Below, in pieces: positions 1 through 64,000 of a stretch of 64,000 nt of DNA. A model generated the notes under the pieces. The model saw nothing but the letters and a program-made list of their open reading frames with translations. It had not been told where the DNA came from and did no database searches. The stretch spans positions 42 through 64,041 of the forward strand of contig CAJVXY010000013.1 of NCBI GenBank assembly GCA_913009895.1, given 5' to 3'. The position numbers were made by a program, and so were the translations under genes. Source of the stretch: an uncultured Acidiferrobacteraceae bacterium (GTDB taxonomy: Bacteria; Pseudomonadota; Gammaproteobacteria; Acidiferrobacterales; SZUA-150). Within the stretch, counting starts at the first letter, position 1, and each line of letters begins with the position of its first letter.

Positions 1-197
1 TTGGGCGCGGTATCAATTCTATTGATTAATAAAACCCCGGATTCAAAATCTACAATCGAGGAATCGGCTGAACTATTTTCAGGTTTGAGATACCTGTAGC
101 GCTGGGTGCTTACTCAAACCCGGGTTTTGTTTGTCACAAAATATAGCTCATCACTATCAGCCTGCAATTTCTCATAAATAGTGGGCGTTGAACAAGA

Positions 198-1055
198 TTA
201 AGATAATTCTTTTACCTCTTTGATGATTTCTTCATAAGTAACATAGAATCTATTTTTATTTTCTGGATAAATATCAGCCATAAAAAATCTTTCTAAATAT
301 TCATAAAATGTTGGTTTTTCACTTATTTTATACATCTGTACAATATCCTGCGTACTTGGGGACTTGGTATCATTATTTTGAAGCTCTTGCCTTGCTTTTT
401 TTGCTCTACGCCAATATTCAGTATTTGTTGCATGCTTCGATAGGTAATTTTTAAATGCTGACCTGAACAACCATTCAGCAGTAATTATTGAGTATCTAAC
501 TTTATTTTCAGCGCTAGAATTTAGTTTTGAAAGCGCCTTATTTCCATCAAGCGAGGTTAGTAACTCTTTGTAGAAGGCTGTATAACTTGCCAGTAAATGA
601 CCTGATTCTGATTCTTCGGTAGGCCCTAACACTCCCCAGCATGGCGCTCGATCCATAGGTAGAATTATTTCCCCTAAATATGCGCCATTGCATATCGCAA
701 GTGTTATAAAAAAGTTGCACTTAGTGGCTATATTTATTTCTGTAAATAATGGTTTGAGTTCTTCCCAAGATATAAAAGTATTATCAGACAACACCAAACC
801 TTTTTTATCTTCACTTCCATGACACTCTATATGTAAGATAGGGTAATCACCGCTTTCCACAACAATATTTTTAAGTTTTTCAAGTTCACCCCAAAAGTCC
901 TTCTCAGTTTTTGCTGAAACTGTGTCAATTGATACATCTCTATCATGGAAGACACTTACCGCCTCTATGTCATCACGTAAAAAATTAAAAGTTTTCCATT
1001 CATTTTCTGGGAGTGATTCCAAAATTACGATGCGCGAAAAGTGATTTATATCCAT
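198..1055 (-). CDS. hypothetical protein with caspase/CHAT-like His-Cys dyad (putative C14-fold peptidase)
   Basis: 285-aa ORF. ILHIECHGSEDKKGLVLSD and FFITLAICNGAYLG fit the strand-HG ... strand-C-x-G layout of caspase-fold peptidases. Visibly AT-rich compared with the dsr region. Assignment rests on motif only. Confidence 0.45.
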   Translation of the reverse strand: MDINHFSRIVILESLPENEWKTFNFLRDDIEAVSVFHDRDVSIDTVSAKTEKDFWGELEKLKNIVVESGDYPILHIECHGSEDKKGLVLSDNTFISWEELKPLFTEINIATKCNFFITLAICNGAYLGEIILPMDRAPCWGVLGPTEESESGHLLASYTAFYKELLTSLDGNKALSKLNSSAENKVRYSIITAEWLFRSAFKNYLSKHATNTEYWRRAKKARQELQNNDTKSPSTQDIVQMYKISEKPTFYEYLERFFMADIYPENKNRFYVTYEEIIKEVKELS

Positions 1056-1088
1056 ATAAAGTATTTATTCTTAGAATCTGCCAAATTT

Positions 1089-1295
1089 TTACGAAGGGAT
1101 ACGTTGAGCGCCATAATTGACCACTCTAAAAAGGTGTTGATCAGTTCCCCAAGAATCTGTCAAACCGGCTCGCTGCCAAGTCAGTGAGTAATTGGGGTCA
1201 GGGTAAAAATACCTGAAGCTTAACCCGAAGCAGTGATGAGGTTTTATACTGACCCCAATTACCTTAATCTCTTTTGCATTTGAAACTATGCTCAT
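1089..1295 (-). CDS. small hypothetical protein (68 aa)
   Basis: ORF lies 11 nt after the upstream lipoprotein gene and 33 nt before the caspase-like gene, on the same strand. No recognisable motif. Confidence 0.3.
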   Translation of the reverse strand: MSIVSNAKEIKVIGVSIKPHHCFGLSFRYFYPDPNYSLTWQRAGLTDSWGTDQHLFRVVNYGAQRIPS

Positions 1296-1306
1296 TTCAA
1301 TTCCTT

Positions 1307-1744
1307 TTATCTGACTTCAATACGTAATTTTTTTGTCTTATCTTCAACAAACAACCATCCCCAGCCAATCAGAATCCCATTCTCAAAAACTAGTGGTGTC
1401 ATCTCATCGTCTGTAAGAGCACCATCTTGTTTCTTTAGATCAGTATAATAAAAAATTATTTCATAATTCTTGCCGGCTTCTGTCCTGATGCTTTCTATCC
1501 TGTATGGATTTGGAACAAGGGTATAGGGATTTCTTTGGTAGAAAGTCTTAGTGCCCATGATTTCTTTAACTTCTTGTTTTTTCATTCCTAATGATATTTT
1601 TTGAAGTCGGGAATTATTTATGGCGCGCATTTCTTCGATATGCATTTTTATTGGCTTCTCGCCAGTAGCTTTTTTATATGCAGAATTTGATGAGCACCCA
1701 GACACCAAAATGAAAAATAAAATAAATAGTAAAACCTTTTTCAT
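1307..1744 (-). CDS. lipoprotein, DUF3192/SmpA-OmlA-like
   Basis: N-terminus MKKVLLFILFFILVSGCSS is a signal peptide plus lipobox Cys. The C-terminal DDEMTPLVFENGILIGWGW resembles DUF3192-type small lipoproteins (recalled, not searched). Confidence 0.65.
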   Translation of the reverse strand: MKKVLLFILFFILVSGCSSNSAYKKATGEKPIKMHIEEMRAINNSRLQKISLGMKKQEVKEIMGTKTFYQRNPYTLVPNPYRIESIRTEAGKNYEIIFYYTDLKKQDGALTDDEMTPLVFENGILIGWGWLFVEDKTKKLRIEVR

Positions 1745-1928
1745 ATTTTATTTCCCTCCAAAAATTTACACTTCACAATTTCCAGGTTCTTAGACCTGCT
1801 GTTAACTATATCGAAACTATATTTACCGGGAATTGCTTGGATAATTATCTCTATATTAATAACGTCCAAGATTATACGGTATAAGAGGGGACGACAGTAA
1901 GCGTTCTTTAGTATAAAATCAGCGACTT

Positions 1929-3335
1929 ATGAAATATTTCCCCATATTTTTACGACTGGAAAACAAGCCCTGCCTGGTGGTTGGTGGCGGTGAAATTGCC
2001 CACCGTAAAGTTGAGCTGCTGAAACGTGCCAATGCGGCGGTGACTGTGGTGGCGCCGGAGTTGTGCAAACAAATGGCCACCTTGGCGGCATCGAATGAGA
2101 TTACCCATGTGGCAGGTGAGTTCGCCAAGGACCAGGTTGCCGGCAATGTATTGGTTATCGCCGCAACCAATGATCAGGCAGTCAATGCATCGGTTGCCAG
2201 TGCAGCCGACAAGCTGAGTATACCCGTTAACGTGGTTGATACGCCGGACCTGTGCCAGTTTGTCATGCCCTCAATTGTTGATCGCTCACCTATTGTGATT
2301 GCTATCTCCAGCGGGGGTACCTCGCCGGTCTTGGCCAGGTTAATTCGTGCCAAGCTGGAGTCAACCATACCAGCCGCCTATGGCAGGCTTGCCGGGCTGG
2401 CTAAGGAATACCGGGACAAGGTCAAGCAAACATTTGCCAACATTAACGAGCGCAGGATATTCTGGGAAAAAACGCTACAAGGCCGGGTGGCAGAACTTGT
2501 TTTTTCAGGACAGGAACAACAAGCCAAACATGAGCTGGAAGCTGATTTAAAAAGAAAAAAAGGAGACGCAGAAGTTGGTGAAGTTTACCTCGTCGGCGGT
2601 GGTCCGGGTGATCCGGATTTATTAACTTTTCGTGCCTTGCGATTGATGCAGCAAGCAGATGTCATTGTTCACGACCGACTGGTGTCACCGGAAGTACTTG
2701 ATTTGGTCAGGCGCGACGCGGTGAAAATTTATGCCGGCAAAGAAAAAGACAAACATGCGATACCCCAGGATAAAATAAACACGCTTTTGGTGAAACTGGC
2801 AAAAGAAGGCAAACGGGTTTGCCGATTAAAAGGTGGTGATCCTTTTATATTTGGTCGTGGTGGTGAAGAAATTGAATTACTTGCGAAGGAGGGCATTCCT
2901 TTCCAGGTGGTGCCCGGTATTACGGCCGCAGCCGGTTGCGCCGCTTACACCGGTATACCATTGACCCACAGGGATTATTCACAATCCGTGGCTTTTGTCA
3001 CCGGTCACTTAAAAGATGGTAATTTCAATTTAAACTGGGACGGGATCGCCAAGCCAAATCAAACACTGGTTATATACATGGGCCTGGTGGGGATTGACGC
3101 GTTATGCAAAGAGTTAATTTCACATGGCCTGGTTAAGAGCACGCCCGTTGCATTGGTACAGCAAGGCACAACCCGTCATCAAAGAGTCATTGTTGGTGAT
3201 CTGGACAGCATGCCAGACATGGTCAAAAAGAAAAAAGTAAAAGCGCCGACCTTGATTATTGTGGGAGAAGTGGTCAAGTTACGTGAAAGCTTAAACTGGT
3301 TTCACCCGTCGGAAGAACCGGAAATTACTAGCTAG
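1929..3335 (+). CDS. cysG: siroheme synthase (uroporphyrinogen-III C-methyltransferase / precorrin-2 dehydrogenase / sirohydrochlorin ferrochelatase)
   Basis: 468 aa. N-terminal Rossmann motif [13 protein letters not shown]-terminal tetrapyrrole methylase motifs [18 protein letters not shown] and [16 protein letters not shown]. Confidence 0.9.
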
Positions 3336-3345
3336 CTTTAATTAA

Positions 3346-4008
3346 TTATTTCTTTCCTTTTCGATTAATACCATTCTCAACGGCAATAACTGCTGCCTCG
3401 ACCCGGGAGTGGACACCCAGTTTACGCAAAATTGCTTTCACGTGAAGCTTGACGGTGCCATCGGTAATATCCAGTTCCCGGGCAATGACCTTGTTACTCT
3501 GACCATCGGCAATATGACCTATGATTTCACTTTCACGGGGCGTCAGGTTATCTAGTCCTGCGTGCCTGTCAGTGGGTTTATCTGGCTCGTCAGTTTTCCC
3601 CTGGACAATTCGGGTAAGCGAGCCAATGAGTTCTTTGGCTACGACATTGTCACCGGATAATGCCGAATTTAATGCCGGCACCAGGTCTTCCGGGTCCATG
3701 TCTTTCAGCAAGTAACCCTGGGCGCCGCTGCGCAGTGCTTCAGCAAGGTCCTGTTCCTCGCGACTCATGGTTAACATCAATACTGGCGTTTCAATTTTTT
3801 CAGACCTGAGCATCTGCAGTGTTTCCGGGCCTGTCATGCCCGGCATTTTCATGTCGAGTAAAATAATATCCGGTTTTAGTTCTTTAGCCTTTTCTATGCC
3901 TTCCTGACCACTGCCGACAGAGGCAGCGATATCGATGCCACGGCTCTGTAGTAATGTTTCAATACCCTTGCGCACCAGGGCGTGATCGTCAATAAGAAGT
4001 ACGCGCAT
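3346..4008 (-). CDS. NarL/FixJ-family response regulator (REC + LuxR-type HTH)
   Basis: MRVLLIDDH...ILLDMKMPGMTG receiver domain. C-terminal LTPRESEIIGHIADGQSNKVIARELDITDGTVKLHVKAILRKLGV. Overlaps the kinase gene by 20 nt. Confidence 0.9.
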   Translation of the reverse strand: MRVLLIDDHALVRKGIETLLQSRGIDIAASVGSGQEGIEKAKELKPDIILLDMKMPGMTGPETLQMLRSEKIETPVLMLTMSREEQDLAEALRSGAQGYLLKDMDPEDLVPALNSALSGDNVVAKELIGSLTRIVQGKTDEPDKPTDRHAGLDNLTPRESEIIGHIADGQSNKVIARELDITDGTVKLHVKAILRKLGVHSRVEAAVIAVENGINRKGKK

Positions 4009-5587
4009 TGGTAATTTCTCGAATTAAATTTGTTGAGTTACTTTTTTTATGAACAGCTGGAAAGTTTAAAGAAATTTGAGTACCTTCTCCGGGCTCGCTT
4101 TCTATAAATAGCGCACCTTCCAGTCTCTGCGCCCGTTCCTTCATAATTGAAATGCCGATATTTTCACCGGGCCGTGAGATATGTCCCGCTGTCTCAGACG
4201 ATTCTATACCATGTCCGTCATCCTCGATGAGAATGATAAATTCTTCATCAAGGCCGTATTTTAATAAAATTCTGACATTTGAGGCGTCACTGTGTTTTCT
4301 AACATTGGTTAATGCTTCCTGAATGATTCTATATACCTGCACTTCCTGGACTGGTGAAAAACTGTATTCATTCCATTCGTTTTGCAAAAAAACAGATATT
4401 TTTGTTTCATCCTTAAACTTCAAAACCAGGTCTTTAATGGCAGGGACAAGTCCACGGTCATCAATTCGTGATTTATAATTGCCAAGCACATCACGCAAAT
4501 CTTCATGGGCCTCATCAATCGCGGTTTTCAGTCTTCTTACTTCGTTTTGTGCTCCTCGTATATCTTTTTTATATAATATTTCACCCAGCATTTTAATTTG
4601 CAGGCGCATGCTAACCAATGATTGGGCCAGGGAGTCGTGCAACTCGTTGCCAATCATATTTCGTTCTTCCATGATGGCTAATCGACGTTCATTATCATCA
4701 AGCCGTGATTTTTCAATAGCCAACCCCAGATGTTTACCGATACTATTTAATAGATCCCTGACGTCTCTTCCCAGTTCTTCGCTTGGTCGTTTCAAAAAGA
4801 GATTATAAATTCCAAGAATCTTTTCCCGGTACTGGAGCGGGACAACCACTAATTCGGCACAGCCATCAACAAGCAAATCCTGGCCAATTATTTTGTTGCA
4901 GGTTTCGATGCCTGTCTGGATACCAATGCCACCATTTTTTGTAATATTGCCGCAGAGACAACGATCAATATCCATGCAATTTTCCTGTTTTATGATTTCG
5001 CTGGAAAAACCCTTGCTTGCGATTAATACAGTAGAATTATTTTCAGTCAACAATCTGACGCTCGCGGCTTTAGCATCTACCAATACCATCAACGTATCAA
5101 GAAATTGTTCAAGCAAGTCGTCGAGATTTCTGGCGGTGCTTAAATCAGTGGCAATATCATATAAAATTTCCAGGGATCTACTTTTGGCTGCGATATGATC
5201 GGTTTTTTCTTGAACTCGAATGTCCATTTCTTCAATTAATCCGGAAACCTCGTGGGTTAAATTATTAACATCAGAAATAACGCCTTTAAAAGCCGTTTCT
5301 TCTGAAAGGGGTATGTCTGTCTGGAGATCACCTTTGCGTAAACGGTCGGACCATTTTTGGAGTTCTGTGAATGGCAGCAATAATTTTTTAATAACAAAGT
5401 AATATAAACCTGCTACAAGACCAAGCATCAGTATATCAATAGCGATGTAAAATATTGGCGTGCTGGCTGCCATTGCCTGACTGCCACTGATAAGCAATAC
5501 AATAGCAAGGATTGCAATCCCCAAAACAAGGACAGTAATGATTACAAGGGGATGAAAAATATTTAGTTTGTTAGTGGCCAGTTTCAT
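3989..5587 (-). CDS. NarX-class sensor histidine kinase (2 TM, HAMP, Cys-rich GAF, HisKA_3, HATPase)
   Basis: 532 aa with N-terminal TM helices. H-box ERNMIGNELHDSLAQSL. ATPase motifs DDGHGI and GENIGISIMKERA. Central GAF-like region carries 5 Cys (ENCMDIDRCLCGN...ETCNK...DGCAE). Confidence 0.85.
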   Translation of the reverse strand: MKLATNKLNIFHPLVIITVLVLGIAILAIVLLISGSQAMAASTPIFYIAIDILMLGLVAGLYYFVIKKLLLPFTELQKWSDRLRKGDLQTDIPLSEETAFKGVISDVNNLTHEVSGLIEEMDIRVQEKTDHIAAKSRSLEILYDIATDLSTARNLDDLLEQFLDTLMVLVDAKAASVRLLTENNSTVLIASKGFSSEIIKQENCMDIDRCLCGNITKNGGIGIQTGIETCNKIIGQDLLVDGCAELVVVPLQYREKILGIYNLFLKRPSEELGRDVRDLLNSIGKHLGLAIEKSRLDDNERRLAIMEERNMIGNELHDSLAQSLVSMRLQIKMLGEILYKKDIRGAQNEVRRLKTAIDEAHEDLRDVLGNYKSRIDDRGLVPAIKDLVLKFKDETKISVFLQNEWNEYSFSPVQEVQVYRIIQEALTNVRKHSDASNVRILLKYGLDEEFIILIEDDGHGIESSETAGHISRPGENIGISIMKERAQRLEGALFIESEPGEGTQISLNFPAVHKKSNSTNLIREITNARTSY

Positions 5588-5747
5588 TACCAGAAGTAAA
5601 TCAGGATTGGGGCGCCACTATAATTGTTTAGCCTACAGGGGTATAGAGGTGAAAATGTACTGTCTTATAAGTTATTGTTTAATATGATAATTAACAAATA
5701 CTGTGCTTTAAATCGAGCTTCGGCGCATTCAAAAAGTTACTTTATAA

Positions 5748-6059
5748 TTATTTTTCAGGAGGTACATAATTCGGGTCATTTGGATTCATAAATATAAATT
5801 GCGGTTTTTTTTCTTCAACCTCCACATAATCTATTGTCATATCTTTCAAAAGATCCAGGATGGCAGGCGAAAAAACAACTGTTACGCCATTTTCCTGAAC
5901 CTGAACATCATCGTCCGTAGCCTCGTCAAATCCCATGCCGTATTCAAAAGCATTATTGTCATCTTTTTTCACCGCCAGTCTCAGGCTCATGCCCTCCATA
6001 CCACCTTCTTTTGCCGAGGCTAAAATCTGGTCGGCGGCTTTTTTTGATATCTTTATCAT
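5748..6059 (-). CDS. dsrR: DsrR, IscA/HesB-like protein lacking the Fe-S ligand cysteines
   Basis: MIKISKKAADQIL...MSLRLAVKK...YGMGFD is an IscA-like fold with no cysteine in the protein. It sits directly after dsrN, as in Allochromatium vinosum. I chose the internal Met (6059), 4 nt past the dsrN stop; the ORF could extend to 6098. Confidence 0.75.
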   Translation of the reverse strand: MIKISKKAADQILASAKEGGMEGMSLRLAVKKDDNNAFEYGMGFDEATDDDVQVQENGVTVVFSPAILDLLKDMTIDYVEVEEKKPQFIFMNPNDPNYVPPEK

Positions 6060-6063
6060 AGAA

Positions 6064-7440
6064 CTAGTCCTGTTTTTTAACGCGTGAAACAAATTCAAGA
6101 AATTCGTTGATCCAGGGATTTGATAACGTATTTCTCTGGTGTGCGTAAGTTGCGATTATATTATTTTTTATAAAACCATCCTGCCTGTTGGTAATGCCTT
6201 TTCCTCGAATGACATCAAAACCAAAGTTATATTTGTTGGAATTAAACTTTAGTTCAGAATAATGAAATTCATGGGCAGGCTGTTGTAGGTCTTGCTTGAT
6301 ATTATCATTAATCCAGGGGTGTTTTTCATTTTTTTTAAGGTAAACGTAACCTCTGCCTACCGGCCTGTCGTGCATAACGGAGCTTGCATCGATTACGCCA
6401 AGCATTTCAGAATACTCCCCATGCCAGTGGATACCATTACTTAAGTACATCAGGCCACCACATTCGGCATACACTGGCAGGCCTTTATTAATTTTGTCTT
6501 TAAGCAGGGCTCTCAATTCAGTATTGTCTTCCAGTTGCTTCATTCGGCTTTCTGGAAAACCGCCGCCAATAAACAAGCCATCTATCGGTGCAATCTGTTT
6601 ATCATTGATGGCATCAATAAAGACCAGTTTAGCGCCAGCTTGTTCAAATGCTTCCAGATCATCCTGGTAATAAAAACCAAATGCCTCGTCACGCAATATG
6701 CCTATGGTAAGCCCGGATGTTTTTTTTGTATCCATACCGGGTGCGATATCGTGTTTATCAACAGTGGCAGCAATATTTTTTAATTGTTCAATATCGATTT
6801 GTTTTGAGATATTTTCGGATATATTTTTTATTAATAAGTGAGCACTGGCGGTTTCATTGCTGGGTATCAGGCCAAGGTGTCTCTCAACAATCTCAAGTGA
6901 TGGGTCACGTTGGATGGCGCCCAATACGGGAATATCCGTGTACTCTTGTAAAACGCGCCGCAGTTTTTCTTCGTGGCGGTTACCGCCAACCTTGTTAAGT
7001 ATCACGCCGGCTATATTTACGTCAGGTTCGAATTTCTGAAAACCAAGCAAGAGTGGGGCAACACTTCGTGTAATACCCTGGGTATCAATCACCATAATTA
7101 CCGGGGTCTTAAGTAACTTTGCCAGGGCTGCACTACTGTTGCTGCCATCAAGATCAAGTCCGTCAGACAAACCCTTGTTGCCTTCAATAATGCTTATATT
7201 GGCGTTATTACTTTTAGAGTCGAATAAGTTTGTTATTTCATCATGGGTCTGGGTAAAAAAATCAAGATTATAACAGGGCCTGCCTGATGCCAGGGCCAGC
7301 CACATTGGGTCTATATAGTCGGGACCCTTTTTAAAGGGCTGAACCTTGAAATTTTTCTTATGAAGCGCTGCACATAAACCAAGTGTGACCGTGGTTTTAC
7401 CAGAGGATTTATGGGCTGCAGAAATTAATAAACGTGCCAT
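6064..7440 (-). CDS. dsrN: DsrN, cobyrinic acid a,c-diamide synthase-like siroheme amidase
   Basis: 458 aa. CbiA-type P-loop LISAAHKSSGKTTVTLGL. C-terminal glutamine amidotransferase region with YAECGGLMYL. Located in the dsr cluster. Confidence 0.85.
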   Translation of the reverse strand: MARLLISAAHKSSGKTTVTLGLCAALHKKNFKVQPFKKGPDYIDPMWLALASGRPCYNLDFFTQTHDEITNLFDSKSNNANISIIEGNKGLSDGLDLDGSNSSAALAKLLKTPVIMVIDTQGITRSVAPLLLGFQKFEPDVNIAGVILNKVGGNRHEEKLRRVLQEYTDIPVLGAIQRDPSLEIVERHLGLIPSNETASAHLLIKNISENISKQIDIEQLKNIAATVDKHDIAPGMDTKKTSGLTIGILRDEAFGFYYQDDLEAFEQAGAKLVFIDAINDKQIAPIDGLFIGGGFPESRMKQLEDNTELRALLKDKINKGLPVYAECGGLMYLSNGIHWHGEYSEMLGVIDASSVMHDRPVGRGYVYLKKNEKHPWINDNIKQDLQQPAHEFHYSELKFNSNKYNFGFDVIRGKGITNRQDGFIKNNIIATYAHQRNTLSNPWINEFLEFVSRVKKQD

Positions 7441-7443
7441 ACA

Positions 7444-8457
7444 TTAAGCAGCTGTTGAAAGACGATCCCGGTTCCTGTTTGCCCATAATTTGTTGGCCAG
7501 AGCTTCTGCATCTTTAAAGCTATCGGCCTGGCCGAGCATTTTCAGGACAATAGCCACAGTCCCGGTAATGGCCGCTTCGCCATATTCATTATTGCTTTCG
7601 CCACGCCAGACAGTAGTTAGTTCAGTAGGGTCTAGTGTGGCTGGTTTCACGTGTCTGCGGGGGAACATGGCCGGCCAGGTTTCATCAGCAAGGTTTTCGC
7701 CATGTAATGTTTTTACCAGGCAGTCCATATCAGGATTTCTTTCAATTTCTCCGCCTTCACCTTTGACTACCGCAGCATGTTTATGTTTTAGCAAAAGTGA
7801 GGCTTTTTGATGCATGGGGTGGTAAGCAGGGTGGTGAATGCCAGTAATCACGTATTCGGCATCAAACGGATTGAGCAGTCTTGCCACGGTGTGGACAGGA
7901 GAACGGAGACCAATGACAGGTCTGAGGTCTATGATTTCCTGAAGTCTTGGGGACATATTTTCCATATCAAGATAAGCAAAACCGGAAGTTTTTATTTGTT
8001 CGGCTGCTTCTTTTAGTGAAGTAGCGACGCCAATACCAAGCTGTTTCAATACATCCCGGGTATAGATACGGCCTTCAGTATGACCACTGGCACCATGCAT
8101 AAAAATATTAATATTATTTTCAGCTAGCAGCAGCGCGGCCAAAATATACCAGGGCAAATGTCTCCTCTTGCCGGCATAAGACGACCAGTCGATATGAATA
8201 ACAGGATGAGTCTTTGGAAAATTTTTAGTGTCGCGGAGTGTTTTTCGAATTGCATTTACAAAACCTGCAACTTCTTCTGGTGTTTCTTCTTTTACGCGCA
8301 TGAGTGTCAATATTGCGCCGAGCTGTTCGGGCGTGACTTCTTTGGCCATAATCATGGACATGACTGTTTCAGCTTCAGCCATAGAGAAATTACGCGAGCC
8401 CTTTCTTCCTTTGCCAAGGATTCGGACATATTGTGCGAATGGGTGTTCAGGAGTCAA
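7444..8457 (-). CDS. anthranilate phosphoribosyltransferase (TrpD)-fold protein, divergent, PRPP motifs degenerate
   Basis: 337 aa. N-terminal glycosyltransferase-family-3 helical domain (EAETVMSMIMAKEVTPEQLGAILTLMRVKEETPEEVAGFVNAIR). IDWSSYAGKRR replaces the GTGGD PRPP loop and MHGAS replaces KHGNR. Only 3 nt upstream of dsrN. Confidence 0.7.
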   Translation of the reverse strand: MTPEHPFAQYVRILGKGRKGSRNFSMAEAETVMSMIMAKEVTPEQLGAILTLMRVKEETPEEVAGFVNAIRKTLRDTKNFPKTHPVIHIDWSSYAGKRRHLPWYILAALLLAENNINIFMHGASGHTEGRIYTRDVLKQLGIGVATSLKEAAEQIKTSGFAYLDMENMSPRLQEIIDLRPVIGLRSPVHTVARLLNPFDAEYVITGIHHPAYHPMHQKASLLLKHKHAAVVKGEGGEIERNPDMDCLVKTLHGENLADETWPAMFPRRHVKPATLDPTELTTVWRGESNNEYGEAAITGTVAIVLKMLGQADSFKDAEALANKLWANRNRDRLSTAA

Positions 8458-8650
8458 TATAGAACCTCTTCGAGTTTTCCCCTGGAGTCTCTTCGAGACT
8501 CATCAGTTTGTTTTATCCTCTCGAGTCTGGTTCTGGGCTTTGTTCAAATTCCTGCGTCCCTGGAGTAGACCGAGAGTAGGGCGGTTATTATTGAAGTAAC
8601 CTATATTTGTCAAGAATAACAGGCTCTGCCAAATATAAACCTTATGGTTA

Positions 8651-9865
8651 TCAGGTCGTTGGTGTTGAATGTGGATCAACTACCTCGTTGGCAAGGCTTT
8701 GAGGCAAGAAGGGCAGAATCTTAATCGCAAAAGTTGCTGCTGCCAGGGCAATGCCCACACCACCAATACCGAGTAGTATTTCAGCGGGTGTCGCCGTGTA
8801 ATTACCGGTCTGGCCATCGCCAAAACTGCTGCTCACTTCCATACCTGGGAAGATTTGTAACGGGTATGCCTGACCGCCAATTATAATTACATATAATTGT
8901 GCTAATCCGCCGAATACAACAAGAAGGGCGCCAAACGAAAGCATAAGTCGCGATTTGTAAAACACCGGCACATAAAATATGAGCAAGGGAATAAGACTAC
9001 CGATAATAATCTGATCGATCCAGAATACTTTTGTATAGATTCCGCCATCAAGCAGAATAAATCGTTCGATACCACTATGTTCGGCGAGATAGAGGTTTGT
9101 TAAATGATAGACCAGTACAAAATAAAGTACCGAGATAACGAATATGCCCAATAATTTTCTAAGTCTGTTTACAATTACATCGCCAAGGGGTCTGCCAGTC
9201 AGGTGATACGTGGCAATTAAGTATATTAAAAAGATTGCCAGGCCAAATGAAAATGACATGATAATAAACATGGGCGCCATAATTGCTGCATCATAAGCGG
9301 ATCGAGCAACAAGAAAACCGAAAATAGAACCGGTACCAGTTGTTAAGGTCAGTCGCCATATGAATGCACCCATACCAGCCGCGCGATTATATTTTTTCAA
9401 ATTATGCTGCATCATAGTCCAGATATAGATGCCGACTACTGCAATAAAACCTGAGTACAAAATCATATTCCAGGCGAATATGGATTTAAAATTATAAATT
9501 GTCATTGAGATAATCAGCCTGTCAGGCCTGCCAAGATCAAGTACGAGTATTGCCAAACCACCAACCAACAATGCGATTGCCAACAATGCAGACAGTCGTG
9601 CAAGTGGCTTATACATCGTTTTTCCAAACACTGATCCAATTGAGGCAACATTTAATGCGCCAGAGGCGGCCACGATCAGGAATACGGCGAATACGTGAGG
9701 CATACCCCAAACGATCTGGTTATTCATTCCGGTTACATAATGTCCGTTGGTCTCCATATAATAGGCAGAGCCCAACCCAGCAGCAATTAAGACGCCAAAG
9801 ATTCCCAGCAATGTCCAGTAACCAAAACTGGTGCCTTTAATCATGTCGTAAGTTAATTGCTTCAT
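8651..9865 (-). CDS. dsrP: DsrP, NrfD/PsrC-like integral membrane subunit of DsrMKJOP
   Basis: 404-aa polytopic membrane protein immediately downstream of dsrO in the dsr cluster. Confidence 0.9.
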   Translation of the reverse strand: MKQLTYDMIKGTSFGYWTLLGIFGVLIAAGLGSAYYMETNGHYVTGMNNQIVWGMPHVFAVFLIVAASGALNVASIGSVFGKTMYKPLARLSALLAIALLVGGLAILVLDLGRPDRLIISMTIYNFKSIFAWNMILYSGFIAVVGIYIWTMMQHNLKKYNRAAGMGAFIWRLTLTTGTGSIFGFLVARSAYDAAIMAPMFIIMSFSFGLAIFLIYLIATYHLTGRPLGDVIVNRLRKLLGIFVISVLYFVLVYHLTNLYLAEHSGIERFILLDGGIYTKVFWIDQIIIGSLIPLLIFYVPVFYKSRLMLSFGALLVVFGGLAQLYVIIIGGQAYPLQIFPGMEVSSSFGDGQTGNYTATPAEILLGIGGVGIALAAATFAIKILPFLPQSLANEVVDPHSTPTT

Positions 9866-9923
9866 ATTATTGCGTATCCTGTAACTTGGTATTTACTATT
9901 TGGCTGATGCGGCCTAAAGGCCA

Positions 9924-10655
9924 CTACAAACCCTGGTAACGTACGCCAGTATTTAAATTTAAATCACTACGCAGTTGCCTGCTAGGTTCAGTCTTCCGCC
10001 GTTTTGCGATTTCTGTTTTTAAATCGCTGAGATCACCAAACAAGATAGCGTCATTCCCGAATTCGGTACAAGCCTCTGCGCAGGCAGTATTGTTATCTCC
10101 GCGATCGATCTTATGAACACACAATGTGCATGACTCAACTGTACCTTTGCCTCTCGGGACATAGGATTTTTGATTTGTTATTTCTTCATGAATAAACGAT
10201 CGTGCCTTGTAAGGGCAGGCCATCATGCAATAACGGCAGCCAATGCAAATATGTTTATCCACCAGGACGATGCCATCTGCTCTTTTAAATGAAGCGCCAG
10301 TTGGGCAGACATCGACACAAGGAGGTTTTTCACAGTGCTGGCACATTACGGGCAAGTAGTGTGTATACCCGGTATCGGGGTCTTTGGCTGTGACCTTGCG
10401 AATCCACTGGGCATCTGTTTCAGGCCGGTTATTGCTGGTTATATTGTGTTCTGTATGACATGCATCAACACAGAATGAACAGCCAGCAGTACATTTTTCG
10501 CTATCGATTAGCAAGCCCCATCTCTTGGCTGTTGATGCGGCTTCTTCAGGGCTGCGAGCTTGCGCAAGTTCAACCAGGTGAATACCAGGTGCAATTGCAG
10601 CGCCCGTTACAGCTGCTGCACCAGCTTGCATGAACTTGCGACGACTGATACTCAT
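9924..10655 (-). CDS. dsrO: DsrO, periplasmic 4Fe-4S ferredoxin subunit (Tat signal)
   Basis: Twin-arginine leader SRRKFMQAGAAA. Several CxxCxxCxxxCP-type clusters (CQHCEKPPCVDVCP, CIGCRYCMMACP). Confidence 0.9.
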   Translation of the reverse strand: MSISRRKFMQAGAAAVTGAAIAPGIHLVELAQARSPEEAASTAKRWGLLIDSEKCTAGCSFCVDACHTEHNITSNNRPETDAQWIRKVTAKDPDTGYTHYLPVMCQHCEKPPCVDVCPTGASFKRADGIVLVDKHICIGCRYCMMACPYKARSFIHEEITNQKSYVPRGKGTVESCTLCVHKIDRGDNNTACAEACTEFGNDAILFGDLSDLKTEIAKRRKTEPSRQLRSDLNLNTGVRYQGL

Positions 10656-11059
10656 TGTTCGGGTTTCCCTTTGATATTGTCTGAAGTTTTGACTTCACGT
10701 TTATCGCTGTGACAACTAAAGCAATCAATCGTTACCGCAGTATAGGTGTGACAGCTTTCGCAAAAACCTTCTTTCCCAAGCACACTGTTTGTTTTTTCAT
10801 CGGCATGACAATCGACGCAATTGCTTAAACTGTATTGCTTGGTTCTTATGCCGTCATACATGGTTATATCACGTTGATGCAGAATTTTATCCATGTGATT
10901 GCGGCGCATCTCATCTGTATCATCTACGCACTTACCGGGCTTGGTAATCTTTATGACAGGTAATGGCGTACGAATATCGTCCGATTTGTCTGCATCAGCT
11001 ACACCTGTCGCAGCGAAGCCAAACAGTAGTACGAAAAGTATTAGAAATCTTGTTATCAT
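10652..11059 (-). CDS. dsrJ: DsrJ, triheme cytochrome c
   Basis: 135 aa with a signal peptide and three CxxCH motifs (CVDCH, CESCH, CFSCH). Overlaps dsrO by 4 nt. Confidence 0.9.
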   Translation of the reverse strand: MITRFLILFVLLFGFAATGVADADKSDDIRTPLPVIKITKPGKCVDDTDEMRRNHMDKILHQRDITMYDGIRTKQYSLSNCVDCHADEKTNSVLGKEGFCESCHTYTAVTIDCFSCHSDKREVKTSDNIKGKPEQ

Positions 11060-11101
11060 AAGATTTTAATTTCCTTTAGTGATCATCCTTAATGATCGCG
11101 C

Positions 11102-13090
11102 CTAATGGTCGCCCAGGCCCATTTTAATATAACCAGTAGGGCAGACGTCTGCGCAAATATGACAGCCAATACAACGGTCATAATCCGTATAAACATAACG
11201 ACCCATGGTCGAATGTTCTTTTGGCGTACGTTTTACAGCTTCCTGAGGACAGTAGATAACACAGTTATCACACTCAAAACACATGCCACAACTCATGCAT
11301 CGTTTGGCTTCAGCGATTGTGGCTTCTTCGCTAAGTCCGGCAATGCGCTCTTCAAAATGACCCAGGACCTGGTTTGAATCCGGGACAGTTTCAACACGTT
11401 TGTTACGATCCTCATGTTCAAAATGGCCCAGGAACAGTTCTGTTGAAGCGACAATTTCGGCATTTCCACGATCTTCGTAGTTATGGACAGCATAATTATC
11501 GTCTATTGTGCCACGCAAACCACGATCTATTGCACGCTCGTCATCAGGTCCGGCCGGTTTATATTCATCAGGCGTATGATTCGTCTCACGTAATTTATCG
11601 AGCAAATCAAAATGGTGCACATCCACCTTGGGACGTTTGACCATTTCTTCATGTTTCAGGTAATGATCAATACTGGTTGCTGCAATTGATGCCTGGCCGA
11701 TTACGGTTGTTAAAAGGTGTGGGCGGATAATATCGCCGCAGGCAAAAAATCCCGGTTTGTCAGGCATTTGATAATGTTTATCGGCATCCATAAGGCCGCG
11801 TTCATTACCAAAACCTTCCAGGCCTTCCATGTCACCTGTTTGACCGATTGCAGATACAATCAGGTCGCACTCAATGTCAAATTCAGACCCTTCGATTACA
11901 ACGCCTTTGCCTGATGAGTAATCCATTTTAGCAACACGGAGCGCAGTTGCACGGCCGTCATCGCTTGTGATTACTTCAATCGGGCTAAGTGATCCCTGGA
12001 TTTCAACACCTTCTCGTGTTGCATCATCAATTTCGTGTTTAGCAGCGGTCATGCCTTCAATTGGCTGGCGAGAAATCAGCATTACATCAGCGCCTTCACG
12101 TGATGCAATTTCAGCTACATCATGGGCAGTATGTCCGAGAACAATATTTTCGGGACGGTCTTTATCATGGATATTGGTGATACGGCCGAGTCGACGAGCA
12201 ACAGATACGACGTCAATAGAAGTATCGCCACCACCTACAACCACGATTTTTCCGGCGACGGTCTTGAGTCGTCCTTCGTTAAATGCCGACAGGAATGCGA
12301 CACCAGACACGCAGTTTGTAACTTTGTCTGCATTGGGAATAGGTAATGCGCGACCGGCCTGTGCACCGATTGCAAATAACACGGCATCAAAATCTTTTTC
12401 CAGCTGGTCAATTGAAATATCCTTACCGACACGGGTATTCATGCGTTTCTCAACACCCATATTAATGATGCGATCCATTTCACCGTCGAGCACGTCTCGA
12501 GGAGTACGGTAGCCCGGAATGCCATAACGCATCATGCCGCCCAGGTCTTTGTGGTCATCAAACAAGGTAACTCCATGGCCCATGCGACGGAGTTGATATG
12601 CTGCGGCTAGTCCTGCAGGACCACCACCAATTACAGCAACTTTTTTTCCTGATTCTTTACCAGCAGTAAATGCGAGTTTATTGGTCAGGGCCCAATCGCC
12701 AATAAATTGTTCGACAGAGTTTATGCCAACAAAGTCTTCGACTTCATTACGGTTACAACCGTCTTCACAGGGCGCGGGGCAAACTCGACCCATTACTGAT
12801 GGAAATGGGTTGGCGTCAGTTGAACGACGAAATGCGTATTCCTGCCAATCAAGGCCTTCCGCAGGTTTTTCTATCCCGCGAACGATGTTCAACCAGCCCC
12901 GGATGTCCTCACCTGAGGGGCAGCTGCCCTGGCATGGAGGTGTTTTGTGAATATAAGTAGGACATTTATAGGTAGTATCAGCATCAAAAATTTCTTGTTG
13001 CCAGGGAAGATGTTTGTAATCACCATCTTCATACCTGCGAAAGGTATGTTCCATGCTGTCTTTATTTGCTTTGTCTGCCGGAGTCGCCAT
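11102..13090 (-). CDS. dsrL: DsrL, NAD(P)H:acceptor oxidoreductase (glutamate synthase small-subunit-like, C-terminal ferredoxin domain)
   Basis: 662 aa. FAD/NAD motifs VAVIGGGPAGLAAA and VVVGGGDTSIDV. C-terminal CMSCGMCFECDNCVIYCP and CIGCHICADVCP. Confidence 0.9.
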   Translation of the reverse strand: MATPADKANKDSMEHTFRRYEDGDYKHLPWQQEIFDADTTYKCPTYIHKTPPCQGSCPSGEDIRGWLNIVRGIEKPAEGLDWQEYAFRRSTDANPFPSVMGRVCPAPCEDGCNRNEVEDFVGINSVEQFIGDWALTNKLAFTAGKESGKKVAVIGGGPAGLAAAYQLRRMGHGVTLFDDHKDLGGMMRYGIPGYRTPRDVLDGEMDRIINMGVEKRMNTRVGKDISIDQLEKDFDAVLFAIGAQAGRALPIPNADKVTNCVSGVAFLSAFNEGRLKTVAGKIVVVGGGDTSIDVVSVARRLGRITNIHDKDRPENIVLGHTAHDVAEIASREGADVMLISRQPIEGMTAAKHEIDDATREGVEIQGSLSPIEVITSDDGRATALRVAKMDYSSGKGVVIEGSEFDIECDLIVSAIGQTGDMEGLEGFGNERGLMDADKHYQMPDKPGFFACGDIIRPHLLTTVIGQASIAATSIDHYLKHEEMVKRPKVDVHHFDLLDKLRETNHTPDEYKPAGPDDERAIDRGLRGTIDDNYAVHNYEDRGNAEIVASTELFLGHFEHEDRNKRVETVPDSNQVLGHFEERIAGLSEEATIAEAKRCMSCGMCFECDNCVIYCPQEAVKRTPKEHSTMGRYVYTDYDRCIGCHICADVCPTGYIKMGLGDH

Positions 13091-13160
13091 CAGTTTGTCT
13101 CCTTATAAAATTCTATGTTTATAAAAACTCTTTTAAGAGTTTATATTCAGGTTAAAAAAA

Positions 13161-14666
13161 TTAATCTTTTTCGCCAAGCTGGATAGCCGTGCTAACCAGT
13201 TGGTGAAGACTGCCAATCATATCCATTGGAAAGTCGTAATAGGGTAATACTTTTGAAAATTGACTCTTACAAATTGCACAAATCGCAGTCAGGTAATTTA
13301 CGCCATGGTCATCTATGACATGTTTGAGTGCTTCCATTCTTGGCATTGCGCCCTTAACACGCAGTTCTACCAGGTCATCTGTTAACAGGCCGCCACCGCC
13401 ACCGCAACAGAACGTGTTTTCATGGATAGTTTCAGGCGCCATGTCGTGGAAATTATTGGCCACTGATTTAATAATATCTCTTGGTATCGAGAATTGACCG
13501 CCTGGAATATTGCCCATTCGCGATGCTCGTGAAACATTACAGGAATCATGAAACGTAATAATACGATGATCGTTTGCTTCTTTATCAATTTTTAGTGCGC
13601 CACGTGCTATCAGGTCATGCGTAAGCTCGCAAATGTGCTGGGGGATCGGGTAATTTGGGTCCAGAAAATCAAACGGCCCAATCAGGGTATTCCAGAAATT
13701 GTAGGCAACACGCCAAGCGTGTCCGCATTCACCAGCCACGATACGTTTGACGCCAAGATCAATTGCAGCATCACGAATACGCATGGCCTGTTTTTTAAGA
13801 TTGTCGCCACTGCCAATGAACATTGAGAAATTGGCAGCTTCAGAGGCGTACGAGCTTAAGGTCCAGCTGATACCAGCTTGATGAAATACCTTGGCATAAC
13901 CAATCAAGCCATCGATATGCGGTTCGGCAAAAAAATCGGCTGATGGCGTAATAAGAAGGACATCGGCACCTTTTACGTCTACTGGAAACTTTACATCTAT
14001 GCCTGTTTCATCTTTAACATCTTCTTCAAGGCCTTCCATTGTGTTCACAAGTGCTGGTTCGGGTAGTCCCAGATTGTTACCAATCTTGTGGGCCTTGACA
14101 ATAATTTCGTTATTGTATTTTGAACCGATACCGATTGTATCCATGATCTCGCGGGCGGCCATGGAGATTTCGGCAGTATCAATTCCGTAGGGGCAAAAAA
14201 CTGAACAACGTCGGCATTGAGAACACTGATGGAAGTAGGTATACCAGTCGTCCAGTACTTCTTTGGTGAGATCTGCTGCACCAACAAATCCAGGAATGCC
14301 AAGGGCGCCGAAAAATTTGCCAGCAAACGTGTAATGACGACGATAAACCTTGCGCAACAAGTCCTGTCTTGCAACAGGCATATTTTTCGGGTCACTGGTG
14401 CCCAGGTAGTAGTGGCACTTGTCAGTACAGGCACCACACTTGACGCAAATATCCAAAAACACCTGGAGTGCCCTGGAATTTTTAACCATGTCTCCAATTT
14501 TGGCGATGGCCTTGTCATGCCAGTCGTCAACCAACTCACCAGGAAATCCGATACCCGTGTTGTGATCAGGTTTGGACTTGAATGGACTGAGGTGGGCCAT
14601 CGAGCCTGGCTGAATAACCGGAATAACCGGGTATTCTTTCAGTACTGGTACATCAAAATCCGCCAC
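13161..14666 (-). CDS. dsrK: DsrK, HdrD-like Fe-S (CCG-domain) catalytic subunit
   Basis: 501 aa. CVKCGACTDKCH and CSQCRRCSVFCP ferredoxin motifs. CCG-type motif FCCGGGGG near the C-terminus. Confidence 0.9.
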   Translation of the reverse strand: MADFDVPVLKEYPVIPVIQPGSMAHLSPFKSKPDHNTGIGFPGELVDDWHDKAIAKIGDMVKNSRALQVFLDICVKCGACTDKCHYYLGTSDPKNMPVARQDLLRKVYRRHYTFAGKFFGALGIPGFVGAADLTKEVLDDWYTYFHQCSQCRRCSVFCPYGIDTAEISMAAREIMDTIGIGSKYNNEIIVKAHKIGNNLGLPEPALVNTMEGLEEDVKDETGIDVKFPVDVKGADVLLITPSADFFAEPHIDGLIGYAKVFHQAGISWTLSSYASEAANFSMFIGSGDNLKKQAMRIRDAAIDLGVKRIVAGECGHAWRVAYNFWNTLIGPFDFLDPNYPIPQHICELTHDLIARGALKIDKEANDHRIITFHDSCNVSRASRMGNIPGGQFSIPRDIIKSVANNFHDMAPETIHENTFCCGGGGGLLTDDLVELRVKGAMPRMEALKHVIDDHGVNYLTAICAICKSQFSKVLPYYDFPMDMIGSLHQLVSTAIQLGEKD

Positions 14667-14684
14667 TCAAAAAACTCCCTAAAA

Positions 14685-15452
14685 CTATACCGGTTTACTG
14701 GTAGCTGAATCATCAGCAGTCCAGCCTTGAATGTGTCTATGCTCACGAGGATTATCAACCTGATTTCGTGTCGGGCTGAAAAACACACCCGGAGCGTGTA
14801 ATAACTTGCTAATGGGAAAAATAAACATCAGGGTAATTACCAGTCCCAAATGAATCATTAATATAGTATCAGTTGGCATGGCCTGGATATTATTCCAGTC
14901 AAAATAGACCAGGCTCAACAAGAAAGACTTGAGCATGATGACATCGATACGTTCGACAAACGTCATGAGCAAGCCGGTAGTGGCAATACCTATGATTAAC
15001 AGGAGCATCAGGTGGTCGGAGGGGCTTGTGATGTAACGCACGCGATCAACAAAAATGCGACGCCCAATCAATCCGAGCAAGCCGACTACCATGGCAAAAC
15101 CGGCATATTTACCTAAGGCCTGCACCAGTTCCAGGTTAATGATTGGCCATATAAATGATTCTGGGGAAAGGGCGTAGCGAAGGTGTCTGAAAAATGCCAA
15201 TAACAGGGATAAATGGAACATCCAGCCGAAAATCCAGGTCCATTTACTGGACTTGAACAGGCTTTCAAAGACAGTCACTTCCTTGGCAATGCGCCAGGCG
15301 ACCCCTGCCTTGGTTACCGGAGCAGGTGTCGTGGGAATTTTTAACGGCTGTGGTGTGCGTGCATAAATGACAATTTTGCGTACGACACCAATTAACAGCA
15401 CCGCAAAAGCAACATATAACAGAACCGCATAGAGCATCGTTACAGATGACAT
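14685..15452 (-). CDS. dsrM: DsrM, NarI-like dihaem cytochrome b membrane subunit
   Basis: 255-aa membrane protein with conserved His in TM helices. Lies between dsrC and dsrK. Confidence 0.9.
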   Translation of the reverse strand: MSSVTMLYAVLLYVAFAVLLIGVVRKIVIYARTPQPLKIPTTPAPVTKAGVAWRIAKEVTVFESLFKSSKWTWIFGWMFHLSLLLAFFRHLRYALSPESFIWPIINLELVQALGKYAGFAMVVGLLGLIGRRIFVDRVRYITSPSDHLMLLLIIGIATTGLLMTFVERIDVIMLKSFLLSLVYFDWNNIQAMPTDTILMIHLGLVITLMFIFPISKLLHAPGVFFSPTRNQVDNPREHRHIQGWTADDSATSKPV

Positions 15453-15524
15453 GGATAAAACTCCGGAATCAACAATCTGAAAACAGGGCGGTCAAACACC
15501 GCCCCGTTAATCAAATTTATGCCT

Positions 15525-15860
15525 TTATACGCAACCAGTAGGCTTGGGCAAACCAGCATACTTACATGCTTGTTTGGCTGGGCCATATGGGAAAAGTTCG
15601 TACAGGTATTTACTGTTGCCCTTGTCTGGACCCAATTTTTTGCCAATGGCTTTGGTCAGAACACGTACTGCAGGTGCAATCTGGTATTCTTCATAATATT
15701 CACGCAGGAACTTAATAACTTCCCAGTGATTATCGGACAGTTCACAGTCATCAATCTTAGCCATTTCGGTAGCAATTTCTTCGTTCCAATCACCACGGTC
15801 AGCCAGATAACCTTCTTCATCTACTTCAACGGCATTTCCAGCAACATCAATCGTAGCCAT
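15525..15860 (-). CDS. dsrC: DsrC, sulfur-carrier/substrate protein of DsrAB
   Basis: 111 aa. The canonical C-terminal arm ...QACKYAGLPKPTGCV has both conserved cysteines. Confidence 0.95.
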   Translation of the reverse strand: MATIDVAGNAVEVDEEGYLADRGDWNEEIATEMAKIDDCELSDNHWEVIKFLREYYEEYQIAPAVRVLTKAIGKKLGPDKGNSKYLYELFPYGPAKQACKYAGLPKPTGCV

Positions 15861-15947
15861 TTTGTATTCTCCTATCAGTCGGTATTAAAAAAAATTAAAA
15901 GTAAAGTATAAAGTAAAGTATATTGGGATATAAATTAAATATAAATC

Positions 15948-16250
15948 TTACAGCCAGGCCTCAACAGCTTTATTTTCTGCTGCCAAATCAACAAAACCTG
16001 CGTAATCGATCAAAGTAATACCATCCAGGACTCTGTCCTGAACGCCTCGCGCCTTAATGTCCGGTTCAAGCGCGTAGACTTTTTTGGTTTTCATGGCATT
16101 TTCTATATCAGAAGATATTTTAGTACCTTTGAGGGCGCCATAAACACCGTCTTCTATTAACAAGATTGCGCTACCGTCTTTTGATAATCGCAAGCAACTT
16201 CCCAACGCAGCATGTTGAAAAGGGGATTTGTTTACTGTGTGTAGTAACAT
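15948..16250 (-). CDS. dsrH: DsrH, sulfurtransferase complex subunit
   Basis: 100 aa. MLLHTVNKSPF...ILLIEDGVYGA is a TusB/DsrH-like pattern. Position follows dsrF. Confidence 0.85.
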   Translation of the reverse strand: MLLHTVNKSPFQHAALGSCLRLSKDGSAILLIEDGVYGALKGTKISSDIENAMKTKKVYALEPDIKARGVQDRVLDGITLIDYAGFVDLAAENKAVEAWL

Positions 16251-16259
16251 TTAGCTCTC

Positions 16260-16655
16260 CTAAAAACTTAAAACAACATCCTGATCTTCCATCAAGTCCT
16301 GTAGTTGCGCGGAACTAAGTACTTCTACAGGAACAATAAGATCATCAGCCGTCATACCACGTTCTTCCAGTGACTCTTTTTCAACGTACAATTTCTCAAC
16401 ATCGTACATTTCAAGTGCCCTGTAAGTTGGTGAGAAATTTTTCATTTCTATACCTGCGGTATCCTGGCCTTTTGTTAGCTGATAAATACCATCATCGGCA
16501 AAAACAACACTGACATCCTGTTCAAATGCCGCGCCAATCAGGACAACTTCCAGAGACTCCAATGCGTAAATTGTTCCATAAGGTGCTTTTCTGTTTATGT
16601 AACAGAATTTCTTGATTACGCCACCACCACCTTCTTCCATCATTTCTTCTGACAT
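16260..16655 (-). CDS. dsrF: DsrF, sulfurtransferase complex subunit
   Basis: 131 aa, TusC/DsrF-like (KKFCYINRKAPYGT...). Lies between dsrE and dsrH. Confidence 0.85.
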   Translation of the reverse strand: MSEEMMEEGGGGVIKKFCYINRKAPYGTIYALESLEVVLIGAAFEQDVSVVFADDGIYQLTKGQDTAGIEMKNFSPTYRALEMYDVEKLYVEKESLEERGMTADDLIVPVEVLSSAQLQDLMEDQDVVLSF

Positions 16656-16667
16656 TACTGTGTCCCC

Positions 16668-17060
16668 TTAATCGCCAAATGTAACCAGGCGTTCGCACTG
16701 AATGCCTGCTTCAACTAATTGGCCTAAACCAGAAATACGAAAACCGGGCGCAAGATTGTCGCCATCTTTTCCGTTACGTTTGGCCTCTTCGGCATCTGCA
16801 ATGCCGCGACGTTGAGCCGCTGCCACACAAACCACGAGATCAAGTTTGTGTTTTTCAGCCAGCTCAGACCAGCGATTTACAATGTGGCGTTCATCTTGTG
16901 GCGGCGTTGTTAATCGTGTGCCATTGTTTACGCCATCGTGGTAGAAGAAAATACGATAAATTTCGTGTCCTTTTTCCAGTGCCGCCTTGGTAAACAAATA
17001 AGCACTATCAGCGGCCTGGTGTGTATAAGGCCCTTCACTAACGAGAATCCCAAACTTCAT
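16668..17060 (-). CDS. dsrE: DsrE, sulfurtransferase complex subunit
   Basis: 130 aa, TusD/DsrE-like, with the active-site Cys context LDLVVCVAAAQRRG. Confidence 0.9.
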   Translation of the reverse strand: MKFGILVSEGPYTHQAADSAYLFTKAALEKGHEIYRIFFYHDGVNNGTRLTTPPQDERHIVNRWSELAEKHKLDLVVCVAAAQRRGIADAEEAKRNGKDGDNLAPGFRISGLGQLVEAGIQCERLVTFGD

Positions 17061-17105
17061 TGGATTGTTGTCCCCCTGAGCTAGCTATTAATTATCAGCT
17101 TCTTT

Positions 17106-18179
17106 TTAGAAGCGAATGTGAGTTGATGCGTTCAAATTTCTTCGAGAACCAGTCCAGTCATCAATGTGGTACTTGGTGAATGGTAAGTCAGTCAGCTCGA
17201 AAAAACGTGGCCAGCCAATACGGTCAATCCAGTCTCCAACACGTTCCCAGTCAGTGGCATCTTCTTTATAAATTTTAAGAATATTTTTAACGATTGCGCC
17301 AACTTCAGGCCAACGAGGCGGGTTATTCGGGATACCAGCAGCAACGAGTTTATGGAAACTTGGTTTGCTACGTGCATTAGAATGTTTACCGCCAACCCAG
17401 ATGGCAAGTTTTGAATGCTCTGGATCGTTGATTTGCATGGGCGGGCAAGGCGGGAAACAGGCGCCACAACAAATACATTTTTTCTCGTCCACTTCAAGAG
17501 AAGGTTTGCCATTAACAATGGCCGGTCTGATTGCAGCAACCGGACAACGCGCCACAACAGAAGGGCGTTCACAGGCATTTGCTACCAGGTCGTGATTAAT
17601 CTTGGGTGGTTTTGTATGCTGTATGTTGATCGCAATATCGCCCTGGCCGCCGCAGTTAATCTGGCAACAAGAAGTGGTGATATGGACGCGGTTAGGCATT
17701 TCTTCGCTTTTGAATTCGTCATAGAGCTCGTCCATTAAGGCCTTAACCACACCAGAGGCGTCAGTACCTGGAATATCGCAATGTAACCAGCCCTGTGTGT
17801 GGGAGATCATGGTTACAGAAGGACCGGTGCCGCCAACGGGATATCCTGCATCCTCAAAGGCCTGAATCAGTGGTTCAACTTTTGACTCTTCGGTCACCAT
17901 GATTTCCATGTTTGAGCGAATCGTGAAACGCACATAACCGTCTGCATGCTTGTCGATAATGTCGCAAAGCAGATTGATTTCGTATGGGCCAAGCTGACGC
18001 TGGGTGCCAACACGTACGGTCCAGACTTCATCACCGCTTTTAGCGACGTGATGTAAAACGCCAGGACGGGGACGTTCATGATATTTCCAGCTGCCAAAAT
18101 TCTTGATGAATGTTGGATGCATGTATTGGAACCCGTCTGGACAACCGGTTTCTATTGGTTGGCGTGGTTTATCGGCCAT
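17106..18179 (-). CDS. dsrB: reverse-type dissimilatory sulfite reductase beta subunit
   Basis: 357 aa with sirohaem/Fe-S and ferredoxin-insert cysteine motifs (CCQINCGG, CICCGACFPPCP). Immediately after dsrA. Confidence 0.95.
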   Translation of the reverse strand: MADKPRQPIETGCPDGFQYMHPTFIKNFGSWKYHERPRPGVLHHVAKSGDEVWTVRVGTQRQLGPYEINLLCDIIDKHADGYVRFTIRSNMEIMVTEESKVEPLIQAFEDAGYPVGGTGPSVTMISHTQGWLHCDIPGTDASGVVKALMDELYDEFKSEEMPNRVHITTSCCQINCGGQGDIAINIQHTKPPKINHDLVANACERPSVVARCPVAAIRPAIVNGKPSLEVDEKKCICCGACFPPCPPMQINDPEHSKLAIWVGGKHSNARSKPSFHKLVAAGIPNNPPRWPEVGAIVKNILKIYKEDATDWERVGDWIDRIGWPRFFELTDLPFTKYHIDDWTGSRRNLNASTHIRF

Positions 18180-18265
18180 TTGTAACCTCCAAAGAAGTTT
18201 AGTATTTGGTTAAATTCTTATTAAAAGACCCGCGCTGCTTTATCACAGTGCGGGCCATATCTATT

Positions 18266-19585
18266 TTATCCTGCAGCGGCTTCGGCTTTACGCTTGTTCC
18301 ACTTTTCGGCTTCGAGATCCCAGTCATCCATGCGCACATAAGAACCGGCACGAGGGGCGGTGATCATGTTTGGATCGACATCAATACCAATGCCTTCCAG
18401 GAAATTCACAAGACCGATACGTTCAATCATTTCACCGGTTCGTTCATGTTCCAGGGCATTTTCGGCAAAGAAATCGATGGTATCTTCAGCAATTCCTACC
18501 AGGCGATCATATTCTTCGTCGGTTTCAAGCTTCATGAAAGGAATAATGACAGTACCCATGGTGTCACCAATTTTCAGCGTACGTTTGCCGCCGATTAATA
18601 ATGTTATGCCATGGTCATCGCCCGGTGATAACGCTTTGGTCATGACGTTGATGCAATGCATACAACGAACACAGTTACGGTTATCAACTGCGAGTGTGTT
18701 GTCATCATTAAGTGAAAGGGCGTTGGTGGGGCAACGACTGATGACATTATCAACCATGTATTTCTGCCCTTTGGCTTCAACAAATTTTTTCACTTCATCC
18801 TGATCAACTTTCATATCATCGCGCCAGGTGCCAATGACCGCAAAGTCTGAACGATGGATAGAGTTCATGCAGTCATTGGGACAACCAGAAACCTTGAATT
18901 TGAACTTGTATGGCAGTGCAGGGCGATGCATGTCATCCATAAAGTTGTTCACCAACAAACGGTGAATCTTGTGCTCGTTCGCACAAGACTGTTCGCATCG
19001 GGCGGCGCCAATACAGGACATGCCGGTTCGAACACAAGGTCCGGCACCACCAAGATCCCAGCCGTATTCATTGATTTCATCAAAGAAATGCTGCGTATTT
19101 TCAGATGTGGTGCCAATAAACATGATGTTGCCTGTCTGGCCATGGAAAGCAATCAAGCCTGAACCGTATTTATCCCAGCTGCTTGATAATTTACGCAACA
19201 TATCAGTTGTGTAGTGGTTAGCGGGTGGAGGTTGTACACGCAAGGTATGAAATTCTTTTGCCGCTGGAAACATAGGTGAGCCCTTTGAATCCATCAGTTC
19301 GGTAAAACGGGGGATGATGCCGCCGCCATAACCGAAAACAGAAACAGTGCCACCTTTCCAGTAGCCCAGTCTTGTCTTGTAAGAGTGCTCAAGCTGACCA
19401 AGGAGATCGACCATCATGTCGCTTTCCAGCGCCAATCGTTTCAGGCCGGTGACAAAACTTGGCCATGGACCACTTTCGAGTTGATCCAGCATCGGTGTAT
19501 CGTGAAATGGCTTGTCAGAATTCTTCTGATCAAGCGGAAGATAGGTGCTATGTACTTTTGGATTCTTGGGCTTTTTGTCTGCCAT
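18266..19585 (-). CDS. dsrA: reverse-type dissimilatory sulfite reductase alpha subunit
   Basis: PMLDQLESGPWPSFVTGLK near the N-terminus, plus CPNDC and CVRCMHCINV cluster motifs. I placed the start at the Met preceded by AGGAGA 8 nt upstream (19585); the ORF could extend to 19624. Confidence 0.95.
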   Translation of the reverse strand: MADKKPKNPKVHSTYLPLDQKNSDKPFHDTPMLDQLESGPWPSFVTGLKRLALESDMMVDLLGQLEHSYKTRLGYWKGGTVSVFGYGGGIIPRFTELMDSKGSPMFPAAKEFHTLRVQPPPANHYTTDMLRKLSSSWDKYGSGLIAFHGQTGNIMFIGTTSENTQHFFDEINEYGWDLGGAGPCVRTGMSCIGAARCEQSCANEHKIHRLLVNNFMDDMHRPALPYKFKFKVSGCPNDCMNSIHRSDFAVIGTWRDDMKVDQDEVKKFVEAKGQKYMVDNVISRCPTNALSLNDDNTLAVDNRNCVRCMHCINVMTKALSPGDDHGITLLIGGKRTLKIGDTMGTVIIPFMKLETDEEYDRLVGIAEDTIDFFAENALEHERTGEMIERIGLVNFLEGIGIDVDPNMITAPRAGSYVRMDDWDLEAEKWNKRKAEAAAG

Positions 19586-19782
19586 TAATATGTCTCCTAA
19601 ACGTGCCATTAATGCTTTATGCATTAACGATTGGGTTCCGTTTGACTCCGTATACCAAATCTAGGGGCGCTCATTATTCAGATTTCTCCACATACTTGCA
19701 ATGGCTATTTCAAAAATAAACAAACGCACCAGTAAAGTTCCGGAACGAATTCTATGTCTTGAGCAGGTATCGAAAAACCGGT

Positions 19783-19821
19783 CTTTGGGGGGAGGTAAAA
19801 TTAACTTATCCCCCCCCAAAG
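19783..19821. promoter_or_regulatory. perfect 10-bp G/C-run hairpin in the dsrA / divergent-operon control region
   Basis: CTTTGGGGGG (19783-19792) pairs with CCCCCCAAAG (19812-19821) across a 19-nt AT-rich loop. On the minus strand it is followed by ACCGGTTTTT. It lies about 200 nt upstream of the dsrA start. Confidence 0.4.
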
Positions 19822-20110
19822 TGGATATAAGAAATGTTGAGTATTTGTATAATTTTAAAAGAAAATATAACAATTTTTCTTTAAAAACAGTAAGTAATGT
19901 ACTCTTTATAATGTTTTATCTAGGTATATTTTTAATCGATAAGAACATAAATTTTGAATGGAGAATGGTGTGTTAATAGTCTTTTTTTAAGCGCAGGATT
20001 GTTCTACATTGCCGCCACAGAATAAATCTTCACTTATCTTTGAAAAAGTGTCGATCTTGAACTTCAAGTTGTATCACATTTAATTGCACTAAGTTAGATA
20101 GAAACTATAC

Positions 20111-21028
20111 ATGACTAAAGCCAATATTAACCCTGAGCCAAGCCAGAATCCCTTTGCCTTGGGCAATCAGGAGGTTTATTTGCGCTGGCAAGAGCAGAAG
20201 CTGGCCGCTTATCCTGAATTGGCAGGCCAGCTCATTGTAGAGGTAAGGGACCCCAGGGCCCTCTCCCGAGCAGAAAAGCAGAAAATTACCGAGTTATGTC
20301 AAAAGACCAATATGGCTATTTACCAGTCAGAGGTGAAGGATGCGGACAAGGATGTACCCAGGTTACTGGGCAGGCAAATGGGCCTGACTAATCTTGATCC
20401 TAACATGCTGGCCGATGAGGACGGAATTACTTCCCTCGAATTGATGCCGGCCAAACATGAGCGGGGCTATATCCCTTATTCAAACAGGCGGTTATTGTGG
20501 CATACGGATGGGTACTACAACGATTCCAGCCATCGAATTGCGGCCATGTTGTTACATTGTGTGCGTCCGGCACTTTCAGGTGGTGAAAACAGCCTGCTTG
20601 ATCACGAAATGGTCTATTTATTGTTACGCGAACAGGATCCAATGTATATCAAGGCGTTAATGGATCCTGAGGCCATGACTATCCCCGCCAATCTTGAGGC
20701 TGGTGAAGTTGAGCGTCCTGCCCAATCGGGGCCAGTATTCAGTACCAATGAACAGGGCTCATTAAGTATGCGTTATACGACCCGAGTTCGCAGCATAATC
20801 TGGAAGGACAATATTGCCACTAAATCAGCCGTTGAAGCCCTGGCAAATATTTTAGACAGTGATTGTAAGTACATATTTCATCACCGTCTCGAGGCAGGAC
20901 AGGGTATTATTTGCAACAATGTGCTCCACAACAGGACCAGCTTTAAAAATGGTGAATCAACTGCAACCCAAAGACTGATTTACCGGGCAAGGTACTATGA
21001 CCGCATAAACAGTGGCACTGATAAATGA
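20111..21028 (+). CDS. TauD/TfdA-family Fe(II)/2-oxoglutarate dioxygenase
   Basis: 305 aa. LLWHTDGYY gives the HxD iron ligands. The distal VLHNRTSF supplies His and Arg. Overall length and layout fit the family. Confidence 0.7.
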   Translation: MTKANINPEPSQNPFALGNQEVYLRWQEQKLAAYPELAGQLIVEVRDPRALSRAEKQKITELCQKTNMAIYQSEVKDADKDVPRLLGRQMGLTNLDPNMLADEDGITSLELMPAKHERGYIPYSNRRLLWHTDGYYNDSSHRIAAMLLHCVRPALSGGENSLLDHEMVYLLLREQDPMYIKALMDPEAMTIPANLEAGEVERPAQSGPVFSTNEQGSLSMRYTTRVRSIIWKDNIATKSAVEALANILDSDCKYIFHHRLEAGQGIICNNVLHNRTSFKNGESTATQRLIYRARYYDRINSGTDK

Positions 21029-21062
21029 AAGAATCAGACGAATTGAAAGACGGGAGTTAGGT

Positions 21063-21260
21063 ATGCTTAATTTAAGTGAAATAATGATGGAGCATCATGA
21101 GCTCGAAACATTTGAAGCGCTCATTGAAACTGTAAAAAGCAAAGCCGGGCAAGACATGTTCTTTCGCATTGATATTAAGCCAACCTATCCAGACACACCT
21201 GCCAACTGGGAGGACCAGCTGGAGGGGGCATTTTCTGGTGTCAATTCCGTTACCAGGTAA
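21063..21260 (+). CDS. small hypothetical protein (65 aa)
   Basis: ATG preceded by GGGAG about 8 nt upstream. Lies 34 nt after the dioxygenase gene. Acidic, with no recognisable motif. The ORF-track start at 21012 overlaps the upstream gene. Confidence 0.4.
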   Translation: MLNLSEIMMEHHELETFEALIETVKSKAGQDMFFRIDIKPTYPDTPANWEDQLEGAFSGVNSVTR

Positions 21261-21309
21261 CTTTTAAAATCAAAAGATAACGACACAGTATTAATTAAGA
21301 GAATTCAAG

Positions 21310-22017
21310 ATGAAATATTTAAAAGAAGATGTGGGCATGAATGACGCTGACAGTATTGATGACGCTGCAATATCAACTGTTCGCCTGGAACAACAAATGG
21401 AGGCACTAGAAGACAGACTCCGTGAATTACCTGCAGATAGTGGTCCGGTAGAACGTGCCGACCTGGAACTCAATATCGCAGCCACCCTGGTGGATCTTGA
21501 TCGATCAGCGGAAGGTTTTGCCAAGGCCAGGGCTTGTCTTGATGTTTTTTTACAAACAGAAGACTGGGAGCTGGCAGCCCAGGCCTGTGACGTCATGTTC
21601 AATGCGGACCAGGAGGATTCCCTTGCAGCATTGGGCCAGGGTATTTGGCTGGCGGTCACTTATCCTGTTGACCCGGAGTTAACGGTTGCCATTTTACAGC
21701 ATGTCATTGACGAAACACCGGATGATTCTGATGGCGGGGCATTGGCTGCTGCCACAGCGCGATATATTGTTGATATGCGTGCCGAGGGCAAGCAAAAGGA
21801 CAACCTTGTTTTTTTTGCGAACAATCTACTGGGCACTGTGGCACGACGCCATAGCAATATTGAAAACCAGGCTGACTTCCAGGCATGGATCGAAAAACTG
21901 GAATTGAATGATCCAGATAAATTTCTGATTAGGTTGCGAAATGTGGTTGATGTGCTGGTCCAGGAGAACTGGTGGTTTGATCGCGATGCACTGCGCGAAC
22001 GATTACCGTTAAATTAA
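21310..22017 (+). CDS. acidic hypothetical protein (235 aa)
   Basis: Long ORF with normal composition in an operon context. No motif I can assign. Confidence 0.6.
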   Translation: MKYLKEDVGMNDADSIDDAAISTVRLEQQMEALEDRLRELPADSGPVERADLELNIAATLVDLDRSAEGFAKARACLDVFLQTEDWELAAQACDVMFNADQEDSLAALGQGIWLAVTYPVDPELTVAILQHVIDETPDDSDGGALAAATARYIVDMRAEGKQKDNLVFFANNLLGTVARRHSNIENQADFQAWIEKLELNDPDKFLIRLRNVVDVLVQENWWFDRDALRERLPLN

Positions 22018-22036
22018 CTTATCTAATCTTATTGAT

Positions 22037-22720
22037 ATGTACTGGCAAGAAGAAAACAAAAGGGATGTTGCAATATCTGATGAGGTCCAGGACCTGGTTT
22101 ACAAGATCAGGTGCACCTCGTTACCAGTTGATCATGCCTTTGCGTTAGCCGAAGAAATTATTTCTTTCTTGCCCTGGATGGCCACGGAAACAGGGGCCGG
22201 TATTCATTCAATTCATGTGGCGGATTCAGGCAACGGCTGGATGCGGCCTGAAAATCCCGATGAACTATTACATCTTTCAAGACGCACAAAACTGATTCTG
22301 AGGGTGCCAAAAAATCGCCTGGAATCGGCATTGTCCCTGGTTGATGAGACCCTGGATATTGCCGGCAATAAAATGATCATAGAGTCTGTAGAACAGCGGC
22401 CATTAAGTAAAATAACAACCTTATTCTGTCGTTATCTTGTTTTTTCCGAGCAGCAGGAAGCAGAAAATATATTTCTCGATAAGGCCATGCAGGCCCTGCA
22501 AGAGATAAATGTCATCCCAAAAAAATTGTTACCCGGACTGGAAAAGACTATCCAAAAACCCGGGAAAATGATAAAAACTCGCAGCTTGATGATTGCAGGC
22601 ATATCCGCGGAGGAGTCCTTTAAATTACAGCAAAAAGGGCTTGGTATGCACCATCATTTAGGTTGTGGCATTTTTATACCACACAAGGATATTGAAGAGA
22701 TCGGCAAAACACCAGAGTGA
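22037..22720 (+). CDS. Cas6/Cmx6-like (RAMP-fold) protein, orphan (no CRISPR array)
   Basis: 227 aa. The N-terminus (LVYKIRCTSLPVDHAFALAEEI) and the C-terminal glycine-rich loop QQKGLGMHHHLGCGIFIPHK resemble what I recall of the subtype I-MYXAN Cas6 (Cmx6) family. This needs HMM confirmation. Confidence 0.45.
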   Translation: MYWQEENKRDVAISDEVQDLVYKIRCTSLPVDHAFALAEEIISFLPWMATETGAGIHSIHVADSGNGWMRPENPDELLHLSRRTKLILRVPKNRLESALSLVDETLDIAGNKMIIESVEQRPLSKITTLFCRYLVFSEQQEAENIFLDKAMQALQEINVIPKKLLPGLEKTIQKPGKMIKTRSLMIAGISAEESFKLQQKGLGMHHHLGCGIFIPHKDIEEIGKTPE

Positions 22721-22770
22721 TGCTGGTGTTATGACCGACAATTAATTATTTAACCTATGGGGAATACATC

Positions 22771-23109
22771 ATGGCTTTTGAAGTAGACGGTAAAGAAATT
22801 GAAACAACAGCAAGTGGTTTTTTGGTCAATATCGATGACTGGAGTGAAGATCTGGCAAAAGTTATATCCGATGATGAAGGTGTTGAATTGACAGAAAAAC
22901 ACTGGGACTTGATTAAGTACTTGCGTGATGAGTTTGTTAACAATAATGGCAACCAGCCAAATACCAGAAAAATTGTCAAAGCGATGGGCCAAAAATGGGG
23001 CGAAAGCATCGACACAAAAAAACTCTATGAATTATTCCCTCGTGATCCTTCCAAACAAGCTGGCAGAATAGGCGGCCTGCCTGAATCACGAAGAAAGGGC
23101 GGATACTAA
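22771..23109 (+). CDS. TusE/DsrC-family protein lacking both C-terminal cysteines
   Basis: 112 aa, aligns by eye with the dsrC in this window (HWDLIKYLRDEF / HWEVIKFLREYY; LYELFP in both). The tail is QAGRIGGLPESRRKGGY rather than QACKYAGLPKPTGCV. The protein contains no cysteine. Confidence 0.85.
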   Translation: MAFEVDGKEIETTASGFLVNIDDWSEDLAKVISDDEGVELTEKHWDLIKYLRDEFVNNNGNQPNTRKIVKAMGQKWGESIDTKKLYELFPRDPSKQAGRIGGLPESRRKGGY

Positions 23110-23126
23110 GACCGGTACTTTTCTCG

Positions 23127-23975
23127 ATGTCGTTTACTACCCTGGTGACCACTGCCGAAGTCGCGGCACATCTTGATGATCCTGATTGGGTAATTTTTGA
23201 TTGTCGCTTTACCCTGACAGACGCGACTGTGGGCAGAAAGGCATACCATGAAGGTCATATTCCAGGCGCGATTTATGCGCACCTGGATGATGATCTTGCC
23301 GCACCAGTTAATGCAATCAGTGGCCGTCATCCCTTGCCGGATGCAGATGTTTTATCTGCCAAGCTGGGCACATGGGGTGTGGACAAGAATACGCAAATTG
23401 TTGTTTATGATGACGCGTTTGGCGCCATGGCCTGCAGGATGTGGTGGTTGTTGCGATGGTTGGGTCATGACCACGTAGCGTTACTGGACGGCGTCTATCC
23501 CAAGTGGTGCCGGGAAAAAAGACCAACGGATAACCTGCCTGAAAAACCCGTCGCCAGGAAGTTCGTGGCCAATGTACAAGCTGATATGGTAGTTGATGCT
23601 GATGCTGTAATTACCCATCTGGCAAATGAATCAGGCCCCCTGGTTGATGCCAGGCCGGATGTTCGTTTTTCAGGAGAGGTCGAGCCAATTGATAAAGTAG
23701 CTGGCCATATACCGGGGGCCACCAATCGCCCATTTGACGATAACCTGAATATTGGTGGAGACTTTCTGCCGATTGCAGAACTAAAGGAAGAATTTTCCCC
23801 TTTCCTGACGATCAAAAATCCCGCTCAAATTATACATATGTGCGGTTCAGGCGTGACCGCATGTCATAACATTCTGGCAATGGAACATATTGGTATTAAA
23901 GGCACGAGATTATATGTGGGCAGCTGGAGTCAGTGGATCACTGACCCGGACCGCAAGATAACGGCAGGGGAATGA
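23127..23975 (+). CDS. sseA: tandem-rhodanese sulfurtransferase, 3-mercaptopyruvate sulfurtransferase type
   Basis: 282 aa with two rhodanese domains. Active-site loop CGSGVTA, which is the MST-type loop. Confidence 0.8.
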   Translation: MSFTTLVTTAEVAAHLDDPDWVIFDCRFTLTDATVGRKAYHEGHIPGAIYAHLDDDLAAPVNAISGRHPLPDADVLSAKLGTWGVDKNTQIVVYDDAFGAMACRMWWLLRWLGHDHVALLDGVYPKWCREKRPTDNLPEKPVARKFVANVQADMVVDADAVITHLANESGPLVDARPDVRFSGEVEPIDKVAGHIPGATNRPFDDNLNIGGDFLPIAELKEEFSPFLTIKNPAQIIHMCGSGVTACHNILAMEHIGIKGTRLYVGSWSQWITDPDRKITAGE

Positions 23976-24039
23976 CCAGGGAATAGAAAAAAATTACAGT
24001 AGCTAACAACCAGTAACCGGATTAACCAGACGGCAGCGA

Positions 24040-24780
24040 CTACTTTGGTTTCGGAACATCGAACTTGTATTGTTTATCTTTATATTTAAATCCAACTGGT
24101 TGTGCTTTATCAGTTTCCCATGTATGTAAAAGCAAGCCCGCTTTATCGAATACGGTTATTTGGGTGCGAGGTTGGCCGTCACGGACCAGCGAAGAAAGAA
24201 TCCAGAATACTATGCCATCGTCCGATGAGCCAAATTTGAAAGCATTTGGTGCGTGGGGCAGTTCAGCTACCAGCCTGCCATTTTTATCCAGTAAAATACT
24301 TTTATCCAGGTTGTAATTTTTGGCGCGCTGGCCAAGCAATATTCGATCACTCGGCGTAGCAATAATTACTTCGCCCCTGAATTCCGTTTCTTTATTTATA
24401 AGAATACCGCTGTAGTCGTAAATACGAATTTCACTACGGCTGCCTTCGAAAAAGGACATAAATTTAATAACAGCAACTCTTTGCCATTTATTAATTTTTA
24501 CAACGTTTTCCCTATAATAGATTGGCTCTTGTTTGCGGTAAGCATCCAGTGGTTTTTCGTGCAGTTGCCGGCGTTTGTAATATTCAATGACTCTGCCACC
24601 AACGAAATTTATTGTTCCCTCATCAACTAATGGCAATGACTCGTCCTTGTCCATGGTAGGGCCAAGCTTTTCCTCCAGGTCAGTTTTACTTTGTTGCGAT
24701 GCAACAGGACTTTCTGTCGCAGAAATTGCGACAGGAATGGTGAGTAAAAATAGCAGTGGTAAAAAGTGCTTGAAACTCAT
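24040..24780 (-). CDS. secreted hypothetical protein
   Basis: The internal Met gives MSFKHFLPLLFLLTIPVAISA, a signal peptide. The longer ORF (to 24879) would overlap msrB. No recognisable domain. Confidence 0.55.
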   Translation of the reverse strand: MSFKHFLPLLFLLTIPVAISATESPVASQQSKTDLEEKLGPTMDKDESLPLVDEGTINFVGGRVIEYYKRRQLHEKPLDAYRKQEPIYYRENVVKINKWQRVAVIKFMSFFEGSRSEIRIYDYSGILINKETEFRGEVIIATPSDRILLGQRAKNYNLDKSILLDKNGRLVAELPHAPNAFKFGSSDDGIVFWILSSLVRDGQPRTQITVFDKAGLLLHTWETDKAQPVGFKYKDKQYKFDVPKPK

Positions 24781-24796
24781 TTGGGCACAATATTCC

Positions 24797-25228
24797 TTAT
24801 TCTTTTGCAATAAAATCCAGTGATGCCGAGTTAATACAATATCGAAGGCCCGTAGGCTCAGGCCCATCTTCAAATACATGGCCCAAATGACCGTGACATA
24901 ACGAACAGATCACTTCTTTTCGCATCATTCCGTGGCTCTCATCTATTACTTCGGAGACACTCTCAGTTTTAGCAGGTTGCCAGTAACTTGGCCAGCCTGT
25001 TTCAGAGTCAAATTTATTGTCAGATAAAAATAGCGCCTGACCGCAGCATTTACAGGTGTAGGTGCCTTCATCTTTCTGGTCCCAATATTCGCCCGTAAAA
25101 GCTCTTTCTGTGCCATGGCAACGAGTAATAGTATAGTCATCGGGGCTTAGCTGTGATCGCCACTCGTCGTCCGTTTTGAATATGGCTGGTTTTGTTTTTT
25201 TTGCCGACAAAGCTAAACCTCGCTCCAC
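24797..25228 (-). CDS. msrB: peptide-methionine (R)-S-oxide reductase
   Basis: Two CxxC zinc motifs (CKCCG, CSLCHG), GHLGHVF, and catalytic RYCINS. Confidence 0.9.
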
Positions 25229-25887
25229 ATGCGAACAAGATTGGTATAGGTATGATCAATTTGTGCCGTTTCTTCTGCGCCTGGTGCCTGGGCCAGCATT
25301 TTTTCACGGGCGAGACTCAGCTCATACAAGAGTTCTCTTTTAGCCGGATCACGTACCAGGCTTTGTATCCACAAGACCGCAACAAGCCGCTGTCCTTTGG
25401 TTACTTCGCTGACATGGTGCAGACTGGAAGCTGGATAACAAACTGCATCACCAGCAGATAGTTTAGTGCTGGTTTGACCAAAGCTTGTATTGACAACCAG
25501 CTCGCCACCTTCATAGTCATCAGGTTCAGAGAGAAAGATCGTGACTGCAACATCCGTTCGATAACGTTCCGGCCAGTTTCCGGTTACCGGATCATCGATA
25601 TGGTCACCATAAGACATACCTTTTTCATACTTGGCAAAGAATGGCTGGGAAACTTTATGAGGTAAGGTAGCATTACGGAATATAATGTTCTGACTTAACG
25701 AGCTCACCACCAAATCATCGAGATAAGCAGCTTGTTGGGAATTTTGATCAAGCTCAAGATTTGTTTTGACTTTTTTAGCGGCACTGCCAGCTGATAATTT
25801 GCCATCTACAAAACTGGCTTGTGACAAGACTTTAGAAATATTTTTTAGTTTTCCCTGATCAAGAATATTGGGTATTATAATATACAT
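25213..25887 (-). CDS. PKHD-type Fe(II)/2OG hydroxylase (YbiX/PiuC family)
   Basis: 224 aa, colinear with E. coli YbiX as I recall it: YGDHIDD (HxD), [26 protein letters not shown]. Overlaps msrB by 16 nt. Confidence 0.85.
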
Positions 25888-25895
25888 TCTATTAA

Positions 25896-26249
25896 TTATT
25901 TCTTCGATTCGGTTTGCGTAAATTCTGTTTGTGTAAATTCAGTTCCGAGGGGTTCACCAGACGTGTCAATATTTACACCTGTCACATTTGGCATGCGTGT
26001 CAAAATATAACCTGCCATTAGCATTAATAAATTTTCATTCTGTGTATCAACGGCCTGGAGAATTTTTTCAGAAGCAATTTGACAGCGGTTGATCAGCGTG
26101 GGTTGTTCAATAAATTCTGGCCCCATTTGCCAGCCTCGATCCATGTCCCGATCCATTTTTTCAAAAAAAGGCTCACCATTTGTGAATATGTCTTCAGGAA
26201 TTTCAAGTTCCCTGGTTTTGTCTTCAATTGTTATTTTTAGTTTCATCAA
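25896..26249 (-). CDS. hypothetical protein (117 aa)
   Basis: ORF 8 nt upstream of the hydroxylase gene on the same strand. The C-terminus carries a TEFTQTEFTQ tandem repeat. No known motif. Confidence 0.5.
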   Translation of the reverse strand: MMKLKITIEDKTRELEIPEDIFTNGEPFFEKMDRDMDRGWQMGPEFIEQPTLINRCQIASEKILQAVDTQNENLLMLMAGYILTRMPNVTGVNIDTSGEPLGTEFTQTEFTQTESKK

Positions 26250-26300
26250 AATTTATCCGGACTAATTAAACGTGTGCATCGGCTATAAATACAATTACGA

Positions 26301-27353
26301 TCACGCGGCAGGAAGCAAGGCATGCATTTGAGCCTCAATATCGCCCCGGGCTTTTGCGCCTTTTGTTTTGTATGTCTCCATGGCCTGTGCCGCAATTTTT
26401 TGCCAACGATCAATACCGCTGCAAATTAATGACGACATTGCGCCTGTTTTTTTAGTTTCTACCCACTGTTCATAGGCGTGCCTTAGCTCCGGGAACAAAT
26501 GTTTGCGTAAACCGGAATAATTTGCAAAATAAAAATGCATGGATAAATTTTTTTCTTTTTCAAGCAAGGAGGGTAATGTGACCAGGCAGTCAGCCAGAAT
26601 ATCTCGCACCGCTCTTAAAAAGAACTCGGCCCTGGAGCCAGACATATCATTCATAAGCATGTGCCAGTTGGTATCAAGTTGGTAACCAGCCTTAATTTCG
26701 CCAAGCTCATGCAATATCATTGTTTCTGTTTCAGTTTCAACCAGCATATCCAGAATCGGTTCAATATTATCCAGGTTTTTCCATTCTGCCAGTACGTTTT
26801 TCATTGGGCCTGTTTTATTTTTGTTCAGGCGCCATTCTTCAATTCTTTCCCAGATAAAACGCCGCATGGACTCTTGTCTGATAAAAATATCATTATCAAT
26901 ACTCATAGCTGGCGGGGCCACCAGGTCCCTGGCGAACTCAGCGGTGGAAATATAAATATTTAAATTATCTTGTTGCCTGGTTTCAGAAAGTTTACCGATA
27001 AAAAAATGTGGTTTGCCAAAAATTCCAACACCACTGCTATAGACATGGCCTTGTGATATTAATTCTTTGTTTATTTTATCGGTCTCAAAGGGCCCATATT
27101 CCCGGGAGAGTTTAATCGGCTGATAGTCTTTATTGGCAATTTCGGCCCAGTGGTGTTCGCGCTTTGCCAGCCAATCGCCGATATCATGCTGGGACATGTT
27201 AGCACTGAAATTCAACCTGTTTTCCCAACGGTAGTATTCACGCATTTTTAACAGGTAAGTACACATGGAGTAATTACCCGCATACTGGGCATCTGATAAA
27301 TCACAGTTTTGCTGTACCCGTTCAATTAACCCAGGACTTAAAGGATTTTTCAT
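26301..27353 (-). CDS. hypothetical protein (350 aa)
   Basis: Long ORF with normal composition and first in the minus-strand gene string. No motif I can assign. Confidence 0.6.
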   Translation of the reverse strand: MKNPLSPGLIERVQQNCDLSDAQYAGNYSMCTYLLKMREYYRWENRLNFSANMSQHDIGDWLAKREHHWAEIANKDYQPIKLSREYGPFETDKINKELISQGHVYSSGVGIFGKPHFFIGKLSETRQQDNLNIYISTAEFARDLVAPPAMSIDNDIFIRQESMRRFIWERIEEWRLNKNKTGPMKNVLAEWKNLDNIEPILDMLVETETETMILHELGEIKAGYQLDTNWHMLMNDMSGSRAEFFLRAVRDILADCLVTLPSLLEKEKNLSMHFYFANYSGLRKHLFPELRHAYEQWVETKKTGAMSSLICSGIDRWQKIAAQAMETYKTKGAKARGDIEAQMHALLPAA

Positions 27354-27555
27354 AGCATGACTATCCCAATAATTTTATACCATTGATATGCTTTTTAGCA
27401 TGACTTGTCTTTAGTGCCAAATCACGAAAGACAGGGTAATTCTTTGTCGTTTTATGTCCGACAGGTGTCAGGGCCGGCATGTCATTTGTCATTTGACCCG
27501 CAAGTACCACAAACACATAATGTGTAATCACCGTCATTTATCCCTTATTTATCAA

Positions 27556-28143
27556 ATGCACACAAGACGAAATATCAAAGAAGTCGAACCGAATTCATTT
27601 ATTTATGAAATAAACAGGGCCCTTCCCGGGGATATCTGCCAGGAAATGATTCGTCGTTTTGACAAATACAAAAATGAGCAATATGCGGGGCGAATTGGTC
27701 AGACAGCTGAAGAGCATAACGACATCAAACGCTCAACAGACCTGGTTATTAGCGGCAAAGAACACTGGCGGGATCTCGATCGGGCCTTATTCCAGTCCCT
27801 GGGAGCGGTAATTCACCAGTTCCGGGAAACATTTCCCTATTTCAAAGGCCCCTTCAAGGATATGGGTTATGCCATTCAACGCACCAGTCCGGGTGAATTT
27901 TATCATTGGCATATTGATGGCGGCAGTCACGAGTTTAGCCAGCGTCAGTTAGTCGCAGTTTGGTATTTAAATGACGTACCGGGCCCGGGGGGTGAAACAG
28001 AATTTAAATTCCAGCATGTAAAAATTAAACCTGAACAGGGAAAATTGGTGTTGTTCCCGCCTTTTTGGACCCATGAGCATCGTGGCGTAACGCTGGAATC
28101 GGGAATAAAATACATCGCCACGACCTGGGTTATTTTTGCCTGA
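27556..28143 (+). CDS. 2OG-Fe(II) oxygenase superfamily protein (prolyl-4-hydroxylase-like)
   Basis: YHWHIDGG (HxD) and the distal FWTHEHRG. The start is uncertain: the ORF opens at 27454, and I chose Met35 because the preceding 34 residues are His/Cys/Arg-rich and look non-native. Confidence 0.7.
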   Translation: MHTRRNIKEVEPNSFIYEINRALPGDICQEMIRRFDKYKNEQYAGRIGQTAEEHNDIKRSTDLVISGKEHWRDLDRALFQSLGAVIHQFRETFPYFKGPFKDMGYAIQRTSPGEFYHWHIDGGSHEFSQRQLVAVWYLNDVPGPGGETEFKFQHVKIKPEQGKLVLFPPFWTHEHRGVTLESGIKYIATTWVIFA

Positions 28144-28404
28144 CTTACCGGTCTCTAACCATTGTTATATTGGGCATACCGGCTGACGGGCGGTAATGTG
28201 TAGCATTTAAATAACAGGCGCGCCCATTGGGCGAGCGTTATCGAATATGAGTAGATTCGAGAACAGGATCAGGCTGCCATTGATAGTTATATTGACAGTT
28301 TATTAAACGTGGACTTTTGGGAAAAGTCGTTTTAGTCTTTGGCCTGTTCTGACTTTTTATAAGAAAGATTTTTCGAAACAACATTATTTAAGGAGAGCCA
28401 ACAA

Positions 28405-29385
28405 ATGTTAAATAAGAAATCAGCTATTCTATTCAAGATGGCCGTCGTTTTAGTGTCTGCCGTACTTGCCACGGGCACGGCCTTTGCCGAACGTGAAAAT
28501 GTACCGGGTTATTCCACCGATAGTAACGGCACAATAATGCACGATGGCGCTGGTAATTGTATACGTACAGAAAACTGGACACCGGCAAAGGCTGTCGTAG
28601 TGGGTTGTGATGGCGTTGTCCTGAAAGCACCAACGGAAAATTACAAAGGCGGTTCTACGGGTGTCGGTGCGACCTTTCTAATCCCATCGGCGTCCCTGTT
28701 TGCGTTTAATAGTGCCGAGCTGACAGAGCAGGGCAAAGAGGACCTGGAGGCCTATCGGGCCAAGATTAAACCAGAGTTGGCTCAGGCAGTTGCTGCAGTA
28801 ATTATTGGCCATACCGATAGTAAGGGCAATGAGGCCTATAACATTAAATTGTCAAAACATCGTGCTGAGGCCGTGCGCGATTACTTGATTGATGGCGGTG
28901 TATCGCCCGGTATTTTACGCGTGGTTGGTTGGGGCTCAAAAGATCCAATCGCTTCTAACGATACCGAAGGTGGCCGTGCTGAAAATCGCAGGGTTGAGGT
29001 TGTGGTATACGGCGAAGCACGAGGACTGGATGTCATGCGTTTTCCAAGTGTCGCATTATTTTCACGTAAGGGCAGTAAAATGACATTAGAAGGTATGCAG
29101 CTTCTGAGTAAAAATGTTGATGAGGCAAAGTCTAAACTATCCCGTGCCGTGTACATTGAAATTGTCGGCCATACGGACGATGTTGGCAATAAAAAGGAAA
29201 ACCAGAATCTTTCCCAGTTACGTGCATGGGCAGTGAGTGATGCCCTGATTAAAGCTGGTGTCGATCCATACAAAATCATGACCGTGGGTGTTGGTGCCAG
29301 TGAACCAATCGCCAGCAATCAGACCAAAGAAGGTCGCGCCCAGAATCGCAGGGTTGAAGTTCTGGTGCTTGGCCGCAAAAAATAA
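28405..29385 (+). CDS. OmpA-family protein with two tandem OmpA_C-like peptidoglycan-binding domains
   Basis: Signal peptide ...GTAFA. Two copies of the GHTD..G....N..LS..RA..V...L ... NRRVEV module (ENRRVEVVVYG and QNRRVEVLVLG). AGGAGA RBS upstream. Confidence 0.85.
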   Translation: MLNKKSAILFKMAVVLVSAVLATGTAFAERENVPGYSTDSNGTIMHDGAGNCIRTENWTPAKAVVVGCDGVVLKAPTENYKGGSTGVGATFLIPSASLFAFNSAELTEQGKEDLEAYRAKIKPELAQAVAAVIIGHTDSKGNEAYNIKLSKHRAEAVRDYLIDGGVSPGILRVVGWGSKDPIASNDTEGGRAENRRVEVVVYGEARGLDVMRFPSVALFSRKGSKMTLEGMQLLSKNVDEAKSKLSRAVYIEIVGHTDDVGNKKENQNLSQLRAWAVSDALIKAGVDPYKIMTVGVGASEPIASNQTKEGRAQNRRVEVLVLGRKK

Positions 29386-29403
29386 TCTATACAAGCGATC
29401 AAC

Positions 29404-29443
29404 CAGGCCTGGCGGGTTTTGAAGCTTGCCAGGCCTGTTTTTT
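29404..29443 (+). terminator. rho-independent terminator after the OmpA-family gene
   Basis: CAGGCCTGGC (29404-29413) pairs perfectly with GCCAGGCCTG (29428-29437) and is followed by TTTTTT. Confidence 0.7.
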
Positions 29444-29586
29444 CATTTGTACATTCAGGTACTGGCAGTATTATTCTTGGTCTGATATTTTCACGCCAGA
29501 TGTTTTCGCGATACCAGTTCCTGTCGTCCCAATTTATATTTCAAGCGAGTATAATCACCGCTTACACCCCAAGATTGAAGATAGCA

Positions 29587-30186
29587 ATGGCCCTGAGAAT
29601 TAAAACAAAATGGCATGAAAGCAAGCGCGTCCATAAGGGCAAGTCTAATCGTTCACGGGAAAAGACTTTACTGGATCGTGCTGGCGTTATCGCATTTAAT
29701 ATCTGGAAGGTTTCCCAATATCACTATAACAACCTGCGCGGAGAAGGGTTTCGTTATGCCACAGAAGAGCAGGGCATGGGCACCTTGCTTGAGTTTCTGG
29801 CATTTATGCTGCAAGTGGTGGATCGCATGGTTTATGGCCAGGTGCCTGAAGCAGAGCGCCCCTTATTCATTAACGAAGTAGCAAGTAACCTGGCCCGTAA
29901 TTTACAGACCAACCGTGAGGAATTACTGGGACCTGGTGACTATGCTTCGCATTTTATTGATCTCCTTAACGAACGAGCACAGGAATATTCCCACTGTAGT
30001 TATGAAAATGGTGAGCCAGGTTATGGTTTCAAGATGGTGCTTGCGCAACATATTTCAGAGCTCCTCAGTAAGGATGGAGATTTGAGCAACAAATGGGCCC
30101 ATGAGCATGTATTGGAAATCGAGATACCCGAGGCGCTGAAAACGCTTAAAGGAGTCGTAGCCGGTGCCCTGGGAATTAAAGTTTAA
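29587..30186 (+). CDS. hypothetical protein (199 aa)
   Basis: Start moved to Met57 because the ORF-track start (29419) lies inside the upstream terminator hairpin. No recognisable motif. Confidence 0.5.
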   Translation: MALRIKTKWHESKRVHKGKSNRSREKTLLDRAGVIAFNIWKVSQYHYNNLRGEGFRYATEEQGMGTLLEFLAFMLQVVDRMVYGQVPEAERPLFINEVASNLARNLQTNREELLGPGDYASHFIDLLNERAQEYSHCSYENGEPGYGFKMVLAQHISELLSKDGDLSNKWAHEHVLEIEIPEALKTLKGVVAGALGIKV

Positions 30187-30273
30187 CGTTGATTAAGACA
30201 GCGAAGGCCGGGTAATATTTTTAGTCCCCAGCGTATACCCATAAAGTGCCAATTCCGGTATGCTTCGCCGCCC

Positions 30274-31384
30274 ATGGAAGACCTCAATTCATTATTTGCC
30301 CAAATAAAAGAACTCACTGAGCGATCTGTTGTTCTCAGGGGGTATCTTTGACCTCGATCAAAAACGCGAGCGCCTGGTAGAAGTTCAGCGCGAACTGGAA
30401 CAGCCCGATATTTGGGATAAGCCTGGCGAAGCCCAGCTACTTGGAAAAGAGCGCGCCCGTCTGGAACATGAAGTTTCGGTATTTGACGCACTGGAATCCG
30501 GATTAAAAGATGCCAGCGAACTACTTGAATTGGCCCGTGAGGAATCAGACTCGGCCACGGTAACTGAGGTACAAAAAGACCTGGACGATCTTGAGTCCAA
30601 GTTTGCAGAATTAGAATTTCGCAGGATGTTTAGCGGTGAAATGGACTCTGCCAACGCCTACATCGATATCCAGGCCGGTTCTGGCGGTACTGAAGCCCAG
30701 GACTGGGCAAATATGTTGCTCCGTATGTACTTGCGATGGGGTGAGGCACACAATTTTAAAACTGAAATAATTTCGCTCTCTGGTGGTGAGGTGGCGGGAA
30801 TCAAGAGTGCGACGGTCAAATTTTCCGGTGATTATTGTTTTGGTTACTTACGTACCGAAACGGGCGTACATCGACTGGTGAGGAAATCACCATTTGATTC
30901 TGGTAACAGGCGCCACACATCATTTGCCTCTGTTTTTGTCTCACCGGAAATAGATGAAAGCATTGAGATTGATATTAATCCTGCCGACCTCAGAATTGAT
31001 ACTTACCGTGCCAGTGGTGCCGGGGGACAGCATGTAAACCGGACAGATTCCGCAGTCCGTATCACCCATGAGCCTACGGGTATTGTCGTGCAATGCCAGA
31101 ATGATCGCTCCCAGCATAAAAACAAGGCGTCGGCCATGGCTGTGTTAAAATCACGCCTCTACGAGCATGAGTTAAATAAAAGAAAAGACGTGCAGCAGCA
31201 GGTGGAAGATAATAAAGCTGACATTAGCTGGGGCTCGCAAATAAGATCCTATGTACTGGACCAATCACGGATCAAGGATTTGCGGACCAACGTAGAAACA
31301 GGCAATACTCAGGCGGTACTCGATGGAGACCTGGATCAATTTATCGAAGCAAGCTTGAAAATGGGCATGCAGTCATCTAATTAA
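30274..31384 (+). CDS. prfB: peptide chain release factor 2, programmed +1 frameshift at 30346-30352
   Basis: Frame 0 runs ATG(30274) ... AGG GGG TAT CTT TGA C, the classic SD-like AGGGGG plus the CUU UGA C slippery site. The +1 frame continues as the 351-aa ORF with SPF and GGQ ([11 protein letters not shown]) motifs. Confidence 0.92.
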
Positions 31385-31429
31385 TTACATTAAATATCAG
31401 CTATAACTAACAGAAATATATAGATAATA

Positions 31430-32965
31430 ATGCCAGATAATAAAGCAGATACCAGCGCTGACAAAAACAGTGAAAACGAACAAATAAGCCAGCGTCGGAC
31501 AAAACTTGCGTCACTACGTGAGGGTGAAGGCCCCGCTTTTCCTAATGATTTCCGAAGAAACATCGTGGCCGGCGAGCTGCACGCAGAGTATGGGGAGATG
31601 GAGCCGGCTGAAATTGAAACCAGGCGGGTACGCTGCAAAGTTGCCGGCCGATTAATGACCCGCCGTATTATGGGCAAGGCCAGTTTTGCCCATATCCAGG
31701 ATATGTCAGGCCAGATTCAGCTCTACGTACAAAGAGATGAGCTTGCCGATGGTTTTTACAACGAAAATTTTAAAAAGTGGGATATTGGCGACATTCTCGG
31801 TGCTGAGGGTTATTTATTCAAAACCAAAACAGGTGAGTTATCTGTGAGGGTTGACCGAATTCGGCTACTGACAAAATCACTGCGACCATTACCTGAAAAG
31901 TTTCACGGCCTGCAAGACCAGGAGACAAAATATCGTCAGCGTTATCTTGACCTGATTATGAATAATGCGACACGTAAAACATTCCTGGCGCGCACCGAAA
32001 TTATACGTTTTATTCGGAATTTTCTCGATGAACGTAAATACCTGGAAGTTGAAACACCGATGATGCAGGCAGTGCCGGGCGGTGCAGCAGCAAAACCCTT
32101 TACCACTTTTCATAATGCGCTCGACCTGGAGCTGTATCTCAGGATAGCGCCAGAATTATATCTCAAGCGCCTGGTAGTTGGTGGTTTCGAACGAGTTTAT
32201 GAAATTAATCGAAGTTTCAGGAATGAAGGTTTATCAACCCGCCATAATCCTGAATTTACCATGGTAGAATTTTATCAGGCATACGCTGACTATAAAGATT
32301 TAATGAATCTGACAGAAGAAATGCTACGCAGTCTTGCCACTAATTTATTGGGCAGCACAGAAATTGAATACCAGGGGGAAAGTTATGATTTTGGCAGTCC
32401 TTTTGAGCGTATGACTGTTAAAGAATCAATCCTGAAGTTTAACGAAACTATTAGCGGGGACGAGCTGGATGACCTGGGACAAGCGACAAAAATTGCCCAA
32501 CGGCTGGAAATTCCGATAAAACAATCCTGGGGCCTGGGTAAGGTGCAAATTGAAATATTTGAAAAAACTGTAGAACATCTGCTTAAAAATCCTACGTTTA
32601 TTACTGCCTACCCAACAGAAGTATCACCATTAGCACGAAGAAATGATGAGGATCCATTTGTGGCTGATCGGTTTGAGTTTTTTGTCGGTGGACGCGAAAT
32701 TGCCAACGGGTTTTCCGAGCTTAATGATGCCGAAGACCAGGCCGAGCGCTTCCAGAAACAGGTTCAGGAAAAAGAAGCGGGTGACGAAGAAGCCATGCAT
32801 TTTGACAGTGACTATATCAGAGCGCTGGAACATGGGTTGCCGCCAACTGCAGGTGAAGGCATTGGTATCGATCGATTGGTGATGCTGTTTACAAATTCAG
32901 CCTCAATTCGGGATGTATTGTTATTCCCGCACATGAAACCCGAGCAGTTATCAGGAGAAGAATAA
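31430..32965 (+). CDS. lysS: lysine--tRNA ligase, class II
   Basis: 511 aa with an OB-fold anticodon domain and class II motifs ([22 protein letters not shown]). Confidence 0.95.
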
Positions 32966-33582
32966 TGCGTTTTAAATTTATTGATAATTCCAGATCACAA
33001 TTATGGTCTGTCGGCCCGGTTAAGGTAGCCATTTTTATTGTCCTCGCTTTTTCGTTTGCAGGAACTGTCCGTGCAGAATATTTTGTATTTGCCGGTGGCC
33101 ACGCGGGTTATACCTTTTACGACACGCTCAATGACATCAAGCTTACAAATGATCGGACCAGCAATACTGGCCTGGACCTCGTGGGGGCTTTTGGAACCGA
33201 AGACTATGGTCTCGGCCTGACCTACACTACCAGTACCCATTCAGTTAAAGATGAAGTCAGTGGTGTAAGGATGGAAAATAACCTTCAGGGTCCTGGCATA
33301 GTCTTTAGCATGATAAGAAGGAACCCTTCGGATTCAAAAGTCTTGTTCTATATTGGTGTTGAGTCATTGAAAATGACCACAAAAACGAGCAAGTGCGTGG
33401 ATAGTATTGTTTGCGACAAGCTTGAAAAGGATTTGAGTGATAACAGGGCCCAGACAATTGTCCTGGGAATTATCGATACTTCTGAAATCGGTCTGGGTAT
33501 TGGTTTAACGGGACGAATCTATCAATCAGATGTGATTGATCGCGCATATGACATTAATCTAATGATTGGTGTCGGGTTTTAA
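32965..33582 (+). CDS. putative small outer-membrane beta-barrel protein
   Basis: Signal peptide ending VRA-EY. Alternating-pattern strands and a C-terminal ...IGVGF aromatic terminus. Its start overlaps the lysS stop (TAATG). Confidence 0.55.
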   Translation: MRFKFIDNSRSQLWSVGPVKVAIFIVLAFSFAGTVRAEYFVFAGGHAGYTFYDTLNDIKLTNDRTSNTGLDLVGAFGTEDYGLGLTYTTSTHSVKDEVSGVRMENNLQGPGIVFSMIRRNPSDSKVLFYIGVESLKMTTKTSKCVDSIVCDKLEKDLSDNRAQTIVLGIIDTSEIGLGIGLTGRIYQSDVIDRAYDINLMIGVGF

Positions 33583-33669
33583 TTTTTTTAGTCTTTCAGG
33601 TTTGGTGTTGGCGCTGGTTCAGGTTCTGGCGCTGAGACCCACTTGTTCTAAACCCGACCTGACTGGGTT

Positions 33670-34632
33670 ATGCCATCAATAATGAAGCACAACGCCAAGC
33701 CAAATGTGGTTTTTCTCATGGGGCCAACTGCCGCCGGTAAAACCAGTACTGCAATTTTTTTATCACAACAACTACCCCTGGATTTAATCAGTGTCGATTC
33801 ATCCCTTGTTTACAGGGGCATGGACATCGGTACAGCCAAGCCCAGCCAGGCTGAACTTAAAATAACGCCCCATAAATTGATCAGTATACGGGAACCCACG
33901 ACACCTTATTCGGCTGCAGATTTTTGTAATGATGCCAACCAGGAAATAGGCCAGATTCTCGCCAGGGGTCGAACCCCACTGCTGGTTGGTGGCACCATGT
34001 TTTATTTTAAGGCACTTGAATACGGCCTTTCTGACCTGCCCGAAGCCAACCCAGAGATACGGTCACAGATCAGCTCAGAAGCTCATGACCTGGGTTGGCC
34101 CGTTATGCATGAGAAACTGGCAGCTGCAGACCCCGTGACGGCCTCCAAAATTGATCCCAATGATGGCCAGAGAATTCAGCGGGCACTTGAAGTATTGATA
34201 ATTTCAGGCGATGCACCAAGTAAAATCATGACGAATCCGGCAGCGTTTAAATATAACCCAATTAAACTGGCATTAGTGCCTTCTGACCGCAAACAGTTAC
34301 ATCAGCGAATTGAGCAACGTTTTGGATCCATGCTGGCCCAGGGCCTGGTGAAAGAAGTCGAAAAAATCTTGAAATTAGAGGGAATTGACCCCAGTTTACC
34401 AGCTATGCGTATGGTTGGTTATCGCCAGGCCAGAGAATACTTGACAGGTGAAATCAGCTATAGTGACATGAAGGAGCGGGCAATTGCGGCGACGCGCCAG
34501 TTGGCAAAACGACAATTGACCTGGATCCGCCATTACGAGGGTATCGAGAGTTTTGACTGTTTGGATGTAAATGTAGCGGAAAAATGCTTGAGTTATTTGC
34601 AGAAACACCTGGAAATACAGGCTCAGAAATGA
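33670..34632 (+). CDS. miaA: tRNA dimethylallyltransferase
   Basis: P-loop LMGPTAAGKT, SVDSSLVYRGMDIGTAKP. Sits in the conserved position before hfq. Confidence 0.92.
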   Translation: MPSIMKHNAKPNVVFLMGPTAAGKTSTAIFLSQQLPLDLISVDSSLVYRGMDIGTAKPSQAELKITPHKLISIREPTTPYSAADFCNDANQEIGQILARGRTPLLVGGTMFYFKALEYGLSDLPEANPEIRSQISSEAHDLGWPVMHEKLAAADPVTASKIDPNDGQRIQRALEVLIISGDAPSKIMTNPAAFKYNPIKLALVPSDRKQLHQRIEQRFGSMLAQGLVKEVEKILKLEGIDPSLPAMRMVGYRQAREYLTGEISYSDMKERAIAATRQLAKRQLTWIRHYEGIESFDCLDVNVAEKCLSYLQKHLEIQAQK

Positions 34633-34710
34633 GGGCCAACTTTTAGGTCTAAATGGATGCACGCAAAGATACCACAATAATAAAACACACATAAGAACAG
34701 GAGCACTGTC

Positions 34711-34953
34711 ATGAGCCAAAAAGGGCAAGCGCTACAAGACCCTTACCTGAACGCTCTCAGAAAAGAGCGGGTTGCCGTTTCTATTTTTCTTGTAAATGGA
34801 ATAAAGCTACAGGGCCAAATTGAATCATTTGATCAATTTGTTGTTTTACTTAAAAACTCTGTTAGTCAAATGATATATAAACATGCCATTTCCACCGTGG
34901 TACCCAGCCGTCAGGTAAAATTCGAGATTGACCATCCAGGCGACGAAGACTAA
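34711..34953 (+). CDS. hfq: RNA chaperone Hfq
   Basis: [42 protein letters not shown]...[13 protein letters not shown] covers the Sm1/Sm2 motifs. Confidence 0.97.
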
Positions 34954-36277
34954 GCAGGCCTCCAACCGTTCAGCTGCTCCCGGTGGTGAGCGAACCCTTC
35001 TGGTTCATCAAAATCTCCCGGGCAGTTATGAGGCGGAAGATTTGCAGGAACTGGCACTGCTGGCTGAATCAGCTGGTGCCCTGGTAATTGATTCAATTGT
35101 CTGCAAACGCCTAAAGCCAGTTGCAGCTACCTTTATTGGTAGTGGCAAGGCAGAAGAGCTGGCGCAATTGGTACAGGAAAACCATATCGCGCTACTCCTG
35201 TTTAATCATGATTTATCACCAGGCCAGGAGCGCACCCTGGAACAAATGACAAAATGTCGGGTACTGGACAGGACTGGCCTGATACTCGATATATTTGCCC
35301 AACGCGCCCGTAGTCACGAAGGCAAATTACAAGTTGAACTGGCACAGCTTGAGCATTTATCGACCAGGCTGGTACGAGGCTGGACTCACCTTGAGCGGCA
35401 AAAAGGGGGCATTGGCTTAAGGGGTCCTGGCGAAACCCAGCTGGAAACCGACAGGCGACTGCTCAGAGATCGCATTAAGACCCTGCATCGTCGACTGGGA
35501 AAAGTCAGCAAACAACGACAAAATCGTCGCGCCACCAGAAAAAAAGTCCCTATCCCGACGGTATCTTTCGTGGGATACACCAATACTGGTAAATCATCCA
35601 TTTTCAACAAAATGACAGCCTCTGATGTATATGCAGCGGACCAGTTATTCGCAACCCTGGACCCAACCATGCGGCGCCTCGAACTGGCGGGCAACACCAG
35701 GATTATCCTGGCCGATACTGTTGGTTTTATTCGCCACTTGCCCCACGATTTAATTGAGGCATTCAAGTCTACCCTTGAGGAAGTTGAGCAGGCAGAGCTG
35801 CTTATTCACGTGGTCGATGATAGCAATGAAGAAGCGCTTGATCAGACTAACCGTGTCAATGAAGTTTTGCTTGAATTGGGGGCCGAACACATCCCGCAGA
35901 TACTGGTGTTCAATAAAATTGACCTGTCAGGCCGTCCACCAAAAGTTGAATATTCCCAGGACGGGCGTTTAACCCGAGTTTGGTTATCTGCAAAAACAGA
36001 AGCAGGATTGCCCTTGTTGATGGATGCCCTGGCCGACCACTTTAGAAAAATGAGAAAAGTGGTCAAACTGGATATTCCTGCAAAAGCTGGCCAGTTGCGG
36101 GCGCAAATATACGAAAACCTGGAGATTATCAGCGAAACTCCCATAAAAGAGGGCGGATGGGAATTGGTTGTCTCGCTGGATGACAGGCAAATGGCGTGGC
36201 TAGAGCAGCAGGAAACTTACCGCTCAAACTATCTAAAGACTGATATTATCAACGGCCTTGCCCCAACTGGTTCATAA
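34928..36277 (+). CDS. hflX: GTPase HflX
   Basis: [12 protein letters not shown], and G-domain motifs GYTNTGKSS and DTVGF. The only in-frame start I see is TTG at 34928, which overlaps the hfq end. The start is uncertain. Confidence 0.9.
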
Positions 36278-36332
36278 CCCTAGAATCCCTATTCTGGAAT
36301 CAATAAAAATTTTTTACTGTAAGGAGTAAATC

Positions 36333-37547
36333 GTGGCGTGGAATCAACCGGGCTCAGGTGGCAAAGACCCCTGGGGCCAAAAAAAGAATAGCGACAATGG
36401 TCCACCAGACCTTGACGAAATAGTTCGTAACCTGCAAAAGAAATTAGGTGGTCTTTTTGGTGGTGGTGGTAAAAATGGCAAGGGTGGCAGTCCAATTTCG
36501 GGTAAAGCATCGGGTATGGGTGCTGCGTTCGTAGTTATCGTTGCTGTTGGCTTGTGGCTTTTGTCCGGCTTCTACATTGTCGAACAGGGAGAGGAGGGCG
36601 TTGTTCAGCAGTTCGGTGCATTATCAGAACAAACTGGTGCAGGTTTGCGTTGGCACCTTCCCTGGCCCATAGAAACGGTAACCACAGTTAATATTGCGCA
36701 AATTATTCCGGTCGAGATCGGCTATCGATCAACCGCGAGAACGGGCAGCAAAACCAAGGTGCCCCGTGAGGCGTTAATGCTGACCGAAGATGAAAATATT
36801 ATTGATATCGAATTTGCCGTCCAGTACCGGATAAAAAATGCCGCGGATTATTTATTTCATGTGCGTGATGTAGAAAAAACGATTGTCCAGGCAACCGAAG
36901 CAGCGGTTCGGGAGATAGCAGGCAAAAGTACAATGGATTTTATTCTCACTGAAGGCCGTGATGAAGTGGGTCAAAAGACGGAAGTCTTGTTACAGAATAT
37001 TCTTGATGTTTATAAAACGGGCATTCTTATCACGAAAGTCGATATGCAGGAAGCGCAGCCGCCTGAAGAAGTGCGAGCCGCATTTGATGATGCCGTGAAA
37101 GCCAGAGAAGATGAAGTACGTTTCAAGAATGAAGCAGAAGCCTACTCAAACGACATTATCCCAAGGGCCAGGGGCAGATCGGCAAGAATGTTAGAGGAGG
37201 CGGAAGGTTACAAGCAGAGTGTTATTGCACGCGCCGAAGGTGATGCCAGGCGTTTTAATCAAATTCTTAAGGAGTACGCCAAGGCGCCACGGGTTACCCG
37301 TGACCGGCTTTATATTGAATCAATGGAAAAAGTCATGAGCAATAGCACCAAAATACTGGTCGACCAAAAAAATGGAAATAATCTGATGTATTTACCACTC
37401 GATAAACTGGTCCCCCAGGCCGGCACTTTGACTAAACAGGAAATCCTTGATGGATTAAACAGTGCCAAATCCATAGGTGATCCTGTTACCAGGAGTAGCC
37501 GCGGACGTTCGAGAAGTGATTTGAGATCAAGGGGGGCCGGGCAATGA
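36333..37547 (+). CDS. hflK: FtsH protease modulator HflK
   Basis: GTG start. N-terminus MAWNQPGSGGKDPWG, a TM helix and an SPFH/band-7 domain. Confidence 0.92.
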   Translation: MAWNQPGSGGKDPWGQKKNSDNGPPDLDEIVRNLQKKLGGLFGGGGKNGKGGSPISGKASGMGAAFVVIVAVGLWLLSGFYIVEQGEEGVVQQFGALSEQTGAGLRWHLPWPIETVTTVNIAQIIPVEIGYRSTARTGSKTKVPREALMLTEDENIIDIEFAVQYRIKNAADYLFHVRDVEKTIVQATEAAVREIAGKSTMDFILTEGRDEVGQKTEVLLQNILDVYKTGILITKVDMQEAQPPEEVRAAFDDAVKAREDEVRFKNEAEAYSNDIIPRARGRSARMLEEAEGYKQSVIARAEGDARRFNQILKEYAKAPRVTRDRLYIESMEKVMSNSTKILVDQKNGNNLMYLPLDKLVPQAGTLTKQEILDGLNSAKSIGDPVTRSSRGRSRSDLRSRGAGQ

Positions 37548-38416
37548 ATCAAAATAAATTATTAGTGATTGCCGGTGTTCTTTTCCTTGTTGTGATGGGC
37601 GTACGATCTAGTCTGTATATTGTCACTGAAACTGAAAGGGCAATTGTTATTCAGTTGGGCCAGGTAGTGCGGGCTGATGATGAGCCTGGTTTGCAATGGA
37701 AGATACCAATCATCCAAAAAGTTATATTTTTTGATTCGCGTATTTTGACCCTTGACGCAGCGCCACAGCGATACCTGACAAAGGAAAAGAAATCGCTAGT
37801 AGTAGATTCGTTCGTGAAATGGCGAATTAGAGACACATTAAAATACTACCTGACAGTAGGTGGCCGAGAATTGCAGGCAAGAGCATTATTGCAACAGTGG
37901 GTCAATAGTGGTCTCCGTGATCAATTTGGTTCGCGGGCACTGCGTGATGTCATTTCCGGTCAACGACAGGAAATTATGGACAGGGTGCGTGAGAGCACAG
38001 ATAAGTCGGCACGAGCACAGGGTATTGAAGTTATTGATGTTCGTTTGCAACGGGTGGACTTGCCACTTGCAGTCAGCCAGTCTGTTTATCAAAGAATGGA
38101 AGCAGAACGTACCAGAATAGCCAAAGACTTGCGTGCGCGTGGTGCAGAAGCAGCGGAAAAACTCACGGCAGAGGCTGAACGCAAAAGTGATATCTTAAAG
38201 GCCGAGGCCTATCGCGACGCAGAAAAAATTCGGGGTAGTGGCGATGCTAAAGCAACTGCAACTTATGCCAGGGCTTACAATAAAAATCCTGAATTTTACC
38301 GGTTTTACAGAAGTTTGAGTGCTTACAATAAAAGCTTTAACAGTAAAAACGATATTCTGATTATTGATCCCAGTTCCGAGTTTTTCAGATATTTAAAAAA
38401 ATCTAGCGGTAAATAA
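37544..38416 (+). CDS. hflC: FtsH protease modulator HflC
   Basis: SPFH domain. 4-nt overlap with hflK. Confidence 0.92.
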   Translation: MNQNKLLVIAGVLFLVVMGVRSSLYIVTETERAIVIQLGQVVRADDEPGLQWKIPIIQKVIFFDSRILTLDAAPQRYLTKEKKSLVVDSFVKWRIRDTLKYYLTVGGRELQARALLQQWVNSGLRDQFGSRALRDVISGQRQEIMDRVRESTDKSARAQGIEVIDVRLQRVDLPLAVSQSVYQRMEAERTRIAKDLRARGAEAAEKLTAEAERKSDILKAEAYRDAEKIRGSGDAKATATYARAYNKNPEFYRFYRSLSAYNKSFNSKNDILIIDPSSEFFRYLKKSSGK

Positions 38417-38434
38417 CATAAGTAATTACTTCTT

Positions 38435-38623
38435 ATGATGTGGCGCGATCTTTTAGTTGCCCTCGCTTTATTACTGGTATTGGAGGGCATACTGCCTTTT
38501 TTAAATCCGGCAGGCATGCGGAGAACGCTGTTAGTAATAAGCGAAATGACTGATAGCCAACTACGATTTGCGGGTCTCACCAGTATGCTTATCGGCACCG
38601 TATTACTCTACGTCATACACTAA
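38435..38623 (+). CDS. DUF2065 (YjeT-like) small membrane protein
   Basis: 62 aa with two hydrophobic helices (LALLLVLEGILPFLNP). Occupies the yjeT position after hflC, as in E. coli. Confidence 0.7.
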   Translation: MMWRDLLVALALLLVLEGILPFLNPAGMRRTLLVISEMTDSQLRFAGLTSMLIGTVLLYVIH

Positions 38624-38629
38624 ACAGTT

Positions 38630-39805
38630 ATGAATAAAAATGATCCATGGTTATTGCCTGACGGCATCGAAGAGGTGTTGCCTGAAAAAGCGCGACGCCT
38701 GGAAAGGTTGCGCAGATCCATCCTGGATTTGTTTGATGCCTGGGGTTATGAACTTGTCATGCCGCCCCTGGCAGAATTTCTCGATTCACTGCTCACCGGT
38801 GTTGGTGAGGATATGGATTTACAAACCTTCAAGGTTACGGATCAAATTAGTGGTCGTATGATGGGCATACGACCGGATATTACCCCCCAGGCCGCTCGCA
38901 TTGATGCCCACTACCTGAAAAAAGAATCGCCAGTCCGTCTTTGTTATGCGGGGCCTGTATTACGAACCCGGCCCGATAAATTTGCCGGATCTCGAGAACC
39001 CTTTCAGCTTGGTGCCGAGTTATTTGGCCATGATGGCCTTGCGAGTGAACTGGAAGTGCTTGAGCTAATGGTAACCATGTTGGGCCGGATTGGTATCGAC
39101 CAGGTACATGTGGAACTTGGTCATGTGGGTATTTTTAGATCATTAGCTGCGGAAGCGAAATTAAATCCGGAACAGGAATCTGCTTTATTTGGTGCCTTAC
39201 AACGTAAAGCCGGACCCGACATGAATAAAATGCTGGATTCATGGGATTTACCTGAAAAACTAAAAAATAATTTGAGTTTAATGGTAGAGCTAAGCGGAGA
39301 CGAGCAAGTACTGGAGATTGCACGCAAGGCTTTTGGTAAGAATAGAGAGATTATGTCCTGCCTTGATAATGTGCAGTCAGTTTATGATGTATTTAAAAAT
39401 AATTCAGGTAAGGATATACCGGTGTTATTTGATCTTGCAGAGCTCAGTGGTTACGGTTATTACACCGGGATTGTCTATTCAGCTTTTATTCCGGGTCACG
39501 GTCGCGCCATCGCCAAGGGTGGTCGTTATGATGGTATTGGCCAGGCCTTTGGCAGAGACAGGCCGGCCACAGGCTTCGGTGCCGACATGCGTGAATTAAT
39601 TAACCTGACTCCAGAGAATGGAGAAAAAAAATCAGCAATCCTTGCGCCAGAGAATGACGATAAATCGCTGAAAGAAAAAATTTACACGCTTCGAAAAAAT
39701 GGCGAGCGTATTGTCATGCAATTGCCTGGTTATAAGTACACTACAGGTGAGATGGGATGCGATAGAGAGTTGGTACAAAAAAATGGCAAGTGGGTTGTTA
39801 AATAA
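38630..39805 (+). CDS. hisZ: ATP phosphoribosyltransferase regulatory subunit
   Basis: 391 aa with a HisRS-like catalytic core and no anticodon domain (LPDGIEEVLP..., MGIRPDITPQAARI, GGRYD). Confidence 0.85.
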   Translation: MNKNDPWLLPDGIEEVLPEKARRLERLRRSILDLFDAWGYELVMPPLAEFLDSLLTGVGEDMDLQTFKVTDQISGRMMGIRPDITPQAARIDAHYLKKESPVRLCYAGPVLRTRPDKFAGSREPFQLGAELFGHDGLASELEVLELMVTMLGRIGIDQVHVELGHVGIFRSLAAEAKLNPEQESALFGALQRKAGPDMNKMLDSWDLPEKLKNNLSLMVELSGDEQVLEIARKAFGKNREIMSCLDNVQSVYDVFKNNSGKDIPVLFDLAELSGYGYYTGIVYSAFIPGHGRAIAKGGRYDGIGQAFGRDRPATGFGADMRELINLTPENGEKKSAILAPENDDKSLKEKIYTLRKNGERIVMQLPGYKYTTGEMGCDRELVQKNGKWVVK

Positions 39806-39832
39806 AAAAAGTAAATTAATCATGCATGATAA

Positions 39833-41140
<1,308 letters not shown>

Positions 41141-41603
41141 GCACAAGTAAATCCTGGGTACTTTTAATGCTGAGCCATCATCACGGTCTGCCCCAAGGTG
41201 ACTTAATACCGTGTGGTTCTGATAGTGCTAATAACTGACGACAGGTTTTTTCATCAAGCTTGATACCGTTAGCCAGGTTGTCCTCGTAATTCACCCACCA
41301 CTTCTCGCCAAGTCACAAAATTATGAGCAGATTATTGCGAAATAAGTACTCTGATTTCGCCTATGATATTTAAAATTACCCGTACTGATTGCAAGGAATC
41401 AAACTCCAGGACGTAATCCTCCAATTCTTAATAAAAGTTTCAACTAACTAAATCAGACAGTATCGCGACGTGCAAACAGTAATAAAGTATGATTGATGCT
41501 GTTAGCGAGCGGTATTCCGGGTTATTTGCACAGTAAGTGTAAACTTTAAAACAGCCAATTAACTGCTAATATGATAGAGATATAAGGGAGTATATCGAGC
41601 AGA

Positions 41604-44600
41604 ATGGAGAAATTACCCTATTTAAGCCTATCTTATGCCGCCCTTATGGGCATTAGCTTCGTTGCTGGCCTGTACTTCCTGTTGCATTTTATCAATGGCT
41701 GGCAGGATCGCTCACCAAAATTACAGTACTTGTTTTTCTCGCTAATGAGTCTCCTCATAATTGGATTTATGGGGGCCGAATTGTCAGCCTATTACACAAA
41801 GGATGCTGCCAGTTACGTTAAGGCGTTTCAATGGCGATCAATATTTGCGTTACTTTTTTTAGCCGTGTGGCCCTGGTTTATTTACAGTTATACAGCAGTC
41901 AGGCCCCGGGTACTGGCGCTTGGCATTAGTTTCTATCTGGTAATACTATTAATCCCCATAATCATACAACCTTATGGCGCATACTTTGATGAGCTGCCAG
42001 TGATAGCCAGCCGTAGTTTTTCATGGGGTGAATCGATCACATTCCATGAAATTAAGAAATTGAATTCTATCGCTTACTTAATCTGGTCAGGAATACTTGC
42101 GATAATTGGCTACACTTTTTTTGCTGCTTACCGTCAATATAAAAAAGGTCAACAACGCCAGGCCATAATGCTGGCATCAGCCATGACAGTATTTGGCGCA
42201 TTTTTCATAGAAAATTTTCTGGTTCGCTCAGGGCTGATAGATTTTATTTTTCTTGCCCCCTTTGGCTTCCCCTCTTTTATCCTGATTATGGGGCTTGCCT
42301 TGCACCATGAGACACGTGCATACATAAAACGCATCACGACCGTATTCAACAACGTTCCCGCTGTAATCTACATGAAAGATCGTGATGGAAAATATTCATT
42401 GATAAACCGAAAATATGAAACACTTTTTAATGTCAAAAGTGATAATGTGATCGGCAAAACAGATTTCGATATCCATGATAAAGCACTGGCCAACAGTTTT
42501 TCTGAAAATGATAAAAAAATATTAACTAAAAAACACCCCGTTGAGTTTGAGGAGAAAGCCAGGCAGGCTGATGGTCTATTACACACATACCATTCCATAA
42601 AATTCCCGCTCATTGATGAGAATGGCGAACCTTATGCGGTCTGTGGAATCTCCACGGACATAACTGACAGCAAACAGAAAGATGTTGCCGTATCCGAAGC
42701 CCAGATGCGCTATCGCAGTCTTGTCGAGTCGACGGCGGCCATACCCTGGGAAATGGATCTGGAAACATGGTGTTTTACCTACGTCGGACAACAAGCTGAA
42801 GAAGTGCTGGGTTATCCCGTTGAACAGTGGTACGAAAAAGACTTTTGGACTGAACACATCTATGAAAAGGACAGGGAGTACGCTGTTAATTTTTGCAAGA
42901 ATGCGTCTTTGCACGGCGAAAATTATGAGTTTGAATACCGGATGAAAACTGCTGATGGGCGAATCGTCTGGCTGCAAGACTTTGTGATGATAATTTATAA
43001 AAACAACAAACCAGCATGTTTACAGGGTTACATGTTCGATATAACCGAGCGTAAACACGAACAGGCAAGCACCCTGCAAAGTGAATCCAAGTTTCGCACC
43101 CTGTTCGAAACAGCCAGTGATGCCATTTTTCTTATAAGAGACGAAAAATTTATTGACTGCAACCCAAGAACACATCAGTTGTTTGGTTGTAAACGCAAAG
43201 ATATTATTGGTAACTCGCCCAGGGTTTTCTCGCCCCCTACCCAGTATGACGGGCGTGATTCAGGGGAGAAGGCAAAGGAGAAAATAACCAAGGCCCTCGA
43301 TGGAAAACCGCAACACTTTGAATGGCTACATGCGCGACTTGACGGCACACTGTTTGATGCTGAAATCAGCCTCAACCGTATTGAACTGGATGGCAAGCCT
43401 TGCCTGCAGGCGATAGTCCGTGACGTGAGCGCACGCCGACGCAGTGAAGCGGCGCTACGGGATATTGCTGCCGGTGTTTCTGGTCAGAGCGGAGATGCCT
43501 TTTTTAAAAACATGGTACTGAGCCTGAGTAAACTATTTGCAGCGAGACATTCATTCATTGGTCTACTGGACGAGGACAACCCAAATATAATAAACACGCT
43601 TGCAGTTAGCACAGACGGCATTATTTTAGAAAATCTAAGCTACCCGCTCGAACAAACGCCCTGTGAACACGTAGTTGGTCAAAAAACTTGCACTTACCCT
43701 CGCAACGTACAGAAACTGTATCCTCAAGATAAGTTGTTACAGGAATTAGGTGCAGAAAGTTATATCGGCACTCCATTATATAATAATATTAATGAACCTA
43801 TTGGACTGGTCGTGATAATGGATAATAAACCGATGGCGGAACTGGACCAGGTAAAACCTATTCTGGAAATATTTGCGTCACGTGCTGGTGCTGAACTCGA
43901 GCGAGTGCAAGCCGAAAAACATATACGTCGCATGGCATTTGAAGATTATTTGACCGGACTCGCAAACCGTGCCGCCTTGCATGAACACATGTCGATTATT
44001 CTTAAACATTCAGCCATAAAGTCCCAATCTGGTGCAATGATATTAATCGACCTGGATCATTTTAAGACAATAAACGACGCCTTGAGTCATGACGTAGGAG
44101 ATCACGTACTTAAAATGGTGGGCCAGCGTTTACAGGATATATGTGATGAACAGGTTTACCTGGCCCGAGTCGGTGGCGATGAATTCGTTGCCATCCTGAA
44201 CAATGAAAAAGATATGTCTCAAGATGAATTTGAAAGGCACACCCGAAAGTTTGCTCAAAATATTGTTACTAAAATAAGCAAACCATTACATCTTGATGAT
44301 CGTATTCTAAGTATTGGCGCCAGCATCGGCATTGTGTCATTTCCAGAGCAGGGGAAAAACGAACTGGATATTATGCGCCGTGCTGATATGGCACTTTACC
44401 GTGCCAAAAACCTGGGACGGGGCAATATACAATTTTATGAGTCGTCACTACAGGAAGTAGTGGACGATCGATTACAGATAGAAAGAGGACTGCGTCATGC
44501 GATCGCAAAAAAAGAGCTGAAATTACATTACCAACCACAATTTAATGTTAGTGGTGAAGTTATTGGAGCAGAAGCACTATTGCGCTGGTCTCATTCAGAG

Positions 44601-45260
44601 CTGGGAGAAATATCAACGGATCGGTTTATCCCCGTAGCAGAAGAAACGGGTCTCATCCATTCCATAGGCGAGTGGGTAATTAATGAGGCGTGCCGTCATT
44701 TACAAGAATGGCAGCAGAAAAAAATATTATTTAATGGTCATCTTGCTATTAATGTCAGTGCCTGGCAATTTTCCAACCCGGAATTTGTTACAGAAATAAT
44801 TAACTCGATAGCAGAATATAATCTGCAGCCACAACAAATTGTACTTGAGTTGACTGAAACGGCATTACTTCATGACTTAGAAGAAACAAAAAGCAAGTTA
44901 GTTAAATTACGCAGCATAGGTATTAAAATTGCGCTGGATGATTTCGGCACTGGATATTCCTCCCTCGCTTATCTAAAAGATATGACAATGGATATCTTGA
45001 AGATTGACCAGGCCTTTATCAGTGAATTGTCTACCAATAATACACACCCTCTGGTCGAAACCATTATTTCTATGGGTCAGCACATGAATCTTGAAGTGGT
45101 TGCAGAAGGTGTAGAGACCGAAGAACAGAGAAATATTCTGATCAACCTGGGCTGTGAATCATTTCAGGGATTTTTGCTGTGTCATCCATTGCCCGAAATT
45201 GATTTCATTAACTGGCTGCAGAAAAATCCCCAGACCCATAAGCAACGACAACATGCGTAA
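41604..45260 (+). CDS. membrane-anchored multidomain c-di-GMP signalling protein (polytopic N-term, 3x PAS, GAF, GGDEF, EAL)
   Basis: 1218 aa with about 7 N-terminal TM helices, repeated PAS modules and a GAF region. Intact GGDEF (RVGGDEFVAI). EAL domain with EALLRW and DDFGTGYSSL. Confidence 0.9.
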   Translation: MEKLPYLSLSYAALMGISFVAGLYFLLHFINGWQDRSPKLQYLFFSLMSLLIIGFMGAELSAYYTKDAASYVKAFQWRSIFALLFLAVWPWFIYSYTAVRPRVLALGISFYLVILLIPIIIQPYGAYFDELPVIASRSFSWGESITFHEIKKLNSIAYLIWSGILAIIGYTFFAAYRQYKKGQQRQAIMLASAMTVFGAFFIENFLVRSGLIDFIFLAPFGFPSFILIMGLALHHETRAYIKRITTVFNNVPAVIYMKDRDGKYSLINRKYETLFNVKSDNVIGKTDFDIHDKALANSFSENDKKILTKKHPVEFEEKARQADGLLHTYHSIKFPLIDENGEPYAVCGISTDITDSKQKDVAVSEAQMRYRSLVESTAAIPWEMDLETWCFTYVGQQAEEVLGYPVEQWYEKDFWTEHIYEKDREYAVNFCKNASLHGENYEFEYRMKTADGRIVWLQDFVMIIYKNNKPACLQGYMFDITERKHEQASTLQSESKFRTLFETASDAIFLIRDEKFIDCNPRTHQLFGCKRKDIIGNSPRVFSPPTQYDGRDSGEKAKEKITKALDGKPQHFEWLHARLDGTLFDAEISLNRIELDGKPCLQAIVRDVSARRRSEAALRDIAAGVSGQSGDAFFKNMVLSLSKLFAARHSFIGLLDEDNPNIINTLAVSTDGIILENLSYPLEQTPCEHVVGQKTCTYPRNVQKLYPQDKLLQELGAESYIGTPLYNNINEPIGLVVIMDNKPMAELDQVKPILEIFASRAGAELERVQAEKHIRRMAFEDYLTGLANRAALHEHMSIILKHSAIKSQSGAMILIDLDHFKTINDALSHDVGDHVLKMVGQRLQDICDEQVYLARVGGDEFVAILNNEKDMSQDEFERHTRKFAQNIVTKISKPLHLDDRILSIGASIGIVSFPEQGKNELDIMRRADMALYRAKNLGRGNIQFYESSLQEVVDDRLQIERGLRHAIAKKELKLHYQPQFNVSGEVIGAEALLRWSHSELGEISTDRFIPVAEETGLIHSIGEWVINEACRHLQEWQQKKILFNGHLAINVSAWQFSNPEFVTEIINSIAEYNLQPQQIVLELTETALLHDLEETKSKLVKLRSIGIKIALDDFGTGYSSLAYLKDMTMDILKIDQAFISELSTNNTHPLVETIISMGQHMNLEVVAEGVETEEQRNILINLGCESFQGFLLCHPLPEIDFINWLQKNPQTHKQRQHA

Positions 45261-45644
45261 CCTGAATTTCTTCAAATACATTATCCTGAGAAAACGAATC
45301 ATCCGACGAACAATTTACCGGCCTGGCAGGACAATCATGTGATTTTGTGCTGACTGTATGATTCCGGGAAGAAATTTGAGATAATACCGCAACGACAAGT
45401 ATGTTTAAGGGTGTTGACTTGAGTCATTTAACGGGTTTTTAGCTGTATCGAGCTATCACAAAACACTTGCCAGACTTTCTCCGGTAATCTTTCCTGGACA
45501 TCCTTTCTTGTCTTGATAATGGCTGTTTTTGATCATGCTGTCTGTAGCCTGGGCACCAGATATCAAAAAATGTATCCAGAACTATAACAAGAAAATAGCA
45601 AGTAAATTAAGATATAAAAGACGTATAAATTCTAATAATAAATT

Positions 45645-45731
45645 TGGTACCGAGAAGAGGACTTGAACCTCCACGGGGTTACCCCCACTAGCACCTGAAG
45701 CTAGCGCGTCTACCAATTCCGCCACCTCGGC
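45645..45731 (-). tRNA. tRNA-Leu (anticodon CAG), class II with long variable arm, encoded CCA
   Basis: The reverse complement GCCGAGGTGGCGGAATTGGTAGACGCGCTAGCTTCAGGTGCTAGTGGGGGTAACCCCGTGGAGGTTCAAGTCCTCTTCTCGGTACCA folds into a cloverleaf. It has anticodon loop TTCAGGT, a TTCAAGT T-loop and a 15-nt variable arm. The acceptor stem has G1-U72 and G7-U66 wobble pairs. Confidence 0.85.
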
Positions 45732-45771
45732 ATAAGATGCAGGCCGCGGACTCTACCGAGACACAAAAACC

Positions 45772-48114
45772 ATGTCAACGCGAAAAAAATATAAAGACCC
45801 AAAGGCAGTACGAGAAGCCCAAAAATATGCCCAACCGGTTCCCAGTCGGGAAGCAGTGATTGAGGTATTAAGTGATCGAGATGAGCCAATCAGTAGCGAA
45901 GAACTACTGTCCGCACTGGGCGTATCGTCGGAAAATGACATTGAGTCCATGTCCAGGCGTTTGCGGGCAATGGAGCGCGATGGCCAGATTCTAAAAAATC
46001 GCCGTGGCCGATATGGCCTTGTCAGCAGGATGGATATGATTAGTGGCACCATAACCGGCCATGCAGATGGTTTTGGATTCCTGATCCCGGATGAGGGCGG
46101 GGAGGATCTTTTTTTATCACCCAAACAAATGCGCAAGGTTTTTCATGGCGATCGCGTTATCGGTATCGTCACAGGCATCGATAAAAGAGGGCGGCGCGAA
46201 GGCAATATTGTTGAAATTTTGGAACGTCGCCATCAATTTATTGTTGGTAAATATATTTCTGAGGCCAACGTAGGGTTCGTCATTCCAGATGACAAGCGCC
46301 TGAGTCAGGACATTATTATCCCGCCCGGCAAAGCGGGTGCGGCCCGCCCGGATCAAATCGTCAATGCCAAAATAACAAAACAACCAGATGTTCGTTCGCA
46401 AGCTGTTGGTGAAATTGTTGAAGTGCTCGGTGATCAAATGGCGCCCGGCATGGAAATCGAAATGGCGGTTCGCAAGTATGAGCTGCCATTTTCATGGCCA
46501 GCATCTGCTGATCAAGAAGCCAGTCAGTTTTCAGAAAATGTTCCTGATAGTGCCAAGACAGGCAGAATCGATCTGACCAGTTTACCACTTGTCACCATAG
46601 ATGGTGAAGATGCCAGGGATTTTGATGACGCAGTCTTTTGCGAAAAAGATGGCAAAGACTGGCGCCTGCTGGTTGCGATTGCAGATGTGTCCAGTTATGT
46701 AAAACGCGGCAGCCAGCTGGACAAGGAGGCGTATAATCGTGGCACGTCTGTGTATTTTCCCAATCGTGTCATACCCATGTTGCCTGAAGTTTTATCGAAT
46801 GGTTTATGCTCATTAAAACCGGATGTCGATCGGTTATCCATGGTCTGCGAAATTAACATCAACGCCGCAGGCAAGATTAAAAATTATAAATTTTTTGAAG
46901 CAGTGATACGCAGCCATGCCCGTTTAACCTATAACGAGGTTGCAGCCATGCTGGTGGATGGTGATGTTAACTTACGCAAAAAATACAACCGGCTAGTGCC
47001 TGATCTGGAAAATTTATTTAGTTTATACAAAATATTATTCAAGGCACGATTCAAGCGTGGTGCCATTGACTTCGATTTACCCGAGACACGGATCATTTAT
47101 GATGACAGCGGGCGAATTAGTGAAATTGCCGCAACAGAACGTAACCACGCCCATCGACTGATAGAAGAATGCATGTTGCTGGCAAATATTTGTGCAGCAG
47201 ACTGCCTGGAAAACGCCAGCATGCCCGCACCCTACCGGGTCCATGCCGGGCCGACCGCTGATAAACTATCGGCATTACGTGAATTCCTGTTTGAATTAGG
47301 CCTGTCTCTGGCAGGTGGCGAAAAACCGCAAGCACAGGATTATGCGCGGGTGCTGGATAAAGTAAAAGGCAAGCCAGAGGCAAGGCTGGTACAGACCGTC
47401 ATGTTGCGCAGTTTAAGCCAGGCGATTTACAGCCCGGAAAATATCGGACATTTCGGGCTTGCTTTTACCCATTATGCCCATTTTACTTCACCTATCAGGC
47501 GTTACCCTGATTTAATGGTGCACCGCCGTTTAAAAGAAATAGTAAATAATAAAAAGAAAAAAATCGACAAGAGTGAGCACCGCGATCGTATGGAGCGTGT
47601 CATTATCAGGTCCGAGCATTGTTCAATGGCAGAACGACGGGCTGATGAAGCAACCAGGGATGTTGTGCGTTGGCTAAAAACCGAATACATGATGGACAAG
47701 GTTGGCGAGGAATACGAAGGCATTGTATCAGGTGTCACCAATTTCGGATTGTTTGTTGAATTGAAGGATGTATATGTTGAAGGACTGGTGCATATCACGT
47801 CATTGGGTAATGATTACTACCACTTTGATCCGGTAAAACATCGACTAACAGGCGAACGTACCGGGCAGACATTTAGTTTAGGTGACGTGATCACCGTACA
47901 GGTAGTAAGGGTCGATCTGGACGAAGCGCGTATCGATTTTGAGTTAAAAGGTGTCCAGAAAAAAAATAGTAAAAGCGGAAAAAATGTTCGTCGGGAAAAG
48001 CGCTCAGCACCGAAACATGAAAATAAAGGAAAAAACAGGAAAGGCAAAACGAATAAAAAGAAAAGTAAAAAACGAACCGGAAAAAAAACTGGCAATAAAC
48101 GTAGTCGCCATTAG
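45772..48114 (+). CDS. rnr: ribonuclease R
   Basis: 780 aa with an RNB catalytic domain (DGEDARDFDDAV), an S1 domain (GIVSGVTNFGLFVEL) and a Lys-rich C-terminal tail. Confidence 0.93.
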   Translation: MSTRKKYKDPKAVREAQKYAQPVPSREAVIEVLSDRDEPISSEELLSALGVSSENDIESMSRRLRAMERDGQILKNRRGRYGLVSRMDMISGTITGHADGFGFLIPDEGGEDLFLSPKQMRKVFHGDRVIGIVTGIDKRGRREGNIVEILERRHQFIVGKYISEANVGFVIPDDKRLSQDIIIPPGKAGAARPDQIVNAKITKQPDVRSQAVGEIVEVLGDQMAPGMEIEMAVRKYELPFSWPASADQEASQFSENVPDSAKTGRIDLTSLPLVTIDGEDARDFDDAVFCEKDGKDWRLLVAIADVSSYVKRGSQLDKEAYNRGTSVYFPNRVIPMLPEVLSNGLCSLKPDVDRLSMVCEININAAGKIKNYKFFEAVIRSHARLTYNEVAAMLVDGDVNLRKKYNRLVPDLENLFSLYKILFKARFKRGAIDFDLPETRIIYDDSGRISEIAATERNHAHRLIEECMLLANICAADCLENASMPAPYRVHAGPTADKLSALREFLFELGLSLAGGEKPQAQDYARVLDKVKGKPEARLVQTVMLRSLSQAIYSPENIGHFGLAFTHYAHFTSPIRRYPDLMVHRRLKEIVNNKKKKIDKSEHRDRMERVIIRSEHCSMAERRADEATRDVVRWLKTEYMMDKVGEEYEGIVSGVTNFGLFVELKDVYVEGLVHITSLGNDYYHFDPVKHRLTGERTGQTFSLGDVITVQVVRVDLDEARIDFELKGVQKKNSKSGKNVRREKRSAPKHENKGKNRKGKTNKKKSKKRTGKKTGNKRSRH

Positions 48115-48157
48115 TCATTCAGATAACAAATCAGATTATAAGTAAAATATTCTACCC

Positions 48158-48919
48158 ATGGCACTAGAGAAAATATTTGGTATCCATACAGTACTTGCTG
48201 CCATTAAAAAAAATTCCAGCTCAGTAGATCAAATCTGGCTGCAAAAGGGCCAGAAAAATAAAAAACACCAGGATATAATCAAAGCATCGGAATTGGCAGG
48301 CATTCGGTCAAACTGGGTGGCCAGGTTTGAACTGGACAAAATGGTTGGTCGGGATGTTATCCATCAAGGCGTGGTGGCTAGCATTCACGGCTTGCCGGTA
48401 GGCACAGACAATGACTTGTTGGCGCGCCTGGAGCAATTGGTGGATATACCACTTTTGCTGGTACTTGACGGTGTTTTGGATCCACATAATTTAGGTGCCT
48501 GTTTACGGACCGCCGATGCGGCCGGCGTCCACGGGGTAATATTGCCCAAAAGCAGGGGTGTACCGGTCAATGCCACTGTCCGCAAAGTAGCCTCAGGCGC
48601 CGCTGAAAATGTCGCAATATTTGAGGTTAGCAATCTTGCCCGTACGTTAAACCAGCTAAAACAAAAAGGGGTATGGATTATTGGTACTACCGATAAAGCT
48701 GATTCGACGCTCTATGACACGGATTTAAGCGGCCCCATTGCCATAATCATGGGCAGCGAGGATAAGGGTTTGCGGCGTTTGACGGGGGCTGAATGTGATC
48801 ATCTGGTCCGTATTCCCATGGCAGGAAGTGTCGCAAGTTTGAACGTTTCAGTGGCCACGGCCGTCTGTCTCTATGAAGCAAACAGGCAACGAAGTGTGGT
48901 TAAAAAGAGCCGGCAATAA
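48158..48919 (+). CDS. rlmB: 23S rRNA (guanosine-2'-O)-methyltransferase RlmB (SpoU/TrmH family)
   Basis: SpoU motifs LDGVLDPHNLGACLRTA, IIMGSEDKGLR and IPMAGSVASLNVSVA. Conserved position after rnr. Confidence 0.88.
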   Translation: MALEKIFGIHTVLAAIKKNSSSVDQIWLQKGQKNKKHQDIIKASELAGIRSNWVARFELDKMVGRDVIHQGVVASIHGLPVGTDNDLLARLEQLVDIPLLLVLDGVLDPHNLGACLRTADAAGVHGVILPKSRGVPVNATVRKVASGAAENVAIFEVSNLARTLNQLKQKGVWIIGTTDKADSTLYDTDLSGPIAIIMGSEDKGLRRLTGAECDHLVRIPMAGSVASLNVSVATAVCLYEANRQRSVVKKSRQ

Positions 48920-49016
48920 TTCTATATTAATGTAATTTCTATATAACATTTGTAACTAGTTGTAATATATACAAAATAATTGGTTTATAAACAGCAAATT
49001 ATTTCAATCAAGCGAC

Positions 49017-49045
49017 TTGGTTTGTCCCTTAACCTGTATTAGAAT
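49017..49045 (+). promoter_or_regulatory. putative sigma70 promoter of the rpsF operon
   Basis: TTGGTT (49017-49022), a 17-nt spacer, then TAGAAT (49040-49045). Sits about 110 nt upstream of the rpsF ATG. Confidence 0.35.
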
Positions 49046-49152
49046 GCGCCCCTGTTAAATCACACAGACACAGGAAATTCCTGTGACTCCTTGCCTCACC
49101 GAAGTGGTTTGTTTCATTTGCGGGAGGCGTAATCCTGAAGGAGCATATAACT

Positions 49153-49680
49153 ATGCGGCACTACGAAATTGTATTCCTGGTTCACCCGGACCAGAGCGAA
49201 CAAGTCCCGGCGATGATTGATCGCTATCGAACTGCGATCGAAGCCCAGGATGGAAAAATCCATCGACTCGAAGACTGGGGGCGACGGCAGCTGGCATACC
49301 CAATTAACAAAATTCATAAAGCCCATTACGTGTTGCTCAATATCGAATGCAGCCTGGAAACCCTGCGTGAGCTGGAATCAGGATTTAAATTTAACGATGC
49401 CGTGATCAGGTCCATGGTACTGGCACGAAAAGAAGCCGTAACAGCAGCATCTCCCATGGCCAAGGAAAATCAGGAGCAGCAGGACTCCACAACGCCTGCT
49501 GGTGCTGAGAACGAAAAGGCTGCAGTTAGTGCCAGTAAACCCGGCGCCGACGACGTTAGCGGTCAGGACAAAACACCTGACGCTACGCCAGAGGCTAAAC
49601 CTGAGGCTAAAACTGCATCAGAAGCAGTGGCAACGGAAGCTGATGGTGAATCCGAAACAAAAATTGAGAACGGGGAGTAA
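49153..49680 (+). CDS. rpsF: 30S ribosomal protein S6 with long acidic low-complexity C-terminal extension
   Basis: [18 protein letters not shown]...[14 protein letters not shown]. About 65 extra residues are rich in E, A, T, P and K. Confidence 0.93.
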
Positions 49681-49685
49681 CTGAT

Positions 49686-49946
49686 ATGGCATATGGCGCA
49701 AAAAAACCTCGTGATGGCGGCGGCTCACGTTTTTTTCGACGAAAAAAATACTGCCGTTTCACTTCAGAAGGCATCAAGGAAATTGATTACAAAGATATTG
49801 CTTTGTTGAAGCAGTACATTACTGAAACTGGCAAAATCATTCCAAGCCGGAATACAGGTACCAAAGCACGTTACCAGAGACAGCTCACATCGGCAGTAAA
49901 ATATGCTCGTTATCTGGCCTTGTTACCTTACTGCGATAGCCATTAA
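49686..49946 (+). CDS. rpsR: 30S ribosomal protein S18
   Basis: [10 protein letters not shown]...IDYKD...[17 protein letters not shown]. No priB lies between rpsF and rpsR. Confidence 0.95.
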
Positions 49947-50002
49947 AAAATTAGGCAGTGTTTCGTTTAACTCGTTAAATATTTTTATACAAGGCAAGTA
50001 TT

Positions 50003-50449
50003 ATGGAAGTCATTCTATTAGAAAAAATTAGAAATTTGGGCAGTCTTGGCGAACAGGTCCGGGTAAAAAATGGTTATGCCAGGAATTTCTTGTTACCAAC
50101 CGGCAAGGCAGTGGTGGCCAACAAGGTAAACAAGGAGCAATTTGAAGCACGCAGAGAAGAGCTGGAAGCAGCACAGTCAGATCAACTTGCTAAAGCAGAG
50201 TCGCGTCAGGCCAAACTAGAGAATATGAGCCTTGAACTTAAGAGTCGTGCCAGTGAAGAGGGTAAACTTTTTGGCTCAGTTGGCTCAAAAGAGATTGCAG
50301 AGGCGGTCTCAAACGCTGGAACTGAAGTGAGTCGTGCCGAAGTGCAATTTCCTGACGGACCAATCAAGGAATTGGGTGATTTTAAAGTACTTATTGCATT
50401 ACACCCTGAAGTATCAGTTACTATTGCGGTTAATGTCTCTGCAGAATAA
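50003..50449 (+). CDS. rplI: 50S ribosomal protein L9
   Basis: MEVILLEKIRNLGSLGEQVRVKNGYARNFLLP. Confidence 0.95.
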   Translation: MEVILLEKIRNLGSLGEQVRVKNGYARNFLLPTGKAVVANKVNKEQFEARREELEAAQSDQLAKAESRQAKLENMSLELKSRASEEGKLFGSVGSKEIAEAVSNAGTEVSRAEVQFPDGPIKELGDFKVLIALHPEVSVTIAVNVSAE

Positions 50450-50662
50450 TTAAGACCGCAAAGTCTGGAGCCTGGTGCAGTCGAATTTAATATTTGCTGT
50501 AGTAAAGACCAGTTTCGCCGAACTTCACTACAACTAGTCGACAGTTTTACGGTAAAAAAAGAAAGTTTCCATTAAGTTTCATCTGGCATGGCATCCTCAG
50601 TGTTAAACGGTCATAATGACGCTTCCAGATCATAAAAAATTATGTGGTGTTGAGGAGTTTCG

Positions 50663-52051
50663 TTGGAAGAACACGCCTATTCTGTTTCTGAAAAGAGTGC
50701 CCAGTCACTCAAAGTCCCTCCACAATCCATAGAAGCAGAACAATCCGTGCTTGGCGGCCTGATGCTGGACAACCAGCGCTGGGAAATCATTGCCGACAAG
50801 ATCACCGAAAGCGATTTTTATCGCAAGGAACACCGGGTAATTTTCCGCGCTATCAGTCACCTGCTGGAAGACGATAAGCCTGCCGATGTTGTAACGATTT
50901 CCGAGTGGTTGTCGAAACTGGAAGAACTGGACACCGCAGGTGGCATGGAATACCTGGGCTGGTTAGCCGCCAATACCCCGAGCGCGGCCAATATTCACGC
51001 CTACGCAGATATTGTCCATGAGCGGGCCATATTGCGGAAACTAATTACTGTTAGCGGGGGCATTGCCACTAGCGCTTATCGTCCCGAGGGCTTGTCGGCT
51101 ATCCAAATCCTGGATAACGCTGAAAAAAACATTCTGGATATTAGCGAGCAGGGCAAGCGTAAAGGCGGCTTCAGGTCCATGAAGAGCCTGCTGGCGCCGG
51201 CAATTGATCGTATTGATGAGTTATTTCGATCTGACAGCACCGTGACCGGTGTCCCCACCGGTTATTCCGATCTCGATGATATGACATCGGGCTTTCAGCG
51301 CGCAGACCTGGTGGTGATTGCCGGTCGACCCTCCATGGGCAAAACCTCGTTAGCCATGAATATTGCTGAAAATGCCAGTGTTGGCCACAAAATACCGGTA
51401 GCAGTATTCAGCATGGAAATGCCGGGTGAACAACTGGCCATGCGCATGATGTCATCACTGGGCCGTATCAATGCCCACCGTATCCGTACTGGCAAACTGG
51501 ACGATGATGACTGGCCAAGATTAACCTCGGCTGTCTCAATACTGGGCGAAACACCGATATATGTGGATGACAGCCCCGGCTTAACGCCCATGGACTTACG
51601 TGCCCGTGCCAGGCGCCTGCACAAAGAGAACAACCTGGGTATGATTGTTATTGATTACTTACAACTTATGCAAACCGGTGAGAGCACAGAAAACAGGGCC
51701 ACCGAGATTTCAAATATTACCCGGTCATTAAAAGGCCTGGCCAAAGAATTAAATATTCCAGTTGTGGTGTTGTCGCAACTTAATCGAAGTCTTGAACAAA
51801 GACCCAACAAGCGACCCGTCATGTCAGACTTGCGTGAATCAGGCGCCATTGAGCAGGATGCCGATGTCATTATTTTTATTTATCGCGATGAAGTTTATAA
51901 CGAGGATAGTCCCGAGAAAGGTACCGCGGAAATTATTATTGGTAAACAGCGGAACGGACCCACGGGAACAACTCGCTTAACTTTTCTCGGTGAATATACA
52001 AGATTTGAAAATTTTACAAGTAGCGCTGACTTTGATGAAGTTTATGGTTAA
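50663..52051 (+). CDS. dnaB: replicative DNA helicase DnaB
   Basis: TTG start. PPQSIEAEQSVLGGLM, Walker A GRPSMGKTS, DYLQLM. Normal length, so no intein. Confidence 0.95.
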   Translation: MEEHAYSVSEKSAQSLKVPPQSIEAEQSVLGGLMLDNQRWEIIADKITESDFYRKEHRVIFRAISHLLEDDKPADVVTISEWLSKLEELDTAGGMEYLGWLAANTPSAANIHAYADIVHERAILRKLITVSGGIATSAYRPEGLSAIQILDNAEKNILDISEQGKRKGGFRSMKSLLAPAIDRIDELFRSDSTVTGVPTGYSDLDDMTSGFQRADLVVIAGRPSMGKTSLAMNIAENASVGHKIPVAVFSMEMPGEQLAMRMMSSLGRINAHRIRTGKLDDDDWPRLTSAVSILGETPIYVDDSPGLTPMDLRARARRLHKENNLGMIVIDYLQLMQTGESTENRATEISNITRSLKGLAKELNIPVVVLSQLNRSLEQRPNKRPVMSDLRESGAIEQDADVIIFIYRDEVYNEDSPEKGTAEIIIGKQRNGPTGTTRLTFLGEYTRFENFTSSADFDEVYG

Positions 52052-52113
52052 GCCCGGGCAAAGCGCTTATTTTATTTTCCGAATTATCAACCCCAAACCA
52101 CGCAGCGTAAACC

Positions 52114-53199
52114 ATGGCTAGGCCGGTTCGAGCATTCGTGGATTTGGTTGCACTGCAACATAACTTCAAGCGCGTCAGTGATTTTGCACCACACCTGAAA
52201 ATAATGGCTGTCATCAAGGCCGATGGTTATGGTCATGGCATGTTGCGTGTCGCAAAAAGCTTAAACAAGGCCGATGCATTTGCAGTAGCAAGTACTGAAG
52301 AAGCCCTGATCTTAAGGAATGCCGGGATTAACAAGCCGGTTTTTTTGCTTACTGGATTTCATCACGGTGATGAGTTAAGTGATATCCAGAAACACAACTT
52401 AACCCCGGTGATTCATAACCATGAACAGCTCTCGATACTGGCCGACTGGAAAAAAACAACAGACGCCGACGAGGTATTAAACATTTGGTGCAAGCTCGAT
52501 ACGGGCATGCACCGGGTTGGTTTTGATCCTGGCGAGATTGCAATTGTACAAAAAAAAATAACGGGTGTTCAGAATTTAAACCTGTCGGGAATCATGTCCC
52601 ACCTGGCGAACGCGGATAATGTACTGGACAATAAAACTGATCAGCAAATCTCATTATTTAAGAAATGTATAAAATCAAAATCACTGGCAAAGAGCCTGGC
52701 TAATTCAGCCGGTATTGTGGCCTGGCCAGAAAGTCATTTTGACTGGTTACGTCCCGGCATCATGCTCTTCGGCTCATCTCCCTTGCTGGACAAGTCAGCC
52801 GTTGACCTGGATTTACTCCCCGTCATGACCCTGGAGAGTGAAATTATCAACATCAAAAAATTGAGCAAGCATGAAACAATCGGTTATGGCGGTGACTGGA
52901 CGTGTCCCGAGGACATGTCGGTGGCTGTGGTTGCCATTGGTTACGGCGATGGTTACCCAAGGTCTGCCACTACCGGTACACCGGTAGCCATTAATGGCAA
53001 ACGTAGCCAGGTGCTTGGTAGAGTGTCAATGGATATGATCACGGTTGATCTCAGGGGGATCGAGAATGCTCGCATTGGTGACCCCGTCGAGTTATGGGGC
53101 CAGAATATCCCTATCGACGAAATCGCCACCTTATGCAATACCATTGCTTATGAACTTATGTGCCAGGTTACGCCCCGGGTGCCGCGAATAAGCAGGTAA
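52114..53199 (+). CDS. alr: alanine racemase
   Basis: AVIKADGYGHG (PLP lysine) and C-terminal GRVSMDM. Confidence 0.92.
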   Translation: MARPVRAFVDLVALQHNFKRVSDFAPHLKIMAVIKADGYGHGMLRVAKSLNKADAFAVASTEEALILRNAGINKPVFLLTGFHHGDELSDIQKHNLTPVIHNHEQLSILADWKKTTDADEVLNIWCKLDTGMHRVGFDPGEIAIVQKKITGVQNLNLSGIMSHLANADNVLDNKTDQQISLFKKCIKSKSLAKSLANSAGIVAWPESHFDWLRPGIMLFGSSPLLDKSAVDLDLLPVMTLESEIINIKKLSKHETIGYGGDWTCPEDMSVAVVAIGYGDGYPRSATTGTPVAINGKRSQVLGRVSMDMITVDLRGIENARIGDPVELWGQNIPIDEIATLCNTIAYELMCQVTPRVPRISR

Positions 53200-53223
53200 A
53201 ACTAAAACCCGGACAAATTTTCT

Positions 53224-54618
53224 ATGGCAAAAGTAAAAGCATTATTTTCCTGTAATGATTGTGGTGCCCAGGCGCCACAATGGGCCGGTCAGTGTACGGG
53301 TTGCGGTGCCTGGAATACCATGACGGAGATACCTTCCATTTCGTCCGTAATCATTGGCCCGAGGGCATCCCAGAGAACATCAAATAATAAGACCATCGCA
53401 CCGGCGTCGAACGTAGAGTCGTTACGTGCAATTGCACCGGAACAGCTTATTCGGCTCTCGACAGGTATCCAGGAAATGGACAGGGTATTGGGCGGCGGGC
53501 TGGTACTGGGATCGGCCGTATTACTGGGCGGTGACCCCGGTATTGGCAAATCAACTTTATTGTTACAGGCCGTTGCAAAAATTGCTGAGGATGCAAAAGT
53601 TTTATACGTAACCGGTGAAGAATCCAGCCAACAGGTTGCCCTGCGGGCTCGCCGTTTATTAAATGAAAGCGCCGATGTCCTGTTGTTGGCTGAAACACGT
53701 GTCGAAAAAATTCTGGCTACATTAATCAAGGAGCAACCCCAGGTAGTGGTGATTGATTCAATCCAGACCATATTTTCTGACATTCTTCAGTCGGCGCCCG
53801 GCAGTGTTTCACAGGTCAGGGAAACGGCTGCACAGCTTGTGCGTTTTGCCAAGCATAATGATATTGCCCTGTTTCTTATTGGCCATGTCACGAAAGATGG
53901 ATCCATCGCGGGCCCCAGGGTGCTTGAGCATATTGTTGATGCCGTGCTCTATTTCGAGGGTGATCAGTCAAGCCGGTTTCGCATAGTACGGGCATTCAAA
54001 AACAGGTTTGGCGCGGTAAACGAAATTGGTGTTTTTGCCATGACAGAATCCGGTCTGCGGGAGGTAAGCAATCCTTCGGCCATGTTTATTGGCAACCAGA
54101 CCAAAAACTTGCCTGGTAGCACAATCCTGGCGACCCAGGAGGGCACGAGACCGCTACTGGTTGAAGTGCAGGCGCTGGTTGATACCAGTCAACTGGGCAA
54201 CCCGAGAAGGGTCTGTGTGGGTCTGGATGGCAATCGCCTGGCCATGTTGCTGGCCGTCCTGCACCGGCATGCAGGCATTGCTGCAGGTGATCAGGATGTT
54301 TTTATCAATGTGGCAGGCGGAATCAGAGTAACCGAAACAGCCTCGGACCTGGCTGTCCTGGCGGCGCTCGTGTCCAGCCTGCGGGACAAACCTGTCGACG
54401 AGGGTTTGGTAATCTTTGGCGAAATAGGACTAGGTGGCGAAATACGGCCGGTGCAGCGGGGACAGGAGAGAATTCAGGAATGTTCCAAGCTCGGTTTTAG
54501 TAAAATACTGATACCCAAGGCAAACAAGGCCAAAAATAGAGATCATAAATCAAGCGCAAAAGTAGAAGTAATACCCGTCTCCACGCTGGAGGAAGCGCTG
54601 GAATATTTATTTAGTTAA
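53224..54618 (+). CDS. radA: DNA repair protein RadA/Sms
   Basis: Zinc ribbon CNDCGA...CTGCGAWN, Walker A GGDPGIGKST, KNRFG motif, and a Lon-like C-terminal domain. Confidence 0.95.
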   Translation: MAKVKALFSCNDCGAQAPQWAGQCTGCGAWNTMTEIPSISSVIIGPRASQRTSNNKTIAPASNVESLRAIAPEQLIRLSTGIQEMDRVLGGGLVLGSAVLLGGDPGIGKSTLLLQAVAKIAEDAKVLYVTGEESSQQVALRARRLLNESADVLLLAETRVEKILATLIKEQPQVVVIDSIQTIFSDILQSAPGSVSQVRETAAQLVRFAKHNDIALFLIGHVTKDGSIAGPRVLEHIVDAVLYFEGDQSSRFRIVRAFKNRFGAVNEIGVFAMTESGLREVSNPSAMFIGNQTKNLPGSTILATQEGTRPLLVEVQALVDTSQLGNPRRVCVGLDGNRLAMLLAVLHRHAGIAAGDQDVFINVAGGIRVTETASDLAVLAALVSSLRDKPVDEGLVIFGEIGLGGEIRPVQRGQERIQECSKLGFSKILIPKANKAKNRDHKSSAKVEVIPVSTLEEALEYLFS

Positions 54619-55347
54619 TTACTTCAAATAAAACTGCAAGCGCGTGCCGGCAACTTCAATAATATCCCCGTTTTTTAATACGGCGCCATTGCCAGGGGGC
54701 ACATCACGTCCATTTAGTTTTGGCCCAGGTTCGTTACCGGCGGTGCCGGCAATACGGTAACCATCGGGAATACGGGTGATGGTGCCCGAAACTTTACCTG
54801 CTTTACCCAGGTTTGTTACCGACTTGTTCAAATTAAGTCTGCGGCCACTATTGGCACCATTGAGCACAAAGATAGCGCCTTGCCGCTCGGTTTCCTTTTT
54901 CCTGGCAGTAACAGGCGCCATGGTTTCCTTGGCAAAATCTTTTGCTGGCTCCGGTTCAGGTTCAGGCTGGGGCTGGGGCTGAGGCTGAGGCGTCGGACTG
55001 ACATCCGGATTAATGATAACTGTTTTGGCAAAGTCTTCAGTAAGCTCCTCATTTTTCTGTGAGTCCGCATAATAAATCATGGTGTGTTTGCCAATAGCAA
55101 TTACATCACCGCTTTTAAGATGATGCTTGGTAATGCGCTTATTATTTACAAAGGAGCCATTGGTGCTGCCCAAATCCTGGATAAATGAATCATCACCAAT
55201 TGTAAAGATATTTGCATGTTCTCCACTAACGGCCAGGTTATCCAGAAAAATTTCAGTGCTGGCTTTCCTGCCGATTTTCATATCGCCCTGTTTTATTTCG
55301 ATATGATCAATGACTTCTTCATTGAATTTTAAGATTAATTTAGCCAT
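54619..55347 (-). CDS. FHA-domain protein (N-terminal FHA, Pro-Gln/Pro-Glu linker, second FHA-like domain)
   Basis: GRKASTEIFLDNLAVSGEHANI...GSTNGSFVNNKRI is a canonical FHA. The linker is PTPQPQPQPQPEPEPEP. The C-terminal part (GRRLNLNKSVTNLGK...NGRDV) looks like a second FHA. Confidence 0.85.
   Translation of the reverse strand: MAKLILKFNEEVIDHIEIKQGDMKIGRKASTEIFLDNLAVSGEHANIFTIGDDSFIQDLGSTNGSFVNNKRITKHHLKSGDVIAIGKHTMIYYADSQKNEELTEDFAKTVIINPDVSPTPQPQPQPQPEPEPEPAKDFAKETMAPVTARKKETERQGAIFVLNGANSGRRLNLNKSVTNLGKAGKVSGTITRIPDGYRIAGTAGNEPGPKLNGRDVPPGNGAVLKNGDIIEVAGTRLQFYLK
54947..54994. repeat. hexanucleotide tandem repeat encoding (PQ)4(PE)3 inside the FHA gene
   Basis: Plus strand reads ggctcc ggttca ggttca ggctgg ggctgg ggctga ggctga ggcgtc, about 8 imperfect 6-nt units. 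Confidence 0.8.
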
Positions 55348-55476
55348 TTTATTTTCCCGTTAATGCGCAGTGTGATATTGCTTTATCTTTAAATTTAACA
55401 AAATCAAATTTAACAAAGTCAGTTCGTGAATAACTGTAACAATTCTTTATAATAATTCGTTTTTTAAAAGTGTTTA

Positions 55477-56232
55477 TCAGGTTCTTACCAGTATGATTGA
55501 TATATTATCAGGGCCGCCTTTCGAATTGACATCATTGACCATTTTCATCGCAATCACTTCCAGGTCACCAGCACCATTTAACAGGTGATTTTCGATCTCT
55601 TTATCGGGCAACACGTCACTCAGTCCATCTGAACAAAGCAAATAAACGTCATCTTGTCTGGTATCTTCTTCTACCACATCAACCACTACTGTTGCCTCAA
55701 CGCCAAGGGCCCGTGTGACCAGGTTTTTATTAAATGCAGTTGTTGCCTCTTCTTCAGATATGAGTCCGCGACTTAAAAGTTCCTGTACGACCGAATGGTC
55801 TTCGGTTATTTGTTCCAGTTTCTTGTCTCGCAATCGATATAATCTCGAATCACCTACGTGTGCGACAGATATCTTGTTGGCATGAAACATGGCAGCAACC
55901 ACTGTTGATCCCATGCCTGCACATTCGACCTTGGCCTGGGCAGTTTCATGGACTGTTGCGTTGGCCAGCTCGACGGCCTGCTTGATTGATTCTGCCTCAA
56001 AAGAGAGCTCATCTGATTGCACTTCTTTATTATCACGAGCCAGCTTATCTTCCATATGGCGACTAATAATTTCAACAGCGAGACCACTGGCAACTTCACC
56101 AGCACGATGACCGCCCATGCCATCGGCCAGTACCACCAGCCCCAAATCAGCAATAGTAGCGATACTGTCTTCATTGTTATCGCGGCTTTTGCCGGTATCG
56201 GTAATTGATGCGACTTCTATTGATTGGCTCAT
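55477..56232 (-). CDS. PP2C-family Ser/Thr protein phosphatase
   Basis: RDNNEDS, ADGMGGHRAGEVAS, CSDGLSD and GGPDNISIILV motifs. Confidence 0.9.
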   Translation of the reverse strand: MSQSIEVASITDTGKSRDNNEDSIATIADLGLVVLADGMGGHRAGEVASGLAVEIISRHMEDKLARDNKEVQSDELSFEAESIKQAVELANATVHETAQAKVECAGMGSTVVAAMFHANKISVAHVGDSRLYRLRDKKLEQITEDHSVVQELLSRGLISEEEATTAFNKNLVTRALGVEATVVVDVVEEDTRQDDVYLLCSDGLSDVLPDKEIENHLLNGAGDLEVIAMKMVNDVNSKGGPDNISIILVRT

Positions 56233-56266
56233 ATTGCTAATTATAATCCGATAATTGAAAAAATTG

Positions 56267-58789
56267 CTAAATTTTAGCTAAACAGCGCTCGATAGACTTG
56301 GAAAATTCTTCGCCAGTTTGATACCTTTTTGTCGCGTCTTTCTGCAAGGCTTTATCAACAATGGTTTTGATGCATGTTGGCAGATCAGACCGTATTTTTG
56401 TAATATCTTTTTGTTTCGAATTGGTGATCTGGTACATGAGGGCCGCCATGGAGTCCCCGGTAAAAGGCTGTTCGCCACTCAGCATTTCATACATCATTAC
56501 ACCCAGGGAAAAGAGATCAGAGCGGCCATCAACATGTTTGCCTGCCAGTTGTTCAGGTGACATATAGGAGGGCGTGCCCAGGACGACACCTGTTTTGGTT
56601 TTGCTGGAAGCGGTTATCCTGGCAATACCAAAATCGGTCACCTTGACCAGATTTTTTTCTTCACTGTACATGATATTTGCCGGTTTAATGTCGCGGTGTA
56701 CAACATCCTGTTTGTGGGCAAAATCCAGGGCATTGGCCACATCCTGAATAATTTTTAATACCCATTTTACAGGCAATTTCTTGTCTTTACGGATGAAGGT
56801 CGTCAGGTCTGCGCCATGCAGAAATTCCATCGCAATATAGGCCAGGTCGTGCTCGTCTCCAGCATCATAAATAGTGACAATATTAGGATGACTCAAACGG
56901 CCGGCAGTTTCTGCTTCCCTGAAAAATCGCTCTTTTACCGCGACCAGTTCATCGCCTTCAAACTCGTCTGACAACGCCAAAGTTTTAATCGCCACAGTCC
57001 GGTTAATTTTCGGATCCTTACCAAGGTAAACAACGCCCATGGCACCCTTGCCCAGTTCTTTTTCAACTTCGTAACGACCCAGTGTCGGTTTTTGGTCAAC
57101 CGCATTTAGCACCATGGTGCCACTGGGCCCGGCTTTGCCCATCATCACCGTGCCATCAACATGATCGACCCGTTGTTTTCGTTGCCGTACGTCACGGAAA
57201 TTTTTATTGTTGTCCAGGATATAACCGTAGGCCGCACCCGCCTTGCCAAACTGGCGTTTACGCTCAAAATCCAGTGCCAGGTTGTAAATCAAATCAAGCA
57301 CGGAATCATCGACTGGTAACTTGCGGAACTTGTCCAGGGCCATATCCAGCTGGCCCTGAGACTGTAGTGCCAGACCCAGCATACGGTTCGATTGTGCCGA
57401 ATCGGTTTCGACAAGTTGTTTAAGCCTTTCAGTGGCAAAAAATCGTTTGGTCGTGATGAGCAAATGACCAACGAACAGGAGCAGGGCAGGGGCGGTGGTT
57501 TTAATCCAGAGTTTTTCACTAATCATCAGGTATTGGCCGCCACCCACAAGTGAAATTAACAATATAAATGACAGGAATGCAGCAACGCCTGCGCCGATAT
57601 TTGGTAATGCCAGCATAAGATAAAGCAAAACCAGTCCCAGCAGACCGTACTCTACCTTAGTGGACCAGTCGGGCCTGGTATAAAAGTCCTGGTTGAGAAT
57701 GCTCGTGACAATATTAGCGGTTAACTCGGGGCCATTCATGCTGGATGAGATTGGCGTTGCATACGTGTTACCGACACCAACTGCAGTCGAGCCGATCAGA
57801 ATTATTTTATTGCGAAAAATTGAATTAGGAATTTTGCCTTCCTGGACATCGTAAAAAGAATAAGTTGCAAAAGCGCTCTTGCCATTTTCACCAGGATAAA
57901 ACCCGGAGTACATCAACATGCTGGGATCGGTTTTTATATACAACTTGCCAAGATTCAGGCCTCTCCCCAGGTCAACCTTGATATTTTTGATGCGCAAATT
58001 AAGACTGCGGGCAGCGATGAGTAGCGCCATTGAAGGATAGTATTCACCATAATATTCCAGCAGTAATGGTTCGGTGCGAATGCCGCCATCCGCATCTGGA
58101 ATAAAATTAAGATGGCCAATACCAGCGGTACGACGACCAAACACTTTCAGTGGATAACGAACCGTATTGGCAGTAAAAGGGCCGGCACCAATTGCGGCCT
58201 GTTGACTGATTCTTTTGAGTCGATTGCGCCGGACAAAATCAGGTAGCGCTGCATCCGGATTGCCCAGCGCCTCACCCAGTGTAAAAAACATGGGCATTAA
58301 TATATTTTTTACCTTGGGAATGGTGCGGGCCAGTTTGCCATCGGCATCAAGATCTGATTCGGCCTGTCTTAAAAACTGGCGCATGGTGTTGACTTGTTTG
58401 GCGGCCTTTTTTGGAAATTTTGCGGCATTAAGGTATTGCTGGAGTTTGCCAATATATTCCAGGCCAGGGTCTGTTTGCGGTTCTGTCAGAAATATTTGCA
58501 AACCTATAACTTTAGCCTTCACTGCTGCCAGTTTTTCAATCATGTTGGCCAACACGTTTCGCGGCCAGGGCCAGCGGCCAATTTTTTCTATGGATTGATC
58601 ATCAATGGCGATAATGGCGATTTTGTCTGTGGCGTTGGGGTTGCGGTAGGTTAAGCGGACGCCGGAGTCATAAGCAACATTTTCAACTATCTCAAGAATC
58701 GGGGCCTGTCTATAAACCAGGGCGCTGAATACAAGGCCAATGATTAATGCCCATAACCAGTCACGGCTGAAAAACCCTCCTTTAGACAT
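56267..58789 (-). CDS. CHASE2 sensor domain / Hanks-type Ser/Thr protein kinase fusion
   Basis: 840 aa. N-terminal TM helix plus a periplasmic CHASE2-like region of about 350 aa, followed by 3 TM helices. A helical-repeat linker comes next. The C-terminal kinase has GKGAMGVVY, VAIKTL, HRDIKPANIM, DFGIAR and GTPSYMSPEQ. Confidence 0.85.
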   Translation of the reverse strand: MSKGGFFSRDWLWALIIGLVFSALVYRQAPILEIVENVAYDSGVRLTYRNPNATDKIAIIAIDDQSIEKIGRWPWPRNVLANMIEKLAAVKAKVIGLQIFLTEPQTDPGLEYIGKLQQYLNAAKFPKKAAKQVNTMRQFLRQAESDLDADGKLARTIPKVKNILMPMFFTLGEALGNPDAALPDFVRRNRLKRISQQAAIGAGPFTANTVRYPLKVFGRRTAGIGHLNFIPDADGGIRTEPLLLEYYGEYYPSMALLIAARSLNLRIKNIKVDLGRGLNLGKLYIKTDPSMLMYSGFYPGENGKSAFATYSFYDVQEGKIPNSIFRNKIILIGSTAVGVGNTYATPISSSMNGPELTANIVTSILNQDFYTRPDWSTKVEYGLLGLVLLYLMLALPNIGAGVAAFLSFILLISLVGGGQYLMISEKLWIKTTAPALLLFVGHLLITTKRFFATERLKQLVETDSAQSNRMLGLALQSQGQLDMALDKFRKLPVDDSVLDLIYNLALDFERKRQFGKAGAAYGYILDNNKNFRDVRQRKQRVDHVDGTVMMGKAGPSGTMVLNAVDQKPTLGRYEVEKELGKGAMGVVYLGKDPKINRTVAIKTLALSDEFEGDELVAVKERFFREAETAGRLSHPNIVTIYDAGDEHDLAYIAMEFLHGADLTTFIRKDKKLPVKWVLKIIQDVANALDFAHKQDVVHRDIKPANIMYSEEKNLVKVTDFGIARITASSKTKTGVVLGTPSYMSPEQLAGKHVDGRSDLFSLGVMMYEMLSGEQPFTGDSMAALMYQITNSKQKDITKIRSDLPTCIKTIVDKALQKDATKRYQTGEEFSKSIERCLAKI

Positions 58790-58941
58790 GCTGCATCCTC
58801 TTATGCACTTATTGTATTTATTACAGTTTTAAGGGTAGCTCAAAGCCGGGGACTTGTAAGCGCAGGCGACCAGGGCCCGATTGGCTAATAACTCTACTGT
58901 AGCAAAGAGTTAAGTGCTTGTCTTTACAATTAAATTTAAGT

Positions 58942-60072
58942 TTAGATGAGTAGATTTACCAGGGTTTGGCGGTAGATTTCAGACAAGATTTTAGGGATAT
59001 CCGCGCTTATACATTCGTCAATTTGATGGATTGTGGCATTTAAAGGGCCAATTTCCACTACCTGGGCCCCTGTGGGCGCAATAAATCGGCCGTCGGATGT
59101 ACCACCACCGGTTGATAATCGGGTATCGCGCTTTAAAACGGTTTTAATTGCCCCGCGAACAGCGTCGACCAGGGCGCCCTCGGGGGTCAAAAATGGCTGG
59201 CCGGACAAGCGCCAATCAAGCTGGTACTTGAGCTTGTTTTTGGCAAGCACTGCCTCAACTTTCTGCTTTAACTCGGTATCTGTGACGGCAGTGGAAAATC
59301 GAAAGTTAAAATCAATTTCAACCGTCCCGGGAATGACATTTTCGGCACCGGTGCCGCCCTGGATATTGGATATCTGGAAACTGGTTTTTGGGAAGTATTC
59401 GTTGCCGTTATCCCAGATAGTGTTGATTAACTCGGATAAGGCCGGCACAGCAATATGAATCGGATTTTCGGCCAGGTGTGGATAGGCAATATGGCCCTGT
59501 TTTCCCTCGATCACCAGTTTGCCATTGAGAGAACCACGGCGACCGTTTTTTATGACGTCACCAAATTCTTGTTCAGAGGAAGGTTCGCCCACCAGGCAGT
59601 AATCAATTTTTATATCATTTTTCTGCAGCCAATCCACAACCTTAACCGTGCCCTCGACGGAGGGACCTTCTTCGTCAGCGGTAATGAGCAGGGCGATGGT
59701 GCCGGCATAATTGTCATGTTCGGTCACAAAGGACTCAATAGACGTGATGAACGCCGCCAGGGACGCCTTCATATCGGCAGCGCCACGGCCATAAAGATGG
59801 CCGTCCCTGATCTCCGGTGAAAAGGGGTCCGAGGTCCAGTTTTTAACCGGGCCCGTGGGCACCACGTCCGTATGGCCAGCGAAACAAACCAGGGGTTTGC
59901 CACTACCGCGCCAGGCCCAGAAATTATCCACCTGACCAAAACGCAAGCGCTTTACCTGGAAACCCATGGCTTCAAGCCGGGAAATCATTAAATCCTGGCA
60001 GCCATGATCATCAGGTGTCACCGAAGGCCGTTCGATCAGGGCCCGGGTTAGATCAAGTGTAGGGTCAGACAT
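58942..60072 (-). CDS. dapE: succinyl-diaminopimelate desuccinylase
   Basis: From the internal Met: [22 protein letters not shown]..., M20 motifs GHTDVVP and LITADEEG. The longer ORF (to 60189) would overlap dapD. Confidence 0.9.
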
Positions 60073-60121
60073 AAAAGTGTTGGCGTGTAAATGAATAGCT
60101 ATAAAATTAAATATTTTGACA

Positions 60122-60943
60122 TTAAATATCGCGTAATAACTCGTTGATACCCACTTTGCCACGGGTCTTTTCATCGACTTTTTTAACAATCACGGCGCAA
60201 TACAAACTATGACTGCCATCTTTGGCGGGCATTGACCCTGAAACAACCACGGAACCGGCTGGTACCCGGCCGTAACTCACTTCGCCAGTACTGCGATCAA
60301 GTATTTTGGTGCTTTGGCCAATGAATACACCCATGGAAATCACCGAACCCTCTTCAACAATGACCCCTTCCACGACTTCAGAGCGGGCACCGATGAAGCA
60401 GTTGTCTTCGATAATTGTCGGGGCTGCCTGCAGGGGCTCCAATACGCCACCAATACCAACACCGCCTGACAAGTGAACATTTTTACCTATCTGGGCGCAG
60501 GAACCGACCGTGGCCCAGGTATCCACCATGGTGCCGGTGTCCACGTAAGCGCCAATGTTGACGTAACTTGGCATAAGCACCACGCTTGGGGCGATGTACG
60601 AGCCCTTACGTACCGAGGCCGGCGGTACCACACGAAAACCGCCATCCCGAAAGCTGCGTGAATTGTAATCAGCGAATTTGGCCGGCACTTTATCAAAGTA
60701 ATTTGTAAAACCGCCCTTGATAAAAACATTGTCTTCAATACGAAAAAATAATAATACGGCTTTTTTCAGCCATTCATTGACGACCCAGTTGCCGTCGACT
60801 TTCTCGGCCACCCGGGCCTGGCCGGTATCCAGCAACTCAATGGCCTCCAGTACGGCATCCTTAACATGGGTGTCTACTTTGCGTGGTGTGATTTCTGCTC
60901 GTTGTCCAAAGGCATCTTCAATAGTTTGCTTGATAGTGCTCAT
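60122..60943 (-). CDS. dapD: 2,3,4,5-tetrahydropyridine-2,6-dicarboxylate N-succinyltransferase
   Basis: 273 aa with left-handed beta-helix hexapeptide repeats and the typical DapD N-terminus ([13 protein letters not shown]). Confidence 0.93.
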
Positions 60944-61002
60944 TACTTACTCCAAAAAAAATTATAAAATTCTTAGAAATTATTGATTGACTAAAAATAC
61001 AG

Positions 61003-61697
61003 CTAGATAGTTTCAACAAAATGTTTAATGCGTTTAGCTGCATCGATACTTTCTTCGACATGGGCGACCAACGCCAAGCGAATGCGATTTTCACCGGGAT
61101 TGCCGTTTTCCGTATCACGAGACAGGTAACTGCCAGGTAACACGACTATATTCTCATTTGCATACAATTGCTGGGCAAAATCCTCGTCATTGATTGGTGT
61201 TTCAGCCCAGAGATAAAAGCCGGCCTCCGGTTGTTGCACCTTAAAGTGTCTGGCCAAGGATATCCAAAACTGCTGCAAACTTCTCCCGGTACATTTCCCT
61301 GTTTTTAATAACCTGTGTTTCATCTTGCCACGCACCAATACTCGCTATCTGGGTCGGTACTGGCAGGGCGGCTCCATGGTAGGTTCGGCACTGGAAATAT
61401 TTTTTCAAAATATTCGCATCGCCAGCCACAAACCCGGATCGTAAACCGGGTAAATTTGATCGCCTGGAAAGACTGTAAAAGACAATATTCACTTAAACCG
61501 TGTGTTACAGGATAACGTGCCAGCGAGTCTGCGAGTTTATTTAATACAAACTGTGGCGGCTGGTGTTTTGGTTCGCCCAGGGAAAGCAGTATTTTTGTTT
61601 TGTCAGCAGGTGGGGTAACGTTCGCAAACAAATTTGCCAGCTTCTGGAACGGGCTCGCGATCCTGTTATTCATACCGGGGCTTATGATGGAAGTCAT
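61003..61697 (-). pseudogene. dapC: decayed succinyldiaminopimelate aminotransferase (dapC-like) remnant
   Basis: Three fragments lie in three frames. (1) An N-terminus SPFQKLANLF...LSLGEPKHQPP...YPVTHG. (2) FYSLSRRSNLPGLRSGFVAGDA...RTYHG...ASIGAW. (3) PEAGFYLWAETP...VVLPGSYLS. The total is 695 nt against about 1.2 kb for the family, so about 170 central codons are missing. An extra base sits in the run at 61243-61245, and Arg occupies the usual PLP-Lys position. Confidence 0.7.
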
Positions 61698-61728
61698 GTT
61701 GGACTAAAAGTATTGCTAACTTTAAAAA

Positions 61729-62676
61729 TTGAAGCGGATTATACGACAACCAATGATTGGGTCTAGTCACGATCGAAAATTAGTATCAGTCCTGGCGCTG
61801 TTGGCCGGGGCCGCGCTCTGGGGCCTGGTGTGGTATCCCATGCGCCTGCTTGAAGAGACCGGGTTAACCGGCCTGTGGCTCACCCTGCTCATATATAGCT
61901 TCACGCTGGTTGTCAGTTTACCTGTAACGGGCCGGAAGTTTGGTGAAGTCATCCAGTCCCCGGCTATTTTATTGCCCATCTTGCTGGCGGCGGGCTGGAC
62001 CAATATTGCATTTGTCCTGGCCATTCTGGATGGCAATATTCTGAGAGTCTTATTACTCTTTTACCTGGCACCGGTCTGGGCCACTTTGCTTGGGTATTAT
62101 TTTTTAGGAGAACGTTTAACCAGGCGCAGCTGGCTTGTGCTGGTTCTGGCAATGGCCGGGGCATTGATCATGCTCTGGTCGCCAGAAATGGGCTGGCCCT
62201 GGCCAAGCGATACATCTGACTGGATGGCAATTACCTCTGGCATGGCCTTCGCCATTTCCAATTTGTTTGTTCGCAAAGGGCAGTCGGTCAGCCTAGCCGC
62301 CAAACTGGGGGTCAGTTGGCTGGGCGTAGTTGTAATGGCAGGTATTTTAATCGTGATATTTCAACAACCGGTACCGGCAATGAGTATGCCAGTGGTAAGT
62401 GGGGCAGCAGCAACCGGGATATTTGGAATTTTGGTCATGACCACACTGGTCCAGTACGGCGTAACCCATATGCCAGTACATCAGTCTGCCGTCATTTTAT
62501 TGTTTGAGATTGTGGTCGGTGCCATATCACAACAGTTGTTGACCGATGAGATGATGACCCTGCGGGAATGGGGCGGTGGTGTATTAATAATACTGGCCGC
62601 TTACTTATCGACCTTCCAGTTCAATAATGAATCCAGTTTTAAAGCTCAATCCAACAAAAGTACACGTACTGATTAA
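61729..62676 (+). CDS. EamA/DMT-superfamily transporter
   Basis: About 10 predicted TM helices in two EamA-like halves. Start codon uncertain. Confidence 0.75.
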   Translation: MKRIIRQPMIGSSHDRKLVSVLALLAGAALWGLVWYPMRLLEETGLTGLWLTLLIYSFTLVVSLPVTGRKFGEVIQSPAILLPILLAAGWTNIAFVLAILDGNILRVLLLFYLAPVWATLLGYYFLGERLTRRSWLVLVLAMAGALIMLWSPEMGWPWPSDTSDWMAITSGMAFAISNLFVRKGQSVSLAAKLGVSWLGVVVMAGILIVIFQQPVPAMSMPVVSGAAATGIFGILVMTTLVQYGVTHMPVHQSAVILLFEIVVGAISQQLLTDEMMTLREWGGGVLIILAAYLSTFQFNNESSFKAQSNKSTRTD

Positions 62677-62690
62677 CCGTATCTTTACCG

Positions 62691-63242
62691 ATGGCCACCA
62701 TTATCACCCATCCCATCGTAGCGATTGCCCTAAGCCCGGCCATTCGTAGTTTACCCAACTGGAAATTAATCCTGTTCACTGGTGCGCTACTAACCATATT
62801 GCCGGACATTGATGTGATTGGTTTTCGACTGGGCATACCCTACGAACATGTTTTGGGGCATCGCGGTATTACCCATTCGATATTCTTTTCAGTTTTGACA
62901 AGTTTCTTAGCGACTGTGTTTTTTATGCGCACCCTGGACCGAAAATTTTTACTGGTGTGGGCTTATTTTTTTCTTAACATGGTCTCACACGGTCTGCTTG
63001 ATGCATTAACAAATGGCGGTAAAGGAATCGCTTTTTTTGCACCGTTTAACAATGAAAGATACTTTTTTCCGTTCAGGCCACTGGAGGTCTCTACTATAAA
63101 CTTGTCTCGTTTTATATCATCCCATGGCATCAACGTACTCAAGAGTGAAATTATCTGGGTCTGGATACCTGCTGTATTTATTTTTTTGATTCTGTATAAA
63201 ATAAAAATTAAAAGTATTTTAAGAATAAATCACAATAGCTAA
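62691..63242 (+). CDS. YdjM-like membrane-bound metal-dependent hydrolase (DUF457)
   Basis: MATIITHPIVAIAL...LPDIDVIG...GHRGITHS motifs and hydrophobic helices. Confidence 0.7.
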   Translation: MATIITHPIVAIALSPAIRSLPNWKLILFTGALLTILPDIDVIGFRLGIPYEHVLGHRGITHSIFFSVLTSFLATVFFMRTLDRKFLLVWAYFFLNMVSHGLLDALTNGGKGIAFFAPFNNERYFFPFRPLEVSTINLSRFISSHGINVLKSEIIWVWIPAVFIFLILYKIKIKSILRINHNS

Positions 63243-63976
63243 TTGGTTCGTTTATTTCGCGCAACAAAAATACTACTGCCAACACGCACCATGGTGCTGC
63301 CAGATTCTATGGCCAACAGGTAATCTCCGCTCATGCCCATTGATAATTCAGTAAATAGAGGCAGCTCAAAACTTTCTGCCATTTTATTTCGCAATTCGCG
63401 CAACAAATCAAAGGCGGTTTTTTGTTCAGATTGGCTTGCGCCCAGTTTGCCAATTGTCATTAATCCTTTTATTTGAATTTGTTTAAGATCTTCATTGAGG
63501 ATGGTTTCAATTAATTCCGGTAAATCATTTTTATCAACACCGTATTTGTCGGGATCGTTGCTGACATTCACTTGTATGAGTGTCGACAAGCTTTGATTGG
63601 CGCTGCTCATAGATTGGTTAATTTTTTTAGCAAGTTCCAGGGAGTCAAGGGTGTGCAACCATTGAAATCTCCCGGGTAAATATTTGGCCTTGTTGTTTTG
63701 CAAGTGGCCAATAAAGTGCCAGACAGCTGTTTTATTTTGCAGGTGATCAATTTTGTTGCGGGCATCCTGAATGGTATTTTCGCCAAAATCTTCCTGGTTC
63801 GCAGACAAGGCCGCCTGGACGGCTGCAAGGGGCTGGGTCTTGGAGACAGCAATCAAGCGAATGTCCCGGGCTAACCTGCCGGATCTGGCAGCCGCCTCAC
63901 TGATTTGCGCTCGTACACGCAGGATGTTGTCAGTAATGATAGCCGGGGATGCCGGGATTGTTGGGGTTGTTACCAT
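63239..63976 (-). CDS. yggS: YggS-family pyridoxal-phosphate homeostasis protein
   Basis: IRLIAVSKTQP (PLP lysine), FGENTIQDA, WHFIGHLQNNK, LSMGMSGDY, VRVGSSIF. Confidence 0.9.
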   Translation of the reverse strand: MVTTPTIPASPAIITDNILRVRAQISEAAARSGRLARDIRLIAVSKTQPLAAVQAALSANQEDFGENTIQDARNKIDHLQNKTAVWHFIGHLQNNKAKYLPGRFQWLHTLDSLELAKKINQSMSSANQSLSTLIQVNVSNDPDKYGVDKNDLPELIETILNEDLKQIQIKGLMTIGKLGASQSEQKTAFDLLRELRNKMAESFELPLFTELSMGMSGDYLLAIESGSTMVRVGSSIFVARNKRTN

Positions 63977-64000
63977 GGGGGATATATAACACCAGCCACT

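Follow-up and report, generated by a model that had tools for sequence, protein, structure and literature searches.

A module of Cas6-like and cysteine-free DsrC-like genes linked to dsrAB in sulfur-oxidizing Proteobacteria

A tauD-like gene accompanying dsr was named dsrQ by Lenk et al. 2012 (as cited in Löffler et al. 2020, PMC7596348), and this literature places it in (facultatively) aerobic chemotrophs and alongside dsr in Roseobacter fosmids, Myxococcales and Verrucomicrobia. DsrD, a small Dsr-linked protein that had been assumed to be a regulator, proved to be an allosteric activator of DsrAB (Ferreira et al. 2022, PMC8794893). Exaptation of Cas proteins has been described for Streptomyces cas5-8 with STAND and for haloarchaeal HRAMP (Koonin and Makarova 2022, PMC8730458); a Dsr-linked Cas6 case is not mentioned in that review, and a literature search found no paper connecting Cas6 with dsr.

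We analysed a 64,000-nt stretch of DNA from an uncultured Acidiferrobacteraceae bacterium (GenBank:CAJVXY010000013.1), hereafter the window, in which dsrA is the first gene of a minus-strand cluster, dsrABEFHCMKLJOP-(YbiB-like)-dsrN-dsrR, and an operon lies divergent from it. The features were as follows.

18266-19585, minus strand: dsrA (context, from the ORF list)
19586-20110, no strand: shared divergent control region, 525 nt, 33% GC
19783-19835, plus strand: conserved operator-like element, recognised by motif recurrence among intergenic regions (IGRs)
20111-21028, plus strand: dsrQ, TauD/TfdA-family Fe(II)/2-oxoglutarate dioxygenase, 305 aa (PF02668, 3.4e-18)
21063-21260, plus strand: U65, 65 aa, acidic, without family (60 orthologues)
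21310-22017, plus strand: U235, 235 aa, all-alpha, very acidic, TPR-like helical repeat (AF2 and Foldseek); lineage-specific
22037-22720, plus strand: Cas6L, stand-alone Cas6 family protein (PF09559/Cmx6-type), 227 aa
22771-23109, plus strand: DsrCL, DsrC/TusE family without both cysteines (PF04358, 3.8e-33)
23127-23975, plus strand: tandem-domain rhodanese, 3-mercaptopyruvate sulfurtransferase (MST; SseA) type (PF00581 twice); lineage-specific
24797-25228, minus strand: msrB, downstream neighbour (within 8 kb of Cas6L in 26/44 loci)
25213-25887, minus strand: YbiX-like Fe2+ dioxygenase, downstream neighbour (within 8 kb in 22/44)
25896-26249, minus strand: 117-aa protein of unknown function, downstream neighbour (within 8 kb in 18/44)
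26301-27353, minus strand: Sfum_1244/DUF6866 protein, downstream neighbour (within 8 kb in 17/44)
27454-28143, plus strand: 2OG-Fe(II) oxygenase, downstream neighbour (within 8 kb in 13/44)

The initial annotation had described six ORFs on one strand at 20111-23975; all six were found there on the plus strand, and the intergenic gaps recomputed from the coordinates (34, 49, 19, 50 and 17 nt) agreed with it. Its domain calls held in profile searches (TauD, two proteins without family, Cas6, a cysteine-free DsrC-like protein and a CGSGVTA rhodanese). Its view that the gene set is not explained by the canonical dsrABEFHCMKLJOPNR was supported too, and this is not a housekeeping family. Taking the conserved dsrA start at 19585, the AT-rich region of about 500 bp said to be common with dsrA was the whole dsrA-dsrQ spacer, with a GC fraction of 0.33 vs ~0.45 for the window. 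The operon's leading gene was already known, as dsrQ, and no other gene of the module had been named before.

Conservation was assessed in two scans: a genome scan anchored on Cas6L (best 80 of at least 575 relatives, 41 loci well flanked) and, as an independent reverse test, a metagenome scan anchored on the DsrCL tail (closest 80 of at least 579 matches). Among these best 80 genome relatives, dsrA was located within 6 kb of Cas6L in 40/41 well-flanked loci, divergent from the operon by phmmer architecture, with DsrCL in 39/41 and dsrQ in 35/41. Among the closest 80 metagenome matches, Cas6L was directly upstream of DsrCL in 60/64 loci, dsrA was divergent from the operon in 31/33, and dsrQ, U65 and U235 were found in 41/44, 42/44 and 13/44, respectively, whereas the rhodanese was absent from 54/61 (present in 7/61) and, in the genome loci, from 25/41 (present in 16/41). 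Thus, the proposed co-occurrence with dsrAB proved tight and specific; the proposed six-gene operon is indeed one conserved unit, but its core is four genes, dsrQ-U65-Cas6L-DsrCL, with U235 and the rhodanese as lineage-specific additions. The linkage between the Cas6-like and cysteine-free DsrC genes is even stricter than that of dsrQ; in some loci, Thiohalomonas and Sedimenticola MAGs among them, dsrQ is missing although the other genes are retained. The window operon is best explained as the complete, six-gene form of an accessory module that is widespread in the oxidative (reverse) Dsr pathway of chemotrophic Gamma- and Betaproteobacterial sulfur oxidizers. The loci studied were the closest 80 out of at least 575 and at least 579 matches, and more distant family members could occupy other contexts. 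Two independent collections, each searched with its own anchor protein, showed the arrangement, which is far from chance. Inherited synteny with no functional tie to Dsr might account for it, as all loci come from related Proteobacterial lineages among the closest 80 matches per scan; however, the pairing is kept across Gamma- and Betaproteobacteria despite changing surroundings, the IGR varies in length from 148 to >800 nt, U235, U65, rhodanese and dsrQ are variously gained or lost, the loosely linked downstream neighbours (24797-28143) are reshuffled in order and orientation among metagenome loci, and the conserved element is limited to the shared IGR. We consider this explanation very improbable.

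Cas6L matched PF09559 (8.7e-56) and TIGR02807 Cas6/Cmx6 (119 bits vs a cutoff of 98.85), as well as the Cas6 of a type I-B CRISPR-associated transposon (CAST; PDB:8fcj_B, E 1e-21). Its AF2 model (pLDDT 87) gave Foldseek TM scores of 0.74-0.78 to I-B CAST Cas6, and all 46 best matches were Cas6/Cse3/Cascade or other Cas RAMP entries, which confirmed the Cas6 fold at the level of the predicted structure. Conserved in the family are a glycine-rich loop (GxGxxGCGxFxPHK), R83/R89/R132/K217 (at least 92%) and H33 (89%, 146 representatives), and, less strictly, C26 (58%) and C210 (79%); a near-invariant, clade-specific GW loop, (S)GNGW(M)RP, is missing in CAST Cas6. PGAP-style models call the protein "type I-MYXAN CRISPR-associated protein Cas6/Cmx6", and in the PADLOC defence library the Cas6 models matched it, as would be expected of a remnant or variant CRISPR-Cas or other defence system lying beside dsr by chance. 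However, the other five proteins were unmatched in that library, no CRISPR-like array was found in 161 sequences (the window plus 160 loci), and no other cas gene was recognised near Cas6L, the homology-identified flanking ORFs being dsr and operon genes. In addition, the top 120 Cas6L clusters share 50% identity or more, and gene order is fixed; such conservation is atypical of defence genes. A defence system at this locus is effectively refuted.

The fold, the glycine-rich loop, the invariant arginines and H33 are equally compatible with RNA binding, and it is conceivable that Cas6L is a working RNA-binding protein or endoribonuclease whose target is a hairpin in the leader of dsr or dsrQ. 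DsrCL would then be its sensor or partner, and the two would stand in functionally for DsrS-type control. This possibility bears on the shared IGR. The element there reads cTTT-G6-AGGTAA...TTATC-C8-aaag-TGGATATAag and is made up of a G-run box and a C-run, with a GGGATATA box following the G-run at a distance of 32-36 nt downstream. It was present in at least 38/62 genome-locus IGRs; a composite regular expression matched ~30 IGRs, in constant orientation and with a length of ~34 nt, and elsewhere only 2 places in 2.0 Mb, while the palindrome TAYCYH-N4-DRGRTA occurred in 32/89 IGRs, which were 32 of all 36 matches in 1.49 Mb of loci. On folding, the window copy of the element gave a ~15-bp hairpin (-24 kcal/mol, z -2.3 to -3.1), and the lengths of the G-run and C-run co-vary among IGRs, both as expected of an RNA target. 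Nevertheless, arm covariation was not detected: 5' and 3' arms of the same locus paired at -13.0 vs -14.0 kcal/mol for arms from other loci, and 4899/5000 permutations were as good as the own arms. The palindrome half-sites vary independently (TATCTC..GGGATA, TATCCC..GAGATA), so that pairing is broken on one strand or the other; no Rfam family matched in the control region 19586-20110, and the motif was not found near the stand-alone Cas6L of loci L072 and L080. Cas6L itself is acidic (pI ~6, median 6.3), whereas the Cas6 enzymes characterised to our knowledge are basic. We therefore regard post-transcriptional control as rather doubtful; of the initial label, a RAMP-fold putative RNA-binding protein, the fold stood and RNA binding stays putative. 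Judged by sequence recurrence, the region instead holds a palindromic operator-like DNA element that is conserved, position-specific and almost exclusive to it, in line with the control region proposed to be common to the operon and dsrA. Because dsrAB and the module share this IGR, the two transcription units are very probably under joint control.

Alignment to Allochromatium vinosum DsrC (PDB:1yx3) revealed that both DsrC cysteines are replaced in DsrCL, which is free of cysteine altogether and shares 38% identity with the true DsrC of the window. It ends in ...GLPESRRKGGY, and the tail GLP(E/Q)(S/T)xRKGGY is invariant in 67 orthologues; with such a tip and no cysteine, a persulfide or trisulfide is impossible. 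A phage-like contig carried DsrCL alone, which suggests that the protein can act on host machinery without its own partners. U65 (pI 4.5), likewise free of cysteine, carries the conserved motif D.KP.YPDTP.NWED.LEGAF and had no match in Pfam, NCBIfam or PADLOC. Conservation of M1/L4/S5/E6 among 60 orthologues supports a start at the ATG at 21063 over the upstream GTG. Profile searches assigned no Pfam or NCBIfam family to U235, and none of its 3830 homologues has a Pfam domain; its AF2 model (pLDDT 88.9) has 11 helices, with only generic TPR/14-3-3-like matches in the PDB (best E 0.012), and the protein carries a net charge of -20. The rhodanese has two PF00581 domains and an active-site loop, MCGSGVTAC, conserved among orthologues; it resembles E. 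coli SseA (PDB:1urh, E 2e-31) and scored 142.6 bits against NF008557, under the cutoff of 250. The intact loop, the membership of DsrC in a sulfur-relay family and the position next to dsrAB and dsrEFH are what one would expect if sulfane sulfur mobilised by the rhodanese passed through the module to DsrEFH, DsrC or DsrAB. Against such a route stand the cysteine-free DsrCL and U65, the partial conservation of the Cas6L cysteines and the usual absence of the rhodanese, and we hold it to be quite improbable. Thus, of the accessory sulfur-trafficking or regulatory module hypothesised initially, the dsr-linked accessory unit with a shared control region stood and the trafficking part is weak.

In DsrQ, H131-x-D133...H273 and R288/R292/R294 are at least 95% conserved among 62 orthologues, which points to an intact Fe(II)/2OG dioxygenase with a conserved catalytic triad. 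Its TauD-family membership agrees with the speculation, stated in PMC7596348 and PMC9371685, that sulfite is freed by oxygenolysis of an intracellular or ambient sulfonate, the other genes being unrelated passengers or helpers. However, DsrQ did not match the NCBIfam equivalog for TauD (best, trimethyl-ammonium hydroxylases, 33-35 bits vs cutoffs of 268-415), a PDB sequence search returned no match, and the operon holds no transporter or sulfonate regulator. Sulfonate oxygenolysis, unlikely on these grounds, would also leave unexplained the stricter Cas6L-DsrCL pairing, kept where dsrQ is lost.

The best reading, to which we assign a probability of roughly 40%, is that the operon serves oxidative Dsr as an accessory or control module working at the protein level, its mechanism being inferred. 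It would act on the DsrAB/DsrC step and not carry sulfur. DsrCL appears to keep the DsrC globule and arm base (PSKQ..I.GLP) with the ...KPTGCV tip swapped for a basic ...ESRRKGGY, and therefore could dock like DsrC, at the putative sites DsrAB, DsrEFH and DsrK, though not as a substrate. By analogy with DsrD, it may be a decoy, plug or allosteric modulator. Cas6L, presumably an acidic Cas6 fold exapted outside CRISPR, may serve with acidic U65, and TPR-like U235 where present, as binding partner or adaptor of DsrCL. DsrQ, which also accompanies dsr in other lineages and so may have an independent role, would add an O2-dependent step in which either a partner or small molecule is hydroxylated or sulfite is set free, and the MST-type rhodanese would be an optional add-on. 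A small operon beside dsrAB, kept by hundreds of sulfur oxidizers, pairs an orphan Cas6 protein, with at least 575 genomic relatives, with a cysteine-free DsrC copy.

Compared with known systems, the first gene is like published dsrQ, described in PMC7596348 as a tauD-like gene upstream of and divergent from dsrA in chemotrophic sulfur oxidizers, whereas the accessible literature treats it as a single gene and does not mention the U65, Cas6-like and cysteine-free DsrC genes co-transcribed with it. DsrCL shares with DsrC/TusE/RspA (A. vinosum DsrC, E. coli TusE) the fold family and the arm base P-x-K-Q...GLP, but lacks the functional cysteines, has an invariant, basic arm tip two residues longer, and corresponds to the cysteine-less class. 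As in the Rhd-TusA-DsrE2/DsrEFH relay, a rhodanese gene is near dsr and a DsrC-family protein is the presumed end point; unlike that relay, the operon has no TusA or DsrE2, the acceptor DsrCL is cysteine-free, and the rhodanese is of tandem MST/SseA type and missing from most module versions. Cas6L is similar to CAST Cas6 (8fcj chain B) in sequence family, double-RRM fold and glycine-rich loop, but has neither CRISPR array nor cas genes nearby, is acidic rather than basic, and is very highly conserved, its pairing with a DsrC-like gene being fixed. The known Cas exaptations (PMC8730458) likewise involve Cas-derived RAMP proteins without arrays or adaptation genes; they are multi-Cas and presumed still to serve defence, whereas here a single Cas6 lies in an energy-metabolism locus. 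DsrD (PMC8794893), also small, non-essential and Dsr-linked, acts on DsrAB at the protein level and was once assumed to bind nucleic acid; it belongs to reductive systems and has no sequence or fold relationship to the module, so that the analogy would be functional only.

The six open reading frames of the operon were all found on the plus strand, separated by gaps of 34, 49, 19, 50 and 17 nt, with coordinates exactly as in the initial annotation. The AT-rich region that the operon had been said to share with dsrA, a minus-strand gene, was also recovered: the dsrA-dsrQ intergenic region (IGR, 19586-20110), counted from the dsrA start at 19585, which is the start backed by orthologues, is 525 nt long and has a GC content of 33%, vs. 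~45% in the window. The order on the minus strand was dsrABEFHCMKLJOP, a YbiB/TrpD2-like gene, dsrN, dsrR and a NarX/NarL-type two-component system. A similar YbiB-like gene (7999-9120) was located after a 2OG oxygenase in the SUP05-like locus L126.

Features of the operon and of the dsr cluster in the window
20111-21028, plus strand: dsrQ (gene 1), TauD/TfdA-family protein, 305 aa
21063-21260, plus strand: U65 (gene 2), 65 aa
21310-22017, plus strand: U235 (gene 3), 235 aa
22037-22720, plus strand: Cas6L (gene 4), Cas6-like protein, 227 aa
22771-23109, plus strand: DsrCL (gene 5), cysteine-free DsrC-like protein, 112 aa
23127-23975, plus strand: tandem rhodanese (gene 6), 282 aa
3346-5587, minus strand: NarX/NarQ-like sensor kinase and NarL-like response regulator (the latter at 3346-4008) at the end of the dsr cluster
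7444-8457, minus strand: YbiB/TrpD2-like "glycosyl transferase family" gene between dsrP and dsrN

When a Cas6L alignment was used to scan genomes, one for each species, at least 575 relatives were obtained, and the best 80 loci were labelled by phmmer with the window proteins. Among these 80, dsrA lay within 6 kb of Cas6L in 40 of 41 well-flanked genome loci, and DsrCL, a TauD-like gene and the rhodanese were present in 39, 35 and only 16 of the 41, respectively. In a reverse, independent test, metagenome contigs were anchored on the DsrCL tail (PES[RM]RKGGY); among the best 80 of at least 579 relatives, Cas6L was immediately upstream of DsrCL in 60/64 loci and dsrA was divergent in 31/33, while TauD was found in 41/44, U65 in 42/44, U235 in 13/44 and the rhodanese in 7/61. 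The proposed linkage of the module to dsr was thus borne out in genome and metagenome loci alike, and these presence counts indicate that the conserved unit is dsrQ-U65-Cas6L-DsrCL. What had been taken as a six-gene unit is therefore a conserved operon with its boundary at a four-gene core, U235 and the rhodanese being often absent; in the window, which stems from a MAG lineage of the Acidiferrobacterales, the operon is present in its longer version of six genes. The dioxygenase is lacking, with the remaining genes kept, in some loci of Thiohalomonas and Sedimenticola, betaproteobacterial loci have U235 and lack U65, and DsrCL standing alone is a rare exception (L082, L107, L146 and L154). It was also noticed that the Thiohalomonadaceae locus L072 has a Cas6L of this clade (8001-8675) away from any dsr gene and without DsrCL, its neighbors being NYN-domain, Xre-antitoxin-like, Hpt and HAD-hydrolase genes, with no intergenic motif nearby.

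The dsrQ product matched PF02668 with 67 bits (3.4e-18), and the segments WHTDGYYN (H131, D133) and NNVLHNR (H273) as well as R288/R292/R294 were at least 95% conserved in 62 orthologues. With residue roles assigned from motif position, DsrQ carries the His-x-Asp...His iron triad and the 2OG-binding Arg. An identity as the taurine dioxygenase TauD was rejected, as the protein did not match the TauD equivalog; its best NCBIfam matches, TmpA, TMLD and BBOX, reached 33-35 bits vs. cutoffs of 268-415, and a comparison with PDB sequences gave no match at E<=0.01. Gene 1 of the window is tauD-like, immediately upstream of and divergent from dsrA, and in a sulfur oxidizer, which is the definition of dsrQ, a name that PMC7596348, in the relevant passage, credits to Lenk et al. 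(2012); passages of PMC7596348 and PMC9371685 speculate that dsrQ releases sulfite from sulfonates. The gene is also carried by Roseobacter, Myxococcales and Verrucomicrobia.

U65 and U235 belong to no family in Pfam, NCBIfam or PADLOC. Neither is a housekeeping family, and with the strong linkage to dsr the initial hypothesis escapes refutation on both counts. U235, which is extremely acidic (net charge -20), had no match among sequences of solved structures; its AF2 model (pLDDT 88.9) is an all-alpha, 11-helix repeat with only generic likeness to TPR, 14-3-3 and proteasome-lid proteins in Foldseek (best E 0.012, TM <=0.51). The rhodanese, correctly named at the outset, consists of two PF00581 stretches, and its MCGSGVTAC loop is conserved in 29 orthologues; CG[ST]GVTA in the active-site loop is what we take to be the signature of 3-mercaptopyruvate sulfurtransferase (MST). 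Its closest solved structure is E. coli SseA (1urh, E 2e-31), and it scored 142.6 bits against the 3-MST equivalog NF008557, under the cutoff of 250. Downstream of the operon (24797-28143) lie genes for MsrB, a YbiX-like Fe2+ dioxygenase, a 117-aa unknown, Sfum_1244/DUF6866 and a 2OG-Fe(II) oxygenase. This neighborhood is loosely conserved, its genes reappearing no more than 8 kb from Cas6L in 13-26 of 44 loci and in varying order; counting dsrQ and the two downstream oxygenases, three Fe/2OG oxygenases surround the locus.

Analysis of gene 4 revealed that it is a genuine Cas6. Cas6L matched PF09559 with 189 bits (cutoff 26.7; 8.7e-56) and TIGR02807 with 119 bits, above the curated cutoff of 98.85, and its family profile matched the Cas6 of a type I-B CAST (8fcj_B) at 1e-21. 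The same structure was the best Foldseek match (TM 0.74-0.78, E 6e-15) of the AF2 model (pLDDT 87), followed by archaeal Cas6 and Cse3, and the top 46 matches were all Cas6, Cse3, Cascade or other Cas RAMP entries. As predicted by the model, Cas6L has the double ferredoxin-like (RAMP) fold already suspected for it, with a C-terminal glycine-rich loop. At 50% identity, 1452 clusters fall into the family with E<=1e-3 and 274 with E<=1e-30, and their members are uniformly ~210-250 aa in length; domain fusions, sought as proof of partnership, were absent from 150 representatives and 120 close homologues. In 146 representatives, G201/G203/G209/G211 were conserved at 91-97%, and the near-universal residues were G67-W68, R83, R89, R132, E143, G167, the glycine-rich loop and K217; the CAST Cas6 (8fcj_B) has no counterpart of the insertion loop that contains G67-W68. 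By its fold, the G-loop and the conserved Arg and His residues (several arginines invariant; H33 89% conserved, with H33 and H57 within 87-89%), it is possible that Cas6L acts in control at the RNA level, as an RNA-binding protein or metal-independent endoribonuclease; however, the charge of Cas6L is somewhat on the acidic side (pI ~6; median 6.3), which counts against such a role.

No CRISPR array was detected by TRF in the 64-kb window, nor any CRISPR-like array by a k-mer spacing scan of 161 sequences (the window and 160 related loci), by which the possibility of a CRISPR remnant was rejected. The flanks of Cas6L, as judged by homology, are dsr genes and operon partners, not cas genes, and among the six operon proteins of the window only Cas6L matched a defence-system model in PADLOC. 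We conclude that Cas6L does no CRISPR work. A search of viral contigs, made as a test of phage carriage of the module, found no Cas6L. In public databases, relatives of gene 4 are named "type I-MYXAN CRISPR-associated protein Cas6/Cmx6" and those of gene 5 "TusE/DsrC/DsvC family sulfur relay protein" or, in some cases, "tRNA 2-thiouridine synthesizing protein E"; both the Cas6/Cmx6 and the TusE/tRNA-thiouridine names are misleading in this setting. Since the curated equivalog TIGR02807 and the PADLOC Cas6 models score the non-CRISPR clade above threshold, hundreds of dsr-linked genes have been named Cas6/Cmx6, a systematic annotation error in which the CRISPR label inflates counts of "orphan cas genes".

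DsrCL exceeded the cutoffs of both PF04358 (114.6 bits) and TIGR03342 (98.6 bits) and is 38% identical to the real DsrC of the window. The penultimate, sulfur-binding Cys of the C-terminal arm (Cys111 in A. vinosum) is absent: the C-terminus is ...RKGGY in 67/67 orthologues, the window copy ending in ...GLPESRRKGGY, whereas the true DsrC ends in ...KPTGCV. The second Cys, ~10 residues upstream (Cys100 in A. vinosum), is replaced by G/A (PSKQAG/PSKQGG vs. QAC), so that DsrCL is indeed a DsrC paralogue devoid of both cysteines. Other DsrC-like proteins were also encountered: 1) a phage-like contig, L161 (IMGVR_UViG_3300032087_002997), has a stand-alone DsrCL (5974-6315, ending in ...PESRRKGGY) without Cas6L, next to genes for a Mom-like DNA-modification protein, an endonuclease and PHROG unknowns, and this copy is possibly an auxiliary metabolic gene; 2) yet another DsrC-like paralogue is located further downstream in L126 (9124-9751), L105, L147 and the betaproteobacterial L033, L043, L054 and L058, the L126 copy following a Rieske-like 100-aa ORF and ending in ...QQACKISGMRQPKKLWLDL, with the first Cys retained and the terminal Cys gone. 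A cysteine relay via Cas6L was considered and rejected; C26 and C210 looked invariant in close relatives, yet are only 58% and 79% conserved in the 146 representatives. With no cysteine in DsrCL or U65, dispensable ones in Cas6L and a rhodanese that is usually absent, a sulfur relay through the module is unlikely. The initial annotation holds in proposing an accessory module for Dsr, although probably not one for sulfur trafficking; a regulatory role is plausible.

Comparison of the dsrA-dsrQ IGRs of L001-L160 revealed a composite element, at 19783-19835 in the window, of the form yTTT-G(4-7), ~15-22 nt, C(3-8)-aaa-GGGATATA, with its two boxes 32-36 nt apart in constant orientation; the corresponding regular expression matched ~30 IGRs and only two further places in 2.0 Mb. 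In many lineages, the 3′ part of the element is a 16-bp palindrome (TAYCYH-N4-DRGRTA), present in 32/89 IGRs, which account for 32 of its 36 matches in 1.49 Mb. A second motif, AGTCTAG, occurs in 17/62 IGRs (0.5 expected), ~40 nt from the G-run box in the direction of dsrA (for example in L048, L053, L062 and L087-L119), with no exact copy in the window IGR. Promoter-like sites were fewer than in shuffled sequences in a consensus scan, and no sigma-70 -10 box was conserved at a fixed distance downstream of the element. Rfam searches of the whole window at the gathering threshold and of 19400-24200 at E<=1 gave only an unrelated tRNA. The window copy of the element folds at -24 kcal/mol (z -2.3 to -3.1), and an RNA hairpin serving as ligand of Cas6L was considered. 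However, in a test of arm covariation, own arms paired at -13.0 kcal/mol vs. -14.0 for arms from other loci, with 4899/5000 permutations at least as good, and the palindrome half-sites change independently, at the cost of pairing in the RNA of either one strand or the opposite one. The hairpin was downgraded accordingly, and the lack of a co-varying hairpin in the IGRs speaks against control at the RNA level. The same two observations make a DNA operator the better reading, so the element is probably a binding site for a dimeric regulator. The 7-2-7-like geometry of the palindrome resembles that of NarL-type sites, and the NarL-type regulator ending the dsr cluster is a candidate binder, although only as a lead. 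The element is evidence for, though not proof of, a common regulation of dsrAB and the dsrQ operon.

Searches of the literature on Cas6/Cmx6, I-MYXAN, DsrC/RspA and the genes upstream of dsrA returned nothing on the module beyond dsrQ, and a review of Cas exaptations (PMC8730458) does not cover it. The first gene of the core has already been named and hence is not new, but the pairing of a Cas6 outside CRISPR with a DsrC devoid of cysteines appears to be undescribed; this pair is the part most worth follow-up and would clearly exemplify the recruitment of a single Cas6 to a role other than defence. A four-gene module nearly as faithful to dsrAB as dsrEFH represents a concrete gap in the pathway model and offers a way to approach the control or protection of Dsr in aerobic sulfur oxidizers. 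Sulfur oxidation based on rDsrAB ranks among the major routes of the global sulfur cycle, and since many of the metagenome loci are marine, groups that abound in marine water columns and sediments are among the carriers of the module.

The reading that we favor, with a probability of about 0.4, is that the module modulates the DsrAB/DsrC step at the protein level. In DsrCL, the body of DsrC and the base of its arm are preserved, and the tip is invariant, basic, sulfur-inert and two residues longer; DsrCL could plausibly be a decoy or allosteric ligand for DsrC-binding proteins; the acidic Cas6L, U65 and U235 would be its candidate partners, and DsrQ would add an O2-dependent reaction. A more specific and more doubtful version is that a Cas6 exapted from CRISPR and a cysteine-free DsrC with a functional RKGGY tip form a DsrAB switch, made O2-responsive by DsrQ and perhaps by the two nearby 2OG oxygenases; such a switch could either work on DsrAB, as a plug or an activator, or bind to dsr mRNA, and, if true, would account for the tuning of the O2-sensitive rDsr pathway in aerobic and facultative sulfur oxidizers. 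Modulation at the protein level is hinted at by the phage-like contig with DsrCL alone, by the oxygen-related genes nearby (two more Fe(II)/2OG oxygenases, MsrB and Sfum_1244/DUF6866) and by the precedent of DsrD, which was once presumed to be a nucleic-acid-binding regulator and has now been shown to activate DsrAB allosterically (PMC8794893).

Follow-up and report, generated by a model that had tools for sequence, protein, structure and literature searches.

Many free-living and symbiotic Proteobacteria oxidise sulfur in the cytoplasm mainly through the reverse Dsr pathway. Cysteine-deficient homologues of the pathway's DsrC protein have been grouped as "RspA" within the DsrC/TusE/RspA family (Venceslau 2014, as cited in PMC8477390 and PMC9371685). 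In Methylovirgula thiovorans, for instance, a DsrC-like gene located three genes from TauD/DsrQ was described as a "probable regulatory sulfur-related protein" (PMC9371685). Herein, we describe a cysteine-free member of this family, called the KGGY protein below. It is encoded in a window of 64,000 nucleotides, the whole stretch of DNA that was analysed, from an uncultured Acidiferrobacteraceae bacterium. Like RspA, the KGGY protein belongs to the DsrC family, lacks the penultimate cysteine (CysA), occurs in dsr-bearing hosts and presumably carries no sulfur. RspA, however, is a catch-all for cysteine-deficient homologues, and its name implies a putative regulatory role, whereas the KGGY proteins are one sharply delimited, monophyletic subgroup restricted to rDsr organisms, with an invariant arm. 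By cysteine deficiency, in the sense in which the citing papers use the term, the KGGY protein would be classed as RspA.

Oxidative DsrC is the closest described relative in form. The KGGY protein has the same fold, the same length, the GLP hinge and a flexible C-terminal arm, and its gene lies less than 7 kb from dsrAB. It differs from DsrC in lacking both CysA and CysB, in a longer arm that ends in RKGGY, in polar rather than hydrophobic residues at positions 58-65 and in a tryptophan (W76) in place of a leucine. Unlike DsrC, it can neither be persulfurated by DsrEFH nor serve DsrAB as a trisulfide substrate. TusE (E. coli YccK), which acts in the tRNA 2-thiouridine relay, is placed in the same Pfam and TIGRFAM family, and homologues of the KGGY protein are labelled "tRNA 2-thiouridine synthesizing protein E" by JGI. 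TusE, however, needs the penultimate cysteine that the KGGY protein lacks, and the source genome has a separate TusE-type paralogue.

DsrD offers a comparison in mode of working only. Sulfate and sulfite reducers encode this small HTH-type protein alongside dsrAB. For years it was taken for a regulator that binds DNA, yet its DNA binding proved to be only non-specific, and it acts at the protein level as an allosteric activator of DsrAB (PMC8794893). DsrD is a winged-helix protein of ~78 aa, with no sequence or fold kinship to the KGGY protein. To our knowledge, oxidative dsr clusters are without dsrD.

In the searchable literature, no paper paired KGGY with DsrC, and papers naming both DsrC and Cas6 held only unrelated co-mentions. 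The monophyly of the KGGY proteins, their invariant arm, their restriction to rDsr organisms and their independence of the Cas6-like gene in Alphaproteobacteria were not found in searchable papers either.

The KGGY gene and its neighbourhood

The features of the window that bear on the KGGY gene are listed below.

15525..15860, minus strand: bona fide dsrC with CysB and CysA, tail QACKYAGLPKPTGCV, in dsrABEFHCMK (PF04358, E=1.7e-45)
18266..19624, minus strand: dsrA of the oxidative type, whose presence tracks the KGGY protein over genomes (110 of 113 carriers with DsrA)
20111..21028, plus strand: dsrQ, TauD-family Fe(II)/2-oxoglutarate dioxygenase-like, divergent from dsrA (PF02668, E=3.4e-18)
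21063..21260, plus strand: small acidic protein; likely true start M18 of an 82-aa ORF beginning at 21012 (from homologue lengths and tblastn)
21310..22017, plus strand: very acidic protein of 235 aa with no assigned family (pI 4.2)
22037..22720, plus strand: Cas6/Cmx6-like gene without CRISPR context, 50 nt upstream of the KGGY gene (PF09559, E=8.7e-56)
22759..22764, plus strand: Shine-Dalgarno-like GGGGAA, 6 nt ahead of the ATG (read from the sequence)
22771..23109, plus strand: cysteine-free DsrC-family gene (RspA-type, KGGY clade), 112 aa plus stop (ORF listing, PF04358, AF2, dN/dS)
23071..23106, plus strand: C-terminal arm of the KGGY protein, residues 101-112, GGLPESRRKGGY, taking the place of the cysteine-bearing DsrC arm (from conservation)
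23127..23975, plus strand: two-domain rhodanese (SseA-like), 17 nt downstream of the KGGY gene (PF00581, NF008557)

The KGGY open reading frame starts with ATG and encodes 112 residues, none of them cysteine, with the C-terminal end ...PRDPSKQAGRIGGLPESRRKGGY. Its product matched PF04358 with E=3.8e-33 (114.6 bits against a cut-off of 24.9) and TIGR03342 with 98.6 bits (cut-off 53.5). Identity to the product of the window's own dsrC (15525-15860, minus strand) was 38% over 104 residues (E=8e-25). In a joint alignment, the DsrC tail ...QACKYAGLPKPTGCV paired with ...QAGRIGGLPESRRKGGY of the KGGY protein, placing Gly98 opposite CysB and Gly111 opposite CysA. The GLPESRRKGGY arm stands where DsrC has GLPKPTGCV and extends two residues further past the GLP hinge. 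Bona fide DsrC carries CysA as its penultimate residue and the two cysteines in CysB-X10-CysA spacing; the KGGY protein has glycine at position 111 and no such spacing. Its tail GGLPESRRKGGY also fell outside the DiSCo motif AGLPKPTG(not N)CA, which admits at most one difference (PMC8477390). Against the TusE equivalog NF008562, it scored 96.5 bits, below the cut-off of 191, and the penultimate cysteine by which TusE accepts sulfur from TusBCD is missing. Since the protein has no thiol, DsrC and TusE chemistry are excluded; it is unable to form the DsrC persulfide or trisulfide or to relay sulfur as TusE does. An earlier reading, made from the sequence alone, had called the gene a DsrC/TusE paralogue that aligns with the bona fide dsrC, has no cysteine at all and carries a replaced functional arm, making two-cysteine persulfide/trisulfide chemistry impossible. 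The family matches, the alignment and the AF2 model with its DsrC fold agree with that description.

No other ORF of at least 80 aa in the 2.85-Mb genome ends in GGY or [KR]GGx. This uniqueness ruled out the arm as a C-terminal tag common to several proteins.

The genome encodes six PF04358 genes. These are the two-cysteine dsrC, the KGGY gene, two CysB-only genes ending ...KQACKIAGMKRPRAWSTG, one CysA-only gene of the TusE type (contig C3, ending ...GGLPKPTGCV) and one partial CysB-only gene cut by the end of contig C58. The presence of several specialised paralogues argues that the KGGY gene is not a replacement for DsrC or TusE. The two CysB-only paralogues ending ...KQACKIAGMKRPRAWSTG (G000:C9:9387-9746 and G000:C8:10029-10517, both on the plus strand) lack CysA and formed their own well-supported tree branch together with P0234. 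Contig C8 also bears a second DsrQ/TauD-like paralogue (G000:C8:29909-30778, plus strand), with 53% identity to the product of 20111-21028. Among the representative library, P0121 (541 aa) contained five tandem DsrC-like domains, ended in ...GLPRIVGTI and ranked top by summed score.

In the window, dsrCHFEBA occupies the minus strand, and from dsrA the genes for DsrQ, the small acidic protein, the 235-aa protein, the Cas6-like protein, the KGGY protein and the rhodanese run divergently on the plus strand. The order from dsrQ to the KGGY gene recurs on SUP05-like, Sulfuriflexus, Thiohalomonadaceae and other gammaproteobacterial contigs. A TauD-like gene upstream of the dsr clusters of aerobic chemotrophic sulfur oxidisers has been named dsrQ (Lenk 2012, as cited in PMC7596348). 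Homologues of the small acidic protein are 67-68 aa long, and their tblastn matches start at query residues 16-18. The 235-aa protein gave no Pfam or NCBIfam match; it is present at loci L006-8, L016-18, L020, L028 and L031 and not at L001-5, L019 and L021. Outside the window, the rhodanese holds this position in the nearest relatives (L016 and L017) only, and both genes are lineage-specific members of the locus. The Cas6-like gene is the sole PF09559 copy of the genome. Between the Cas6-like, KGGY and rhodanese genes, no terminator-like sites were found on the plus strand. Further along the window (24040-28143) lie genes for a PiuC-like 2OG oxygenase, a P4H-like 2OG oxygenase, DUF6866 and a 117-aa protein, and these genes recur near the dsrQ-to-KGGY genes at many gammaproteobacterial loci.

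Conservation and distribution of the KGGY protein

Searching 5.8 billion proteins yielded 1444 relatives of the KGGY protein. Among the best 120 of these, 118 are cysteine-free with the KGGY arm, and nearly all tails read [AGS]GLPESRRKGGY. An alignment of 80 sequences, Alphaproteobacteria included, contained 28 invariant columns, with G102, E105, R108, K109, G110, G111 and Y112 invariant throughout. Representatives at 50% identity carried the arm variants ESMRKGGY, QSTRKGGY, QVMRKGGY and RPIRRDGY. Since the arm varies only upstream, its hallmark is the C-terminal [RK]-[KR]-G-G-Y. Compared with the nearest orthologue, from an Acidiferrobacteraceae MAG (L016, 95% identity), the KGGY gene gave a dN of 0.031, a dS of 0.657 and a dN/dS of 0.047. 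For remoter orthologues synonymous sites were saturated, and the arm was still kept. In a maximum-likelihood tree of 61 family members, the KGGY proteins formed one clade (support 99/92) apart from the DsrC, TusE-type and CysB-only proteins; the sole exception, P0243, is a long-branched KGGY sequence that fell outside it. These results show that the KGGY proteins are a distinct monophyletic subfamily and that the product of the KGGY gene is functional, has the DsrC fold and is subject to strong purifying selection. The sequence-only reading would have been undone by errors at the 3' end concealing a cysteine-containing tail. No such DsrC tail was found in either other frame at the 3' end of 22771-23109, and the same KGGY tail in 118 of the best 120 homologues confirms that the arm is not a sequencing error.

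Phylogenetic profiles were built over 400 evenly drawn Gammaproteobacteria, among which related genomes are non-independent samples, and a genome was counted as a carrier when the alignment covered the KGGY arm. A full-length match including the arm was found in 113 of the 400 genomes, plus a contig-end fragment in G387. For comparison, matches numbered 124 for rDsrA, 124 for DsrQ (401 genomes sampled) and 123 for the Cas6-like protein. DsrA was present in 110 of the 113 carriers. The three carriers without DsrA keep the DsrQ and Cas6-like genes, and dsrA is therefore probably unassembled there. About 14 DsrA-positive genomes have no KGGY gene, which makes the protein dispensable for Dsr function as such. 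We considered whether the genomes lacking it are phototrophs and rejected this idea, since a PF00124 reaction-centre gene occurred in 0 of 10 DsrA-positive, KGGY-negative genomes. In one genome (G276; locus L042, G276:C90, 2048-2146, minus strand), only the first 33 KGGY residues are left, directly downstream of an intact Cas6-like gene. This remnant looks like a pseudogenised copy.

Five alphaproteobacterial MAGs also encode the KGGY protein, each with a perfect ...GLPES[RK]RKGGY arm. All five have rDsrA, and DsrQ adjoins dsrA in every one. Three of the five KGGY genes stand among housekeeping genes (RlmN, RNase P protein, PP-loop ATPase), unlinked from dsr, and a further one comes after dsrN, at the distal end of the dsr cluster. 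PF09559 was not detected in these five MAGs, which may be incomplete, and genes for P4H-like (PF13640) and DUF6866 proteins were not found in them. In the sampled genomes, the KGGY protein is thus almost entirely confined to carriers of the oxidative Dsr pathway.

Phage-borne copies were also considered and rejected, as only two IMG/VR contigs carried a KGGY-type gene, and neither dsr nor Cas6-like genes lay within 4 kb of it. Both contigs are classed as viral, and the genes are L047:4001-4312 (...GLPESRRKGGY) and L048:4001-4336 (...GLPFVARKGGY).

Structure and possible roles

The AF2 model of the KGGY protein reached a pLDDT of 88 and a pTM of 0.79, and it has the N-terminal beta-hairpin, HTH-like helical core and C-terminal arm of the DsrC fold. 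At the last residues the pLDDT was ~50; the arm is therefore predicted to be flexible. Foldseek aligned the model with A. vinosum DsrC (1YX3) at a TM of 0.86 and 40% identity over 111 columns, and its eight best matches were all DsrC-family structures (TM 0.74-0.87). Twenty-seven conserved positions are common to the KGGY protein and rDsrC, LFP..P.KQ..GLP among them. Another 16 are conserved within both groups yet differ between them, and these cluster in residues 58-65, at W76 and in the arm. Residues 58-65 cover the HTH-like turn and lead into the helix that follows it; here rDsrC has E..IAPAV and the KGGY protein has N..NQPNT (N58, N61, Q62, N64 and T65 against E, I, A, A and V). The earlier statement that the HTH-like core is retained stands for the fold, with the qualification that residues 58-65 are systematically changed.

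We propose that the KGGY protein is a non-catalytic accessory of the oxidative Dsr pathway acting at the protein level, docking as DsrC does and placing its arm in a partner. We assign this reading a probability of about 0.5. The DsrC body and GLP hinge would dock the protein on its partner, an idea that rests on the common conserved positions, and the basic, flexible arm would insert into the partner's site. The likeliest partner would be one that normally receives the arm of DsrC; DsrAB leads the candidates, followed by DsrK. Instead of delivering sulfur, the KGGY protein would modulate or protect this partner, by analogy with the activation of DsrAB by DsrD. In Gammaproteobacteria, the gene would be co-transcribed with dsrQ and the genes for the small acidic protein and the CRISPR-free Cas6-like protein, none of which would be an obligate partner. 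Against the accessory reading, the adjacency of the Cas6-like gene in 91 of 109 Gammaproteobacteria could mark a real partner there. The sequence-only reading had also suggested a competitive binder of DsrEFH or DsrAB. Binding to DsrAB in this manner is possible. The DsrEFH version found no support, as the published interaction of DsrEFH with DsrC strictly needs DsrC Cys111 and DsrE Cys78 (PMC3397948), which argues against a decoy role.

It is unlikely, in our judgement, that the KGGY protein is instead a nucleic-acid-binding regulator, controlling dsr expression with its HTH-like core and RRK arm on dsr promoter DNA, or on RNA jointly with the Cas6-like protein. A dedicated regulator was proposed by the sequence-only reading, and the literature name "regulatory sulfur-related protein" has this meaning. 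Nucleic-acid binding is conceivable, given the HTH-like fold and the basic residues of the arm. The operon has a 486-bp control region (19625-20110) in common with dsrA, the usual neighbour of the KGGY gene comes from the RNA-binding family PF09559, and the literature labels cysteine-less DsrC homologues RspA, probable regulators (PMC9371685). However, the KGGY protein is acidic, with a pI of 5.06 (clade median 5.0, and 4.7 for the clade core minus the arm), and the Cas6-like protein has a pI of 5.9. This acidity argues against a dedicated DNA-binder, and the HTH-like turn is the most altered stretch of the core. DsrD, a better DNA-binding fold, proved to be no regulator (PMC8794893), and in some Alphaproteobacteria the KGGY gene is unlinked from dsr.

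The intergenic regions bear on the same question. A 7-4-7 palindrome of approximately ATATCCC-N4-GGGATAT occurred in 8 of 12 dsrA-dsrQ intergenic regions, at loci other than that of the window, against a shuffle mean of 0.65, an enrichment that is biased because the motif was defined on the very regions in which it was then counted. The eight loci are L005, L017, L018, L019, L020, L021, L028 and L031 (e.g., L031:5058-5075). The repeat was not found in the control region of the window (19625-20110) or in L016, L001 and L006, and over the whole window it was no more frequent than in shuffled sequence. In some lineages, a dsr regulator could use it as its operator. Among perfect stems of at least 7 bp sought as an RNA target of the Cas6-like protein, none was conserved in 11 dsrA-dsrQ intergenic regions. 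Taken on its sequence features, a role as a dedicated DNA-binding regulator is weakly disfavoured.

A dedicated subunit or adaptor of a module with the Cas6-like and small acidic proteins, in which the Cas6-like protein would receive the KGGY arm and the complex would have a job of its own beside dsrAB, is quite unlikely. In 91 of the 109 genomes that encode both proteins, the Cas6-like gene immediately precedes the KGGY gene on the same strand (median gap 109 nt), and 109 of the 112 KGGY carriers scored possess a Cas6-like gene. The gene order is repeated in SUP05-like, Sulfuriflexus, Thiohalomonadaceae and Acidiferrobacteraceae loci. This pairing is nevertheless broken in both directions. 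The five alphaproteobacterial genomes have a perfect arm and no detectable PF09559, and G293, which is 99% complete and from the same order as the source genome, encodes DsrA and the KGGY protein and neither DsrQ nor the Cas6-like protein. At least four genomes (G012, G080, G202 and G304) keep the Cas6-like gene with no arm-bearing KGGY copy anywhere. Over the same loci, moreover, the KGGY protein is 60-70% identical, against 35-50% for the Cas6-like protein. It had been asked at the outset whether cysteine-less copies always neighbour the Cas6-like gene, and the answer is no. With no Cas6-like gene detected in the five Alphaproteobacteria, and Cas6-like genes present without the KGGY protein in some Gammaproteobacteria, the sole constant partner is the oxidative Dsr pathway.

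The arm could also be the substrate or presenter for an oxygenase, either DsrQ or one of the nearby prolyl-hydroxylase-like 2OG enzymes, being hydroxylated or trimmed with O2 to give an oxygen-responsive Dsr switch. We regard this as very unlikely. DsrQ is found in 108 of the 113 carriers and adjoins dsrA in all five Alphaproteobacteria, a PF13640 oxygenase gene lies directly downstream in SUP05-like and Sulfuriflexus loci, the arm contains invariant Pro, Arg, Lys and Tyr, and its [KR]GGx ending is the only one among the genome's ORFs of at least 80 aa. However, three near-complete genomes (G196, G293 and G369, 97-99% complete) have the KGGY protein without DsrQ, which breaks an obligate pairing of the two, and ~16 genomes have DsrQ without the KGGY protein. 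The five alphaproteobacterial carriers, in which neither the prolyl-hydroxylase-like oxygenase nor DUF6866 was found, likewise led us to reject either of these as an obligate partner, and no biochemical precedent is known for a DsrC-fold substrate. We give equally little credence to the RKGGY arm as a plug, in which the C-terminal Tyr, on a Gly-Gly tether exceeding the DsrC arm by two residues, would reach and reversibly cap the siroheme pocket of rDsrAB or the active site of DsrK, possibly after O2-dependent modification by DsrQ.

A decayed, non-functional DsrC duplicate, or a 3'-end assembly or sequencing error, has practically no probability. Its single point of support is the loss of both catalytic cysteines, and the reading is refuted by the dN/dS of 0.047 against L016, an arm invariant over orders and two classes, the monophyly of the clade and the lack of an alternative frame restoring a cysteine tail.

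Meaning for sulfur-oxidising bacteria

Our results show the KGGY protein in about nine of ten sampled rDsr Gammaproteobacteria and more conserved than its neighbours, which makes it very likely a working part of the pathway. We know of no Dsr pathway model that includes it. The standard annotation as "TusE" or "sulfur relay protein" is chemically impossible for this protein, and it can throw off tools that tally dsrC copies. The top-100 transcripts of Ca. Thiodiazotropha endolucinida include those of three "dsrC/tusE" genes, one of which, peg.3241, adjoins tusB/dsrH (PMC13137333, Table 1). Eleven genes past peg.3241, peg.3252 is by position alone a candidate KGGY orthologue, with a median TPM of ~4800-6600 (PMC13137333).

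If the plug reading were true, the arm would form an oxygen-responsive, protein-level gate on the Dsr pathway in aerobic sulfur oxidisers. Should the KGGY protein modulate DsrAB in the way of DsrD in reducers, it would take up the DsrD-like role left vacant in oxidisers and would serve as a functional marker of Dsr systems of the aerobic chemotrophic type.
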